IMG/VR virus record: IMGVR_UViG_3300042892_001069
DNA: 39,800 nt
Reading direction: 5' to 3' (one strand)
Origin: a virus
Lineage: Duplodnaviria > Heunggongvirae > Uroviricota > Caudoviricetes
Numbering within the stretch: position 1 is the stretch's first letter; each line of letters begins with the position of its first letter. The position numbers and the translations under genes are program-made. The notes under the pieces were generated by a model. It made no database searches. It saw nothing but the letters and a program-made list of their open reading frames with translations, and had not been told where the DNA came from. Positions 1-39,800 of this stretch are shown in pieces.

Positions 1-96
1 TGAGCGTCTATTTCTAGAAAGCATTTCTGCCTGTCCTTCGACCACCTTCTATAGCAATTACGTTAGTAGTTTAAATTGCTGTAGTCATCCAAAACT

Positions 97-266
97 AACA
101 GGATCGTTGTTGACTGCTTTTATTTTACTCAGGCCATCACTCTGAGCTCGTTAGTCTTATTTCAATAGACCCCTTCAACGCTCGGTGTTTTTACGCACTC
201 TGCTCCAGTTTCTACCACAGTGTCTAACAGTTCATAGTATATGAATGTTGCTGTACCGATCCTAAA
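97..266 (-). ncRNA. Extended copy of the repeated AGGAU..ACAGCAA..AUCCUGUU structured RNA
   Basis: Same termini as the copies at 13749, 15399 and 15762 (TTTAGGATCGGTACAGCAA ... CGATCCTGTT), with about 130 nt of internal hairpins. Confidence 0.6.
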
Positions 267-300
267 ACTTGCTACAAGCATTATTGCTTGCTATGTATCT

Positions 301-329
301 ATTATAGTACATTTTGTACTTCTTGTCAT
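301..329 (-). promoter_or_regulatory. sigma70-type promoter
   Basis: ATGACA-17 nt-TATAAT on the minus strand. Confidence 0.6.
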
Positions 330-360
330 TACATTTTGGCTAAACTGCTAAAATATATTT

Positions 361-437
361 TGGAGTGGGTGACAGGACTCGAACCTGCATAATACGGATT
401 TGCAATCCGGGGCCTAACCATTCAGCGGCACACCCAC
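361..437 (-). tRNA. tRNA-Cys(GCA)
   Basis: Cloverleaf, loop TT-GCA-AA, TTCGAGT T-loop, encoded CCA. Confidence 0.95.
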
Positions 438-441
438 ATGT

Positions 442-516
442 TGGTACCTGGTCACGGTTTCGAACCGCGGACCTTCGCCGTGTAAAGGCGTTGCTCTACC
501 CCTGAGCTAACCAGGC
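442..516 (-). tRNA. tRNA-Val(TAC)
   Basis: Cloverleaf, loop TT-TAC-AC, CCA. Confidence 0.95.
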
Positions 517-523
517 AGTATTC

Positions 524-781
524 TTAACGTACTCTACTCAAGTACTCTTTGCCAATCTTGCCTTCTTGAATTTCTTGTAAGGCAGTTATGATTGGGAAAA
601 TATGTTCACGCTTTTCGCTTTCTTTATGTTGTCGGCGAATTTCACGTGCTCTAACAGTTGCAATCAGCACTAGATCAAATCTACTAGTACCTACGTTTTC
701 AACACATAATTCTGTATCAATTCCAGGGCCGCGACTAAGGTCAAGCGGTTTACGTACTTCATTGAATTGTCGTTGTTTCAT
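524..781 (-). CDS. rpoZ: RNA polymerase omega subunit-like protein
   Basis: SRFDLVLIATVRAREI...ITALQEIQEGKI matches the RpoZ pattern (NRFDLVLVAARRARQ...IALREIEEG); own promoter upstream. Confidence 0.75.
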   Translation of the reverse strand: MKQRQFNEVRKPLDLSRGPGIDTELCVENVGTSRFDLVLIATVRAREIRRQHKESEKREHIFPIITALQEIQEGKIGKEYLSRVR

Positions 782-801
782 ATATGCTCCGTTAAAAGTA
801 T

Positions 802-830
802 ATTATATACTCGTTGTTAATGTCTGTCAA
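802..830 (-). promoter_or_regulatory. sigma70 consensus promoter
   Basis: TTGACA-17 nt-TATAAT. Confidence 0.85.
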
Positions 831-836
831 TTATTT

Positions 837-911
837 TGGCCCCGCCACCAAGAATCGAACTTGGATCAAAGGTTTAGGAAACCCCTATACTATCCGTTGT
901 ACTATAGCGAG
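837..911 (-). tRNA. tRNA-Arg(CCT)
   Basis: Cloverleaf, loop TT-CCT-AA, CCA. Confidence 0.9.
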
Positions 912-915
912 TTAT

Positions 916-1482
916 TTAAAGTATGTCAACGTCAGCCGCTAGTATATAACGATATTGTTGGCTTTGTACAATGCCCGGACGATGCCAAACCGCACTCGGA
1001 TAAATCATCCAAGTATAGTACTGCGGCCTAATATAAAACTTACCGTCACTTTCTGGTCCGTCTGGGGCCATCTCAGTACCACACGTATCAAAATCATTAA
1101 CATCATCTGGTATACGTAAGTACATAATTCCGCTTAATGAATTGCCGCTGTGCTTATCGTGATGATGCCAATATGTTTCACGATCTTCTACGGTACTTAA
1201 ATTTGTTTTAAAACTCCATGCCATCATGTTGGCTACACGAGCTTCGTGTCCTAAATACAAGAATATGCTGGTTAAAAATGTCATTCTATATTTTAACCAA
1301 ATAGGCTCTTGTCTAGCAAAGATGTTTTCTTGTGTTTGATACGGCGGACTGTTTTTAAAGTAGTTGCCGGAATCAATTATACTATCAATAGTGTAGATAG
1401 CCGATTGAGTGTCATCCGGAGTTATCAGTCCGCTAAAATTATATGTGCGACATAAACTATTTTGATCAACTACTGTATTCAT
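916..1482 (-). CDS. Putative 2OG-Fe(II) oxygenase
   Basis: WHHH...LSGIMYL...IYPSAVWHR jelly-roll pattern with metal-binding His residues. Confidence 0.6.
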   Translation of the reverse strand: MNTVVDQNSLCRTYNFSGLITPDDTQSAIYTIDSIIDSGNYFKNSPPYQTQENIFARQEPIWLKYRMTFLTSIFLYLGHEARVANMMAWSFKTNLSTVEDRETYWHHHDKHSGNSLSGIMYLRIPDDVNDFDTCGTEMAPDGPESDGKFYIRPQYYTWMIYPSAVWHRPGIVQSQQYRYILAADVDIL

Positions 1483-1497
1483 ACAGACCTCTTAAAT

Positions 1498-1574
1498 TGG
1501 TCGGAGTACAAGGATTCGAACCTTGGACCCCCTGGTCCCAAACCAGGTGCGCTACCAGACTGCGCTACACTCCG
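1498..1574 (-). tRNA. tRNA-Pro(TGG)
   Basis: Cloverleaf, loop TT-TGG-GA, CCA. Confidence 0.95.
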
Positions 1575-1581
1575 AAAAAAC

Positions 1582-1655
1582 TGGAGCGGGATGAGAGAAT
1601 CGAACTCTCGACAACAGATTGGAAATCTGTAGTTTTGCCATTAAACTAATCCCGC
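1582..1655 (-). tRNA. tRNA-Gly(TCC)
   Basis: Cloverleaf, loop TT-TCC-AA, CCA. Confidence 0.95.
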
Positions 1656-1661
1656 AAAATT

Positions 1662-1815
1662 AGTGCCCGGCTACTCACACCACATGAGCCCCGGACTGAG
1701 CTGTTACTCTGTCCATAACATTTCTTCTTCTGGAAAGGTGTTAAACCTCACCCAATGCGTTCCCGGTAGCCCCTAATTGAAGCTCGGATGGTCATAGCAT
1801 TGAATACCTAGCACT
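1662..1815 (-). ncRNA. Candidate structured ncRNA
   Basis: Non-coding, GC-richer spacer closed by AGTGCTAGG/CCGGGCACT, with nested GGCTAC/GTAGCC and GGAC/GTCC stems. Confidence 0.45.
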
Positions 1816-1870
1816 CTCTATGGTGACTGCCCCACCCCCGTTTATTACGTGTACGGGATCACGGGTTATC

Positions 1871-1946
1871 TGGTGCCGCTTGTCGGAATCGAACTGACCA
1901 CCTGCCGCTTACAAGGCGGCTGCTCTACCAAATGAGCTAAAGCGGC
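1871..1946 (-). tRNA. tRNA-Thr(TGT)
   Basis: Cloverleaf, loop CT-TGT-AA, CCA. Confidence 0.95.
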
Positions 1947-1956
1947 ATTACTACTA

Positions 1957-2032
1957 TGGTGGAGGTGACAAGGATCGAACTTGCTACATCCTGCTTGCAA
2001 AGCAGGCGCTCTCCCAAATGAGCTACACCCCC
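1957..2032 (-). tRNA. tRNA-Ala(TGC)
   Basis: Cloverleaf, loop TT-TGC-AA, G3:U70, CCA. Confidence 0.95.
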
Positions 2033-2033
2033 G

Positions 2034-2189
2034 TTATTCTTTCTCAGACTTTTTCTCTTCTTCTTTTTGTTCTACATCTTTATTTCTTAAGTAGGGCGGA
2101 ACATACTTACCAAAAATAGTTTCAAACGAATTATCAAAATCCTCTTTAGGCACATTAAACGGCCTAGGTTTACTGCCTTTACCTGACAT
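2034..2189 (-). CDS. Small hypothetical phage protein (51 aa, MSGKGSKPRP...)
   Basis: Read by hand; GGAGA SD upstream, ATG to TAA. Confidence 0.7.
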   Translation of the reverse strand: MSGKGSKPRPFNVPKEDFDNSFETIFGKYVPPYLRNKDVEQKEEEKKSEKE

Positions 2190-2202
2190 AACTACAATCT
2201 CC

Positions 2203-2799
2203 TTAAACTAAATTTGGCCCGCATATCCAACCAACTAAGGATTTTCGTACTCCCCTAGTAACCGGTTCTACACTATGCGGTAAAAATGACGGAAATAATA
2301 CCATATCACCTTTTTTTTCTAAAGTAGCAGTTATTGGATCTTTACATATATGAAACTTTAACTCACCACCGTCAAACTCTGATGAATCGTTCAATAAAAT
2401 ACTAAATGATATTTTTCTACTAAATCCACTAGTATTCCGCAATGTGCTGTCACAATGGACATCATATTTACCAACGTCTCCTGCGTGATATTCACTGTAT
2501 TGTAACATCTCAATATAACTAAGGCTATATTTATAATGTACATTATTCACACCCGACACTATGTCAATAAGTTTGTTGTACATTGGCATGGCTTGCTCTA
2601 TATCGTCCATCCATAAAATGTTAGAGCTTCTATAAGAAAGGTCTACCCCATTTCCTTGGCCAACTGTTTCTGCTATGTGTAACTTATCACTATGTGTTGC
2701 CACATAATTGTCCATAAACTTAAAATCTTCTTCTTCGAATACTTTTGATATGTGATAATCCCACGATATTGATTGTTCAGGGGGTTCGAACCAAATCAT
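2203..2799 (-). CDS. 2OG-Fe(II) oxygenase (PKHD/prolyl-hydroxylase-like)
   Basis: HCD...RKISFSILLND..FDGGEL...LFPSFLPHSVEPVTRGVRKSLVGW. Confidence 0.9.
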   Translation of the reverse strand: MIWFEPPEQSISWDYHISKVFEEEDFKFMDNYVATHSDKLHIAETVGQGNGVDLSYRSSNILWMDDIEQAMPMYNKLIDIVSGVNNVHYKYSLSYIEMLQYSEYHAGDVGKYDVHCDSTLRNTSGFSRKISFSILLNDSSEFDGGELKFHICKDPITATLEKKGDMVLFPSFLPHSVEPVTRGVRKSLVGWICGPNLV

Positions 2800-2808
2800 A
2801 GTTAATCC

Positions 2809-3021
2809 TCACTCTGCCGCTGTAGCACTTGTACTGGTAGTATTATAATTACTACCTGGACGACTTTCTTTCTTAATAGTCTTTGGCACAATTGCGGCGC
2901 ATAATTCTGCGTCAATCATAGCACGTTTCCATGCTCCTCGTTTATGCGGATCTAGAACTCCGCTGGTTGCTAGACTTATTTTAGTCAAAGATGACATCTT
3001 ATAATTTGGACCTGGTTTCAT
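2809..3021 (-). CDS. Small hypothetical protein
   Basis: Co-directional ORF with GAGAG SD-like site. Confidence 0.6.
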   Translation of the reverse strand: MKPGPNYKMSSLTKISLATSGVLDPHKRGAWKRAMIDAELCAAIVPKTIKKESRPGSNYNTTSTSATAAE

Positions 3022-3042
3022 ATATTTTCTCTCTTTTAAAAA

Positions 3043-3130
3043 TGGCGGAGTATGTAGGAATCGAACCTACTCACCCATTGCTGAATGACAGATTAGCAAT
3101 CTGTTGCCTTAACCGGTCGGCCAATACTCC
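3043..3130 (-). tRNA. tRNA-Ser(GCT)
   Basis: Loop TT-GCT-AA, long variable arm, G73, CCA. Confidence 0.95.
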
Positions 3131-3155
3131 ATGTACTTTACTTATTACTATATCC

Positions 3156-3240
3156 TGGTGCGACTGGCCGGAATCGAACCGGCACGCCCGAAAGCGAGAG
3201 ATTTTAAGTCTCTTGTGTCTACCTATTTCACCACAGTCGC
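3156..3240 (-). tRNA. tRNA-Leu(TAA)
   Basis: Loop CT-TAA-AA, long variable arm, CCA. Confidence 0.95.
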
Positions 3241-3245
3241 ATTCT

Positions 3246-3473
3246 TTAAACTCTTTCTCGCTTTACACGACCAATACGGCTAGCCTTGTTCCAATCGTAA
3301 GCAACGCCATCTGGGCACTTACCATCTGCTACAGAGTCAACTCCGAATCGACCTACTGCTTCAAAGTTGTTGCCTTTGATAGTTACGAACTCATCCATTG
3401 ATTTAGCAACATTCATTGCTTCAGCAAGCGTAAGTACTTTAAAGGTTTCTTCTTTGCCTATTATTTTATACAT
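3246..3473 (-). CDS. Hypothetical phage protein
   Basis: ORF immediately downstream of a consensus promoter. Confidence 0.65.
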   Translation of the reverse strand: MYKIIGKEETFKVLTLAEAMNVAKSMDEFVTIKGNNFEAVGRFGVDSVADGKCPDGVAYDWNKASRIGRVKRERV

Positions 3474-3479
3474 GCTGTT

Positions 3480-3508
3480 ATTATACTCTCATCATGTGCT
3501 GTTGTCAA
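3480..3508 (-). promoter_or_regulatory. sigma70 consensus promoter
   Basis: TTGACA-17 nt-TATAAT. Confidence 0.85.
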
Positions 3509-3521
3509 CACTTATTTTACT

Positions 3522-3595
3522 TGGCGTACCTCCAGGGACTCGAACCCCGACGAACAGTTTTGGAGACTGTCATGCTGCCATTACATTAGAGATAC
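3522..3595 (-). tRNA. tRNA-Trp(CCA)
   Basis: Loop CT-CCA-AA, CCA. Confidence 0.95.
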
Positions 3596-3600
3596 ATGAT

Positions 3601-3690
3601 TGGCGGAAACGGTGAGATTCGAACTCACGGACCCTTTCGAGCCGGCAGTTTTCAAGACTGCTGCAATAAACCGGACTCTGCCACATTTCC
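3601..3690 (-). tRNA. tRNA-Ser(TGA)
   Basis: Loop CT-TGA-AA, long variable arm, CCA. Confidence 0.95.
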
Positions 3691-3695
3691 TAATT

Positions 3696-3772
3696 TGGTG
3701 CCCCAGAGGAGACTCGAACTCCTAAAATTTGGCTTCTAAGACCAACACGTATACCAATTCCGTCACCGGGGC
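3696..3772 (-). tRNA. tRNA-Leu(TAG) with short variable loop
   Basis: Loop CT-TAG-AA, variable region only ATTTT, CCA. Confidence 0.88.
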
Positions 3773-3791
3773 GATGTATTACTTACCATAT

Positions 3792-3910
3792 AGGTGCTCT
3801 CTGCAGGAATCGAACCTGACTGTCTAACTCCGTATCTTCCTGAGCCTTTCACGTACGGGTCGACTTATACGCTTCTTATCGGTACTCAGTGTAGTTAAAC
3901 TTCAGAAAGC
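3792..3910 (-). ncRNA. tRNA-like RNA (acceptor stem + T-arm) with an internal pseudoknot replacing the D and anticodon arms
   Basis: GCTTTCT/AGAGAGC acceptor, CAGG-TTCGATT-CCTG T-arm, GTTTAACT/AGTTAGAC stem, crossing CTGAG/CTCAG and CCGTA/TACGG helices. Confidence 0.65.
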
Positions 3911-3917
3911 ATTTATA

Positions 3918-3992
3918 TGGAGACCCGTAGGAGAATCGAACTCCTCTTGCCAGGATGAAAACCTAGTGTCCTAACCGATAGACGAACGGGTC
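3918..3992 (-). tRNA. tRNA-Glu(TTC)
   Basis: Loop TT-TTC-AT, CCA. Confidence 0.93.
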
Positions 3993-4047
3993 AAATTGTC
4001 TTTTAAATTTTTAAGGAGCAGTGCTAGTGTTTGCTAGCTAAGTGTTA

Positions 4048-4076
4048 ATTATATAGCCTATGTGTCACCCTGTCAA
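4048..4076 (-). promoter_or_regulatory. sigma70 consensus promoter for a tRNA sub-cluster
   Basis: TTGACA-17 nt-TATAAT followed by a CTAGC hairpin. Confidence 0.85.
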
Positions 4077-4121
4077 CGTCTAAATGGACATTTGTGAAAA
4101 TAAAACATAATAAATAACATC

Positions 4122-4775
4122 ATGCTACTAGATCATTTACGAAATCGTTATACTGCCAAATGGTGGGATCCAATTCCATTGGAAGATGAAAAAATCAAAG
4201 CCATAATTGAGTGTGCGTATCTAGCGCCAAGTAAGCAAGGCAATTATGATTTTGAAATAGTTGTTCTTACAGACAGTCCTGCTGGCAAAGAATTTAAACA
4301 ATGGTTGTACTGGGACAACACAGCCTGTTTAGATAAAGTGCGAGGCAAAACTGGTGAAGGACTACGTAGATACAATGGACAAGTCTTAGCACCCGTTGTA
4401 ATGATTTGGTTAGCAAAACAATTTGATCAAGCAGTTAACGATTACAATGAAAACGAGTTCTTACGCACCAATAACGATTGTGTTATTAGTGCTACAATGG
4501 CCATGTGCCAAGCCGAAGAACTAGGAGTTAATACAGGATTCTGCGGATGTATAGGTGGACAAGAAATTGCTGATAGATTAAACAAGCCCAAATCAACTGC
4601 GATAGTTAGTATGGGATTTGGGTATGCTACTAGCCATACTACAAACCGACCAATAAAAGTTTATAATAATAACGTTGAACTAGGCTTTGATCTTGCTAAC
4701 CATCACTCCTCAATTAGAAATATTCCTAATAGAACTAACAGACTTGAGCTATCTACTATGGTAAATTATATATGA
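4122..4775 (+). CDS. Nitroreductase family protein
   Basis: RYTAKWWD...IIECAYLAPSKQG N-terminal FMN-binding pattern; AMCQAEELGVNTGF. Confidence 0.8.
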   Translation: MLLDHLRNRYTAKWWDPIPLEDEKIKAIIECAYLAPSKQGNYDFEIVVLTDSPAGKEFKQWLYWDNTACLDKVRGKTGEGLRRYNGQVLAPVVMIWLAKQFDQAVNDYNENEFLRTNNDCVISATMAMCQAEELGVNTGFCGCIGGQEIADRLNKPKSTAIVSMGFGYATSHTTNRPIKVYNNNVELGFDLANHHSSIRNIPNRTNRLELSTMVNYI

Positions 4776-5464
4776 AAGTACCTCCAGGCATTAGCGGACG
4801 TCCTGCGCTATACAACGGAAACGTTGATCAAACCGCACTCGCAAACGAAGTAGCATTATTAAATCTTGGTCCGTTCGAGCCATTGAATTTTCATATTAAT
4901 CTAAGTCAGTATCTACAAGAAATTAAACAATTTGATAACGACTGGGTTAACTACTTACCGCGTACAGATCGTCCTAACAATCGTCGAGCAATGACATTAA
5001 TGGCGTTACCCGGAAAGACTCACAAAGAAAACACTAGTCTAGCAGAAGCTAGTTATGCCGCAGGCCGACAACTTAGCGAGTTAGAGTTTGATCAACCAAC
5101 TGATGTTTATCGTGCTTGTGCTAGTTTACATTCGTTTCTTGATCAATGGCAACCTCTAGGCAGAACATTTATTGTACAGAGTAATACAGGAGGATACTTT
5201 GTCCCGCATCGTGATCACCCAAGTATGCCTCGTGAATGTTTTAGACTAATTGTATTCTTGAACAACTGCGGTCCATTACAGTACGATTGGTTGATGGATG
5301 ATAGAAAGATGAATATACAAATGGGTCAAGTCTACTACGTTAACACACGTATGACTCATCGTACTATAAGCTGGGTTGATAACAGTCAACACTTAATTTT
5401 GAACATTCCGTTTACTACAGAGAATGTAGCAAAGGTAATTGCTAATCTAGCCCATACTCATTAA
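4772..5464 (+). CDS. Asp/Asn beta-hydroxylase-like 2OG-Fe(II) oxygenase
   Basis: FVPHRD (HxD) ... YYVNTRMTHRT. Confidence 0.75.
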   Translation: MKVPPGISGRPALYNGNVDQTALANEVALLNLGPFEPLNFHINLSQYLQEIKQFDNDWVNYLPRTDRPNNRRAMTLMALPGKTHKENTSLAEASYAAGRQLSELEFDQPTDVYRACASLHSFLDQWQPLGRTFIVQSNTGGYFVPHRDHPSMPRECFRLIVFLNNCGPLQYDWLMDDRKMNIQMGQVYYVNTRMTHRTISWVDNSQHLILNIPFTTENVAKVIANLAHTH

Positions 5465-5960
5465 AATATTCTTTAGCTTCGTTGAAGCTAACAGCTAGTC
5501 CCCAACTGATGATTAGTCTATGTTGCTTTCCAGCCATAACTGAATGTGGGGCATCAACACGCACAAACGATGGTTTAGTCAATGTGAATTCGAATGTTTT
5601 ATTAACTGTACTTTCAAATTCGTAACCTATTAATTTATCACTATATACTAATTCATCTGTCGGCATTTCATAAAATGTAGTAATTGACCCTTGATGGCCT
5701 AGTAACGGTATATTTAAAGTAGCGGTGCGTTTAGCATCTATATGTGTTGGGAAACCTGTTTGAGGTTTTAAAAAATAAAAGTTCCAAACACTACCTAGTA
5801 TTTTTTTATGTTTTTGAAATAGATAATTTGTATATTCGTAATCAACTGCGTTTTGTTGGTGGTGTCTAAGGCCACTAACCTTTAAGTTGTTTATGATTGA
5901 TATGAGCTGTTTAGTATCGAATATAACATCTAATTCGAATACGTACTCATTGTCAATCAT
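5442..5960 (-). CDS. 2OG-Fe(II) oxygenase-like protein
   Basis: THIDAK...LNIPL...PHSV. Confidence 0.7.
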   Translation of the reverse strand: MIDNEYVFELDVIFDTKQLISIINNLKVSGLRHHQQNAVDYEYTNYLFQKHKKILGSVWNFYFLKPQTGFPTHIDAKRTATLNIPLLGHQGSITTFYEMPTDELVYSDKLIGYEFESTVNKTFEFTLTKPSFVRVDAPHSVMAGKQHRLIISWGLAVSFNEAKEYFNEYGLD

Positions 5961-6379
5961 GGCAATAAACTAATTGCGTCCTCAAATGGTACGTCTGACG
6001 GAATCTTAATAGCAAAAAAAAGTGATAGTGTTGCGGCCGGTGATAATTTTTGACGTTCTTTCCCGTTAATTGCAATAGGTGTGTCAATAAGAAAAGTCTC
6101 ACCGTCTTCAAATTCAATTGAAATATTGTTAGTGATAGGGAATATAATTAAACCATTGTTATTAGGTTTAGCGTGCATTATTTCTGCTGTGACTAATTTA
6201 GATAGTCCGTATTCTTCTGAATTTAGCGTTCTACTAAAAATATCCATACAAGGCAGTGACTCAGTACTATACCCAACTGCTGACAAATATTGTTGAATAC
6301 TACCTTGTTTTTCAGAGATGTTAAACAACGATAATAGTTTTAATCTATCGTACTCTGTATTGAATTTTTTGTATTTCAT
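5957..6379 (-). CDS. Hypothetical protein (possibly degenerate cupin fold)
   Basis: ORF coupled to the downstream oxygenase (ATGA overlap); LIIFPI...IAING strands. Confidence 0.5.
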   Translation of the reverse strand: MKYKKFNTEYDRLKLLSLFNISEKQGSIQQYLSAVGYSTESLPCMDIFSRTLNSEEYGLSKLVTAEIMHAKPNNNGLIIFPITNNISIEFEDGETFLIDTPIAINGKERQKLSPAATLSLFFAIKIPSDVPFEDAISLLP

Positions 6380-6396
6380 TATAATCTATCCTAATA

Positions 6397-6484
6397 TGGA
6401 GCGGCCGGGGGATTCGAACCTCCGTAGGCTATATAGCCACCCGGTTTACGGCCGGGCACGTTTGGCCACTCTGTCACGAACCGC
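6397..6484 (-). tRNA. Atypical tRNA-Tyr(GTA)
   Basis: CCCGG-CCGTAAA-CCGGG arm (C33), long variable arm, irregular acceptor/T junction, CCA. Confidence 0.65.
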
Positions 6485-7130
6485 GTACTATATTTAGTAT
6501 CTTTTCAGCTACTATTATGTTTCCTTCTTCAGTAGTAAGATTTACAAAAAACGGATTTTTTGCTGGGTATTTTTCAAACACATCCATAATATCATAATCT
6601 ACTGTTCCTGATTTAAATGTAAACCAACTTGGTACATTGTTTTGTCTAGGAAGAATGTGTAATGTTTTTATGCGTTTAAACGCAAGATATTGATCTATTT
6701 GTAGCAATGCGCCGTAATACCTATTTAGGGTTAAGTCTGGGTCATAAAAATATTGTCGATACGTGTTAACTGCGTTAAAAAAGTTTTCATTAGTATTAAA
6801 GACTTTTTTAAACAACGGCTGATTAGTTGCTGTAAATTCTGTATCTAGATGATCGTTTCTAAAAATGTCCTCAGCTCTTTTTGCTCTAAATGAGTTAGTG
6901 TCAATGTCTCTATCGCATCCAGGTAAGAATAAAAAACGTGGCAAGCAATGAAATACTATTGCTAAATCTACATTATGTGTTTTTTTTAATTCGTAAAGTA
7001 TACGTTCTTCACTACCTTGTTTAACTCCTTGATTAACTGCTGTACCGTTTAATCTATCAGCAACAATATCAATAAAACTGGCAGGCCCTCGATAGGCGCA
7101 GTTACTATGTCCATAAAATCCTATTCGCAT
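6474..7130 (-). CDS. SGNH/GDSL-like hypothetical protein
   Basis: N-terminal IGFYGHSN block I-like motif, NQGVKQGS block II-like motif. Confidence 0.5.
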   Translation of the reverse strand: MRIGFYGHSNCAYRGPASFIDIVADRLNGTAVNQGVKQGSEERILYELKKTHNVDLAIVFHCLPRFLFLPGCDRDIDTNSFRAKRAEDIFRNDHLDTEFTATNQPLFKKVFNTNENFFNAVNTYRQYFYDPDLTLNRYYGALLQIDQYLAFKRIKTLHILPRQNNVPSWFTFKSGTVDYDIMDVFEKYPAKNPFFVNLTTEEGNIIVAEKILNIVRGS

Positions 7131-7825
7131 AATTTAGTAAAGATGCTTATGCCTAGTTTGCTTTTAATTCCCTGTTGCCTAAAGTCACTGGCACAATGTA
7201 ATCTCACGCTGTCAAAAATAATAGCCTGTGTAGGAATCCAATCAATGGCAGAGTGTAGGCTTAACCCCTGCAACCAATGAGGCTTTAGGTGTGTAAAATA
7301 CTGATGCTCATCTATAAACGGCTGATCAACTATATTGTCTACATCGGTGTAGTCGTAAACTTGTTTGTTGTAGTATGTAGGGATGTCTTTACCATTGTTA
7401 AAGAACTTAGCCGGACCATGAAAATAAAATTGATCAAAGAAACATAATTTAGGAATAGCAGTGCCATCAATATGCAAGGGTATAGTTATTGCCTTATACA
7501 CATCAGGCAATTCAAACGTATCGTCATTATGTATAATATGCGGAGTTTCTGTATAAAAGAAAAAAGCCGCAGTAATTTCAAAGGCGCCTAACGTTAATTT
7601 TAATTTTTCTATTATGCTAGCAATTACCGGATCTGTAATATAATTTTTTAAATCTAATGTTACTGGTCCGGTATTTTTATAAACTGCTGGAGAATTTATA
7701 TTATTGTGTTCGTTTGAGTAAAGCGAAACCAAATGATCGACATCCTCTTTGCTTAAGAAGTGTTCTATAGCATATGGATTGCTAACTCGAGATTTAATTT
7801 TGGCAATACTATCTTTATTCCGCAT
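7121..7825 (-). CDS. 2OG-Fe(II) oxygenase-like protein
   Basis: IHNDD...AITIPL...IIFDSVRLHCAS. Confidence 0.7.
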   Translation of the reverse strand: MRNKDSIAKIKSRVSNPYAIEHFLSKEDVDHLVSLYSNEHNNINSPAVYKNTGPVTLDLKNYITDPVIASIIEKLKLTLGAFEITAAFFFYTETPHIIHNDDTFELPDVYKAITIPLHIDGTAIPKLCFFDQFYFHGPAKFFNNGKDIPTYYNKQVYDYTDVDNIVDQPFIDEHQYFTHLKPHWLQGLSLHSAIDWIPTQAIIFDSVRLHCASDFRQQGIKSKLGISIFTKLCE

Positions 7826-7851
7826 GGTGTATTTATTAGGTTAAATACACC

Positions 7852-8424
7852 ATGACATATTTTAAAAGAGTAAAATTAGATAATATACCATATGCGGAAA
7901 TATTAAAAAATCTTACAATTCCAAGCGGCGCAGGGCAAGTTAGCCCATTACCGCATGATGTTAAATTTAAACTAGCAGAGCTTTTAAAAATAGATCTAGA
8001 TCAGTGCGTCCAATCTAGAATAATGATAGTATACTTTCCACCCCTCGGAAGTGTTAATATACACTCTGATAAACCAGTAGAAGATTTACCTGAAGGAAAA
8101 TTGGATCAATGTATAATAGTTCCAATAGACAATTTCCAAGATGTTGAATGGACTTGGTACGAAGTATTAGATTATTCAAAAATATATCATTACGGTCAAA
8201 AAGAAAATTGGAAAACAGTGCCAATGGTGCCAGTCACTGCTACAAAAGCCGTAGAAAAAATTAAATGTAACAGCGCATTTATCGCTGACATTGGCACATG
8301 GCACTCATTAAAAAATTTTAGTAATAAGCCCGCTGTTGCTCTTAGCATTAGACTGATGCCCTGGAGTTGGGAGGATTTTAAAACTAGCAGTTTGCCTCCA
8401 ATGAAGGGTGTAACATTGGGATGA
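7852..8424 (+). CDS. 2OG-Fe(II) oxygenase-like protein
   Basis: IHSDK...IIVPI...WHSL..LSIR. Confidence 0.7.
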   Translation: MTYFKRVKLDNIPYAEILKNLTIPSGAGQVSPLPHDVKFKLAELLKIDLDQCVQSRIMIVYFPPLGSVNIHSDKPVEDLPEGKLDQCIIVPIDNFQDVEWTWYEVLDYSKIYHYGQKENWKTVPMVPVTATKAVEKIKCNSAFIADIGTWHSLKNFSNKPAVALSIRLMPWSWEDFKTSSLPPMKGVTLG

Positions 8425-8954
8425 ACTATTTCAAGTACTTAGATTTAAATTGGCAACCTAGTGCTGTTAAACTAAAACAATACATCTACGATAACGAGCA
8501 AGATCTTTTAACAGGATTTCATTCATCATGGAAGGCGGTTGACACTAATGATGTTATCAGCAAAGTACCTGAACTTATAGATATGCTGTTGCCACTAGGT
8601 GTTACTATACGGTATGTTGCATTTTTTATCAGTAATTATCCAGTTGGTACAATTCATATTGACGCGGATACTTATTCAAAAGTACGGATTAATATTCCAA
8701 TTATTAATTGCGAGCACACTGAAACTAGATTCTATACTACATCAGCACCACTAATTCGAGTATTACAACAAAATGGCATTCCACTATTTAAAATTGATCC
8801 TACTAAGTGTACTCACGTTGATCAATTTTATTTAACACAAGCTGTATTATTTAGAAATACTGAACCTCATCAAGTAATAAGCAATAATTTAGTACACCCA
8901 CGAATATCTTGTACTATAGGACTCAACGAAGATTTATCTTATTTGTTAGAGTAG
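8421..8954 (+). CDS. 2OG-Fe(II) oxygenase-like protein
   Basis: IHIDAD...RINIPIIN...PHQV...RIS. Confidence 0.72.
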   Translation: MNYFKYLDLNWQPSAVKLKQYIYDNEQDLLTGFHSSWKAVDTNDVISKVPELIDMLLPLGVTIRYVAFFISNYPVGTIHIDADTYSKVRINIPIINCEHTETRFYTTSAPLIRVLQQNGIPLFKIDPTKCTHVDQFYLTQAVLFRNTEPHQVISNNLVHPRISCTIGLNEDLSYLLE

Positions 8955-9476
8955 CTCGGGGCTAAATCTAATACTTAACATACATCGAGGTAATTCCGAC
9001 ATATTATGTACAGTGTGCGGCTTATCGACTCTAACTATCATAGGAGACCCAATAAACACTTTATCAATCACTGTTGGTTCACTGTTCCACTTTAAATGAA
9101 TAGATGGGCGGCCAATTGGATTATTATATAGTTTTTGTTCATAGTCGCCCTCAAACCACATCATACAGCCATCTTGACAATTGTTAATTGGAATATTCAA
9201 TGCTGAAATAAAGTCTGGAATATTTGCGCGATACCCGTCTATGTGAACACCGCGAGTATGATTGCCAACTTGGAAAAATATAATAGCATCTCTAATAGTG
9301 TGGTGAAGCTTGCCAGTCGCATTAACAACGTCAGCACCCAATTGTTCTACAAGCCATGGGTAGTCATCTTTTGGCACACTCATAGCGTGAAGTGTGCCAG
9401 CGTTTGAAATTAAATGTGTATATCTATCAGCAATATTTGTCCAGTTGCTTATAGTTATTGGTCGATAATATTCCAT
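8946..9476 (-). CDS. 2OG-Fe(II) oxygenase-like protein
   Basis: VHIDG...LNIPINN...PHTV...RCMLSIR. Confidence 0.72.
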   Translation of the reverse strand: MEYYRPITISNWTNIADRYTHLISNAGTLHAMSVPKDDYPWLVEQLGADVVNATGKLHHTIRDAIIFFQVGNHTRGVHIDGYRANIPDFISALNIPINNCQDGCMMWFEGDYEQKLYNNPIGRPSIHLKWNSEPTVIDKVFIGSPMIVRVDKPHTVHNMSELPRCMLSIRFSPELL

Positions 9477-9490
9477 ACTAATATTTATAT

Positions 9491-9567
9491 TGGCCGGCCC
9501 TGAGAGGTTCGAACTCCCAACTTCCAGTTTCGAAGACTGGCACTCTATCCAATTGAGCTAAGGGCCG
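9491..9567 (-). tRNA. tRNA-Arg(TCG)
   Basis: Loop CT-TCG-AA, CCA. Confidence 0.93.
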
Positions 9568-10198
9568 TAATTTCATCTACTGACTTATTAAATGCTACAG
9601 TAATTAGTAGTCTTGGGCCTGGACTCAAATTAATACTATGAACACAATCTGTTTTAACAAATGCGCTCGGCGAAGATACGTTTGCTTCTACAATCGGAGC
9701 AGTTCCTAGAAAGTCAATTCTACTTTGTATAGTATCACCAGGGACTACCTTTGTTTTGTATTCAAATCCTGTTTGATTATTCTTTCTAGATATATCACTT
9801 AGTGCCGGATGACTATCAGTTATATCTGGCCACCAGTGCATTGTGTCTAACGGATTCCCAAGTATTAGGACATTAAATCTACTTAACACATTATTTCGAA
9901 CACCTTCTTTGCTTGTAATAAAATCAATGTGTGGGTTACACATGGCACTAGTTGCTTGGTTACTTATGTGGGCTGATATACCAAAATATGATGTACTACA
10001 ATTATACTGTGCTAGGAAATCAATCAGCTCTTGGCCAGCATTACTGCGGTGCCATTCTTGCTGTATTTGAACTGTACCTTGAGTACTATCTAAATTATGA
10101 TTAAAATATCTATCAAATCGACTAGCATATCGATCTAATATCCAGTCTTTTGCTTGTTGAGAAAAGTCAAAAGAAGTTCGATGGAAGAATGTAGTCAT
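9545..10198 (-). CDS. 2OG-Fe(II) oxygenase-like protein (start revised to MTTFF)
   Basis: PHIDF...RFNVLI...CVHSI..RLLITV; the upstream ATG in the ORF track lies inside a tRNA. Confidence 0.65.
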   Translation of the reverse strand: MTTFFHRTSFDFSQQAKDWILDRYASRFDRYFNHNLDSTQGTVQIQQEWHRSNAGQELIDFLAQYNCSTSYFGISAHISNQATSAMCNPHIDFITSKEGVRNNVLSRFNVLILGNPLDTMHWWPDITDSHPALSDISRKNNQTGFEYKTKVVPGDTIQSRIDFLGTAPIVEANVSSPSAFVKTDCVHSINLSPGPRLLITVAFNKSVDEITALSSIG

Positions 10199-10208
10199 CC
10201 TGTATTTA

Positions 10209-10283
10209 TGGCACCGCAAGTTGGATTCGAACCAACATTGGACACTTTAGAAGAGTGTTGCCTATCCCTTAGACTATTGCGGT
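10209..10283 (-). tRNA. tRNA-Arg(TCT)
   Basis: Loop CT-TCT-AA, CCA. Confidence 0.93.
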
Positions 10284-10284
10284 A

Positions 10285-10358
10285 TGGTGCTCGAGTAAGG
10301 AATCGAACCTTAATTACTAACGTACCAAGTTAGTGTACTGCCATTGTACTACAAGAGC
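10285..10358 (-). tRNA. tRNA-Thr(GGT)
   Basis: Loop TT-GGT-AC, two acceptor mismatches, CCA. Confidence 0.85.
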
Positions 10359-10361
10359 ATA

Positions 10362-10967
10362 TTAAAAACCGCTAGTTAATAACAAGTGTAGCCTTGCAGT
10401 ATCTGATTGATTACAAAACGTATGTTCTATGCGGCTAGGATCTAAGTACCATATACGACCATCTGCTGGCATGTGTAGTTTAACAATCTCGGGGTGTCTT
10501 TTTAATAACCAAAAACATTGAGTATTAGTTATTAACGGAATATGATACCGATTTGGTGTGTGAAAATCTTTGTGAAAGTTATAATTTTGATTTGATCCCA
10601 ACCATATTAGCTGTGCCCTACCTTGAAACTTTTTAGTATGTTGATTGTATATTTTATGAACAAGTTTTCCTATGTACAAATCTTGGCTCTCAGATAGATG
10701 TTCTGTAAAGTCTGATTCATTAACATCTTGTTCAATGACCGACGCATGTTTTCCAGTATATTTGTTCCAACGATCATCTCCAACTAACTCGGGAAGATGC
10801 GTTAAATTTATGGCAAATCCAAACTTTGTTTTGCATCTTTCATTTATATCGTCTAATGTTAATCCTAACCGATTTAATAGCGTGTTAACACTATCGAGTA
10901 ATAGTAACATATCTACTCTATCACTTAACGGATAACAAAATGGTAGGAGTGTATCAACTTCTTTCAT
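10362..10967 (-). CDS. Asp/Asn beta-hydroxylase-like 2OG-Fe(II) oxygenase
   Basis: FHKD...RYHIPLITN...EHTFCN...RLHL. Confidence 0.78.
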   Translation of the reverse strand: MKEVDTLLPFCYPLSDRVDMLLLLDSVNTLLNRLGLTLDDINERCKTKFGFAINLTHLPELVGDDRWNKYTGKHASVIEQDVNESDFTEHLSESQDLYIGKLVHKIYNQHTKKFQGRAQLIWLGSNQNYNFHKDFHTPNRYHIPLITNTQCFWLLKRHPEIVKLHMPADGRIWYLDPSRIEHTFCNQSDTARLHLLLTSGF

Positions 10968-10986
10968 CTTCTATTTATAGTGGCAT

Positions 10987-11067
10987 TGGTACCCCAGGCG
11001 GGATTTGAACCCGCATTTAAATTTCTCCTTTTGAGAGAGACGACTTTGCCAATTTGTCTACTGGGGC
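10987..11067 (-). tRNA. tRNA-Leu(CAA)
   Basis: Loop CT-CAA-AA, 9-nt variable region, CCA. Confidence 0.9.
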
Positions 11068-11073
11068 ATTGTT

Positions 11074-11149
11074 TGGTGCTACCTCCAGGGATCGAACCTG
11101 GTTCACCGGTGCTTCAAACCGGCGCTATGACCACATCAGCTAAAGTAGC
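11074..11149 (-). tRNA. tRNA-Phe(GAA)
   Basis: Loop TT-GAA-GC, CCA. Confidence 0.9.
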
Positions 11150-11200
11150 AAAATTAGTACAAGTTGTTCGCCGCACAACTTGTAAAGCGGGGGTCTGTTC

Positions 11201-11674
11201 TTATACGTACCAAATCTCTTTAAAGCCTTCTTCTAGAGTTGGCTCTTCCCATCCTGCGATCATACCGTCAATGACATTCTTTGGAATGTTCTTGCCCGGC
11301 CGGCCACTTAATCTTACATCTAACTCGTCTCGATTTGGTGTACGGAATACAACAGCAATATGCTCGTACTCGGGTAACGCATTAAACTTTCGAGCACGAC
11401 TCATTACCGTAGTACTGGTCTGATCCCAAACAATATCTAACTGGAATGCGGCCGCCATATTAACATTCACCATCATCTGCTTGACAGCAGTGGGCATGTA
11501 TTCTTCAAAGACTTCGCTGTATGTTTTACCTTGATCCTTCGCATATCCTTCAACATGCTGATCAGTACTAACATACTTGTGATCTTTTTTGTCCTCACCT
11601 AGCCAGTCCTGATTTTTATACCAAGTACTTTTACCTGCACCTGGAACTCCAATTAATTGATAACACTTAGGCAT
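11201..11674 (-). CDS. P-loop polynucleotide kinase-like protein (AAA_33)
   Basis: LIGVPGAGKSTW Walker A, VSTD, IVWDQT; start revised to MPKCY. Confidence 0.8.
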   Translation of the reverse strand: MPKCYQLIGVPGAGKSTWYKNQDWLGEDKKDHKYVSTDQHVEGYAKDQGKTYSEVFEEYMPTAVKQMMVNVNMAAAFQLDIVWDQTSTTVMSRARKFNALPEYEHIAVVFRTPNRDELDVRLSGRPGKNIPKNVIDGMIAGWEEPTLEEGFKEIWYV

Positions 11675-11846
11675 TAGATAATCTCTCAATCTCGTTGGCT
11701 GCTTCATCTAATAAGTCTGCTATACGATCGGCAGCACCTTCTTGTACACTTTTACGGGAACCGATCTGTCTACGGATCTCTGCCCGCTTACGCAAACGGA
11801 ATACTAGGCTTTGTTCCGCTACAGGCAAATGGCTTTCATCTTTCAT
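11667..11846 (-). CDS. Small hypothetical protein (59 aa, MKDESHLP...)
   Basis: Read by hand; fills the gap and overlaps both neighbours. Confidence 0.65.
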   Translation of the reverse strand: MKDESHLPVAEQSLVFRLRKRAEIRRQIGSRKSVQEGAADRIADLLDEAANEIERLSNA

Positions 11847-12406
11847 AAGTCGCCTACCTTGTCATGATGACTCTTAATTTCTCCCCGCAAGGCTCTTCGA
11901 ATAGCATCTTCCATTTCTAACACAATCCAACCAGTTGCGTCAATGCCTACATCCAACGCACGATACTTTTCTAAACTACTGGTATTGCCGTGTAAGTGTC
12001 CATGAAAGTGAACACTGCCCCTATGCATTTGATCCCATTCAGCAATTGGATAGTGTAACATTACTACCTTAGTGCCGTTGTAATTGATATCCAAGTACTT
12101 GTGTACTTCGGAAAAACAACTACGAAAGCTAGGATCGTTCAATGCTTTCTTATCGTGGTTGCCTTCAATTAAAATCTTAGTACCATTTAAACGACGCATA
12201 ATTTGTGTTGCCTTCTGCGCATTACAAAATGCTACATCGCCTAAGATGTAGACTAAATCGCCAGGCTCAACAATCTCGTTCCATTCGATGATCATTGCTT
12301 CTGTCATGTAGTCTACATCATTTTTAAATCGTGCTCTTGTCACCGGGCAGAATTTCATGATGTTAGTATGCCCGAAGTGTAAGTCACTTGTGACATACGT
12401 CTTCAT
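11843..12406 (-). CDS. Calcineurin-like metallophosphoesterase
   Basis: SDLHFGH, LGDV, GNHD, HYP, HGHLH motifs. Confidence 0.92.
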   Translation of the reverse strand: MKTYVTSDLHFGHTNIMKFCPVTRARFKNDVDYMTEAMIIEWNEIVEPGDLVYILGDVAFCNAQKATQIMRRLNGTKILIEGNHDKKALNDPSFRSCFSEVHKYLDINYNGTKVVMLHYPIAEWDQMHRGSVHFHGHLHGNTSSLEKYRALDVGIDATGWIVLEMEDAIRRALRGEIKSHHDKVGDL

Positions 12407-12418
12407 AAACTTCTCCTT

Positions 12419-12616
12419 TTAAAAGTGGAACTCACGTACCCACTCGAATTGTGTTTCTCTGGCTTTTACCCATTTGAATTGAGCCTGCTTGCGTACAGGC
12501 TTTTCAAAGTCAATACAGATAAAAATCCATCCCTTGTCCTCTGAGAACATGACTGTTTCAGCAACTCGGACGATCTCTACGATTTTATCTTTCATCTTAG
12601 CTACTGTTACGGTCAT
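12419..12616 (-). CDS. Hypothetical protein
   Basis: GGAGAA SD before MTVTVAK. Confidence 0.6.
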   Translation of the reverse strand: MTVTVAKMKDKIVEIVRVAETVMFSEDKGWIFICIDFEKPVRKQAQFKWVKARETQFEWVREFHF

Positions 12617-12626
12617 TACGTTCTCC

Positions 12627-12794
12627 TTAATGTACAGGCTCCTTTGAGTCAACTTCGCACTCAACGATCCATTTGTTAAATTGTGTAAACTTGTTTACTT
12701 CAACACCTAGTCCAACTGCTTCGTTTACAAAATGTTGTAACAGCGCATTGTACAATTCGTCGGGCATTGTTTCTTTACTAAATTTAATCTTCAT
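12627..12794 (-). CDS. Small hypothetical protein (55 aa, MKIKFSKE...)
   Basis: Read by hand; TAATG overlap with the upstream ORF. Confidence 0.6.
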   Translation of the reverse strand: MKIKFSKETMPDELYNALLQHFVNEAVGLGVEVNKFTQFNKWIVECEVDSKEPVH

Positions 12795-12967
12795 TAGTAA
12801 GTCTCCTTGACAATGTCAAACTCTGCGGCGGGCCATTTAGCTTTGAACTCATCTGTTTTAACATAGTCATTATAAGATTTAGCTTCGAAGAACACCTTGT
12901 GGAACACTGTTTTAAATGTGCCTTTCGGGTGAATCGTTAAGTAAACAGATTTTGCTTTGCCTGCCAT
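12794..12967 (-). CDS. Hypothetical protein
   Basis: AAGGA SD before MAGKAK; consensus promoter upstream. Confidence 0.65.
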   Translation of the reverse strand: MAGKAKSVYLTIHPKGTFKTVFHKVFFEAKSYNDYVKTDEFKAKWPAAEFDIVKETY

Positions 12968-12996
12968 AGTATATCCTTGCTTGTTAGTATACAAGT

Positions 12997-13025
12997 ATTA
13001 TACACTAAACAGGCAAGGCTGTCAA
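12997..13025 (-). promoter_or_regulatory. sigma70 consensus promoter
   Basis: TTGACA-17 nt-TATAAT. Confidence 0.85.
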
Positions 13026-13052
13026 TCAACTGATCTAAAAGTGCGCCAGTCG

Positions 13053-13490
13053 TCAATATTGGGCTTTTTCATCAGCATCGTAAGTCCAACCCAAATGTTT
13101 CATCATACGATGCTTAACTAAAAGATTTGGACTACGAAACCGCTCAGTATCACTGAAGCCCATCATGACTCCTAACTCACAAACTGCGCCCGAACGACAA
13201 ATGCCAGCATAGCAATGAACAACCACATTCATGCGATTTTCCAATGCGTGTTGTAGCAAACGAACGAGCTCAGCGGCCTGCTCATGACTACAACGCATGG
13301 CTTCCTCTAGGGCAAAGTCTTTTTCTTCGATGTCCAAGAACTCAAAGTTGTGACGCTCTTTGAACTGATGCTTGGCTTCAGGTCGCCAGCCGGCTGGATC
13401 CACAATGCTGATCAACATACTGTTTGGGCCAGCATCGTGATGGAACCCTGTTGGGATATCAGCGGCTGCTACATTTTCAATCCACGGCAT
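13053..13490 (-). CDS. Cys-based (dual-specificity/PTP-like) phosphatase
   Basis: VVVHCYAGICRS = HCX5R P-loop. Confidence 0.85.
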   Translation of the reverse strand: MPWIENVAAADIPTGFHHDAGPNSMLISIVDPAGWRPEAKHQFKERHNFEFLDIEEKDFALEEAMRCSHEQAAELVRLLQHALENRMNVVVHCYAGICRSGAVCELGVMMGFSDTERFRSPNLLVKHRMMKHLGWTYDADEKAQY

Positions 13491-13508
13491 AATATTCTCC
13501 TTAAAATT

Positions 13509-13582
13509 TGGGGTGAAAGGGGGAATCGAACCCTCGTCAACTGTTTCACAGACAGCTATGTTACCACTACACTACTAACACC
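13509..13582 (-). tRNA. tRNA-His(GTG)
   Basis: Loop CT-GTG-AA, encoded G-1:C73, CCA. Confidence 0.88.
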
Positions 13583-13588
13583 ATAGAT

Positions 13589-13663
13589 TGGTACCGCCGG
13601 AAGGAATCGAACCTCCATTTCTACGTTCGTAGCGTAGGGTATACTCCATTATACGACAGCGAT
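13589..13663 (-). tRNA. tRNA-Arg(ACG)
   Basis: Loop CT-ACG-AA, CCA. Confidence 0.92.
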
Positions 13664-13668
13664 AAATT

Positions 13669-13742
13669 TGGCAGGCGCATTAGGGATCGAACCTAAACTA
13701 ACAGAGTCAAAGTCTGTTGTGCTACCATTACACAATGCGCCA
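13669..13742 (-). tRNA. tRNA-Gln(TTG)
   Basis: Loop CT-TTG-AC, G73, CCA. Confidence 0.92.
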
Positions 13743-13748
13743 ACAATA

Positions 13749-13816
13749 AAACAGGATAGCATTTTTTGGCTTTTTTTCAAGAAAAGATTTTTAATGTTTG
13801 CTGTTGCTATCCTAAA
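13749..13816 (-). ncRNA. Repeated structured RNA with a Ser(UGA) anticodon-like hairpin
   Basis: AGGATAGCA/TGCTATCCT stem, ACAGCAA, inner CTTTT-CTTGAAA-AAAAG. Confidence 0.7.
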
Positions 13817-13817
13817 C

Positions 13818-13893
13818 TGGAGCGGGTGATCGGAGTCGAACCGACGACAATCACGTTGGCAACGTGGCGCTCTACCAGCTGAGCTACACCCGC
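13818..13893 (-). tRNA. tRNA-Gly(GCC)
   Basis: Loop TT-GCC-AA, CCA. Confidence 0.95.
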
Positions 13894-13899
13894 ATATAA

Positions 13900-14149
13900 A
13901 ATATTGGAAAAGAACATTGAGAGTTTTGGTCCACAATCAAGTGAAACTTGGCTACCCAGTACATACAGTACTGCTCTACTTGTCTAGCAAACGTGGAGTG
14001 CCACTTGCGTTCGAGGATCGCCCAGACTGTATGTCCTGATCCACCACCCGGCTGAAGTGAGATTTATAACCTCCGGCTAATAACGGCTTCCGACCTTTTA
14101 TAACCCTTCTTTCGAAACTTCCGAACACCTTATGTTCTTTACCAATATT
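13900..14149 (-). ncRNA. Candidate ~250-nt structured ncRNA
   Basis: 18-bp terminal inverted repeat with one mismatch; GC-rich interior with CATACAG/CTGTATG pairing; no credible ORF. Confidence 0.55.
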
Positions 14150-14692
14150 TTATTTTGTTCCAATGATCATGTATCTTGTAAATGACCATGTGGGATATTT
14201 AAATTCTAAACTGCCTTCGTATACTACATCTGTAATATTATACAGTTCTTTAAACTCTGTCAAACTTTTTGAATACACTATATGATCATCATGTGGCATG
14301 TTATTACCTTGTAGTACAACTCGTGTACCGGGCGCAATGGCATCAAACCATGCTAGACTTTCAAAATGCTCAGTACTAGTGTTAATAACAAGGTCTGGCG
14401 CACCCGCAATAGTTTGATTACAATCTACAGTGTACGCTTTGAACTGCCAATTCTTTGAAACCCAATTTTCATTGATCATATCGGCGATAGATTCGCATGT
14501 TGGGTCCATATCGTAGCTTTCTATTTTTGCTACTTTAAATTGTTCACGGCTTAATAACAAGAAAGCTAGCACTCCGTACCAACCGCCATATACGTGTGTC
14601 AGTTCACTAGTCCATCCTAATTGTTCAAGCTCACGACACACCCATAACTTGCTGTCGATTTGTCCACTTGTAAAAGCATCTGTATTAAACAT
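14150..14692 (-). CDS. Class I SAM-dependent methyltransferase-like protein
   Basis: VYGGWYG motif I-like, YDMD, DLVINTSTEH; start revised to MFNTD. Confidence 0.65.
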   Translation of the reverse strand: MFNTDAFTSGQIDSKLWVCRELEQLGWTSELTHVYGGWYGVLAFLLLSREQFKVAKIESYDMDPTCESIADMINENWVSKNWQFKAYTVDCNQTIAGAPDLVINTSTEHFESLAWFDAIAPGTRVVLQGNNMPHDDHIVYSKSLTEFKELYNITDVVYEGSLEFKYPTWSFTRYMIIGTK

Positions 14693-14712
14693 ACAATACT
14701 TATTTTTTATTA

Positions 14713-14787
14713 TGGTGGTAACGGTGAGATTCGAACTCACACCGGGCGCCGTATGAAGGCGGTGCACAACCATTATGCTACGTTACC
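14713..14787 (-). tRNA. tRNA-Met/Ile2(CAT)
   Basis: Loop TT-CAT-AC, paired G1:C72 (elongator type), CCA. Confidence 0.88.
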
Positions 14788-14790
14788 ATA

Positions 14791-15016
14791 AGGATAACAA
14801 CTAAGTAGTTCCACCACATTATTGGAACCATTTAACTGATTTAACAAGTCCGGACAGTAGTCGGTACGTTACTTGAGATTCATCCAGTACAGTCCCCTTT
14901 ACGGACACTACCCTTCCGAGTAGTTGGGAGTTGAACCCATTAACCTTCTACTATACAGTACCTTCGAAGAATACTGAATAGCGTGACTTCACTTGCTAAC
15001 ACTCAATTGTTATTCT
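14791..15016 (-). ncRNA. Candidate ~225-nt structured ncRNA with T-loop motif
   Basis: AGAATAACAA/TTGTTATCCT terminal stem; GGG-TTCAACT-CCC T-loop hairpin; several further hairpins. Confidence 0.55.
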
Positions 15017-15018
15017 TA

Positions 15019-15093
15019 TGGTAGGGGCACAGGGACTCGAACCCTGATAGATCGGTTAAAAGCCGACTATTCTAGCCTTTGAATTATACCCCC
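15019..15093 (-). tRNA. tRNA-Lys(TTT)
   Basis: Loop CT-TTT-AA, CCA. Confidence 0.93.
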
Positions 15094-15096
15094 ATA

Positions 15097-15171
15097 TGGT
15101 CCACGCTCTGAGAATCGAACTCAGTTAGTCCGGTTAAGAGCCGGGTACTTCGCCACTAAAGTTTAGCGTGG
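15097..15171 (-). tRNA. tRNA-Lys(CTT)
   Basis: Loop CT-CTT-AA, CCA. Confidence 0.9.
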
Positions 15172-15232
15172 ATGGATCGTAAATATTTTCTTTTACGTGC
15201 CATCCAGGACCATACGGGGGTCAAAGATGACA

Positions 15233-15253
15233 CTAACGTTTAGCACGTTTCAT
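15233..15253 (-). CDS. Mini-ORF MKRAKR (possible regulatory uORF)
   Basis: GGAGAA SD, then ATG AAA CGT GCT AAA CGT TAG. Confidence 0.4.
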   Translation of the reverse strand: MKRAKR

Positions 15254-15254
15254 G

Positions 15255-15383
15255 CTATTCTCCTTTGTTGATATTTTTCTTTTGGGCTTGGCGTTCTGAC
15301 TTCCAGAATACTCGTTTCCAATCTTTCAAATGCTTCCACCATTGCGGACTGCGTGTTAGAATACCTTGTTGCTTGTGTGCCAT
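15255..15383 (-). CDS. Small basic protein (42 aa, MAHKQQG...)
   Basis: Read by hand; AAGGAA SD. Confidence 0.65.
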   Translation of the reverse strand: MAHKQQGILTRSPQWWKHLKDWKRVFWKSERQAQKKNINKGE

Positions 15384-15398
15384 TGGATTTCCTTTTAT

Positions 15399-15461
15399 AA
15401 AACAGGATGCTTATTTTTCAATTAAAAGTTGAATTTTTGAATTTGCTGTTCGCATCCTAAA
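15399..15461 (-). ncRNA. Repeated structured RNA with a Lys(UUU) anticodon-like hairpin
   Basis: AGGATGC/GCATCCT stem, ACAGCAA, inner TTCAA-CTTTTAA-TTGAA. Confidence 0.7.
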
Positions 15462-15463
15462 AT

Positions 15464-15537
15464 TGGTGCCCCATGACAGAATCGAACTGCCGTTAACTGA
15501 TTACAAAACAGTTGTTCTACCATTAAACTAAAAGGGC
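15464..15537 (-). tRNA. tRNA-Thr(TGT), second copy
   Basis: Loop TT-TGT-AA with U31:U39 mismatch, CCA. Confidence 0.88.
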
Positions 15538-15543
15538 TAAATT

Positions 15544-15618
15544 TGGCGCCGCTGATGGGAATCGAACCCACCTAAGTCTCGCAGACAACGAGTTACCCTC
15601 CCAGAGAGCTACAACGGC
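15544..15618 (-). tRNA. tRNA-Asp(GTC) with U37
   Basis: Loop TT-GTC-TG, G73, CCA. Confidence 0.85.
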
Positions 15619-15681
15619 ATATTGAATCATGAGCTTGTAGACTAAACTACAATTTACCGGTTTCTAGACGAACTCATAAAC

Positions 15682-15757
15682 TTGGTACTGTCGACGGGTA
15701 TCGATCCCGCTTCTCCACCTTGAAAGGGTAGCGTCCTAGCCACTAGACGACGACAGT
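15682..15757 (-). tRNA. tRNA-Glu(TTC), second copy
   Basis: Loop CT-TTC-AA, T-loop ATCGATA, CCA. Confidence 0.9.
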
Positions 15758-15761
15758 GTAT

Positions 15762-15827
15762 AAAACAGGATAGCATCTTTTTTCCATTAAAAGTAGAATT
15801 TTTGAGTTTGCTGTTGCTATCCTAAAC
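15762..15827 (-). ncRNA. Repeated structured RNA with a Lys(UUU) anticodon-like hairpin
   Basis: AGGATAGCA/TGCTATCCT stem, ACAGCAA, inner TTCTA-CTTTTAA-TGGAA. Confidence 0.7.
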
Positions 15828-15919
15828 TGGTACCAGCGTAGGGAATCGAACCCTATCAAGAACGCTAATCTGGCGCTAAAAGGTATATAAGACCTCTCTG
15901 ACTACCAAGTCTCGCTGGC
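15828..15919 (-). tRNA. tRNA with UAU anticodon (nominal Ile), long variable arm and 4-nt D-loop
   Basis: GAGGT-CTTATAT-ACCTT arm; GACT-TGGT-AGTC D-arm; ~24-nt variable arm; CCA. Confidence 0.8.
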
Positions 15920-15924
15920 ATGTA

Positions 15925-15998
15925 TGGTTCCTCCAACAAGAATCGAACTTGTAATGACCGGTTATCAGCCGATTGTTATACCATTTAACTACAGAGGA
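15925..15998 (-). tRNA. tRNA-Ile(GAT)
   Basis: Loop CT-GAT-AA, CCA. Confidence 0.93.
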
Positions 15999-16002
15999 AT
16001 AT

Positions 16003-16076
16003 TGGTTGCGGGTCCAGGATTTGAACCTGGGATGCTCCTGGCTTATGAGACCGGAGTGGTGGCCGCCCTACCCGCG
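16003..16076 (-). tRNA. Initiator-like tRNA-Met(CAT) with degenerate D-arm
   Basis: C1:A72 mismatch, loop CT-CAT-AA, TTCAAAT T-loop. Confidence 0.75.
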
Positions 16077-16082
16077 ATTGAT

Positions 16083-16158
16083 TGGCTCCACAGCCTGGGC
16101 TCGAACCAGGGACCAAATGATTAACAGTCATCTACTCTACCAACTGAGCTACTGCGGA
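16083..16158 (-). tRNA. tRNA-Asn(GTT)
   Basis: Loop CT-GTT-AA, CCA. Confidence 0.95.
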
Positions 16159-16165
16159 ATAAAAT

Positions 16166-16240
16166 TGGCGGTCTGTGGGGGAATCGAACCCCCGTAAGTG
16201 GATAGACAATCCACAGTAATAACCTCTATACGAACAGACC
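16166..16240 (-). tRNA. tRNA-Asp(GTC), second copy, U37
   Basis: Loop TT-GTC-TA, G73, CCA. Confidence 0.88.
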
Positions 16241-16247
16241 TTAAACT

Positions 16248-16333
16248 TGGTGGAGTATCCTGGGATCGAACCAGGCGTGCCATTACGACGGCGGATTTAC
16301 AGTCCACTGCATCACCATTGATGCTTCTACTCC
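16248..16333 (-). tRNA. tRNA-Tyr(GTA)
   Basis: Loop CT-GTA-AA, long variable arm, CCA. Confidence 0.92.
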
Positions 16334-16341
16334 ATGCTTAA

Positions 16342-16370
16342 ATTATAACACTCTCCCTCTATGATGTCAA
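16342..16370 (-). promoter_or_regulatory. sigma70 consensus promoter directly before tRNA-Tyr
   Basis: TTGACA-17 nt-TATAAT embedded in an inverted repeat. Confidence 0.8.
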
Positions 16371-16608
16371 CCGCGTCGTAGGCGGAGGTGGAAAGTGTTT
16401 ATTAAAGCATACTCGGCTTGTGACCTTATCCCCTAAACATTCTAGTTTCGGAATATGCTTTAATAACTAGTATTTTCTTCCCACAAGAGGGAATGCCATC
16501 CACTAGTCCGCCCGTTCGCTACGTGTTTTAAGTGCGTAGCAGAGTCCTCGTTACTCTATATTCACACTTTGCGTCAACGACTGCCTTGGCAATCTCAGCG
16601 TTAAAAAC

Positions 16609-16637
16609 AAAAAACCCCAGGGTTTTAATCCTAGGGT
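16609..16637 (-). terminator. Intrinsic terminator of the leader (attenuator)
   Basis: ACCCTAGG-8 nt-CCTGGGGT stem followed by TTTTTGTTTTT. Confidence 0.8.
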
Positions 16638-16669
16638 CCTTGAAGTTTCGAAATGTATTAAGTTGTTAC

Positions 16670-16810
16670 TTAACCATCCCAGCCCTCCCGGACCCTGGTA
16701 ATCTCTGGTGTGCGATCATATGATAGACTATTAATCGCTAACCAGCAAGAGGCTATAACGCCTGCCTGTTTTGGCATCGGATTAAAATGATGTCTGTTAA
16801 ATGATTGCAT
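16670..16810 (-). CDS. 46-aa leader peptide MQSFNRHHFNPMPKQAGVIASCWLAINSLSYDRTPEITRVREGWDG
   Basis: Hand translation; GAGAA SD-like site; lies between promoter and terminator; contains an antiterminator strand. Confidence 0.65.
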   Translation of the reverse strand: MQSFNRHHFNPMPKQAGVIASCWLAINSLSYDRTPEITRVREGWDG

Positions 16811-16867
16811 TTTGGTTCTCGTTTACTCTCTTAAAATTTACTAGCGGAATGCTAGTGTCTTGTGTTA

Positions 16868-16896
16868 ATTATAGTGTCTTTCAACACCTCTGTCAA
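16868..16896 (-). promoter_or_regulatory. sigma70 consensus promoter of the leader
   Basis: TTGACA-17 nt-TATAAT. Confidence 0.88.
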
Positions 16897-16949
16897 CATG
16901 TTTTGGCTAACTACAAAAAATATTTATCTCTTGCTGTTAATTAGTTTCT

Positions 16950-16978
16950 ATTATAAGAGTATTTATATCTCTTGTCAA
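16950..16978 (-). promoter_or_regulatory. Second sigma70 consensus promoter with embedded T4-late-like TATAAATA
   Basis: TTGACA-AGAGATATAAATACTCT-TATAAT. Confidence 0.85.
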
Positions 16979-17010
16979 GAACTATATGATAATGTGGTAT
17001 TTTTACAACT

Positions 17011-17499
17011 TTAGGTTCGAACCGCCCCGACTAAGTGTAATCTTGGTTCCTCAGAACAGTTCATAAATGAGTGGAACCGTGTGGTATCAGTTAAGTAAAC
17101 ATTGTTTACTGCCAAGTGGTACGGGGAAATTTCTTTAAAAGTAAAATAGCATTGACTGTTAGTTATTAATGGAATATGAATGCGAGGGCTTTCATCTTTG
17201 TGCATGCTGTAACATGCGTAGGGATTCAACCACATCAGTCGTGTTTTAAATAATTTGTATTTGTTAATTAGCTCTTCAAATACAGTATCTTTAAAAAATG
17301 GATTTAAAATTGTTGAGGCAAATTCATCACCGCTACTTCGACCAACCGCACTCGCCCAAACGTCTTCGTTTATTTTATGTTGTAGACCAACTTGTTTTCC
17401 CTTAAATCCATAGTCGGCCCAAATCATATTAGGCTCGAGTCTAGTGTACTCATCTATAATTGGGGTGACATTGATTGTGTCAAGTATTTTTATTAGCAT
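17011..17499 (-). CDS. Asp/Asn beta-hydroxylase-like 2OG-Fe(II) oxygenase
   Basis: YSMHKD..PRIHIPLITN...FHSFMN..RLHL. Confidence 0.8.
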   Translation of the reverse strand: MLIKILDTINVTPIIDEYTRLEPNMIWADYGFKGKQVGLQHKINEDVWASAVGRSSGDEFASTILNPFFKDTVFEELINKYKLFKTRLMWLNPYACYSMHKDESPRIHIPLITNSQCYFTFKEISPYHLAVNNVYLTDTTRFHSFMNCSEEPRLHLVGAVRT

Positions 17500-17514
17500 A
17501 AAATATTTAGTCGT

Positions 17515-17539
17515 AAAAAAAGCCCCTGCGGGCTTTTTC
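17515..17539. terminator. Bidirectional-type intrinsic terminator
   Basis: AAAAAAGCCC-CTGC-GGGCTTTTT. Confidence 0.8.
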
Positions 17540-17674
17540 TTAGAATGCCATTTCTTCGTATTCGTCTTTACCTACTCCGCATTCTGGACACTCAAAAGTT
17601 GCTGGAAGTTCATCCCATTTGCCTTCTAGTTCTTCATCGTGGACATGTCCACATACAATACATACGTGTTCCAT
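17540..17674 (-). CDS. Rubredoxin (44 aa)
   Basis: Read by hand: CIVCG...WDELPATFECPECGVGK; TAATG coupling to rubrerythrin. Confidence 0.88.
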   Translation of the reverse strand: MEHVCIVCGHVHDEELEGKWDELPATFECPECGVGKDEYEEMAF

Positions 17675-18123
17675 TATAGTGCCTCCAAAACTTGTTTATA
17701 AGCATTAGCATGGCGTTGCTCAACTTTTTGTAGAGCGGCAAAACGCTTTTCTGCTTTGGCTAATACTTGGGCAAATTGTTCTGCGTGTTCTTTGCTTTCT
17801 TCAATTTGATGACCTGCTTCAAAGGCAGCTTTAGTATTACCTTCGATCTCTGCGGCACGTTTAAAGTCTGGATACATTGTAGTGAATTCATATGTTTCAC
17901 CCTCGATAGCTTTTTCTAAACATTCTTTAGTTGTTGGCTTACCGATGAGCAATTCTAAATGGCCCCATGCGTGTAGCAGTTCTTGATCTGCTGTATGTTC
18001 AAAATGTTTAGCAACATCTTCATACCCTTCTTCACGAGCAATCTTTGCAAAATAGCGATACTTAGTATGTGCTTGACTTTCACCTGCGAAAGCGGCCTCT
18101 AAGTTTTTAATTGTAATTGACAT
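17674..18123 (-). CDS. Rubrerythrin-like ferritin-fold protein
   Basis: NLEAAFAGESQAHTKY..FAKIAREEG...E..HA...EGETYE..TMY; start revised to MSITIK. Confidence 0.9.
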   Translation of the reverse strand: MSITIKNLEAAFAGESQAHTKYRYFAKIAREEGYEDVAKHFEHTADQELLHAWGHLELLIGKPTTKECLEKAIEGETYEFTTMYPDFKRAAEIEGNTKAAFEAGHQIEESKEHAEQFAQVLAKAEKRFAALQKVEQRHANAYKQVLEAL

Positions 18124-18225
18124 AGTGTCTCCTTGTGTGTTTGTGCTATTATATAGCCTATTAAACTCCAAGGTCAATAGTTTTTCACTATAATTATTTC
18201 TATTAGGCTTATAGCTTTGTTTAAT

Positions 18226-18250
18226 AAAGAAACCCGCCGGAGCGGGTTCT
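18226..18250 (-). terminator. Intrinsic terminator after the tmRNA coding piece
   Basis: AGAACCCGC-TCCG-GCGGGTTTCTTT. Confidence 0.8.
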
Positions 18251-18600
18251 GCTATTTTGGATGACAAGGTATAACTACCTCGCAAGTGCTGTTTCTTAGG
18301 CAGCTAGTGCAAATGCGTCATCGTTTAAGGCGACGTCGACTTGCATGTACTTGAATGTATTTGCGTTTGCATTTACGATTTTTGTATTTTACGTGACCCC
18401 ACGTGTTGAGTCGTTATCCTATCTCACCCTGTCGAAACCATGGCAGGCCCATTTAAACACACTTTGGTTTATTAAGAGTTATAGCTATGCTAAAGAGCTC
18501 CTGGGATACCAAACCTGATCTTTTTACAGATTCAAGTATGCTTAGGTGGACCTGGCGGGAGTCGAACCCGCGTCCAGAACGCCTTACTTTACAACTTTGT
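18226..18600 (-). ncRNA. ssrA: Circularly permuted (two-piece) tmRNA
   Basis: Acceptor piece (GCGGG-TTCGACT-CCCGC-CAGGTCC-ACC, ~18600-18544) precedes the coding piece starting GGGCCTG (18450); G3:U70; tag ANANTFKYMQVDVALNDDAFALAA* at 18370-18296. Confidence 0.88.
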
Positions 18601-18624
18601 CCATTCAAGGACTACAACAATTCC

Positions 18625-18693
18625 TTACATAAAAACATGTATCAAAACAAATATAACAATTAAAACTGTTACAATGAATTGATACGCTTTCAT
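18625..18693 (-). CDS. 22-aa hydrophobic peptide MKAYQFIVTVLIVIFVLIHVFM
   Basis: Read by hand; starts 1 nt after the cspA stop. Confidence 0.45.
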   Translation of the reverse strand: MKAYQFIVTVLIVIFVLIHVFM

Positions 18694-18694
18694 T

Positions 18695-18898
18695 TTACTC
18701 TGGATGAATATTACTAGCTTGCTTACCCTTCATTCCCTGTACTACATCAAACGTTACTGCTTGATTTTCTTGTAGAACTTTAAAACCTGGAGTCTGTATT
18801 GCTGAGTAGTGAGCAAATAAATCCTCACCGCCGTTGTCTGGAGTAATAAATCCAAAACCTTTGGTTTCATTAAACCATTTTACTTTACCTGTTGCCAT
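18695..18898 (-). CDS. cspA: Cold-shock protein
   Basis: [17 protein letters not shown]...LFAHYS RNP1/RNP2. Confidence 0.97.
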
Positions 18899-19010
18899 TA
18901 TACTAATTTACCTTGTTAAAACACTATTATAGTGCCAGTTATTTATCAACGCAATCATTTTGGCAAATAATACTATAAATAACTATGTAGTTAAATCCGG
19001 GAGCGAATCG

Positions 19011-19292
19011 ATGGGTGATATTTTCAAAATTATTGGAGATCTAGGATTTCCAGTTGCAGCGGCACTAGCGGGCGGGTATTTTGTATACCTAACAATCAAA
19101 TTACTTTTGCAGGGCGTTTTAAGTTCAGTTAAAGGTATGGCTGGCATTATTACAGCACTTGATAACCGTGTTAAAACTATGAATCACGATGTTATACGTA
19201 TTGATACTATTGTATCCAATGCGCTAGGGCTACGTCCTGACGCAGACCGTATTGCACGAGCAGACGGTAAAAATGACGCTAGGAGAGATTAA
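19011..19292 (+). CDS. Small membrane protein (GFPV type)
   Basis: N-terminal TM segment; TATAAATA upstream; start revised to MGDIF. Confidence 0.7.
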   Translation: MGDIFKIIGDLGFPVAAALAGGYFVYLTIKLLLQGVLSSVKGMAGIITALDNRVKTMNHDVIRIDTIVSNALGLRPDADRIARADGKNDARRD

Positions 19293-19486
19293 TGCGTCAC
19301 TTTGATTACGAATGGGATTTGGAGACATGGGGCATTAAATTTGACCCAGAACTCAACATAGATAAACTAGGTTGGCGCCATGGTGATTGTTTTAAGATTA
19401 CTAATGTTAACGGCCGTGCTATGTTAGTTAAACTAGATCCCGTAGAACAGTTTGCACGAGGACACAAGGTGAATAGCGATGAATAA
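19292..19486 (+). CDS. Hypothetical protein
   Basis: TAATG overlap with upstream gene. Confidence 0.6.
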   Translation: MRHFDYEWDLETWGIKFDPELNIDKLGWRHGDCFKITNVNGRAMLVKLDPVEQFARGHKVNSDE

Positions 19487-19625
19487 ATGGACCGCATGGT
19501 ATGACAGCTTGCCTGAACATACAAAACAATATTTAAAAGCACAACCTATATGGCACGATAGAGACATGTGGAAAGCAGGGCTACTAGGTTGCGCTATTGG
19601 ACTAGTAATAGGAGCAATACTATAA
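19479..19625 (+). CDS. Small protein with C-terminal TM (48 aa, MNKWTAW...)
   Basis: Read by hand; overlaps both neighbours. Confidence 0.6.
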   Translation: MNKWTAWYDSLPEHTKQYLKAQPIWHDRDMWKAGLLGCAIGLVIGAIL

Positions 19626-19942
19626 TGGATGTAGTAGAACTAGTAAACAAATATGGTTTCCCTATTGTCATGGCGGTGGGCATGGGATTCATCATTAAGT
19701 ATGTATGGACTTGGGCTACTACTGAAGTCAAGCCGGTTATTAGCGATGCTAATACTGTTCTTATCGCACTAATAGATCGCATACGGATGTTAGACAACGA
19801 CTTGATCCGTTTAAATCAAAAGGTTAATACTGTACTTCATTTGCGTGGCAAGACAATTGAATACGAACGGGTTGAAGCAGAAAAGAAAATAAATCAGCCT
19901 GAACAACCGGATGATAAAGAAGCAAAGGGCGGAAGCTCGTAA
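19625..19942 (+). CDS. Small membrane protein (GFPI type), paralogue of 19011
   Basis: MDVVELVNKYGFPIV...ALIDRIRMLDNDLIR resembles GDLGFPV...ALDNRVKTMNHDVIR. Confidence 0.7.
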   Translation: MDVVELVNKYGFPIVMAVGMGFIIKYVWTWATTEVKPVISDANTVLIALIDRIRMLDNDLIRLNQKVNTVLHLRGKTIEYERVEAEKKINQPEQPDDKEAKGGSS

Positions 19943-19945
19943 AGA

Positions 19946-20042
19946 ACACACCTTAGGACCGGTACTTGTTACCGTAAGTGTGGGGTGGCTACTACCCTAG
20001 GGAAACAATTCGCTACTGCGTACCTTAAAGTGTAGCATTTTT
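19946..20042 (+). ncRNA. Candidate structured cis-regulatory RNA
   Basis: CACA-C-CTTA/TAAG-TGTG with CGGTA/TACCG; GGGT-GGCTACT-ACCC; GCTAC/GTAGC followed by a T run. Confidence 0.5.
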
Positions 20043-20070
20043 ACGGAGAACGCATTTAGGAGTAACTACT

Positions 20071-20229
20071 ATGGTAAATGCTATTGCTTCACTGTTACTA
20101 GCAGGCATGCTATCAAACGAGCCTCGATGTGTTAAATGGACATGGACTGGCGATGTCTACAATCGTCGAGTGGTATGTGTAGAATGGTCTAAGCCTCCGC
20201 CCAAAGATAAGGATCCTAAGAAAACATGA
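20071..20229 (+). CDS. Small secreted-like protein (52 aa, two Cys)
   Basis: Read by hand; AGGAG SD; hydrophobic N-terminus. Confidence 0.65.
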   Translation: MVNAIASLLLAGMLSNEPRCVKWTWTGDVYNRRVVCVEWSKPPPKDKDPKKT

Positions 20230-20708
20230 TTGATCCTATAACAATCGGCCTTGCTTTCACAGCCGCACAACAATCAGTGGGCTATATCAAAAAGGCCATT
20301 GCTCTAGGCAAGGATGTCAACAGCCTCTACGGACAGTTTGCCAAATTCTTTGAAAACAGCGATAAAATTCATGGTGCTAATGTAGCGGCACAAAACAGCA
20401 AGAATATTCTCACCGACGGTCAGATTAGATCGATGTCTATACAAATTGCCATGCAGAGTAAAGCACTCAGAGACGCAGAAAAACAACTCAAAGAACTGTT
20501 GATATATTCTGGAAATGGTGATGTGTGGGAGCAAATGATGGCTGAACGTGTGAGGATGTATAAAGAACGTGCCAAGTTACAAGCAGACTTGGCAAACGCT
20601 AGGATCCAAGCCAAAGCAGATTTAATAGACAGAGTGCTTATAGGTACAAGTTTTATGGCAATAGCAGTCCCTACAGTAATGTTTACTTTTGCTATGATAG
20701 TTAGATAA
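20226..20708 (+). CDS. Hypothetical coiled-coil protein with C-terminal TM
   Basis: ATGA overlap; helical composition. Confidence 0.65.
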   Translation: MIDPITIGLAFTAAQQSVGYIKKAIALGKDVNSLYGQFAKFFENSDKIHGANVAAQNSKNILTDGQIRSMSIQIAMQSKALRDAEKQLKELLIYSGNGDVWEQMMAERVRMYKERAKLQADLANARIQAKADLIDRVLIGTSFMAIAVPTVMFTFAMIVR

Positions 20709-20744
20709 TTTATTTTTAGACGGTATAACCCAGCTAAATATTGT

Positions 20745-21449
20745 ATGGATAAAATTATAGCAACGTTAGTGATGACGCATATCACAATAGTGTGTGTTAC
20801 ACTATACCTACATAGAAGCCAAGCACATAGGGGGCTTGAATTCCACCCAATTTTAAGTCACTTTATGCGAGCATGGTTATGGCTAACTACAGGCATGACT
20901 ACCAAGCAATGGGTAGCAGTACATCGCAAACATCATCAGAACACAGACGTAGAAGGTGATCCGCACTCGCCCCATGTATTTGGAATTTGGAATTTAGTTT
21001 TTGGTGGAGTCAAGTATTATAATCAAGCAGGTAGTGACGCTCATATGGTTATGAAATACGGAATGGGAACTCCCAAGGACTGGATTGAACGTAAACTTTA
21101 TACACCCCACCATCGCCTTGGAGTTCTTGTAATGCTGATCATAGATCTATTGTTATTTGGGCCATGGGGATTTCTAGTGTGGGGTGTTCAGATGATATGG
21201 ATTCCATTCTGGGCCGCTGGCTTTATTAATGGCATAGGACATTGGTGGGGATATCGCAATGGGGAAACTAAAGACTACAGTCGCAATGTAGTTCCTTGGG
21301 GTATATTAATCGGTGGTGAAGAACTACACAACAATCATCACTTGGATCCTGCTAATCCCAAACTGAGTCGTCGTTGGTTTGAATTTGATATTGGTTGGAT
21401 GTGGTTTAAATTTTTCAGCTACGTGGGCTTGGCAAAACTTAGAAGTTAG
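20745..21449 (+). CDS. Membrane fatty-acid (delta-9-like) desaturase
   Basis: Three His boxes: HRSQAH, HRKHH, HNNHH. Confidence 0.92.
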   Translation: MDKIIATLVMTHITIVCVTLYLHRSQAHRGLEFHPILSHFMRAWLWLTTGMTTKQWVAVHRKHHQNTDVEGDPHSPHVFGIWNLVFGGVKYYNQAGSDAHMVMKYGMGTPKDWIERKLYTPHHRLGVLVMLIIDLLLFGPWGFLVWGVQMIWIPFWAAGFINGIGHWWGYRNGETKDYSRNVVPWGILIGGEELHNNHHLDPANPKLSRRWFEFDIGWMWFKFFSYVGLAKLRS

Positions 21450-22161
21450 TAGCAATAAATTCTGCTTCGGGTATACGGGTACGAGTATTCTTACTGCCCA
21501 GTACTACAACAATTCTGCGTCCAATCTCAGTGTCCATCATTATAACAACGCATCCGCCCGACGCATTAATAAATCCAGTCTTGCTAACTACAAAGTCGTG
21601 ACGCTTGCCTATACTAGGATTAGTGTTATGAAATATAAACCATTTCTTTCTAATTTTAATTTTAACTTCGCTAGTACGTGAAGCTAACACAATCTCTGGA
21701 TATTTTGCAGCTTCCATTATAATGGAAATTAAATCTTCAGCAGTACTAATATTCATTAGATTAAGCCCACTAGATTCAACAAAACGAGTTTTTGTTAAAC
21801 CTAATGATTCTACTTTATTGTTCATTGCTCTAACACAAGATGCCGAACCGCCTGGGTAGTGTTTACATAAATCTAAACTTGATCGATTGTCTGATTTAAC
21901 CAACGCTAATTGTATCATCTCCCCCCGTGTATAGGGTTTAATATATTCATTTAAATCTTGTTTAGCATCTAACACAACCATGGCCGTGACAAGTTTAGTT
22001 ATACTGGCAATACTTCGTTGTTGGTCAGTATTTTCTCCATCTATAATCTTACCTTTGCTGTCTGCTACTAACCAGCTTTTAGCAGTAAGCGTTATGCCGC
22101 TTGATGGACTACTTACTAGTAGCGCGAAAGATACCATCCCAATCTTTAGGAAGTTTAACAT
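21439..22161 (-). CDS. Peptidase S11 D-Ala-D-Ala carboxy/endopeptidase (PBP7-like)
   Basis: SITK (SxxK), SDN, KTG motifs. Confidence 0.9.
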   Translation of the reverse strand: MLNFLKIGMVSFALLVSSPSSGITLTAKSWLVADSKGKIIDGENTDQQRSIASITKLVTAMVVLDAKQDLNEYIKPYTRGEMIQLALVKSDNRSSLDLCKHYPGGSASCVRAMNNKVESLGLTKTRFVESSGLNLMNISTAEDLISIIMEAAKYPEIVLASRTSEVKIKIRKKWFIFHNTNPSIGKRHDFVVSKTGFINASGGCVVIMMDTEIGRRIVVVLGSKNTRTRIPEAEFIATNF

Positions 22162-24169
22162 TCTTCATATCCTTACAACGATCTATCCATAACTCGTAAC
22201 TGTGATCCATTTGGCCGTTAAATGATCCTATTAAGTTTTTGCTCAATTCAATAGCTTGATCAAACTGTTGATCTCTATACGATTGTAGCATCTGATTATG
22301 GTTTAGTCTAGCCGCTTGGTAAGAAGCCATGTTTACACCCTCTGTGTGTAATGGTGTGTAAATGCGTAGACCAATTGTTTTGCCTTTGACTGCGATGTTG
22401 TCCAATTCCAGTGTAAAAATTTCATCTTTAACTATGTCATTAGTATTAGGTCCAATAATTAACAATACACCGTATGACTTTGTTTGTCCTTCTAAACGTG
22501 CAGCAGTGCTTACACTATCACCTAGCACGTCATAGCCGAACTTACTTTTAGCACCAATGTTACCAATCAATGTTTCGCCGGTGTTAACACCAGCACCCAT
22601 ACCAACTGGAGGTTTTCCACTGGCTGTAAGTTCTACGTTGAAATCTTCAATTGCTTTAATCATTTGCTGTGCTGTTTTGACAGCAGTGAACGCATGTCGA
22701 GGATCATCTAACGGAGCACCGTGTACGTGTAAACTGGCATCTCCAATGAACTTAATCAGTGTGCCATCGTTTGCTAATACAGGAATACTCAACGCTGTCA
22801 TGTAGTCATTCATAATCTGTGTGAGTCCTTCTACATCATCACCAAAGCTTTCACCCAGTGTTGTAAAGCCACGCAGGTCGGTCATGACAATTGAAAGCTC
22901 TTTACGTTCGCCGCCTAATTTAATAAGCTCTGGATTCTTTTGTAGTCGTTCTACTATAGTAGGATTAACATAACTACCAAATTGTTTCTTTATTTGTTGC
23001 TTCTGTAAGAACTCACTTACAAACTTAACACCATAAGTGTGAAGAGCAACAAGAATAAGACCAAACGAGATTGCCGTCGCATCTGATAAGATGAGCCAAC
23101 TACTGAAAGCCCACATAGTACCAGGGACGACGGCACCAACAATAACCACAGTAGCACCAATGCCAACATAAGTCCACCTCGATAAGAAAATTAATAATAA
23201 ACCAAATGCTACAAGTGCTAGAATCTCAGCGCCATCCGCATAATCAGGACGCTGTATAACAACACCATTAGCCATGGTTGTTATAACTGCAGCGTGTAAT
23301 TGATGCGGGAACACTGCGCCAACTGCTGTGGGTACTGGATTAGAGATGCCCGCGGCTGTGGGACCAACCACAACTATTGCTCGATTAAAATCTTTAGGAA
23401 GATCAGTAAGACTATACGATTGATTAGTTTGGCTCCAATCGATCCATATGCGTCCAAGGTTGTCTGTGGTAACAGGACCAAACTTGGGAATACGCATTTT
23501 CTCAACGCCACCTTCAAATAATTTTACTTGGAATGTTGAGTCGCCTGCGGCCACACGCAATGTTTCCATGGCTATGCTGGGATACAGTTTATCGTCAACT
23601 GACACAATTAGTGGCATACGACGATTAACGCCGTCTACTTCTGGTAGTGTACTAACGATACCAACACCTGCCGCATTATTTTCTAGTTGCGGAATATTAG
23701 CAATAAGTCCTGGGTACTGAACTATTTGGTCTAACCATTCTGGCCCCATTACAGCACTGCCTGGAGCACGGGGAGTATTTTTAGTCTTATCGCTAGGCAC
23801 TGATCCCAGTACTACAGGATACTGTTTAAGAGCAGTTCCGAGAACTGCGTCACCACCAGTACGATCAGGCTCAGCCATAAGAACGTTGAGCACAACAAGG
23901 CCAGCACCACGAGCATACAGGTCTTTAATAATTTTAGCATATTCTGCCCTTGGTAATGGCCATTGGCCGTATTTGTCTAACGCGGCTTCATCTATATTAA
24001 CTGTAACAATATTGTCAGGAGCAGGAACTGCTCTTGGTTGTGTAACCAGTGTGTCAAAATAACGTAGTCTTACGCTTTCAACAAATGAGGGGTCTGCAAT
24101 TCGTATACCCACTACTAACGTTAGGGTTAATAGAGCAGTCCAAGGGCTTGTTAAGATTTTTTTTAGCAT
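22109..24169 (-). CDS. CHASE2-domain class III adenylate/guanylate cyclase
   Basis: VNIDEAAL..GQWPLPR (CHASE2), 3 TM segments, DLRGFT, KFIGDA, GDSVSTAARLE. Confidence 0.93.
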   Translation of the reverse strand: MLKKILTSPWTALLTLTLVVGIRIADPSFVESVRLRYFDTLVTQPRAVPAPDNIVTVNIDEAALDKYGQWPLPRAEYAKIIKDLYARGAGLVVLNVLMAEPDRTGGDAVLGTALKQYPVVLGSVPSDKTKNTPRAPGSAVMGPEWLDQIVQYPGLIANIPQLENNAAGVGIVSTLPEVDGVNRRMPLIVSVDDKLYPSIAMETLRVAAGDSTFQVKLFEGGVEKMRIPKFGPVTTDNLGRIWIDWSQTNQSYSLTDLPKDFNRAIVVVGPTAAGISNPVPTAVGAVFPHQLHAAVITTMANGVVIQRPDYADGAEILALVAFGLLLIFLSRWTYVGIGATVVIVGAVVPGTMWAFSSWLILSDATAISFGLILVALHTYGVKFVSEFLQKQQIKKQFGSYVNPTIVERLQKNPELIKLGGERKELSIVMTDLRGFTTLGESFGDDVEGLTQIMNDYMTALSIPVLANDGTLIKFIGDASLHVHGAPLDDPRHAFTAVKTAQQMIKAIEDFNVELTASGKPPVGMGAGVNTGETLIGNIGAKSKFGYDVLGDSVSTAARLEGQTKSYGVLLIIGPNTNDIVKDEIFTLELDNIAVKGKTIGLRIYTPLHTEGVNMASYQAARLNHNQMLQSYRDQQFDQAIELSKNLIGSFNGQMDHSYELWIDRCKDMKNVKLPKDWDGIFRATSK

Positions 24170-24199
24170 CCAATATTTATGCTGTTTTTAGTTTGAAAC

Positions 24200-24397
24200 T
24201 TAATAAGCTAGCGGAATTTCTTCTAAAAACGGAAATTTTATTAATACAAACTCTCTGTATCGTTCTTCTACTACAAATTCAACATCGTTCCTGCGTACAT
24301 AAAATTCCCCGCCGCATTCTTGTATATAATATCCTACTTCGTCGCTATACATCTTGTATTCTGGCGCATACATACGTAAGCTAAACATTATTATCAT
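24200..24397 (-). CDS. Hypothetical protein
   Basis: Fills the gap; TAATG-type overlap; start uncertain. Confidence 0.4.
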   Translation of the reverse strand: MIIMFSLRMYAPEYKMYSDEVGYYIQECGGEFYVRRNDVEFVVEERYREFVLIKFPFLEEIPLAY

Positions 24398-25545
24398 TAT
24401 CTGCCCTGCGTGACTGTAATAGGGGCGCACCCGCCAGCTGTAGTACAGTTGTTTGTAATGGAGTAATACTGCTGTGTTGTGCCAGACTGTATTAGATTTA
24501 AACTAGAAGGTTGCGGTCCAGTTAATGTAACACTGGCCATATGGCTGGCGGTTCCTTCTTGTAGAACATCAACAGTTTTATTTCCACCACTTAGATTAAC
24601 TTCAGCATAGTGACTTCCGCTGCCTTGTTGTTTTAGTATAAGACTATTGTTATTATCTTGAACATTAACAAACGCACCTTTGGCGCCGCCGGTACTAGTC
24701 TGTTCAATTTTTACAGTATTGAAATTTCCAATAACTTGTAGATCAACATAGTTTACCTGCGTAGAACCGTTTCCTGTTTGTTTAATATCAATGTCGTTGC
24801 TCAACCCATTTCCATAGTAGTTAACGTAGTTTTGTTTAGTCCCAGATTGATCTACTACTACTTCGTTTTGTGTGCCAAGTTGTTCTATATTCACTCGACT
24901 GTCATTAGTTGTACGATTTACAAACGATTGTATTTTGGCTACATTAGTAGCACTAGCATTAAACGGTGAAGCACTCCCTCCGCAACACAACGCCGGGGGC
25001 GGCGGCCCTGCTGGAGCGGCTGTTTGTCCAGCGGCTAACGGTTCTGAGCTCGGTGGAGTATATGCTTGTAATTGTGTGTTATTTGGATTGTCTTGAGTCA
25101 CTGCCCAGTTGCCACTTTGTCCGTTATTATAACCAGCCCCAGTAGTGATCAATGTGCCCCACATGCCGTTGCCGTTATAGAAGATAGCACCATCTGCTAG
25201 TGCTCTAAACGATCCTGTGTTGTTGATTGTTTTGTATCTTGTGCCGTCGCTATTGAACACTGCCATACCATATGTACCGGGATTAGTAGTGCTATTGAAG
25301 AATCCAATATAACGACCATTTGCGCTAGCATCCTGCGTTTGTGCTTGAGTCCAACGTGCCGCCTGAGTAGTTTGAGTGGCATAGTTCACTGACGCATAGA
25401 TATAACTAAAACCACTGGCATATAATCTGCCACCACTAATGTACCACTGTACATCAAATATCTGTGCTGTGCTAAGTTTTAGATCAGTAATGCCACCAAA
25501 GGCATTTGAACATACAAATAGTAAGAATATTAAAAAACGTTTCAT
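24397..25545 (-). CDS. Secreted protein with C-terminal curlin-like repeats
   Basis: Signal peptide; repeated N/S-x-V-x-I-x-Q-x-G units. Confidence 0.75.
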   Translation of the reverse strand: MKRFLIFLLFVCSNAFGGITDLKLSTAQIFDVQWYISGGRLYASGFSYIYASVNYATQTTQAARWTQAQTQDASANGRYIGFFNSTTNPGTYGMAVFNSDGTRYKTINNTGSFRALADGAIFYNGNGMWGTLITTGAGYNNGQSGNWAVTQDNPNNTQLQAYTPPSSEPLAAGQTAAPAGPPPPALCCGGSASPFNASATNVAKIQSFVNRTTNDSRVNIEQLGTQNEVVVDQSGTKQNYVNYYGNGLSNDIDIKQTGNGSTQVNYVDLQVIGNFNTVKIEQTSTGGAKGAFVNVQDNNNSLILKQQGSGSHYAEVNLSGGNKTVDVLQEGTASHMASVTLTGPQPSSLNLIQSGTTQQYYSITNNCTTAGGCAPITVTQGR

Positions 25546-26636
25546 GGTCTTCTCAATACACCAGTCTTCTGTACGATGTTTACTACGTTGCCTCCTGGAT
25601 CTCCGCTACCAACAAACGTAAACGCATACTGATCGTTGTGACTAATAGCTACAAATGTGTTTGAATCATATCCAGATGTTTTTACTTCAGCGTAATGATC
25701 TGTATTGCTTCTATATGCTGTACCCTTACCTTTGCTTTGTATATCAGGTGAATCATTCTTTTCCCATGCTACACAAACTGTAGTACTTGGATTACAACCT
25801 TTCTTACCATCGGCAAATGTATCTGGTAATAGTACAGGGTCGCTTTTCTCGTTGGCTTTTTCAACACGCATGGCTATTTGTCGTTGGGCGTCTGCCTCCA
25901 TTTCTTCCAGTTCAGTATCACGTTTACTTCTGCCAGACTCCTTAATTGCTTGTTGAATTTCTTGAGGCTTAACTAAGATAAGATTGTTACCAATTTTACC
26001 CTCAATAGTACTAACTACTACCGGAGCAGTTGGCATCATTGAGTTACTTGTTACGTAAGTAGCTTCAAAGGCTTTATCTAGGGTTACTGATCCCATACCT
26101 GTACTTACAGTAATACTACCCACTTTACAACGTTGTTCGTCTAATTCAAATTGTTTAGTATCTTTTTCATCTTTACAACTAGGCACTAGCATAATAAGAC
26201 TTTGGCCTGTTTCGTCTACAGTCATGGTAAAGTCAGTGCCACGCACTGCTACTGTAGCTGTTGGAGTTTTGATGTTTACCTGTTGCGGATTATTTTTAGC
26301 AATCTGTCCGCTAGCATATCGAACAGTGCCCATACCGACCCTAAGAGCAAGTTTGCCCGCGTCTGATGCCTTAGGATCAAAAACAAAGTCGTCGATAAGT
26401 AGTCGACTGTTTTCTGTAATTTTGACTTTGGTATCATCTTTGAATGTAATGTTGCTTACACAAGCACCGGTAGTATATGTGTCCATGCTTTCAATCTCAG
26501 CACCCTTAACCCCTGACATCTTTTTCTTGTTGCGTTCAACTTCACAGGCTGTGCCCTTGTTTTCTGAAACCGTGCCGATACCAGCCCAAGAAGGGCTGGC
26601 AAATGTTAGCAGTAGGGCTAACAGTAAGACACGCAT
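25542..26636 (-). CDS. FecR-domain protein
   Basis: Signal peptide; IKTPTATVAVRGTDF FecR signature. Confidence 0.88.
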   Translation of the reverse strand: MRVLLLALLLTFASPSWAGIGTVSENKGTACEVERNKKKMSGVKGAEIESMDTYTTGACVSNITFKDDTKVKITENSRLLIDDFVFDPKASDAGKLALRVGMGTVRYASGQIAKNNPQQVNIKTPTATVAVRGTDFTMTVDETGQSLIMLVPSCKDEKDTKQFELDEQRCKVGSITVSTGMGSVTLDKAFEATYVTSNSMMPTAPVVVSTIEGKIGNNLILVKPQEIQQAIKESGRSKRDTELEEMEADAQRQIAMRVEKANEKSDPVLLPDTFADGKKGCNPSTTVCVAWEKNDSPDIQSKGKGTAYRSNTDHYAEVKTSGYDSNTFVAISHNDQYAFTFVGSGDPGGNVVNIVQKTGVLRRP

Positions 26637-26638
26637 AA

Positions 26639-27466
26639 TTACCTCGCAATAGCTGTAGCTGGTGACGCAATAGTTGTACTGCTAGTACGAACTGTGATAG
26701 TATTGTTGCTACCTTGTGTTTGAATATTTACAGTAGTATCGTTAGTACCTTGTTGCTGTGTAGTAATACTGTTGTAATCGCCAGTAGTCATCATAGCAAG
26801 ATTATGGCCGTTTGCGCCAGCTGCATCTAACTGCTGTAGATTGAATACATTGGCATTTCCTGTAACTACGTTTGACACTGTGCCTCTACTACTAAGCAAA
26901 CTACTGGTCACTTGGTTATCATTACCAATCAAGTTTGTGCTAGTAACAATATTGCTACCAACTAGGTCTTGAATGATCATGTTGTTGTTACCAATAATCT
27001 GTTCTGTAATAACGTTTTGGCTATTTGTAGCGGCATTAGGATTACCAATAGTTAGTCTAGTTTGATTACCATTACCTAACATATTAGTAGTGTAGCTGTT
27101 ATTGCTGCCACGAATATTATATTGGCTACTGTTAGCATTTCCAGTTTGTGTAATGTCAACTATGTTTGTACTTCCAGTAATAGTGCCGTAGTTAGTAGAA
27201 CTTGGTGCGTCTGGAGTCAGTGTGGTAATACCTGTTCCTGCTACTGCGGTTGCCACAGTTGTAGTAACACCACCAACATTGTTGGTCCCACCAACTTGCT
27301 CGATAGTGATAATATTGCTACTACCAACTTGTTCGATATATACCTTGTTAGGACCTGTTGCTGTCTGAGCACCACTTATGGTGGCAAAGCCCAAAAGCAT
27401 CACTGTGAGTAATTTTCTCGACAACCCACAACCGCCTGTCATTGTTTGTTTCATTTTTGTTAACAT
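26639..27466 (-). CDS. Curlin-like (CsgA/CsgB-type) repeat protein
   Basis: Signal peptide; YIEQVGSSNIITIEQVG, ITQTGNAN repeats; N/Q/T/G-rich. Confidence 0.75.
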   Translation of the reverse strand: MLTKMKQTMTGGCGLSRKLLTVMLLGFATISGAQTATGPNKVYIEQVGSSNIITIEQVGGTNNVGGVTTTVATAVAGTGITTLTPDAPSSTNYGTITGSTNIVDITQTGNANSSQYNIRGSNNSYTTNMLGNGNQTRLTIGNPNAATNSQNVITEQIIGNNNMIIQDLVGSNIVTSTNLIGNDNQVTSSLLSSRGTVSNVVTGNANVFNLQQLDAAGANGHNLAMMTTGDYNSITTQQQGTNDTTVNIQTQGSNNTITVRTSSTTIASPATAIAR

Positions 27467-27646
27467 TAGATTATTATTCTCTAATGTTGCTCCTTGGGGA
27501 TTATCCCTCTTTTAGTTAATTTTATTTCTTACAACTTACCTCTTTACGAAAATATTTACTCAATTAGCTGTAGAAATTATACTCTGCTGTTATTTTCTCA
27601 ACATGTAAAAAAATTTACACTGTTAAAAAATCAACACTTTCTCTGT

Positions 27647-28849
27647 TTAATTACCTAACTTGCTGTTTTGAATCCAACCGCCACGGCCGGTTCCATCTGA
27701 CATTGTTACTCTCCACCACCCTTCTATTCCGGGTTGTTTTACATCTACTACGGTGCCTTTAGGTATCCACCATTTACGTGTACTTGCTTCATTTTCACTT
27801 GCGTACAAGAAAGAATTTTCTAGTAGTGTACGTTGACCAAACAATGCCTTAGGTTCTTCTTTCTTTACTTCTGCGGGGGCACTGGGTACGGCCTCGGTTT
27901 GGGTTTTGGGTTGGGCTTGTGATTGAACCACGACATCTTTCTTCTCCTCTACTACCGGCGCAGGCACTATATTTGGTATAGGTGCTTCTATAGTTGGAAT
28001 TACTGCGACTGGAGCACTTACTTTATTACTTTTAAATGCCCAGTGTCCCTTACGGGCGCCTTCGTTAATTGTGTTTACCACTGCTGCCTGTACTGCTACA
28101 TCAATAGCCCTGTTAATGCTTTCGTTTATACTGCCGCCAACTTCACCTTCAAGGGCATTAGCGCCAGCGCCATATTGTGTACCATCGTCAACAAACCGAA
28201 GTAATGTTAGTTTGTCCATATAACTTAGGACTGTTTTAGTTACTGTGACCGTAGTTAATATTTCACCCGTTGCTACACTAACTGTTCGTAAAGTAACTGT
28301 TACTGTATCTGATTGGTATTGTGTACTAGCACCTATGCCAAATATTCTTACGCCACTTCCACCAGTAAGTGTATTTGAATCGTAGCCAACAATGCCGCCT
28401 TCCATGATAATTCCAGCAAACATCATAGGAGGAAGAGCCTTAGCATCTTTGCCTTGATATTGTTCGCGCATCTGTCGAATCATTTGACGTTCTTTGATTA
28501 GGTTTTCTAATCCTACACGTTCTAACACAGTAAACCAACGAGCATCGCCCACATCTTGTAACGCTTTAATTAGATAGTTTTCAGCTCCCTGAGTAACTGC
28601 CGAACTTAAACTAGCAATTAACGGTTGTGACTTACGTTGGCCAGTTAAATCTCGGAACCCATATACTGCTACAGCAACAGGACCGCCTTCTGGTGGCAAT
28701 AATTTATTTGAATCTTTCTTTAAAAATTTACTAGTTTCAACCGTTGGTTCGTCAAACTGATTACCAGTTAACTTTTGTTTAATAGCTGAACCCGTGGCGC
28801 AGCCAGACAACACTGCTACAACTGCCAAGGATAAAAATGTTTGTCTCAT
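27647..28849 (-). CDS. csgG: Curli secretion channel lipoprotein CsgG with C-terminal extension
   Basis: Lipobox LSGC; VAVYGFRDLTGQRK, WFTVLER.GLENLIKERQ.IR, EGGIVGYDSN. Confidence 0.92.
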   Translation of the reverse strand: MRQTFLSLAVVAVLSGCATGSAIKQKLTGNQFDEPTVETSKFLKKDSNKLLPPEGGPVAVAVYGFRDLTGQRKSQPLIASLSSAVTQGAENYLIKALQDVGDARWFTVLERVGLENLIKERQMIRQMREQYQGKDAKALPPMMFAGIIMEGGIVGYDSNTLTGGSGVRIFGIGASTQYQSDTVTVTLRTVSVATGEILTTVTVTKTVLSYMDKLTLLRFVDDGTQYGAGANALEGEVGGSINESINRAIDVAVQAAVVNTINEGARKGHWAFKSNKVSAPVAVIPTIEAPIPNIVPAPVVEEKKDVVVQSQAQPKTQTEAVPSAPAEVKKEEPKALFGQRTLLENSFLYASENEASTRKWWIPKGTVVDVKQPGIEGWWRVTMSDGTGRGGWIQNSKLGN

Positions 28850-28858
28850 AATTTATCC

Positions 28859-29332
28859 TTAAAATCCAAATGTACCACTTGGTACTTTCATTTCTGTAAA
28901 TTGTCTTGGGTCAAGAGCGTTTTCAATACGAACAATAATAAATGTGCCGTCTACTTTCCATGTGATGTTATTGCCAGCTACTGTCATTTCTCCGCAAACT
29001 CCGTTGGTTACAGCGCATTGTGGAGCACCATTAGTGCCAAAAAGGCTATCTGTAATTTGTTTGGCTAATTGTGAGTAAATGCGACTTTCTAAGTTTGCTT
29101 GAAATTTAGCTTGCGGTGTGTTTAGTTTGTCACTTTCTTCTTTTGCTTTTAATGCTTCGCCAGCTGCCTTATTTTTGTCTTTAGCTTGAGTTTCTAATTG
29201 ATAAAGTGTTAAGACGTGAGAACCGTAGCCAATACCGCTAAAGGATGGACTACTAAAATTATGTTGTAATTCTGCTGAATTAGATGCCGATGCAACTAAT
29301 ATAGCCCCAATTGCTACTAGTAAGGTTTTCAT
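28859..29332 (-). CDS. csgF: CsgF-like curli assembly protein
   Basis: Signal peptide then F.SPSFSG; F..NLESRIYSQLAKQI; adjacent to csgG. Confidence 0.75.
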   Translation of the reverse strand: MKTLLVAIGAILVASASNSAELQHNFSSPSFSGIGYGSHVLTLYQLETQAKDKNKAAGEALKAKEESDKLNTPQAKFQANLESRIYSQLAKQITDSLFGTNGAPQCAVTNGVCGEMTVAGNNITWKVDGTFIIVRIENALDPRQFTEMKVPSGTFGF

Positions 29333-29424
29333 CGATTCGCTCCCGATATACCGTATAGTATTTACGGTAAAGGGGCAACTAATTATAATAGTGTATAATT
29401 TGTTCTAGATTAAGAACTTGATGA

Positions 29425-31317
29425 TTATTTGACGAAGTAATCTAATAAGAAACTGTCTACTTCTTTAAGAGCACGTTTTTTTGAAACAGTTGTTTTCTTT
29501 GGTCTACCAACCGGTTCTCCTAGTTCGTTACCGGGTAAGTATCCGCCAGTATCTATACCGTTATTCCACGCATCAGCAGTTTTTTGGCCTTTACTAATTT
29601 TTAGTGTTATGCCGGCTTCTTTTCGCTTTTCATTTAGATAAGCTTCTGCTTCGGGACTATCCATTAATGGGCCAAAATAAATTCCAGGCGCACTCTTTCT
29701 TGTACTAGTAGATTTGCCACTGATAGTAATAGTTTGCTTTAGGAAGTTAACACCAAATGCGCTAGGTTGTTCTTTTAATAAACTGGCTATACCTTCAGCA
29801 CCATTAATAACTCTAAATGTTTGTGTAGAAGAGTTGTACAAAATAAAGTTAGCTTGATAATGACCTAAATTATATTGTAGCATAGCCATGATACCTTGTT
29901 CTCTTGCTATTACATCGGCTTTGTCTTCCATGATAGCAACAAAAATTCTACCACATGCCGATCTTAAACTATAATTCGAAATCTTTGCTTTAGCAAGGTC
30001 TGGATACATAGCTTTATGAAACTCATATATTATAGTTTTGCTGTTAGCGGCTATTTTCCTACTTATCAAGAACTTTCTCATGTTCTCAAGCGATTGTGGT
30101 CTAAAGTCAACGTTAGTAGGCACTTTTACATTAGGAGAGTAATTTGCTACTTGACCTGTAAAAACTGCTCTGGCAGAAGCCGGTGATTGTTCGCCCCCGG
30201 AATCTAACCATGCGTTACTGTACGCACCGTTAATGGACTTTCCACTTTTAACATCACTTAGTACTGGTCTAATACTTCCACTTTTAACTTCGTAATGTTG
30301 TCCATTAATTAGTAAATCGCCTTCTTTAGCTTTTACGGCACCACCCATAATGGCTAATAGTGCTTCAAATGGCCCAGTTGCAGCACCTTGGCCGTCACTT
30401 AGACTAATATCTAATAACGTAGTTTTAATCGAACTGTAAACTTCTCTAATATCACCTTCTGCTACAAAAGTGTCAACGTTGCCTTGCCCGGCAGACATCA
30501 TAGCATTAAGATCTAAAGCTGTGCCATTTTCACACGCTGCCATGAATGAGTTACGTTTAAATTTATCCATCTTAGCGCCAAACATTCCAATTAAATTTCT
30601 AGCCCAGCGCATTGGTAAGTTAAGTTTATTTGATATTTTTAAAGCAAATGCCTCTAACTCTTCGTCTTGTTTAACCAGCTCTTCAAAAGCAGTAAGTTTA
30701 ATGTACGCTTCGTGTGATTTGTGTGCTTTTTGGTATTCTTTACTTTGGCTAGCTTCTATAGCAAGAGCATCAGTTGCTAATTGATCAGCTTGTCGCATAA
30801 ATTCGACTGCTTCTGCAATAGTTTTAAATCCTTTTCTTTCTAAAACTGCCATCATAGACATGCTACTAGCTTGAATCAGTTTGAGTTCTGTAGGTTCAAT
30901 ACTTTCTTGTAAGTTGTCAGTTAACCCAGAAAATGTAAACAATATCTTATAAGCAAATCTTCTTACAGGATTAGTTGTAGATAACTTTTTTGCTTTAGTT
31001 AACAAACTAGTTGAGAGTTTTTCAAACTCTTTAATATTTTCTAAATCTACTTTTGTAGGTTCTACAGATGGCGCCTGTGGCGGCATAAACAACTCAGGTT
31101 CAAGATTTTTTCCGATTGAGGTTGTTGACGTAGGCTCGGTTGGTGGCGCAATTGCTGGTTGCGGTTCTGCAACTTCTGGTTCAGCTACTTCTGGTTCAGC
31201 TACTTCTGGTTCTGTAACTTCTGGCTCATCCTCTAATTCTTCAGGAGGAATGTTAGGGTCAATTACCCCAGGTGCTGGTGCTAATTCAAGTAAGTTATCT
31301 AAGTCTGTTATACGCAT
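29425..31317 (-). CDS. Large protein with acidic Pro-rich N-terminus and PD-(D/E)xK-like motif
   Basis: GPFE...GDLLINGQHYEVKS; start revised to MRITDL after TAAATA. Confidence 0.6.
   Translation of the reverse strand: MRITDLDNLLELAPAPGVIDPNIPPEELEDEPEVTEPEVAEPEVAEPEVAEPQPAIAPPTEPTSTTSIGKNLEPELFMPPQAPSVEPTKVDLENIKEFEKLSTSLLTKAKKLSTTNPVRRFAYKILFTFSGLTDNLQESIEPTELKLIQASSMSMMAVLERKGFKTIAEAVEFMRQADQLATDALAIEASQSKEYQKAHKSHEAYIKLTAFEELVKQDEELEAFALKISNKLNLPMRWARNLIGMFGAKMDKFKRNSFMAACENGTALDLNAMMSAGQGNVDTFVAEGDIREVYSSIKTTLLDISLSDGQGAATGPFEALLAIMGGAVKAKEGDLLINGQHYEVKSGSIRPVLSDVKSGKSINGAYSNAWLDSGGEQSPASARAVFTGQVANYSPNVKVPTNVDFRPQSLENMRKFLISRKIAANSKTIIYEFHKAMYPDLAKAKISNYSLRSACGRIFVAIMEDKADVIAREQGIMAMLQYNLGHYQANFILYNSSTQTFRVINGAEGIASLLKEQPSAFGVNFLKQTITISGKSTSTRKSAPGIYFGPLMDSPEAEAYLNEKRKEAGITLKISKGQKTADAWNNGIDTGGYLPGNELGEPVGRPKKTTVSKKRALKEVDSFLLDYFVK
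31163..31227 (-). repeat. 15-bp coding tandem repeat (EPEV[A/T] x4)
   Basis: GAACCAGAAGTAGCT-like units. Confidence 0.85.
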
Positions 31318-31327
31318 AGTACAGTAT

Positions 31328-32014
31328 TTAGTGGATTTCTGGGAAGAGGCATTCCTGTATGAATACTTGTACATCCTCTTCAGATAGCCCTAAACTGACC
31401 ATTACACGGGGGGTATGTGGGTTACATTTCTGATTTTGTGCGTAATAGTTCTGCGCTTCAGTAGTATTTTCTGCTGTATTATTTGTTTCTGCTACAGTTT
31501 CTAAGTAATGCGCTAGGGTAGTTTTAGCCATACTAAAGATTTGCTCTAGTTCTGCTTCATCGCTAACATTGCCCGCGGCTACCATACTAGGACTAAAGAT
31601 GTTAGTGGCCCATTCTGGAAGAGCACGTGGCTTACGCCATTCTAACTTACTAACTTCTCCAGCAAACCATTCCATCATAGGATGGTCAGGATCACCAGCC
31701 CGGCTGTAGTCGTGAAAACAGCCAGTCATTTTGTTCTTACCAGCTATTACATCAAAGCCGTATATTGGAGCAGGGTTGTGCGTATGTGGAAAGATACAAC
31801 AGTGCATCATCCATAATCCTTTTGTTGCTCTAGCATCCACCACATCAACGTGAGCACGACGATATCTATCACTACTCCACACGCGATTAACCCATCCCGG
31901 CTGGTTAAAACGGTCCATACCTGGTTCATGAATTGCAGTTCCAGTAGCATCAAATGACTCCTCGAGGAGATATTGGATTTCTATTAAGGTATCCCAGACT
32001 TTACTTTGACTCAT
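31328..32014 (-). CDS. Ferredoxin-dependent bilin reductase (PcyA/PcyX-like)
   Basis: RRAHVDVV...MMHCCIFP...APIYGFDVIAG..K....HDYS; QKCNPHTPRVM; adjacent to heme oxygenase. Confidence 0.85.
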   Translation of the reverse strand: MSQSKVWDTLIEIQYLLEESFDATGTAIHEPGMDRFNQPGWVNRVWSSDRYRRAHVDVVDARATKGLWMMHCCIFPHTHNPAPIYGFDVIAGKNKMTGCFHDYSRAGDPDHPMMEWFAGEVSKLEWRKPRALPEWATNIFSPSMVAAGNVSDEAELEQIFSMAKTTLAHYLETVAETNNTAENTTEAQNYYAQNQKCNPHTPRVMVSLGLSEEDVQVFIQECLFPEIH

Positions 32015-32558
32015 CAGTGTACTCTACTAACTCGAGCATTTCCTTAAACATATCTGCGGCGTATTGGAAACATACTTTAGCTTCATCGGCCATGCTGTCG
32101 TCTAGTCGTTCACGAATGGCAATCTTAAGAGCGTCAGGATCACTAAACTGATAATATTTTCCAGATCCTGGAACTCGTTTGGCAATCATTTGACCACCTG
32201 CTAAATCGCCCATGTGCCGCACATACAAGTGTGCCATTAGTCGTTTAGGATCGTCCTTAATACTTAGAATATATTTGATATAGTTTTCAACTGCTGGCAA
32301 TATAGTAGGCTCAGCGTCATCCTTGTTGTGTAATTCTAGATAGTCTGCTAAGATAGCAGGTGCCCGACGCATATCAGGAAGGCCAGTAAGTAGCCCATGT
32401 GGCATTGAACAAACTTCTAAAATCTCGTAGCACGGATGCTGGTTTTTTAAATATGCTGAATATAATTTAGGATTAATTTTTCCTGAAAATAATATTTTAA
32501 CAAATGGTTGCGTTTCGGCATTTTTATGTGCTTCGTGGGTTAACTCTTTTAAGCTCAT
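32001..32558 (-). CDS. Heme oxygenase
   Basis: LKELTHEAHKNAE; AHLYVRHMGDLAGGQMI. Confidence 0.92.
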   Translation of the reverse strand: MSLKELTHEAHKNAETQPFVKILFSGKINPKLYSAYLKNQHPCYEILEVCSMPHGLLTGLPDMRRAPAILADYLELHNKDDAEPTILPAVENYIKYILSIKDDPKRLMAHLYVRHMGDLAGGQMIAKRVPGSGKYYQFSDPDALKIAIRERLDDSMADEAKVCFQYAADMFKEMLELVEYTDESK

Positions 32559-32857
32559 TCTTCTTCCATTTTAATTTGTAAGGGATGTCCATTTGTGCGA
32601 GCAAGGTTAGTAGATTCAACTGCTTTGGCTTCAGCAATTTCAAAACTATAAACGCCAGCAACACCGCTACCAGTCTCGTGAACTTGAATCATAACATCGT
32701 CAGCACTAGTGGGATTGTGTTTGAATATTTCAATCAATAGTCCTACTACAAACTCCATAGGGGTACTGTCGTCATTCAATAGAATAACTTTCCATTGTCT
32801 AGGCTCGTTCACAGTTACTTTAATTTTTTCATCTAGTTGGATATCGGTACTAGGCAT
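32555..32857 (-). CDS. clpS: ATP-dependent Clp protease adaptor
   Basis: KVILLNDDSTPMEFVV...VHETGSGVAG. Confidence 0.93.
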   Translation of the reverse strand: MPSTDIQLDEKIKVTVNEPRQWKVILLNDDSTPMEFVVGLLIEIFKHNPTSADDVMIQVHETGSGVAGVYSFEIAEAKAVESTNLARTNGHPLQIKMEEE

Positions 32858-32873
32858 TGTGTTCTCTTTTTCT

Positions 32874-32898
32874 AAAAATGGGGGAATTTCTTCCCCCG
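32874..32898 (-). terminator. Intrinsic terminator after hsp20
   Basis: GGGGGAA-GAAA-TTCCCCC-ATTTTT. Confidence 0.7.
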
Positions 32899-32910
32899 GG
32901 TTATTTAACT

Positions 32911-33333
32911 TTATTTAATCTTAATCTGACGAGGTTTGAGCGCATCGGGAATAATACGCATGATTTCAATTACCAGCATACCATCCTTAACCTCCGCCGC
33001 ATTAACTTCCATATACTCGGCAAGAGTAAATTGTTGTTCAAAGTCTCTAGCGGCTAACCCTCTATGTAGATATTCGAAACGGCTATCTGCCTGATTTAGT
33101 TTGCATCCTTTTACAGTAAGTTGATCTTGATCAACTTCTACGGTAATTTCTTCTCTACTAAAACCAGATACAGCAATTTCAATTCCGTAATGGGTCTCGT
33201 CGTATTTTACGATGTTATGTGGTGGATAGTTACCATTATGGTGACTAGGGGCATTAAAATAACGATCGAAGCCTACTAGGGCTCTACTTAGGTGGGCAAG
33301 GTCTGCCGCGTTTACAGTTCTTAGTTGTGTCAT
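32911..33333 (-). CDS. Small heat-shock protein (IbpA/Hsp20)
   Basis: NYPPHNI...IAVSGF...YLHRGLAARDF...GMLVI. Confidence 0.95.
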   Translation of the reverse strand: MTQLRTVNAADLAHLSRALVGFDRYFNAPSHHNGNYPPHNIVKYDETHYGIEIAVSGFSREEITVEVDQDQLTVKGCKLNQADSRFEYLHRGLAARDFEQQFTLAEYMEVNAAEVKDGMLVIEIMRIIPDALKPRQIKIK

Positions 33334-33341
33334 GATTTATA

Positions 33342-33390
33342 TCTCCTTTATTAAGCAAGAACTTTGTGGGACCCCGAAGGCATCCCACAT
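33342..33390 (-). promoter_or_regulatory. ROSE-like RNA thermometer (hsp20)
   Basis: Upstream hairpin, then TCTTGCTT-AATA-AAGGAGA with bulged G opposite the SD. Confidence 0.7.
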
Positions 33391-33402
33391 GTTTACATTG
33401 TA

Positions 33403-35307
33403 TTACTTCTTCTCTGTGTCATCAACCTCTTTGAACTCCGCATCTACGGTTTGTTCACCCTGTGGTTGTGTAGGGCTTGCGTTGGCTGATTCTGCTGCCT
33501 GTTTCTTTGTTAAGATAGGGCTAGCAGATTCAAATAGCTTTGAAATAGCTTCGTTAATCTTTTCGACTTCCTCGCCTTTCAATGCTTCATCCAAACTTGT
33601 CTTAGCTGTTGTATACGCAGTTGTTTCTTCTTCAGATAATTCAGCTTTAAATTCTTCAAAGTCTTTACCTAGACTGTGTGCTGTCGACTCAGCTTGATTA
33701 CGTGCGTTGACTAGTTCAACAGTCTTCTTATCAGACTCTGCGTTTTCTTCAGCTTCTTGTACCATACGTTTGATTTCAGCTTCAGTTAATCCTGAATCAG
33801 ACTTGATAGTAATCTTATTTTCTTTGCCAGTGTTTTTATCTTTGGCACTTACGTTAAGAATACCGTTGGCGTCAATGTCTAGGGTAACTTCAATCTGTGG
33901 AGTACCACGTAATGCTGGAGCAATACCTTCAAGATTAAACTCGCCTAACAACTTATTATACTTAAACAGTTCACGCTCACCTTGGGCAACTTTAATAGTT
34001 ACTGCTGGCTGATTGTCTTCTGCTGTTGAGAATGTTTGTGAGTGTTTAGTTGGAATAGTTGTGTTCTTTTGAATCAACTTGGTAAACACACCGCCCATTG
34101 TTTCAATGCCCAATGTCAATGGTGTTACGTCTAACAACAACACGTCTGTCTTGTCGCCTGACAACACTGCTCCTTGGATGGCAGCACCAGCGGCAACTGC
34201 TTCGTCTGGGTTAACGTCTTTACGTGGAGCCTTGCCAAACAGTTTCTCAACTGCTTCTTGTACTTTAGGCATACGTGTTTGACCACCAACAAGGATAACT
34301 TCGTCAATGTCAGCGGCAGTAACATTAGCGTCTTTCATTGCTGTCTTACATGGCTCAATTGACCGTTGAATCAATGCTTCAACCATCGATTCAAATTTAG
34401 CACGACTGATAGTCACGTTCATATGCTTAGGGCCACTTGCGTCTGCTGTAATGTATGGCAAGTTAACACTAGTGCTTGCGGCGCTAGATAATTCAATCTT
34501 GGCTTTTTCAGCTGACTCTTTTAAACGTTGTAGGGCCAACATATCTTTCTTAAGATCAACACCGTTGTCTTTCTTAAACTCATCTACTAGGTAATCCATA
34601 ATAGCTTGGTCAAAGTCTTCACCGCCAAGGAATGTGTCGCCGTTTGTGCTTAGTACTTCGATTTGTTTATCGCCGTCAACGTTGGCAATTTCAATAATGG
34701 AGATATCAAATGTACCGCCACCTAAGTCGTATACAGCAATCTTACGATCACGTTTGTCTGCTTTGTCAACTCCGTATGCGAGTGCGGCCGCAGTTGGTTC
34801 GTTGATAATACGCAATACTTCTAAGCCGGCAATACGGCCTGCGTCTTTGGTTGCTTGACGTTGGCTGTCATTGAAATAAGCCGGGACTGTAATAACAGCC
34901 TGTGTAACAGCATGACCGAGATAGTCTTCTGCTGTCTTTTTCATTTTTCTGAGTACTTCAGCTGATACTTGTTGCGGTGCTAGTTTTTCGCCGTTGGCTT
35001 CGATCCATGCGTCACCGTTGTCTGCCTTGACAATACTGTAAGGCATCAAGTTGATATCCTTTTGGACTTCTTTTTCGTCAAACTTACGTCCAATAAGACG
35101 CTTGCTTGCGTAGATAGTATTTTTGGGGTTTGTAACTGCTTGTCGTTTTGCTGTTGCGCCAACTAGGATTTCGTCTTTGGCATACGCAATAACTGATGGT
35201 GTTGTTCTAGCACCTTCGCTGTTTTCAATTACTTTAGCAATTCCGTTTTCTAGGATCGCTACACAGCTATTTGTTGTACCTAAATCGATACCGATGATTT
35301 TGCTCAT
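33403..35307 (-). CDS. dnaK: Chaperone DnaK (Hsp70)
   Basis: [19 protein letters not shown], full length 634 aa. Confidence 0.99.
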
Positions 35308-35312
35308 AATAA

Positions 35313-35364
35313 TCTCCTTTTAATTAAGCAAGAAATTTGTAGGCCCTTTACGGCGCTCTACAAA
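35313..35364 (-). promoter_or_regulatory. ROSE-like RNA thermometer (dnaK)
   Basis: Upstream hairpin, then TCTTGCTT-AATTAA-AAGGAGA. Confidence 0.65.
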
Positions 35365-35374
35365 TTTATTTATC

Positions 35375-35710
35375 TCAGATATTCTCTAAATTCTGAATAT
35401 TTGACCATTTTTTTAGTTTTTCTATTTTGGCAGCTTGTGCCCGTTCAATATTAGTATATGATACAATATCCATACTGTGTAGAATATCTATCATAGCCAA
35501 CATATCACCAAGTTCTTCTTCCAAGTGTTCCTTGTTAGTCTTAGGTTTACCAGGCTTGTAGTTGTCCAGGCCAAAGCGGCTGATTTTACTTACCGCTTGT
35601 ATAACTTCGGCACATTCTTCTTGGAGAATGTCCATTACTTCTTTAGTTTGTGGATCCATTTTAGTTATCTTCGGAAAATCAATTGGATCGTCTGTATTTG
35701 TATAGTGCAT
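35375..35710 (-). CDS. MazG-like NTP pyrophosphohydrolase
   Basis: LQEECAEVIQAVSK...LEEELGDML; start uncertain. Confidence 0.8.
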   Translation of the reverse strand: MHYTNTDDPIDFPKITKMDPQTKEVMDILQEECAEVIQAVSKISRFGLDNYKPGKPKTNKEHLEEELGDMLAMIDILHSMDIVSYTNIERAQAAKIEKLKKWSNIQNLENI

Positions 35711-35711
35711 T

Positions 35712-36296
35712 TTAGTTAGTCTTTGAAAAAGGTGCGATGTAAGTACCACCGCTAGTTGTACTAGTACGTAAAACTCCGTAGACGTTTTGAATACCTACTG
35801 CTTGGTTCCAAGCATCTTGTAACGCATGGTGGGCAAGCACTGGAGGACGATGCGGATTGATACCTAAATCAAATGCTGTACGTACATCACGTACTGCCCA
35901 ATATTGCCAAGGAACTGCTTTGTTTAGTTTTTTGTAAACGTGTTCACAAATTGGAATGTCAAATGCCGCACCGTTTGACCAAACACGTTTTGCGCCCCAA
36001 CAGAATTTATATAGTTGATCAAACGCTTCACGAATGTGAATTCGATCAGTGCCTTCAAATGCTTCTGCTTGTGCGGCTTTGTCTTGTTGTGCCCACCAAG
36101 CTATAGTATCGTCGTTTGCGACTAATCCTAGCTCATCACAACTGTCAATATCAATTTTGACATAGAAGGAATTCATTGCGGGTTCTTTGATATCAGATCC
36201 AAACGGATCAAATTTTACTGCGCCGATTGTAAGTACAACAGCATCAGTACTAGTTGCCAATGTTTCCAAATCAATCATTACGTCTGTGTTAGCCAT
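35712..36296 (-). CDS. DEDDh 3'-5' exonuclease (DUF5051-like)
   Basis: MIDLETL, NGAAFD, HHALQDA. Confidence 0.85.
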   Translation of the reverse strand: MANTDVMIDLETLATSTDAVVLTIGAVKFDPFGSDIKEPAMNSFYVKIDIDSCDELGLVANDDTIAWWAQQDKAAQAEAFEGTDRIHIREAFDQLYKFCWGAKRVWSNGAAFDIPICEHVYKKLNKAVPWQYWAVRDVRTAFDLGINPHRPPVLAHHALQDAWNQAVGIQNVYGVLRTSTTSGGTYIAPFSKTN

Positions 36297-36324
36297 TTAA
36301 GTTCTTTCTTTATTATGAGCTTAA

Positions 36325-36353
36325 ATTATAACACAGAGTATTTAGATTGTCAA
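36325..36353 (-). promoter_or_regulatory. sigma70 consensus promoter
   Basis: TTGACA-17 nt-TATAAT. Confidence 0.85.
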
Positions 36354-36580
36354 TATAATTTCTTTGGTAATTGGTCTTTTTCGAGCTTCTTGCGCCAGCG
36401 TGATTTGGCGGCACCTTTGGCTTTTTTACGGGCAGTGGTTGGCTTTTCGTAAAATTCTTTTTTACGGAGATCTTCCAAAATACCAGCATCTTCAATCTTA
36501 CGCTTAAAACGGCGTAGAGCTTGATTGATATTTTCGTTATCTCTAACAGTAATGCCTGTACCTTTACTCTTCTGATTCAT
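36350..36580 (-). CDS. rpsU: Ribosomal protein bS21
   Basis: [13 protein letters not shown]...[16 protein letters not shown]. Confidence 0.92.
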
Positions 36581-36983
36581 CTGAGTCCTCGTCTTCTTCT
36601 TGATCTTGTTTGAACTGTTCTACAATACTATCCAAGTTGTAAATACGATTTTTGGATATTAAATTATAGGGCGTTAGTTCGTCGTTAGTTATATAGTAAG
36701 AATTACCCTGTGCTAACATGAATGTGATAAACTTATGTGTAATAAGATCACAATTGTCAACGTCAATTATAACCACATCAACTTGTTGAGCAGTACTTAG
36801 TAACCAACTAATATCCGTTTCATCCTGATCAAAAATAAAGACATTTAAATCATCAATGCTTTGACTTAGAATAGCTTGAAACTGTTCTTTTACTACTAGG
36901 CTGGGTTTGACTAACAAATAACTTAAGGTTAAATTGAATAGTTTATCCGGCGGTGTTATTACTGTTATCTTTCCTAAGTTCAT
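36564..36983 (-). CDS. Hypothetical protein
   Basis: Co-directional ORF with acidic tail. Confidence 0.7.
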
Positions 36984-37293
36984 ATATCCTACTTACAAAT
37001 GTTTCTACTGTTTCTGTAGTATAGTTACTAAATCTTGGACCTTTAGTTCGAGTCTCTTCAACAAACTCAAATAACTTTGGATCTGTTGTTGCGTCTACTT
37101 CTAATGTGTCAAAAACTTTATTACTATACAACTTATATAATTCGTCTTTGGCTCGTGCTCCAGTACGTTCTACAACACGTGACCAAATTGTACTAGTGTC
37201 TTGTTCAGCGTTTTGAATATAGCCTATGCTTCCCTGTTCTTGATTTGTATCTTGCCCGTAAGGTCCTTGGTCATATAAGTCTTTTTTTTTAGG
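36943..37293 (-). CDS. Probable -1 frameshift extension of the upstream membrane protein
   Basis: Open -1 frame from the A9G run (A AAA AAG) to TAA at 36943; no ATG in frame. Confidence 0.5.
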   Translation of the reverse strand, partial: PKKKDLYDQGPYGQDTNQEQGSIGYIQNAEQDTSTIWSRVVERTGARAKDELYKLYSNKVFDTLEVDATTDPKLFEFVEETRTKGPRFSNYTTETVETFVSRIYELRKDNSNNTAG

Positions 37294-38435
37294 TCTGATA
37301 ATTCTACTGAGTCTGCTTCTATTACTTCTGTTAGGTCAGGTTTAATTCTATCACCTGTAACTTCAGTATATTGCGTTTCAGTTGGATGATATTTTTCGGC
37401 TTCAGCAGACGCTAACTCTTTTTCTTTAGCAACTTCCTGCTCGGCCTGTTCAATCATCTTGTTCCATTTTTCAAGCTCTGATTCAGTAGTACCTGGTATT
37501 ACTGGTTCCTCCGGCGCCGTTATATCACCTCCTAGTGCGGTCGACGGTGTATCGCTTGTTACTTCTGTGTGTGCGTGTTCTTTAATTTGTTCAACTTGAT
37601 CAGCAGTCAATGGACCATCATCCTTAGGATACGATGGTTCCAGTTTAGCTGTTTCAATTGGTTCTGCTACTGGTGCGGGCTCTTCTTTTCTCCAGCCAAA
37701 TGTCATTTGTGCGGCTAACAACATGATGATTGCTAATGGATCAAACACTACAATAATTGTAATGATTACCCAAGTAACTGCTTTCTCTAAAAGTGTCTCA
37801 TTTGTTTCACCGTATATAAAGGCGGCGATGTACTTTAGTGGACCAACTTCTGCCTCAACTTTACGTATTTCAGCGGCAATAGGAGCACGTTCTTCATTTA
37901 GGGTAGCAATAGTTTTTTGCGACTTGGTAATGTCAGCTTGGATCTGTGTTCTTTCTTTTGCTTGACGTTGGCGCATAGCATTAGCATTTACCGCACCTTG
38001 ATCAGTTTTACTACGAGCAATAGTTTCGTCAATAGTAGCATCCATTTGTTTTAATGCTTTGCGATTAGCTTCGATATTTTCTCGTTCAGTTTTTATCTTT
38101 TCGTCATAGATGGCAATCTTACTAGTAACGTCGCCTGACACTAAACTTTGATCGCTGTGTGCTTTTGATAAGAATCCAAAAATACCCATGCTAGTAATAA
38201 GCATTAATACAATGACTGCTGTAGTCATGTACACTTTCATCAGACGTGGAGCACGTTCCCAGTTGGCCTTAAGCCAGCTGGCGCAGACTAGTTTAGCTAT
38301 TTCAAGAGCTGAGCCCATAACTATGATGGGGATAACTGCGGCTGAGAAAATAGCAGCCAAACCTATTACACTGTAATAGATTGCGACTGCTGAAAGTACT
38401 AAACCGGTGAGAAGTAACAACCAGGCAAGAATCAT
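37224..38435 (-). CDS. Membrane-anchored coiled-coil protein
   Basis: 3 N-terminal TM segments, long coiled coil, further TM segment, acidic tail. Confidence 0.8.
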   Translation of the reverse strand: MILAWLLLLTGLVLSAVAIYYSVIGLAAIFSAAVIPIIVMGSALEIAKLVCASWLKANWERAPRLMKVYMTTAVIVLMLITSMGIFGFLSKAHSDQSLVSGDVTSKIAIYDEKIKTERENIEANRKALKQMDATIDETIARSKTDQGAVNANAMRQRQAKERTQIQADITKSQKTIATLNEERAPIAAEIRKVEAEVGPLKYIAAFIYGETNETLLEKAVTWVIITIIVVFDPLAIIMLLAAQMTFGWRKEEPAPVAEPIETAKLEPSYPKDDGPLTADQVEQIKEHAHTEVTSDTPSTALGGDITAPEEPVIPGTTESELEKWNKMIEQAEQEVAKEKELASAEAEKYHPTETQYTEVTGDRIKPDLTEVIEADSVELSDLKKKTYMTKDLTGKIQIKNREA

Positions 38436-38445
38436 CTAGGTCCTA

Positions 38446-39084
38446 TTATTCTGCGGCGCCGGCAGCGTCGATGGTTGTAAGTTCAGTACCGTCAATTTGA
38501 GCAACGGTAACGTCTGCTAAAATATCAGCGGCTGTGTCCGGTGCGGCAACAGTAATAGCTGTCTGGCTATCAGTTGGAGCACTAGATAATACGCGAGTTG
38601 TTGATGTAGTAGCATCGCGGAACCCACGAACAACTGCGTCTTCAATAGCAAGTGCTAATGTAGTAATTGCTACGGTAGCAACGTTAGTAGCAACTCCAGT
38701 TTCTTGTACATTACGTGCCTTTTGAGCATCAATGATACCCGCTGTACGATCGTACTTAACTGTGAATGCCAAACTTGTAGCAACATCGTCGCCAACTAGT
38801 TCTGCGCCGCCACCTGCGATACCAGTTTCGATATCTAAAATTTGGCAGTCACCTAACCCACTTAGACGATTAACTACGTTACGGAAACGAAGGTTACCAC
38901 GTGCTCGTGCTTTTGCCTTAACTAGAGTAGTTGGCAAAGTTGCAAAACTATCTGCTGAGTTTGGGGTAATAGCACCATTGTCATTGCCGTCGGCAGTTGG
39001 GTATGTTCCTGTGCTAGCGGCCCAAACTACACGAAATAGACCTGGGTTTAATTGATTGCTGTCTTGTTGAAATCCTGATGGCAT
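38446..39084 (-). CDS. Hypothetical protein (A/T/D-rich, possibly virion-associated)
   Basis: AAGGAG SD; TAAATA upstream. Confidence 0.7.
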   Translation of the reverse strand: MPSGFQQDSNQLNPGLFRVVWAASTGTYPTADGNDNGAITPNSADSFATLPTTLVKAKARARGNLRFRNVVNRLSGLGDCQILDIETGIAGGGAELVGDDVATSLAFTVKYDRTAGIIDAQKARNVQETGVATNVATVAITTLALAIEDAVVRGFRDATTSTTRVLSSAPTDSQTAITVAAPDTAADILADVTVAQIDGTELTTIDAAGAAE

Positions 39085-39115
39085 TTGAATGCTCCTTAAT
39101 ATCTAATATTTATCG

Positions 39116-39451
39116 TTACTTGAACACAATTAAGGCTAACAAGGATGCTTGTACAAAGAATCCAAAGCCGATTGTGACAATGTTTAACAGATCTTTTTGG
39201 ATCGTTGCTTTAATAAAAAAGCAAAATAACCCAACCCAACTAAACAATACCATGTCCACTGGCGGCATCTTTTCAGTAAGCCCTGTTAGCACAGCAATCA
39301 TAGTAGGAATTGTTGCTAGATGCATAAGAATCACAGCAATCCATCCCATTGTTTCCGCGCTTACATGCGGTGCGTGTTCCTTAACGTTTTTAACCCAAAG
39401 ATCGAGATTAAAAAAATCAGTTACACTTTTTTTAAGTTGTTCAGTGTTCAT
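39116..39451 (-). CDS. Small multi-TM membrane protein
   Basis: Three hydrophobic segments; AGGA SD. Confidence 0.7.
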   Translation of the reverse strand: MNTEQLKKSVTDFFNLDLWVKNVKEHAPHVSAETMGWIAVILMHLATIPTMIAVLTGLTEKMPPVDMVLFSWVGLFCFFIKATIQKDLLNIVTIGFGFFVQASLLALIVFK

Positions 39452-39459
39452 GCTAGTCC

Positions 39460-39800
39460 TTATTTGTAAAAAATATGTCGGCCAATTTTAGCCACTTTTT
39501 CCCGTTTCCACCCAGGATTAATATAATCACCATGGAAATACATAGCATCTTTAACAGATGGTAACCGGAATCCTTCTAGTAATACCTTTTTTGCCACTTC
39601 CATTGATTCGGTATACACTGGACCGTTCATTGGCTTTTTAAGCGATGCTGAATCACAGTACCAGCTGAACTGGCAAAGTACCTTTTCGTAGACAATATTT
39701 TTTTGGTAAACTACTTGACAAATATCAGATGGAAATTGTACGTTTTCCGTTCTGTTAATTGTAACTTGTGCTACAGCAACTTTACCTTCAAATGGCTCAC
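39460..39800 (-). CDS. Cell-wall hydrolase SleB-like (5' end outside window)
   Basis: Hand translation: EGKVAVAQVTINR...ICQVVYQ...CQFSW...YFHGDYINPGW...IGRHIFY*. Confidence 0.88.
   Translation of the reverse strand, partial: EPFEGKVAVAQVTINRTENVQFPSDICQVVYQKNIVYEKVLCQFSWYCDSASLKKPMNGPVYTESMEVAKKVLLEGFRLPSVKDAMYFHGDYINPGWKREKVAKIGRHIFYK

What the first reader, a model, noticed from the sequence alone, without database searches (positions are those of the whole stretch)
13749..15827. Repeated small RNA family displaying tRNA anticodon loops (possible decoys)
Seen: three ~65-nt elements (13749-13816, 15399-15461, 15762-15827) share UUUAGGAU-N-ACAGCAA ... AUCCUGUU. The closing stem covaries between copies (GAUAGC/GCUAUC, GAUGC/GCAUC, and GAUCG/CGAUC in the copy at 97-266). 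Each encloses, between A-rich linkers, a 5-bp stem with a canonical 7-nt anticodon-type loop: CU-UGA-AA (Ser), CU-UUU-AA (Lys) and CU-UUU-AA (Lys). The inner stems differ in sequence but keep pairing. Each copy starts 1-3 nt after a tRNA CCA and has no D-arm, T-arm or acceptor end. Established knowledge: PrrC and PARIS AriB cleave tRNA-Lys(UUU), and phages counter this with replacement tRNAs. Inference: these RNAs are anticodon stem-loop mimics that titrate anticodon nucleases or modification enzymes, mounted on a conserved scaffold that may bind a protein through ACAGCAA.
Basis: partly seen in the sequence, partly recalled or inferred. Interest (0 to 1): 0.85.

Follow-up and report, generated by a model that had tools for sequence, protein, structure and literature searches.

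The report
Phage Ro-like protein's anticodon-displaying small RNAs
The three ~65-nt repeats are real small-RNA genes inside a giant lake phage's tRNA array: each has a conserved "handle" that accompanies a Ro60-shaped protein gene in many unrelated phages, and each displays an exact copy of a tRNA anticodon loop, so they are probably partner RNAs of that protein that bait enzymes which read anticodons.

Summary
Three 62-68-nt elements (13749-13816, 15400-15461, 15763-15826, minus strand) and longer copies at 96-266 and 1-94 share one handle. It is A-G opening a 7-bp covarying helix, 3 nt, CAGCAA, a variable insert, the 3' strand, then CUG.

My covariance model finds this handle only on the strand of a DUF2828/DUF7788 gene: 152 of 152 hits in 79 loci. 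It lies next to that gene or in its tRNA array in Felix O1-like, A511, KVP40/nt-1 and cyanophage genomes. It is absent from T4 and T5, which lack the gene. Here the gene lies just beyond the window start. Its AlphaFold model matches Ro60.

The inner hairpins do mimic anticodon arms. The three loops equal the phage's own tRNA-Ser(UGA) and tRNA-Lys(UUU) loops. In relatives, 40 of 139 short copies obey the U33 and purine-37 rules. Orthologous copies differ only in the triplet (GAA, GUC, GUA, GUU).

Best reading: Y-RNA-like partners of a Ro60-like protein that present anticodon baits. The decoy function is untested. The family is not in Rfam, and its handle resembles Dictyostelium Class I RNAs. 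This scan has noted the family before on other DNA (141 notes).

The parts
13749..13816 (-). Short copy A (68 nt), between tRNA-Gly(GCC) and tRNA-Gln(UUG). Handle 5' strand AGGAUAG at 13813-13807, spacer CAA, CAGCAA at 13803-13798, 3' strand CUAUCCU at 13759-13753, G at 13752. Inner arm 13786-13770 with loop CUUGAAA at 13781-13775.
   Evidence: 58.8 bits, E 1.6e-10; the loop equals that of tRNA-Ser(UGA) at 3601-3690
15400..15461 (-). Short copy B (62 nt), following tRNA-Thr(UGU) and preceding a 42-codon basic ORF. Handle AGGAUGC/GCAUCCU. Inner arm 15433-15417 with loop CUUUUAA at 15428-15422.
   Evidence: 64.9 bits, E 8e-12; the loop equals that of tRNA-Lys(UUU) at 15019-15093
15763..15826 (-). 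Short copy C (64 nt), between tRNA-Ile(UAU) and tRNA-Glu(UUC). Handle AGGAUAG/CUAUCCU. Inner arm 15798-15782 with loop CUUUUAA at 15793-15787.
   Evidence: 60.2 bits, E 8e-11
96..266 (-). Long copy (171 nt): the same handle (AGGAUCG/CGAUCCU, CAGCAA, CUG) closing a ~145-nt structured insert. It is first of a tandem trio that ends at the DUF2828 start codon.
   Evidence: 25.2 bits, E 0.003; conserved in relatives, where only the closing helix is resolved
1..94 (-). 5' part of the second long copy (236 nt; UUUUGGAUGAC-UA-CAGCAA ... GAUCAUCCUGUU). It continues beyond the window start. It is followed outside the window by a 60-nt copy abutting the DUF2828 gene (contig G000:C1 5692-5633; gene 5620-4208).
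15019..15093 (-). tRNA-Lys(UUU), whose anticodon loop CUUUUAA is copied in elements B and C.
3601..3690 (-). tRNA-Ser(UGA), whose anticodon loop CUUGAAA is copied in element A.
16342..16370 (-). Consensus sigma-70-type promoter (TTGACA-17-TATAAT, 12 of 12, with TG) heading this stretch of the tRNA/element array. It is the likely start of the precursor transcript.
   Evidence: a pattern match only

Best explanation
The elements are small non-coding RNAs of a widespread phage family. They act as Y-RNA-like partners of a Ro60-fold protein (DUF2828 + DUF7788/vWA). In this phage the gene sits at the downstream end of the same minus-strand tRNA island.

They are transcribed with the tRNAs and released by the tRNA-processing enzymes; this step is inferred. 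The constant handle is the protein-binding site (inferred from strict co-occurrence). It consists of invariant A-U and G-C pairs opening a 7-bp helix, 3 nt, single-stranded CAGCAA, and a G after the 3' strand. The variable insert is the business end.

In the three copies of this finding the insert is a 5-bp stem with a 7-nt loop that copies the anticodon loops of tRNA-Ser(UGA) and tRNA-Lys(UUU). The particle would therefore present anticodon-arm look-alikes to proteins that read anticodon loops. My preferred mechanism is that they bait or occupy host anticodon nucleases of anti-phage defence, with the triplet swapped as hosts change. That last step is inference only.
For: Family and structure:
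- Three copies plus long versions are present.
- The closing helix covaries, with invariant AG...CU, CAGCA and CUG.
- Rfam has no match at threshold.

Protein:
- P0001 hits DUF2828 and DUF7788 in Pfam and phrog_850 'RNA-binding protein'.
- Its AlphaFold model (pLDDT 90.4) has Ro60 structures as its 13 top PDB matches, full length, TM 0.37-0.62 (0.53-0.62 for 11 of them).
- The MIDAS residues D276, S278 and S280 are invariant.

Linkage:
- Model R1 gives 152 hits at E<=0.01 in 79 DUF2828 loci, all on the gene's strand.
- A strict descriptor gives 456 hits on the gene strand against 7 on the other.
- Whole-genome scans place hits only beside the gene or in its tRNA array in SUSP2, A511, nt-1, BUCT-ZZ01, KVP40 and Bas63. 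T4 and T5, which lack the gene, have none.

Anticodon display:
- The window loops are identical to the phage's own tRNA loops.
- 40 of 139 short elements have a 7-nt loop with U33 and R37, against 0.7 in shuffles.
- In 37 such elements U33 and A37 are invariant, and 10 of 12 pairs covary.
- Orthologous copies differ only in the triplet: GAA, GUC, GUA, GUU.
- 11 of 18 loops in the frame [C/A]U-NNN-AA equal real phage tRNA loops, against 30 of 128 possible.

Published context:
- Bas63 gp130 is an ortholog. It counters the Ppl defence, and its authors guessed at Y RNAs among the neighbouring tRNA genes (PMC11482910).
- The homologue in Listeria phage CKA15 is present in virions. That phage's most highly transcribed regions, unannotated or of doubtful coding status, lie within 2 kb upstream, two of them near tRNA genes, and its authors speculated that they are Y RNAs (PMC12282133).
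- A canonical phage Ro60 binds phage Y-like RNAs and PNPase (PMC12135203).
Against: - No binding, processing or functional experiment exists for this family.
- Bas63 gp130 alone, without phage RNAs, restored T7 growth on Ppl, so the protein can act without these RNAs or with host RNAs.
- The inner stems are A-U rich and weak. Full-length MFE folds do not predict them.
- Anticodon-like loops are lineage- and class-specific. They are missing in the leader class (9-nt loops), in A511 and in Felix O1-like copies.
- U-rich 5' and A-rich 3' halves favour N-U...A-A loops by composition.
- Alignment A4 was selected for 7-nt loops, and I dropped 5 loops that break the rules.
- The elements are phylogenetically related, so the counts are not independent.
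- Expression rests only on metatranscriptome contigs, which cannot show ends or exclude DNA.
Confidence: 0.6

Rival explanations
1. Adaptor rather than decoy. As with bacterial Y RNAs that tether Ro60 to PNPase, the anticodon-arm module recruits a tRNA-handling enzyme to the Ro-like ring. The enzyme could be a modification enzyme, a repair kinase, phosphatase or ligase, or an exonuclease. The particle would then work in tRNA quality control or repair during infection.
For: The Ro60/Y-RNA precedent applies (PMC4201824; PMC12135203). The tRNA island carries a polynucleotide-kinase-like P-loop ORF (11201-11707) and a DSP-type phosphatase ORF (13053-13490). Long family members display T-arm/D-arm modules like YrlA. 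Many displayed triplets belong to tRNAs that carry bulky A37 modifications; that point rests on my own knowledge.
Against: No enzyme partner is identified. Turnover of the triplet between orthologous copies looks more like an arms race than housekeeping. The kinase and phosphatase assignments are weak (26-47 bits).
Confidence: 0.2
2. Free RNA decoys. The RNAs act alone by titrating anticodon nucleases or modification enzymes, and the conserved scaffold serves only for stability or processing.
For: The loops are exact copies of tRNA anticodon loops and the triplets vary. tRNA-Lys(UUU) is a known nuclease target; that is established knowledge for PrrC and PARIS.
Against: Single-stranded CAGCAA and the two invariant base pairs are conserved across phages of Gram-positive bacteria, Gram-negative bacteria and cyanobacteria, and only where the DUF2828 gene is present. 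One copy class abuts that gene's start codon. A stability element would not need this linkage.
Confidence: 0.1
3. Cis-regulatory operators. The handle is the protein's own operator: the copy in the mRNA leader gives autoregulation, and in nt-1 its helix encloses the Shine-Dalgarno sequence and the AUG. The tRNA-array copies are then titrating or merely duplicated sites without a function of their inserts.
For: A handle lies directly before the start codon in most of the related loci (hits at about 5920-5990, with the gene at 6001). In nt-1 the stem includes the AUG.
Against: This does not explain copies 13-16 kb upstream between tRNAs, the anticodon-rule inserts, or the tRNA-like inserts. It is compatible with the main reading rather than exclusive of it.
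Confidence: 0.07
4. Array punctuation or mobile DNA. The repeats are processing signals, terminators or promoters that space the tRNA genes, or miniature inverted-repeat elements.
For: They fill gaps between tRNAs. A U-rich tail follows the helix in this phage. Copy A holds one weak promoter-like match. Metatranscriptome assemblies join across copies (table 5).
Against: The scan found no terminator-like site at any copy, and the promoter-like match is not shared by copies B and C. SUSP2 copies have no U tail. Compensatory changes show selection on RNA pairing. The strand bias is absolute. T4 and T5 tRNA arrays lack the elements.
Confidence: 0.03

Closest known systems
Ro60 (Rsr) with Y RNAs, especially bacterial and phage YrlA (Rfam RF02553; Chen et al. 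2014, PMC4201824; Thermus phage phiLo Ro60 with Yrl1 and Yrl2, PMC12135203)
   Same: A ring-plus-vWA protein of the Ro60 fold is encoded next to several small RNAs. Their 5' and 3' ends form a helix carrying a conserved motif, and their other module imitates tRNA parts. Long relatives have T-arm/D-arm modules as YrlA does.
   Different: The protein belongs to Pfam DUF2828/DUF7788, not TROVE. The RNA motif is CAGCAA after a 7-bp helix, not GNCGAAN0-1G. The YrlA model does not hit the elements. The short copies display an anticodon arm, the one tRNA part that YrlA's conserved T and D arms do not provide. The RNAs are embedded between tRNA genes.
Class I RNAs of dictyostelid social amoebae (Rfam RF01414; Kjellin et al. 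2021, PMC7919456)
   Same: The lengths agree (42-65 nt against 62-68 nt). Both have a short covarying helix joining the ends, conserved termini (AAG...CUGU against UAG...CUGU), an ACAGCAA-containing motif right after the 5' strand, and a variable A/U-rich interior. RF01414 is the only non-tRNA Rfam model that hits all three copies, and it also hits the corresponding elements in SUSP2, A511 and BUCT-ZZ01 (17.8-26.9 bits).
   Different: All scores are below the gathering score of 41.5. The host domain, promoter (DUSE) and known binding protein (the RRM protein Rnp1A) are different. The paper reports the class as unique to Dictyostelia. Homology is unproven.
Bas63 (Escherichia phage JohannRWettstein) gp130, anti-Ppl counter-defence protein (PhageMaP preprint, PMC11482910)
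   Same: It belongs to the same protein family: bas63_0130 is 86% identical in DNA to the SUSP2 gene, and the SUSP2 protein is 36.7% identical to P0001. It sits at the head of a tRNA array that holds four handle RNAs.
   Different: The paper tested the protein only and merely guessed that some tRNA genes are Y RNAs. Felix O1-like copies do not show U33-type anticodon loops.
Phage-encoded replacement tRNAs against anticodon nucleases (T5 tRNAs against PARIS and Retron-Eco7; PMC11555353 and 10.1101/2024.01.02.573894, listed)
   Same: These are phage RNAs from tRNA arrays that answer host tRNA-cleaving defences. The anticodons concerned overlap (Lys-UUU, Tyr-GUA).
   Different: Those are complete, functional tRNAs that restore translation. 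The elements here lack the acceptor, D and T arms and cannot be charged.

Membership tests
Y RNA / YrlA (RF02553) | Encoded beside a Ro60 ortholog | tested here: met
   The elements share strand and island with a Ro60-fold gene, and the linkage holds in 79 loci and 6 complete phage genomes. The protein is DUF2828, not Pfam TROVE.
Y RNA / YrlA (RF02553) | Match to the YrlA covariance model | tested here: not met
   The only YrlA hit in the region scores 17.4 bits (gathering score 69) and lies over tRNAs, not over the elements.
Y RNA / YrlA (RF02553) | Rsr-binding motif GNCGAAN0-1G near the 5' end | tested here: not met
   The invariant motif is CAGCAA, 3 nt after the helix. The YrlA motif is as given in PMC4201824.
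Y RNA / YrlA (RF02553) | tRNA-like T-arm/D-arm domain | tested here: not met
   It is absent from the three short copies. It is present in long relatives: SUSP2 L088:4920-5050 (partial tRNA hit, 31.3 bits) and BUCT L092:3619-3740.
Y RNA / YrlA (RF02553) | Physical binding to the Ro60 protein | not testable with these tools
   This needs immunoprecipitation or a gel shift.
Dictyostelium Class I RNA (RF01414) | 42-65 nt, with a short covarying stem joining the ends | tested here: met
   The copies are 62-68 nt and have a 7-bp covarying helix.
Dictyostelium Class I RNA (RF01414) | Conserved 11-nt motif next to the 5' stem strand, and conserved termini AAG...CUGU | tested here: inconclusive
   ACAGCAA and AG...CUGU are shared, but the CCUU part is not (alignment; PMC7919456).
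Dictyostelium Class I RNA (RF01414) | Score at or above Rfam's gathering threshold (41.5 bits) | tested here: not met
   The scores are 17.8-26.9 bits.
Dictyostelium Class I RNA (RF01414) | DUSE promoter about 60 nt upstream, in a dictyostelid genome | tested here: not met
   The context is a phage tRNA array with a sigma-70-type promoter.
tRNA | Cloverleaf with acceptor, D and T arms | tested here: not met
   Neither ARAGORN nor Rfam's tRNA model calls the elements.
Ro60 / TROVE proteins (for the partner protein) | HEAT-repeat ring plus vWA domain with a MIDAS motif | tested here: met
   The top Foldseek hits are all Ro60. DVSGSM is present, with D276, S278 and S280 invariant.
Ro60 / TROVE proteins (for the partner protein) | Sequence match to Pfam TROVE or to solved Ro60 chains | tested here: not met
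   Pfam gives only DUF2828 and DUF7788. phmmer against PDB sequences finds nothing at E<=1.
Intrinsic terminator | G+C-rich hairpin with a 3-8-nt loop, followed by a U run | tested here: not met
   The scan finds no such site at any copy. The enclosed loop is 40-47 nt.

The most novel reading that the evidence does not exclude
The handle (AG, short helix, ACAGCAA..., CUGU) is the same recognition module as in the Class I RNAs of Dictyostelium. Those RNAs are held to be unique to social amoebae and have no known mechanism. If the two are truly related, Class I RNAs would be Y-like partners of a DUF2828/DUF7788-type Ro-like protein. That family also exists in eukaryotes: AlphaFold DB clusters include 'Plant/T31B5-30 protein'. 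Phages would then use the same ribonucleoprotein with swappable anticodon baits.
Probability: 0.2. Interest if true: 0.9.

Novelty: new variant of a known kind. Interest (0 to 1): 0.8.

Why it matters
Ro60 and Y RNAs are conserved from bacteria to humans, yet what the RNA's variable module does is known in very few cases. Here a second, much larger Ro-like protein family has a recognisable RNA partner family whose variable module can be read directly from sequence. The protein family has 6230 clusters at 50% identity and occurs in 711 of 50,697 phage records. The variable module is an anticodon arm with a swappable triplet.

That gives a testable hypothesis for an orphan anti-defence protein (Bas63 gp130). 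It offers a possible RNA-based answer of phages to anticodon nucleases that differs from replacement tRNAs. It explains unannotated gaps in many phage tRNA arrays. It also gives a lead on the mechanism of the Dictyostelium Class I RNAs.

Tried and rejected
- Rfam at gathering thresholds finds nothing on the elements. At permissive thresholds only sub-threshold Dicty_Class_I_RNA hits appear.
- Megablast of the region against named phages finds no match.
- My first pattern, with N5 spacing, missed the copies, and N4 is correct.
- My first ad hoc stem scanners gave no hits or noisy ones, and I replaced them.
- RNAalifold on the 171-nt class resolves only the closing helix, so the interior stays unsolved.
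- A weak R1 hit at 27544-27602 (17.6 bits, E 0.13) has a 2-nt spacer and no CUG. I treat it as chance.
- The T5 'Rad' anti-retron protein is a 189-aa unrelated protein, so it is not relevant.
- I could not establish whether Dictyostelium encodes a DUF2828 protein. AlphaFold DB rows hide organisms, Avesson et al. 2011 is not held, and the five papers that mention DUF2828 are unrelated.
- Metatranscriptome contigs of four freshwater runs cover the tRNAs and the elements, including a 110-nt contig at 13707-13816 with no differences. They leave ORF 14208-14611 uncovered. Contigs show neither ends nor strand, and DNA carry-over is possible, so this is only a weak hint of stable RNA.
- The promoter and terminator readings were rejected.
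- No complex prediction was run, because the tool takes proteins only.
Full report
**Setting.** The window is part of a 46.8-kb IMG/VR virus record that CheckV rates 13% complete. Near-identical genes occur on 345-356-kb contigs, so this is a giant freshwater phage. All 33 tRNA genes and a permuted tmRNA lie on the minus strand. Everything below is read on that strand.

**The observation.** The three elements are real. On the minus strand they read UUUAGGAU-NNNN-ACAGCAA ... NNNN-AUCCUGUUU. The pattern with N4 spacing has 7 matches in the window, 5 of them with 0-1 mismatch, and none of 100 shuffles reached 7. The other two close matches are long versions. One spans 96-266 (171 nt). One starts at 94 and runs off the window. 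A sixth copy of 60 nt lies just beyond the window.

The sixth copy ends 12 nt before an ATG that opens a 470-codon gene.
- Its product, P0001, matches Pfam DUF2828 and DUF7788 and phrog_850 'RNA-binding protein'.
- It has no sequence match to any solved structure.
- An AlphaFold model built on 57 diverse homologues (pLDDT 90.4, pTM 0.90) has Ro60 structures as its 13 best PDB matches: Thermus phage phiLo, Xenopus, human and Deinococcus Rsr. These cover the full length with probability 1.0 and TM 0.37-0.62, 0.53-0.62 for 11 of them. Reviewed Ro60 proteins head the Swiss-Prot list.
- The vWA MIDAS residues are invariant.
- The family is very large: 6230 clusters at 50% identity and 711 phage records. 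These include Felix O1-like, A511-like and KVP40-like phages, Campylobacter, Staphylococcus and Enterococcus phages, and mycobacteriophages, where it is annotated 'Ro-like RNA binding protein'.

**Linkage of RNA and protein.** I looked next to this gene in four very distant phages and found the same signature in the non-coding gaps.
- Listeria phage A511: three tandem copies upstream of gp57.
- E. coli phage SUSP2: four copies between the tRNAs just downstream.
- Synechococcus phage BUCT-ZZ01: three tandem copies upstream.
- Vibrio phage nt-1: one copy whose helix encloses the ribosome-binding site and the AUG.

An alignment of 21 short elements from five lineages has these invariant columns: A-G at the start of the helix, CAGCA three nucleotides after it, and C-U-G at the end. 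Seven base pairs are paired in every sequence. The first two pairs never vary. The other five carry changes on both sides in 5 to 12 of the 21 sequences. Sliding the partner strand destroys pairing.

I built covariance model R1 from this alignment.
- In the window it finds only the three copies (59-65 bits) and the long copy (25 bits).
- In complete genomes it hits only beside the gene or in the tRNA array on the gene's strand. New hits outside the training set appear in nt-1, BUCT-ZZ01, KVP40 and Bas63.
- In 79 DUF2828 loci (820 kb, both strands) all 152 hits at E<=0.01 are on the gene's strand. One class abuts the start codon.
- A strict descriptor gives 456 hits on the gene strand against 7 on the other. 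Four of those seven are true copies in two loci stored in reverse orientation.
- T4 and T5 have tRNA arrays but no DUF2828 gene, and they have no hit.

This is co-occurrence, not binding. It is strong enough to name the protein as the likely partner.

**The anticodon claim.**
- In the window, the inner loops CUUGAAA, CUUUUAA and CUUUUAA are identical to the anticodon loops of this phage's own tRNA-Ser(UGA) and tRNA-Lys(UUU). The stems differ from those of the tRNAs.
- Among 139 distinct short elements from the related loci, 47 have a 7-nt inner loop. Forty also have U at loop position 2 and a purine at position 6 on a stem of at least 4 bp. Shuffled interiors give 0.7 on average and at most 4.
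- The displayed triplets are UUU, UGU, UGA, GGA, GCA, UCU, GUU, CCA, CAU, GAA, GUC, GUA, CUU and UAU. All are ordinary anticodons and none has A at the first position.
- Eleven of 18 loops in the frame [C/A]U-NNN-AA equal a real anticodon loop among 1339 phage tRNAs of the same loci. Only 30 of the 128 possible loops in that frame do so. The matches include the unusual CUUAUAU of tRNA-Ile(UAU).
- In an alignment of 37 such elements, U33 and A37 are invariant and A38 is present in 35. Position 32 is C or A. All five inner pairs and five of seven outer pairs covary.
- Orthologous copies in four related phages share handle, linkers and inner stem. They differ essentially only in the triplet: GAA, GUC, GUA, GUU. 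That is the pattern expected if the triplet sets specificity.

**Caveats to the anticodon claim.**
- The 37 sequences were chosen for having 7-nt loops, and I left out five whose loops break the rules.
- The sequences are related, so counts are not independent events.
- The interiors are U-rich on the 5' side and A-rich on the 3' side.
- The inner stems are so weak that full-length MFE folds of the three window copies do not contain them.
- The leader class has 9-nt loops, Felix O1-like copies lack U33, and A511 copies show no such arm.
- Long copies carry other inserts. Two of them have T-arm/D-arm modules like YrlA.

**How it probably works.** Shown so far: the family, its helix, its motif, its linkage to a Ro60-fold gene, and anticodon-loop mimicry in one large subclass.

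Inferred:
- The RNAs are cut out of the tRNA precursor. A consensus promoter sits at 16370-16342. The elements start 1-2 nt plus UUU after a CCA, and in copies A and C they end about 10 nt before the next tRNA.
- The handle binds the ring protein.
- The particle presents the arm to proteins that recognise anticodon loops.

I favour bait or decoy action against defence anticodon nucleases, for two reasons. The triplet turns over between close relatives. An ortholog of the protein is a proven counter-defence factor: Bas63 gp130 acts against Ppl (PMC11482910), and I confirmed that bas63_0130 is the ortholog with four handle RNAs downstream. Against this, gp130 worked in T7 without the phage RNAs. 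An adaptor role for tRNA modification, repair or decay enzymes is a serious rival. Kinase-like and phosphatase-like ORFs sit in this tRNA island.

**Published hints.** In Listeria phage CKA15 the homologue CKA15_055 is found in virions. The phage's three most highly transcribed regions lie within 2 kb upstream. One had first been annotated as three ORFs, and two are unannotated regions near tRNA genes. The authors speculated that they are Y RNAs (PMC12282133). I could not map those regions onto the A511 copies. Freshwater metatranscriptome contigs cover the elements and tRNAs here, but they cannot prove transcription.

**Comparison with known families.** The system works like Ro60 with Y RNAs, but it fails the membership tests for YrlA. 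The protein family, the motif and the model match all differ. The handle looks strikingly like that of Dictyostelium Class I RNAs in length, end-joining helix, ACAGCAA and the AG...CUGU termini. Rfam's Class I model is the only non-tRNA model that hits all three window copies, and it also hits the equivalent elements in three distant phages. Every score (17.8-26.9 bits) is below the threshold of 41.5 (PMC7919456). I reached both comparisons before consulting earlier notes.

**Earlier notes of this scan.** 141 earlier notes in at least 120 genomes describe the same handle with the same protein family, so this is a repeat sighting on other DNA. I found no publication that describes the RNA family.

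**What this window adds.** It gives a clean case of exact anticodon-loop copies next to the tRNAs they imitate. With its relatives, it gives the triplet-swap series.

Noticed in passing
window 14788-15018 (-): A 231-nt ORF-free stretch lies between tRNA-Lys(UUU) and tRNA-Met. It folds into a closed multi-branch structure with paired ends (MFE -66.8 kcal/mol, z -3.07) and contains a T-loop-like GGGUUCAACUCCC. Contigs in three RNA runs join 14790 to 15017 without it, so some relatives lack it. Its depth is very high in one metatranscriptome. It has no Rfam match and no handle.
   Followed up: partly
window 13894-14135 (-): A second ORF-free 240-nt stretch follows tRNA-Gly(GCC). Metatranscriptome contigs cover it, but its folding energy is not unusual (z -0.59). 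Its nature is unknown.
   Followed up: partly
window 15261-15389 (-): Copy B is followed by a ribosome-binding-site-like AAAGGAAA and a 42-codon, very basic ORF (MAHKQQGILTRSPQWWKHLKDWKRVFWKSERQAQKKNINKGE) inside the tRNA array. The handle RNA may be its leader.
   Followed up: no
window 11201-11707 (-) and 13053-13490 (-): Within the tRNA island there is a P-loop kinase ORF (AAA_33, with a weak polynucleotide-kinase PHROG match) and a dual-specificity-phosphatase-like ORF. Together they could be RNA end-healing (tRNA repair) enzymes.
   Followed up: partly
window 18205-18644 (-): The phage encodes a two-piece (permuted) tmRNA of the betaproteobacterial type, with tag peptide ANANTFKYMQVDVALNDDAFALAA. 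This hints at a betaproteobacterial host.
   Followed up: no
window 916-1482, 2203-2799, 10362-10967, 17011-17499 (-); contig G000:C1 1034-2511 (+): Many 2OG-Fe(II) oxygenase or Asp/Asn-hydroxylase-like ORFs are interleaved with the tRNA genes.
   Followed up: no
L090 3989-4324 (Synechococcus phage BUCT-ZZ01): Two tRNA genes downstream of the DUF2828 gene carry near-identical ~40-nt inserts (ACGCAUUCUGUAAAGAAUGAAUUCUGCAAUC). These are possibly introns or handle-related insertions.
   Followed up: no
L171 4930-5082 (Bas63, bas63_0137) and L088 4332-4502 (SUSP2): Small annotated 'hypothetical protein' genes overlap handle RNAs, and bas63_0137 lies on the opposite strand. They are probably mis-annotations.
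   Followed up: partly

Follow-up and report, generated by a model that had tools for sequence, protein, structure and literature searches.

A minus-strand leader at the head of a tRNA array in an uncultured giant tailed phage from a lake is likely a transcription attenuator operated by the ribosome, and its short ORF is a pangram of the genetic code. The phage probably transcribes more tRNA whenever ribosomes slow at any codon. The leader lies in a 39,800-nt IMG/VR contig (IMGVR_UViG_3300042892_001069, here called the window), and the unit recurs at the head of tRNA arrays in more than 100 contigs of uncultured freshwater giant phages. An attenuator had been proposed in the initial annotation of the window, and the comparative evidence largely supports this interpretation; the function remains inferred, in the absence of experiments and transcript-end data.

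Genomic setting of the leader unit

The unit consists of two perfect sigma-70 promoters, followed by a 46-codon ORF (16810–16670) and an intrinsic terminator (16641–16610); these and all features below are on the minus strand. Both promoters matched TTGACA-17-TATAAT in 12 of 12 positions (distal, 16950–16978; proximal, 16868–16896), and transcription is inferred to start near 16861, from the proximal one. The relatives carried two to three tandem near-consensus promoters, ~25, 105–135 and 210–225 nt upstream of the leader, and the proximal one scored 11–12/12 in 51 of 60 relatives. The leader RNA was predicted by folding to have a 5′ stem-loop (ACUAGC-AUUCC-GCUAGU, 16840–16856). Its relatives had a hairpin in the same place, built from different stem sequences; MAFFT misaligned the arms and the pair counts were unusable. 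The promoter, ORF, terminator and complementarity reported in the initial annotation were all recovered on the minus strand, at their coordinates. The unit exceeds chance expectation: all 20 amino acids are found in a random 46–50mer with p ~0.02–0.035, the leader transcript folds with z = −5.5 against shuffles, and more than 100 contigs conserve the whole unit.

We found 39 homologues of the small ORF in metagenomes, 80 IMG/VR loci by the peptide pattern, and more than 80 additional loci by searching with only the terminator motif. Wherever a locus was long enough to tell, a same-strand tRNA array started 200–660 nt past the terminator (once ~1,040 nt), and the protein genes flanking the unit varied between loci. 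By this comparison of loci, the unit is linked to tRNA arrays. One contig from a metagenome-assembled genome points, weakly, to Polynucleobacter as a possible host. Neither the region nor the ORF had a relative in the GenBank phage collection, where there were only a tRNA-Tyr match and chance tblastn matches. Relatives of the neighboring hydroxylase gene were 40–58% identical, their downstream sequence was not syntenic, and no orthologous region was found there. Searches against Rfam (E ≤ 1 over 6 kb, or E ≤ 10 over 541 nt) gave no T-box or leader family.

The first gene of the array in the window is a tRNA-Tyr(GUA) at 16251–16333 (Rfam tRNA, 33.4 bits; anticodon loop CUGUAAA), which ARAGORN missed and which is 86.5% identical to a phage tRNA-Tyr. 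It is followed by 32 further tRNAs interleaved with genes (442–16240), for all amino acids except Cys; the rest of the contig had no more tRNAs. The read-through region between terminator and tRNAs (16372–16596) is a conserved structured RNA (alignment, z = −3.7), present at variable distance in most relatives and without a family in Rfam. Contigs from RNA libraries of four freshwater studies covered the leader, this downstream element and tRNA-Tyr, with DNA carry-over not excluded. Their summed depth was about zero upstream of 16902, with relatives pooled at 88% likeness. Such contigs cannot show transcript ends or levels, and support no conclusion on termination or read-through.

A third perfect promoter (12/12, with a TG extension) stands at 16342–16370, directly before the first tRNA, so that in the window the switch can do no more than raise expression that is already constitutive. 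The initial annotation had raised an independent promoter as a caveat, which holds for this locus and 16 relatives: a promoter of 11–12/12 between terminator and tRNAs was found in 17/60 loci. In the remaining 43/60 relatives the strongest sigma-70-like site in the interval from terminator to first tRNA reached 7–9 of 12, the level of shuffled sequences. With no promoter after the terminator, the switch would therefore gate the array in these phages.

The promoter in front of the tRNAs here, together with the compactness of the promoter-ORF-terminator unit, the conserved frame and the RNA-library contigs covering the leader, would also suit a standalone early gene that encodes a micro-protein of ~46 amino acids, or a dual-function small RNA. 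Adjacency to the tRNAs would then be synteny, and the pairing described below would stabilize the mRNA 3′ end. We regard this as improbable. The array has no other promoter in 43/60 relatives, no Pfam domain was recorded for any homologue of the small ORF, and several properties of the RNA and of the peptide, given in the next two sections, are at odds with a gene product of its own.

Alternative helices of the leader RNA

The antiterminator is formed by region A (AGGGUCC, 16690–16696), which lies in codons 39–41 of the ORF, and region A′ (GGACCCU, 16633–16639), which overlaps the 5′ arm of the terminator by ACCCU. A longer helix had been proposed at first, in which CCAGGGUCC (16698–16690) is complementary to GGACCCU(A)GG (16639–16630). 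Only its 7-bp core, AGGGUCC/GGACCCU, was conserved in relatives, and we dropped the CC/GG extension across the bulged A, which was not. The core could pair in 63/63 aligned relatives, showed compensatory changes, and competes with a terminator that itself covaries. At the pair formed by alignment columns 233 and 302 we counted 46 AU, 12 GC and 5 GU, the change from A-U to G-C occurring in 12 sequences from several clades. One sequence (L046) also had a C-to-U change in A that was matched by G-to-A in A′, as read off the alignment. The A:A′ helix was otherwise mostly invariant, and the evidence of covariation comes from a single pair that is well sampled plus a second one in just one sequence.

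The interior of the antiterminator (16642–16689) holds, according to the alignment and the folds, an inner helix around a hairpin, B. This helix, missed in the initial annotation, has 4 bp between GAGG (16687–16684) and CUUC (16645–16642), and its columns (241–244 with 290–293) contained GC, GU and AU pairs. The 5′ arm of hairpin B contains the stop codon of the ORF (16672–16670). A local GUCC-GNRA-GGAC hairpin after region A was also considered and rejected, because at 67% pairing it did not outperform slid controls; the inner helix (GGAG/CUUC), which covaries, takes its place.

The intrinsic terminator (16601–16641) is made of ACCCUAGG (16637–16630), the loop AUUAAAAC and CCUGGGGU (16621–16614), followed by U6-G-U5. 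Its stem of 8–12 bp before the U tract was 98.8% paired across the 63 relatives, on whose alignment pair counts and slid controls were computed. The arms were compensated in two sequences (L082, L083), and the pair formed by columns 302 and 319 was UG in 47, CG in 12 and UA in 4. Judged from this alignment, both helices are conserved and mutually exclusive. Region A′ excludes the terminator when paired to A instead of adding to it, which is not what a stabilized 3′ end of a micro-protein mRNA would require.

Upstream of A, the ORF contains a further hairpin, P1 (CUGGUUAGCGAU ... AUCGCACACCAG, 16705–16745), with 96.5% pairing in the outer stem and G-C to A-U changes among relatives in the inner stem. 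The invariant W, D-R and P-E residues of the leader peptide coincide with nucleotides of the P1 stem, and we attribute their invariance to the pairing of this hairpin, which also counts against a micro-protein. P1 does not pair with A, and neither a conserved pause site nor an anti-antiterminator was found. It is possibly a pause or spacer hairpin, a role that we only infer.

The stop codon followed the end of A after 14–18 nt in 97 of 106 cases and was in turn followed by A′ after 29 ± 3 nt. A ribosome has a footprint of roughly 30 nt, and both spacings are consistent with it.

Frame and composition of the leader ORF

The leader ORF (16670–16810) has an ATG start, a conserved frame and 46 sense codons followed by TAA. 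Its 46 codons are of 35 distinct kinds and specify all 20 amino acids, the set being complete by codon 36. The conserved ATG is 51 nt after the inferred transcription start. It is preceded by a purine/A-rich region (GAGAG..GAGAA, 16811–16830), whose function in ribosome binding is inferred; the Shine-Dalgarno match is weak, the A/G-rich tract being present.

We initially read the leader as a structured non-coding RNA with a spurious ORF, and dropped this once the frame proved to be conserved and the all-20 property emerged. A small RNA, or an element resembling a riboswitch or T-box that binds a ligand, a tRNA or a protein, would account for the strong structure (z = −5.5), for nucleotide identities of 75–91% among relatives, equal to or above the peptide identities, and for the conserved third codon positions in P1 and around A. 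Such an untranslated RNA is nonetheless hardly tenable. Measured from the ATG, the end of P1 fell at six distances in the 63 relatives, 105–120 nt, all (63/63) multiples of three, whereas the non-coding spacer from A to A′ had 11 lengths with mod-3 counts of 30/25/8. Where the ATG was changed to TTG, a new ATG 6 nt upstream compensated for the loss. All 47 copies that were found via the terminator motif alone had an ATG ORF of at least 42 codons, ending 8–27 nt past A. A composition of all 20 amino acids would also be meaningless without translation, and there was no Rfam match, T-box included, at E ≤ 10.

Conservation of the ORF had been named as a check in the initial annotation, and we found lengths of 42–55 codons, in frame, across relatives. 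At the C-terminus, the last 8–10 residues of the peptide shift frame between clades, while the RNA stays conserved, and GGGUCC is decoded in two frames (as RVR or GS). The constraint on region A thus acts on the RNA, which does not fit a micro-protein. From these observations we infer that the ORF is translated; the evidence is indirect, without Ribo-seq or peptide data.

Amino-acid diversity was itself the conserved property. All 20 amino acids were present in 97 of the 106 distinct peptides (42–55 aa), 19 in eight and 18 in one. Shuffling within alignment columns gave all-20 peptides in 19 of 59 cases on average and in 30 at most, compared with 56 observed. Cys occurred in at least nine alignment columns, His in eight and Tyr in five, and peptides with zero copies were almost absent. 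The single Cys, His, Tyr and Lys residues shifted position among peptides and were almost never lost; in a micro-protein that folds or binds, these residues would not be free to roam over 5–9 positions with the full set retained. The property persisted in divergent peptides, with all 20 amino acids in 7/9 clusters of <40% identity and in 31/36 peptides less than 50% identical to that of the window. For the latter, 3.6/36 were expected when the positions differing from the window's peptide were resampled. Taken together, the alignments show the frame of the ORF and its all-20 composition to be under selection, as far as this can be read from related sequences.

The initial annotation had also seen a match between leader codons and the anticodons of the array. 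This proved uninformative, as it applied to 87% of the leader codons and to 84% of the codons in the long ORFs of the window. The window has no tRNA-Cys, and the leader still keeps a Cys codon. These results support sensing of all 20 amino acids, that is, of the general aminoacyl-tRNA supply, and not matching to the phage's own anticodons. The regulated product would be a tRNA array for 19–20 amino acids, downstream of a leader with all 20 in 97/106 peptides versus 2–3% by chance.

The all-20 set was complete before region A in 86/106 peptides. Glu, and sometimes Val, Gly or Asp, had their sole codons very close to A, and a stall at such codons might mask A instead of freeing it.

Switch polarity, proposed mechanism and known attenuators

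Thermodynamic folding agreed with the polarity given in the initial annotation, in which the free RNA adopts the antiterminator and masking of AGGGUCC leads to the terminator. The minimum free energy fold of the whole leader contained A:A′ in 57 of 60 members; once the 7 nt of A were barred from pairing, the terminator fold emerged in 60/60. The antiterminator fold was more stable by 5.8 ± 2.0 kcal/mol. These are equilibrium folds, which ignore co-transcriptional kinetics, and the polarity is an inference from them. A ribosome terminating at the stop codon would cover just the last 0–4 nt of A, so masking would lean partly on steric exclusion and on coverage of the inner helix, which is again an inference.

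The same elements could work with another polarity or read-out, such that a finished ORF opens the switch, or that ribosome occupancy sets the stability or processing of the leader or of the tRNA precursor. Region A is just outside or at the edge of the terminating ribosome and could be free while hairpin B melts, and our argument on polarity is one of equilibrium folding only. We consider these variants unlikely, without dismissing them. The naked RNA already prefers the antiterminator (57/60) and masking of A gives the terminator (60/60), so no ribosome would be needed to open the switch. Completion of the all-20 set upstream of A (86/106) is expected if stalls before A matter, and a conserved canonical intrinsic terminator points to control of termination and not to another read-out. 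The precedent of the whiB7 leader shares the polarity proposed here (PMC10274678).

In the attenuation mechanism that we propose, host RNA polymerase would start at the tandem consensus promoters and make a leader of ~250 nt. A ribosome would translate the 46-codon ORF, with codons for nearly all 20 amino acids upstream of region A. If unhindered, it would reach the stop codon 14–18 nt beyond A, cover the inner strand of the antiterminator and abut or overlap A; A′ would be left free, the terminator hairpin would form, and transcription would end at 16610–16601. If the ribosome were held at any earlier codon, or never loaded, A would pair with A′ (7 bp plus the 4-bp inner helix) and sequester the 5′ arm of the terminator, and the polymerase would read into the downstream RNA and the tRNA array. 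The synthesis of tRNA would thereby rise whenever any aminoacyl-tRNA ran short or translation in general faltered. As natural causes of stalling we infer starvation, host shut-off or tRNA-cleaving defenses. With moderate confidence, we take the leader for a dedicated feedback sensor of the whole aminoacyl-tRNA pool in giant freshwater phages, in which any decoding delay would increase transcription of the tRNA array.

The classical leaders (trpL, hisL, leuL, thrL, pheL and the multivalent ilvL) share with the phage leader a promoter, a short ORF, exclusive helices, regulated genes, and regulatory codons that fit the product being regulated. They differ in that their peptides, 14–32 aa long, contain runs of one to three amino acids, whereas the phage leader has every amino acid, usually once or a few times. 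In the classical systems the leading edge of the ribosome masks segment 2, and a 1:2 pause/anti-antiterminator causes the untranslated leader to terminate; in the phage leader no anti-antiterminator was found, and the untranslated state is predicted to favor read-through. The regulated products are tRNAs, unlike those of the amino-acid operons, and the Rfam leader families were not matched. T-box riboswitches likewise report tRNA charging through transcription attenuation and control genes for aminoacyl-tRNA supply. They bind one uncharged tRNA without translation, through a specifier codon and a T-box sequence, neither of which the phage leader has, and its frame is conserved; RF00230 gave no match (E ≤ 1 over 6 kb, E ≤ 10 over 541 nt).

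In attenuators of the ermCL type and in toiL, the leader of topAI, ribosome stalling in a short ORF remodels the downstream RNA and switches expression on. Such leaders sense drug-bound ribosomes at particular peptide motifs, and many act on translation initiation or Rho, not on an intrinsic terminator. Like the proposed phage switch they are general reporters of translation trouble, but no stress leader of a resistance gene is known to preserve a full set of amino acids or to control tRNAs.

The whiB7/wblC leaders of mycobacteria and other Actinobacteria resemble the phage leader in having a long uORF of mixed composition before an antiterminator/terminator pair. Read-through in the whiB7 attenuator is induced by starvation for many different amino acids, and one Trp codon is enough for sensing; losing the start codon also increases read-through, which means that the leader is open when untranslated (PMC10274678). 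The uORF of M. smegmatis encodes 19/20 amino acids, that of M. tuberculosis lacks several, and the family is enriched in Ala (PMC10274678). Composition is thus not kept complete in whiB7, whereas in the phage leader completeness itself is maintained by selection. The whiB7/wblC leaders are cellular and control a drug-tolerance transcription factor instead of tRNA genes. They work alike, but the phage leader is not a member of this group, as there was no sequence or Rfam relationship. Our literature search found no publication on a pangram leader switch.

Current ideas on the role of tRNA arrays in large phages include compensation for codon usage, continued translation during host degradation, and evasion of anticodon nucleases. 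If a built-in sensor turns the array on whenever decoding is in trouble, phage tRNA supply would be shown to follow demand, and the leader would give a simple, portable genetic handle on what stalls ribosomes during infection. If true, tRNA genes would for the first time be known to lie under a transcription attenuator, and a coding region to be selected for completeness of its amino-acid set, not for a sequence or a codon run. As a rare case of selection on completeness of composition, the leader ORF would offer a clean system for the single-codon sensitivity of attenuation. The ~250-nt module could act as a general reporter of aminoacyl-tRNA limitation.

Layout of the leader in the window and its relatives

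The window belongs to a 46.8-kb IMG/VR contig, which is only 13% complete according to CheckV and thus comes from a giant phage. All leader features and tRNAs were on the minus strand. Two perfect TTGACA-17-TATAAT promoters (16978-16950 and 16896-16868) preceded a 5' stem-loop (16856-16840), an ATG ORF (the leader ORF, 16810-16670) and an intrinsic terminator (16641-16601). The leader ORF had 46 sense codons, 35 of them distinct, and encoded all 20 amino acids. The proximal promoter, ORF and terminator, the codon counts, and the positions of CCAGGGUCC (16698-16690) and GGACCCUAGG (16639-16630) were all as described in the initial annotation. The leader transcript folded at -77.2 kcal/mol (z = -5.5 vs shuffles). 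Downstream of the terminator there were a structured stretch of ~230 nt (16596-16372), a third perfect promoter (16370-16342), tRNA-Tyr(GUA) as the first of the array (16333-16251), and 32 further tRNAs, down to position 442. The tRNA-Tyr has a long variable arm; it was missed by ARAGORN and found by Rfam only (33.4 bits), and had 86.5% identity with the tRNA-Tyr of Limnohabitans phage DC31. The tRNA region itself contained another perfect TTGACA-17-TATAAT promoter, the fourth (12997-13025, minus strand).

Upstream of the leader, the phage encoded a two-piece, circularly permuted tmRNA of betaproteobacterial type (18205-18644, minus strand), with a tag of 24 residues as predicted by ARAGORN. 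Between the two were genes for a rubrerythrin, a rubredoxin and an Asp/Asn-hydroxylase-like protein. Upstream of the tmRNA (18731-19012, minus strand), the cspA thermoregulator 5' UTR family of Rfam matched weakly and below threshold (34 bits vs a gathering score of 78).

No useful relative of this region came from the GenBank phage collection, and the neighboring hydroxylase gene was discarded as a route to orthologous regions, its relatives not being syntenic. Metagenome protein sets contained 39 small-ORF homologues of the 46-aa peptide (19 representatives), and their peptide alignment recovered 80 IMG/VR loci. The terminator motif alone, a query independent of the leader ORF, retrieved no fewer than 80 additional loci, along with a single contig from the bin of a Polynucleobacter MAG. 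The motif occurred once per contig, on contigs of up to 383 kb. A unit of 230 nt was alignable in full, with 73–91% nucleotide identity between loci, and the flanking protein genes varied from locus to locus. Two to three tandem near-consensus promoters were found upstream of the leader in the relatives. Wherever the locus was long enough to tell, a tRNA array on the same strand began 200–660 nt 3' of the terminator (~1,040 nt in one case).

The Polynucleobacter sp. MAG contig (JBBAKF010000113.1, 6.2 kb) was the sole match of the terminator motif in 185,579 species genomes. It carried a complete leader (5560-5935) with a 48-aa ORF containing all 20 amino acids. Either the contig is phage DNA placed in the wrong bin, or it hints weakly at the host; the betaproteobacterial tmRNA type of the window agrees with the second option.

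Reading frame and amino acid composition of the leader ORF

At first the sequences looked like a non-coding RNA, with third codon positions that hardly varied, indels in loops and C-termini that changed. This reading was overturned by three results. Six lengths separated the ATG from the end of P1, a hairpin inside the ORF (16705-16745): 105, 108, 111, 114, 117 and 120 nt, a multiple of three in 63/63 distinct sequences. The non-coding spacer between the two antiterminator strands came in 11 lengths, which fell 30/25/8 into the three mod-3 classes. In three relatives (L006–L008) the ATG was replaced by TTG, and a new in-frame ATG was present 6 nt upstream. Finally, all 47 new sequences from the terminator-motif search had an ATG ORF of at least 42 codons, spanning the upstream antiterminator strand and stopping 8–27 nt past it. 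These comparisons show a conserved frame, from which translation of the leader ORF is inferred.

The amino acid diversity was likewise conserved. All 20 amino acids were found in 97 of the 106 distinct peptides (42–55 aa), 19 in eight and 18 in one. For a random peptide of this length the chance is ~0.02–0.035, using the family or the window-proteome composition. Only 68 of 7,073 46-residue windows from the window's own proteins had all 20, and among its 60 small ORFs only the leader ORF did.

Inheritance alone does not account for this. Cys, His, Tyr and Trp were single-copy in 83–93% of the peptides and Lys in 73%. Cys used at least nine alignment columns, His eight, Tyr five and Lys at least eight. 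Zero-copy cases hardly occurred, and a small number of peptides were intermediates with two copies. When residues were shuffled within columns, a mean of 19/59 peptides were complete (maximum 30 in 5,000 trials) vs 56 observed. When positions matching the window's peptide were fixed and the remaining ones resampled, 21.7/105 complete peptides were expected and 96 observed; for peptides with <50% identity, the values were 3.6/36 and 31. Clustering at 40% identity gave nine groups, seven with all 20 amino acids and two with 19. The shuffle controls do not wholly remove relatedness, but because the singletons relocate and very divergent members exist, inheritance alone is, judging from these comparisons, an inadequate explanation. 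The peptide sequence itself gave no sign in the alignments of being an object of selection; the invariant residues W23, D32-R33 and P35-E36 fall on the P1 stems.

Antiterminator, terminator and proposed polarity

Terminator pairing was 98.8% in the alignment of 63 distinct leaders. One pair varied between U-G, C-G and U-A, and two loci (L082 and L083) had whole-arm compensation. Region A (AGGGUCC, codons 39–41) can pair with A' (GGACCCU), which overlaps the terminator 5' arm by five bases, in 63/63 leaders. The outer pair was A-U in 46, G-C in 12 (several clades) and G-U in five. In one relative (L046), GGGGUUC faced GAACCCU, a C-to-U change in A being offset by G-to-A in A', as read from the alignment. 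The frame reads GGGUCC as Arg-Val-Arg in one group of clades and as Gly-Ser in a second group; the sequence is therefore conserved as RNA. The antiterminator of the initial annotation thus stands in its AGGGUCC/GGACCCU core, with compensatory changes, while its CC/GG extension was not conserved. A 4-bp inner helix that had escaped notice, GGAG with CUUC or CUCC (pair types GC, GU and AU), extends the antiterminator.

We folded 60 leaders from their start to the U tract with ViennaRNA. The antiterminator was in the minimum-energy structure of 57/60, and the terminator appeared in 60/60 once the seven bases of A were barred from pairing. The antiterminator fold was more stable by 5.8 ± 2.0 kcal/mol. 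The stop codon lay 14–18 nt past the end of A in 97/106, regardless of frame, and 29 ± 3 nt upstream of A'. A ribosome covers ~15 nt on each side of its P site; therefore, during termination it would lie over the inner-helix strand and extend as far as the 3' end of A. With the ribosome stalled at the majority of earlier codons, A would stay free. The amino acid set was complete upstream of A in 86/106 peptides, by codon 36 in the window.

Smooth translation would thus lead to termination, and a stalled or absent ribosome to read-through, the polarity originally proposed. This is inferred from equilibrium folding and distances, without kinetic, pausing or real-footprint data. Overall, the observation is confirmed and its interpretation as an attenuator supported, with corrections. 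We consider the mechanism probable, the main uncertainty being that there are no experimental or transcript-end data at all.

Controlled genes, sensed signal and relation to known attenuators

A promoter matching 11–12 of 12 consensus positions was found between the terminator and the first tRNA in the window and in 16/60 relatives. The caveat that a separate promoter can drive the tRNAs therefore holds for the window, where the switch can do no more than supplement constitutive expression. For the remaining 43 relatives, the top-scoring sigma-70-like site in this interval reached 7–9/12, the level of shuffled sequences, and no promoters were recognizable other than the tandem ones upstream of the leader. 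This promoter arrangement implies that, in those relatives, at least the first block of the array is under the control of the switch, although transcript ends are lacking.

Read-through would cross the second conserved structured element (16596-16372, minus strand; z = -3.7) before the tRNAs. The element includes a 12-bp helix, UAUUAAAGCAUA / UAUGCUUUAAUA, has no Rfam family, and occurred in the majority of relatives, its distance from the terminator varying. Some relatives had an extra insert, with 140–220 nt between the terminator and the element (e.g., L010 3222-3398); in L010 and L011 it included a called 58-aa ORF. In RNA-library assemblies from four freshwater studies, contigs covered the leader, tRNA-Tyr and the element between them; these pool relatives and show neither ends nor levels, and are therefore not counted as evidence.

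The suggested match between leader codons and array anticodons proved uninformative, the window tRNAs reading 87% of leader codons vs 84% of codons in general. A Cys codon was retained, although neither the window nor the remainder of its contig has a tRNA-Cys. Both results point to sensing of amino acid or aminoacyl-tRNA supply in general, or of translation in general, rather than to a match with phage anticodons. The natural trigger remains open; starvation, host shut-off and tRNA-cleaving defense systems are candidates.

The leader shares its layout with leader-peptide attenuators. Unlike the trp/his type, it has no codon run and no identified anti-antiterminator, its untranslated state is open, as inferred from equilibrium folds, and its targets are tRNA genes. 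A T-box was ruled out, there being no Rfam match. Functionally, the whiB7 uORF attenuator comes closest, for which experiments showed that one codon is enough for an amino acid to be sensed and that loss of the start codon increases read-through; the whiB7 uORF is Ala-rich and its composition differs between species (PMC10274678). Full-text literature searches gave no account of attenuation of a phage tRNA array or of a leader with all 20 amino acids. We class the phage leader as a variant of leader-peptide attenuation that differs in selected trait and in target. It is of high interest because both, the complete amino acid set and the viral tRNA array, are unprecedented in the literature that could be searched.
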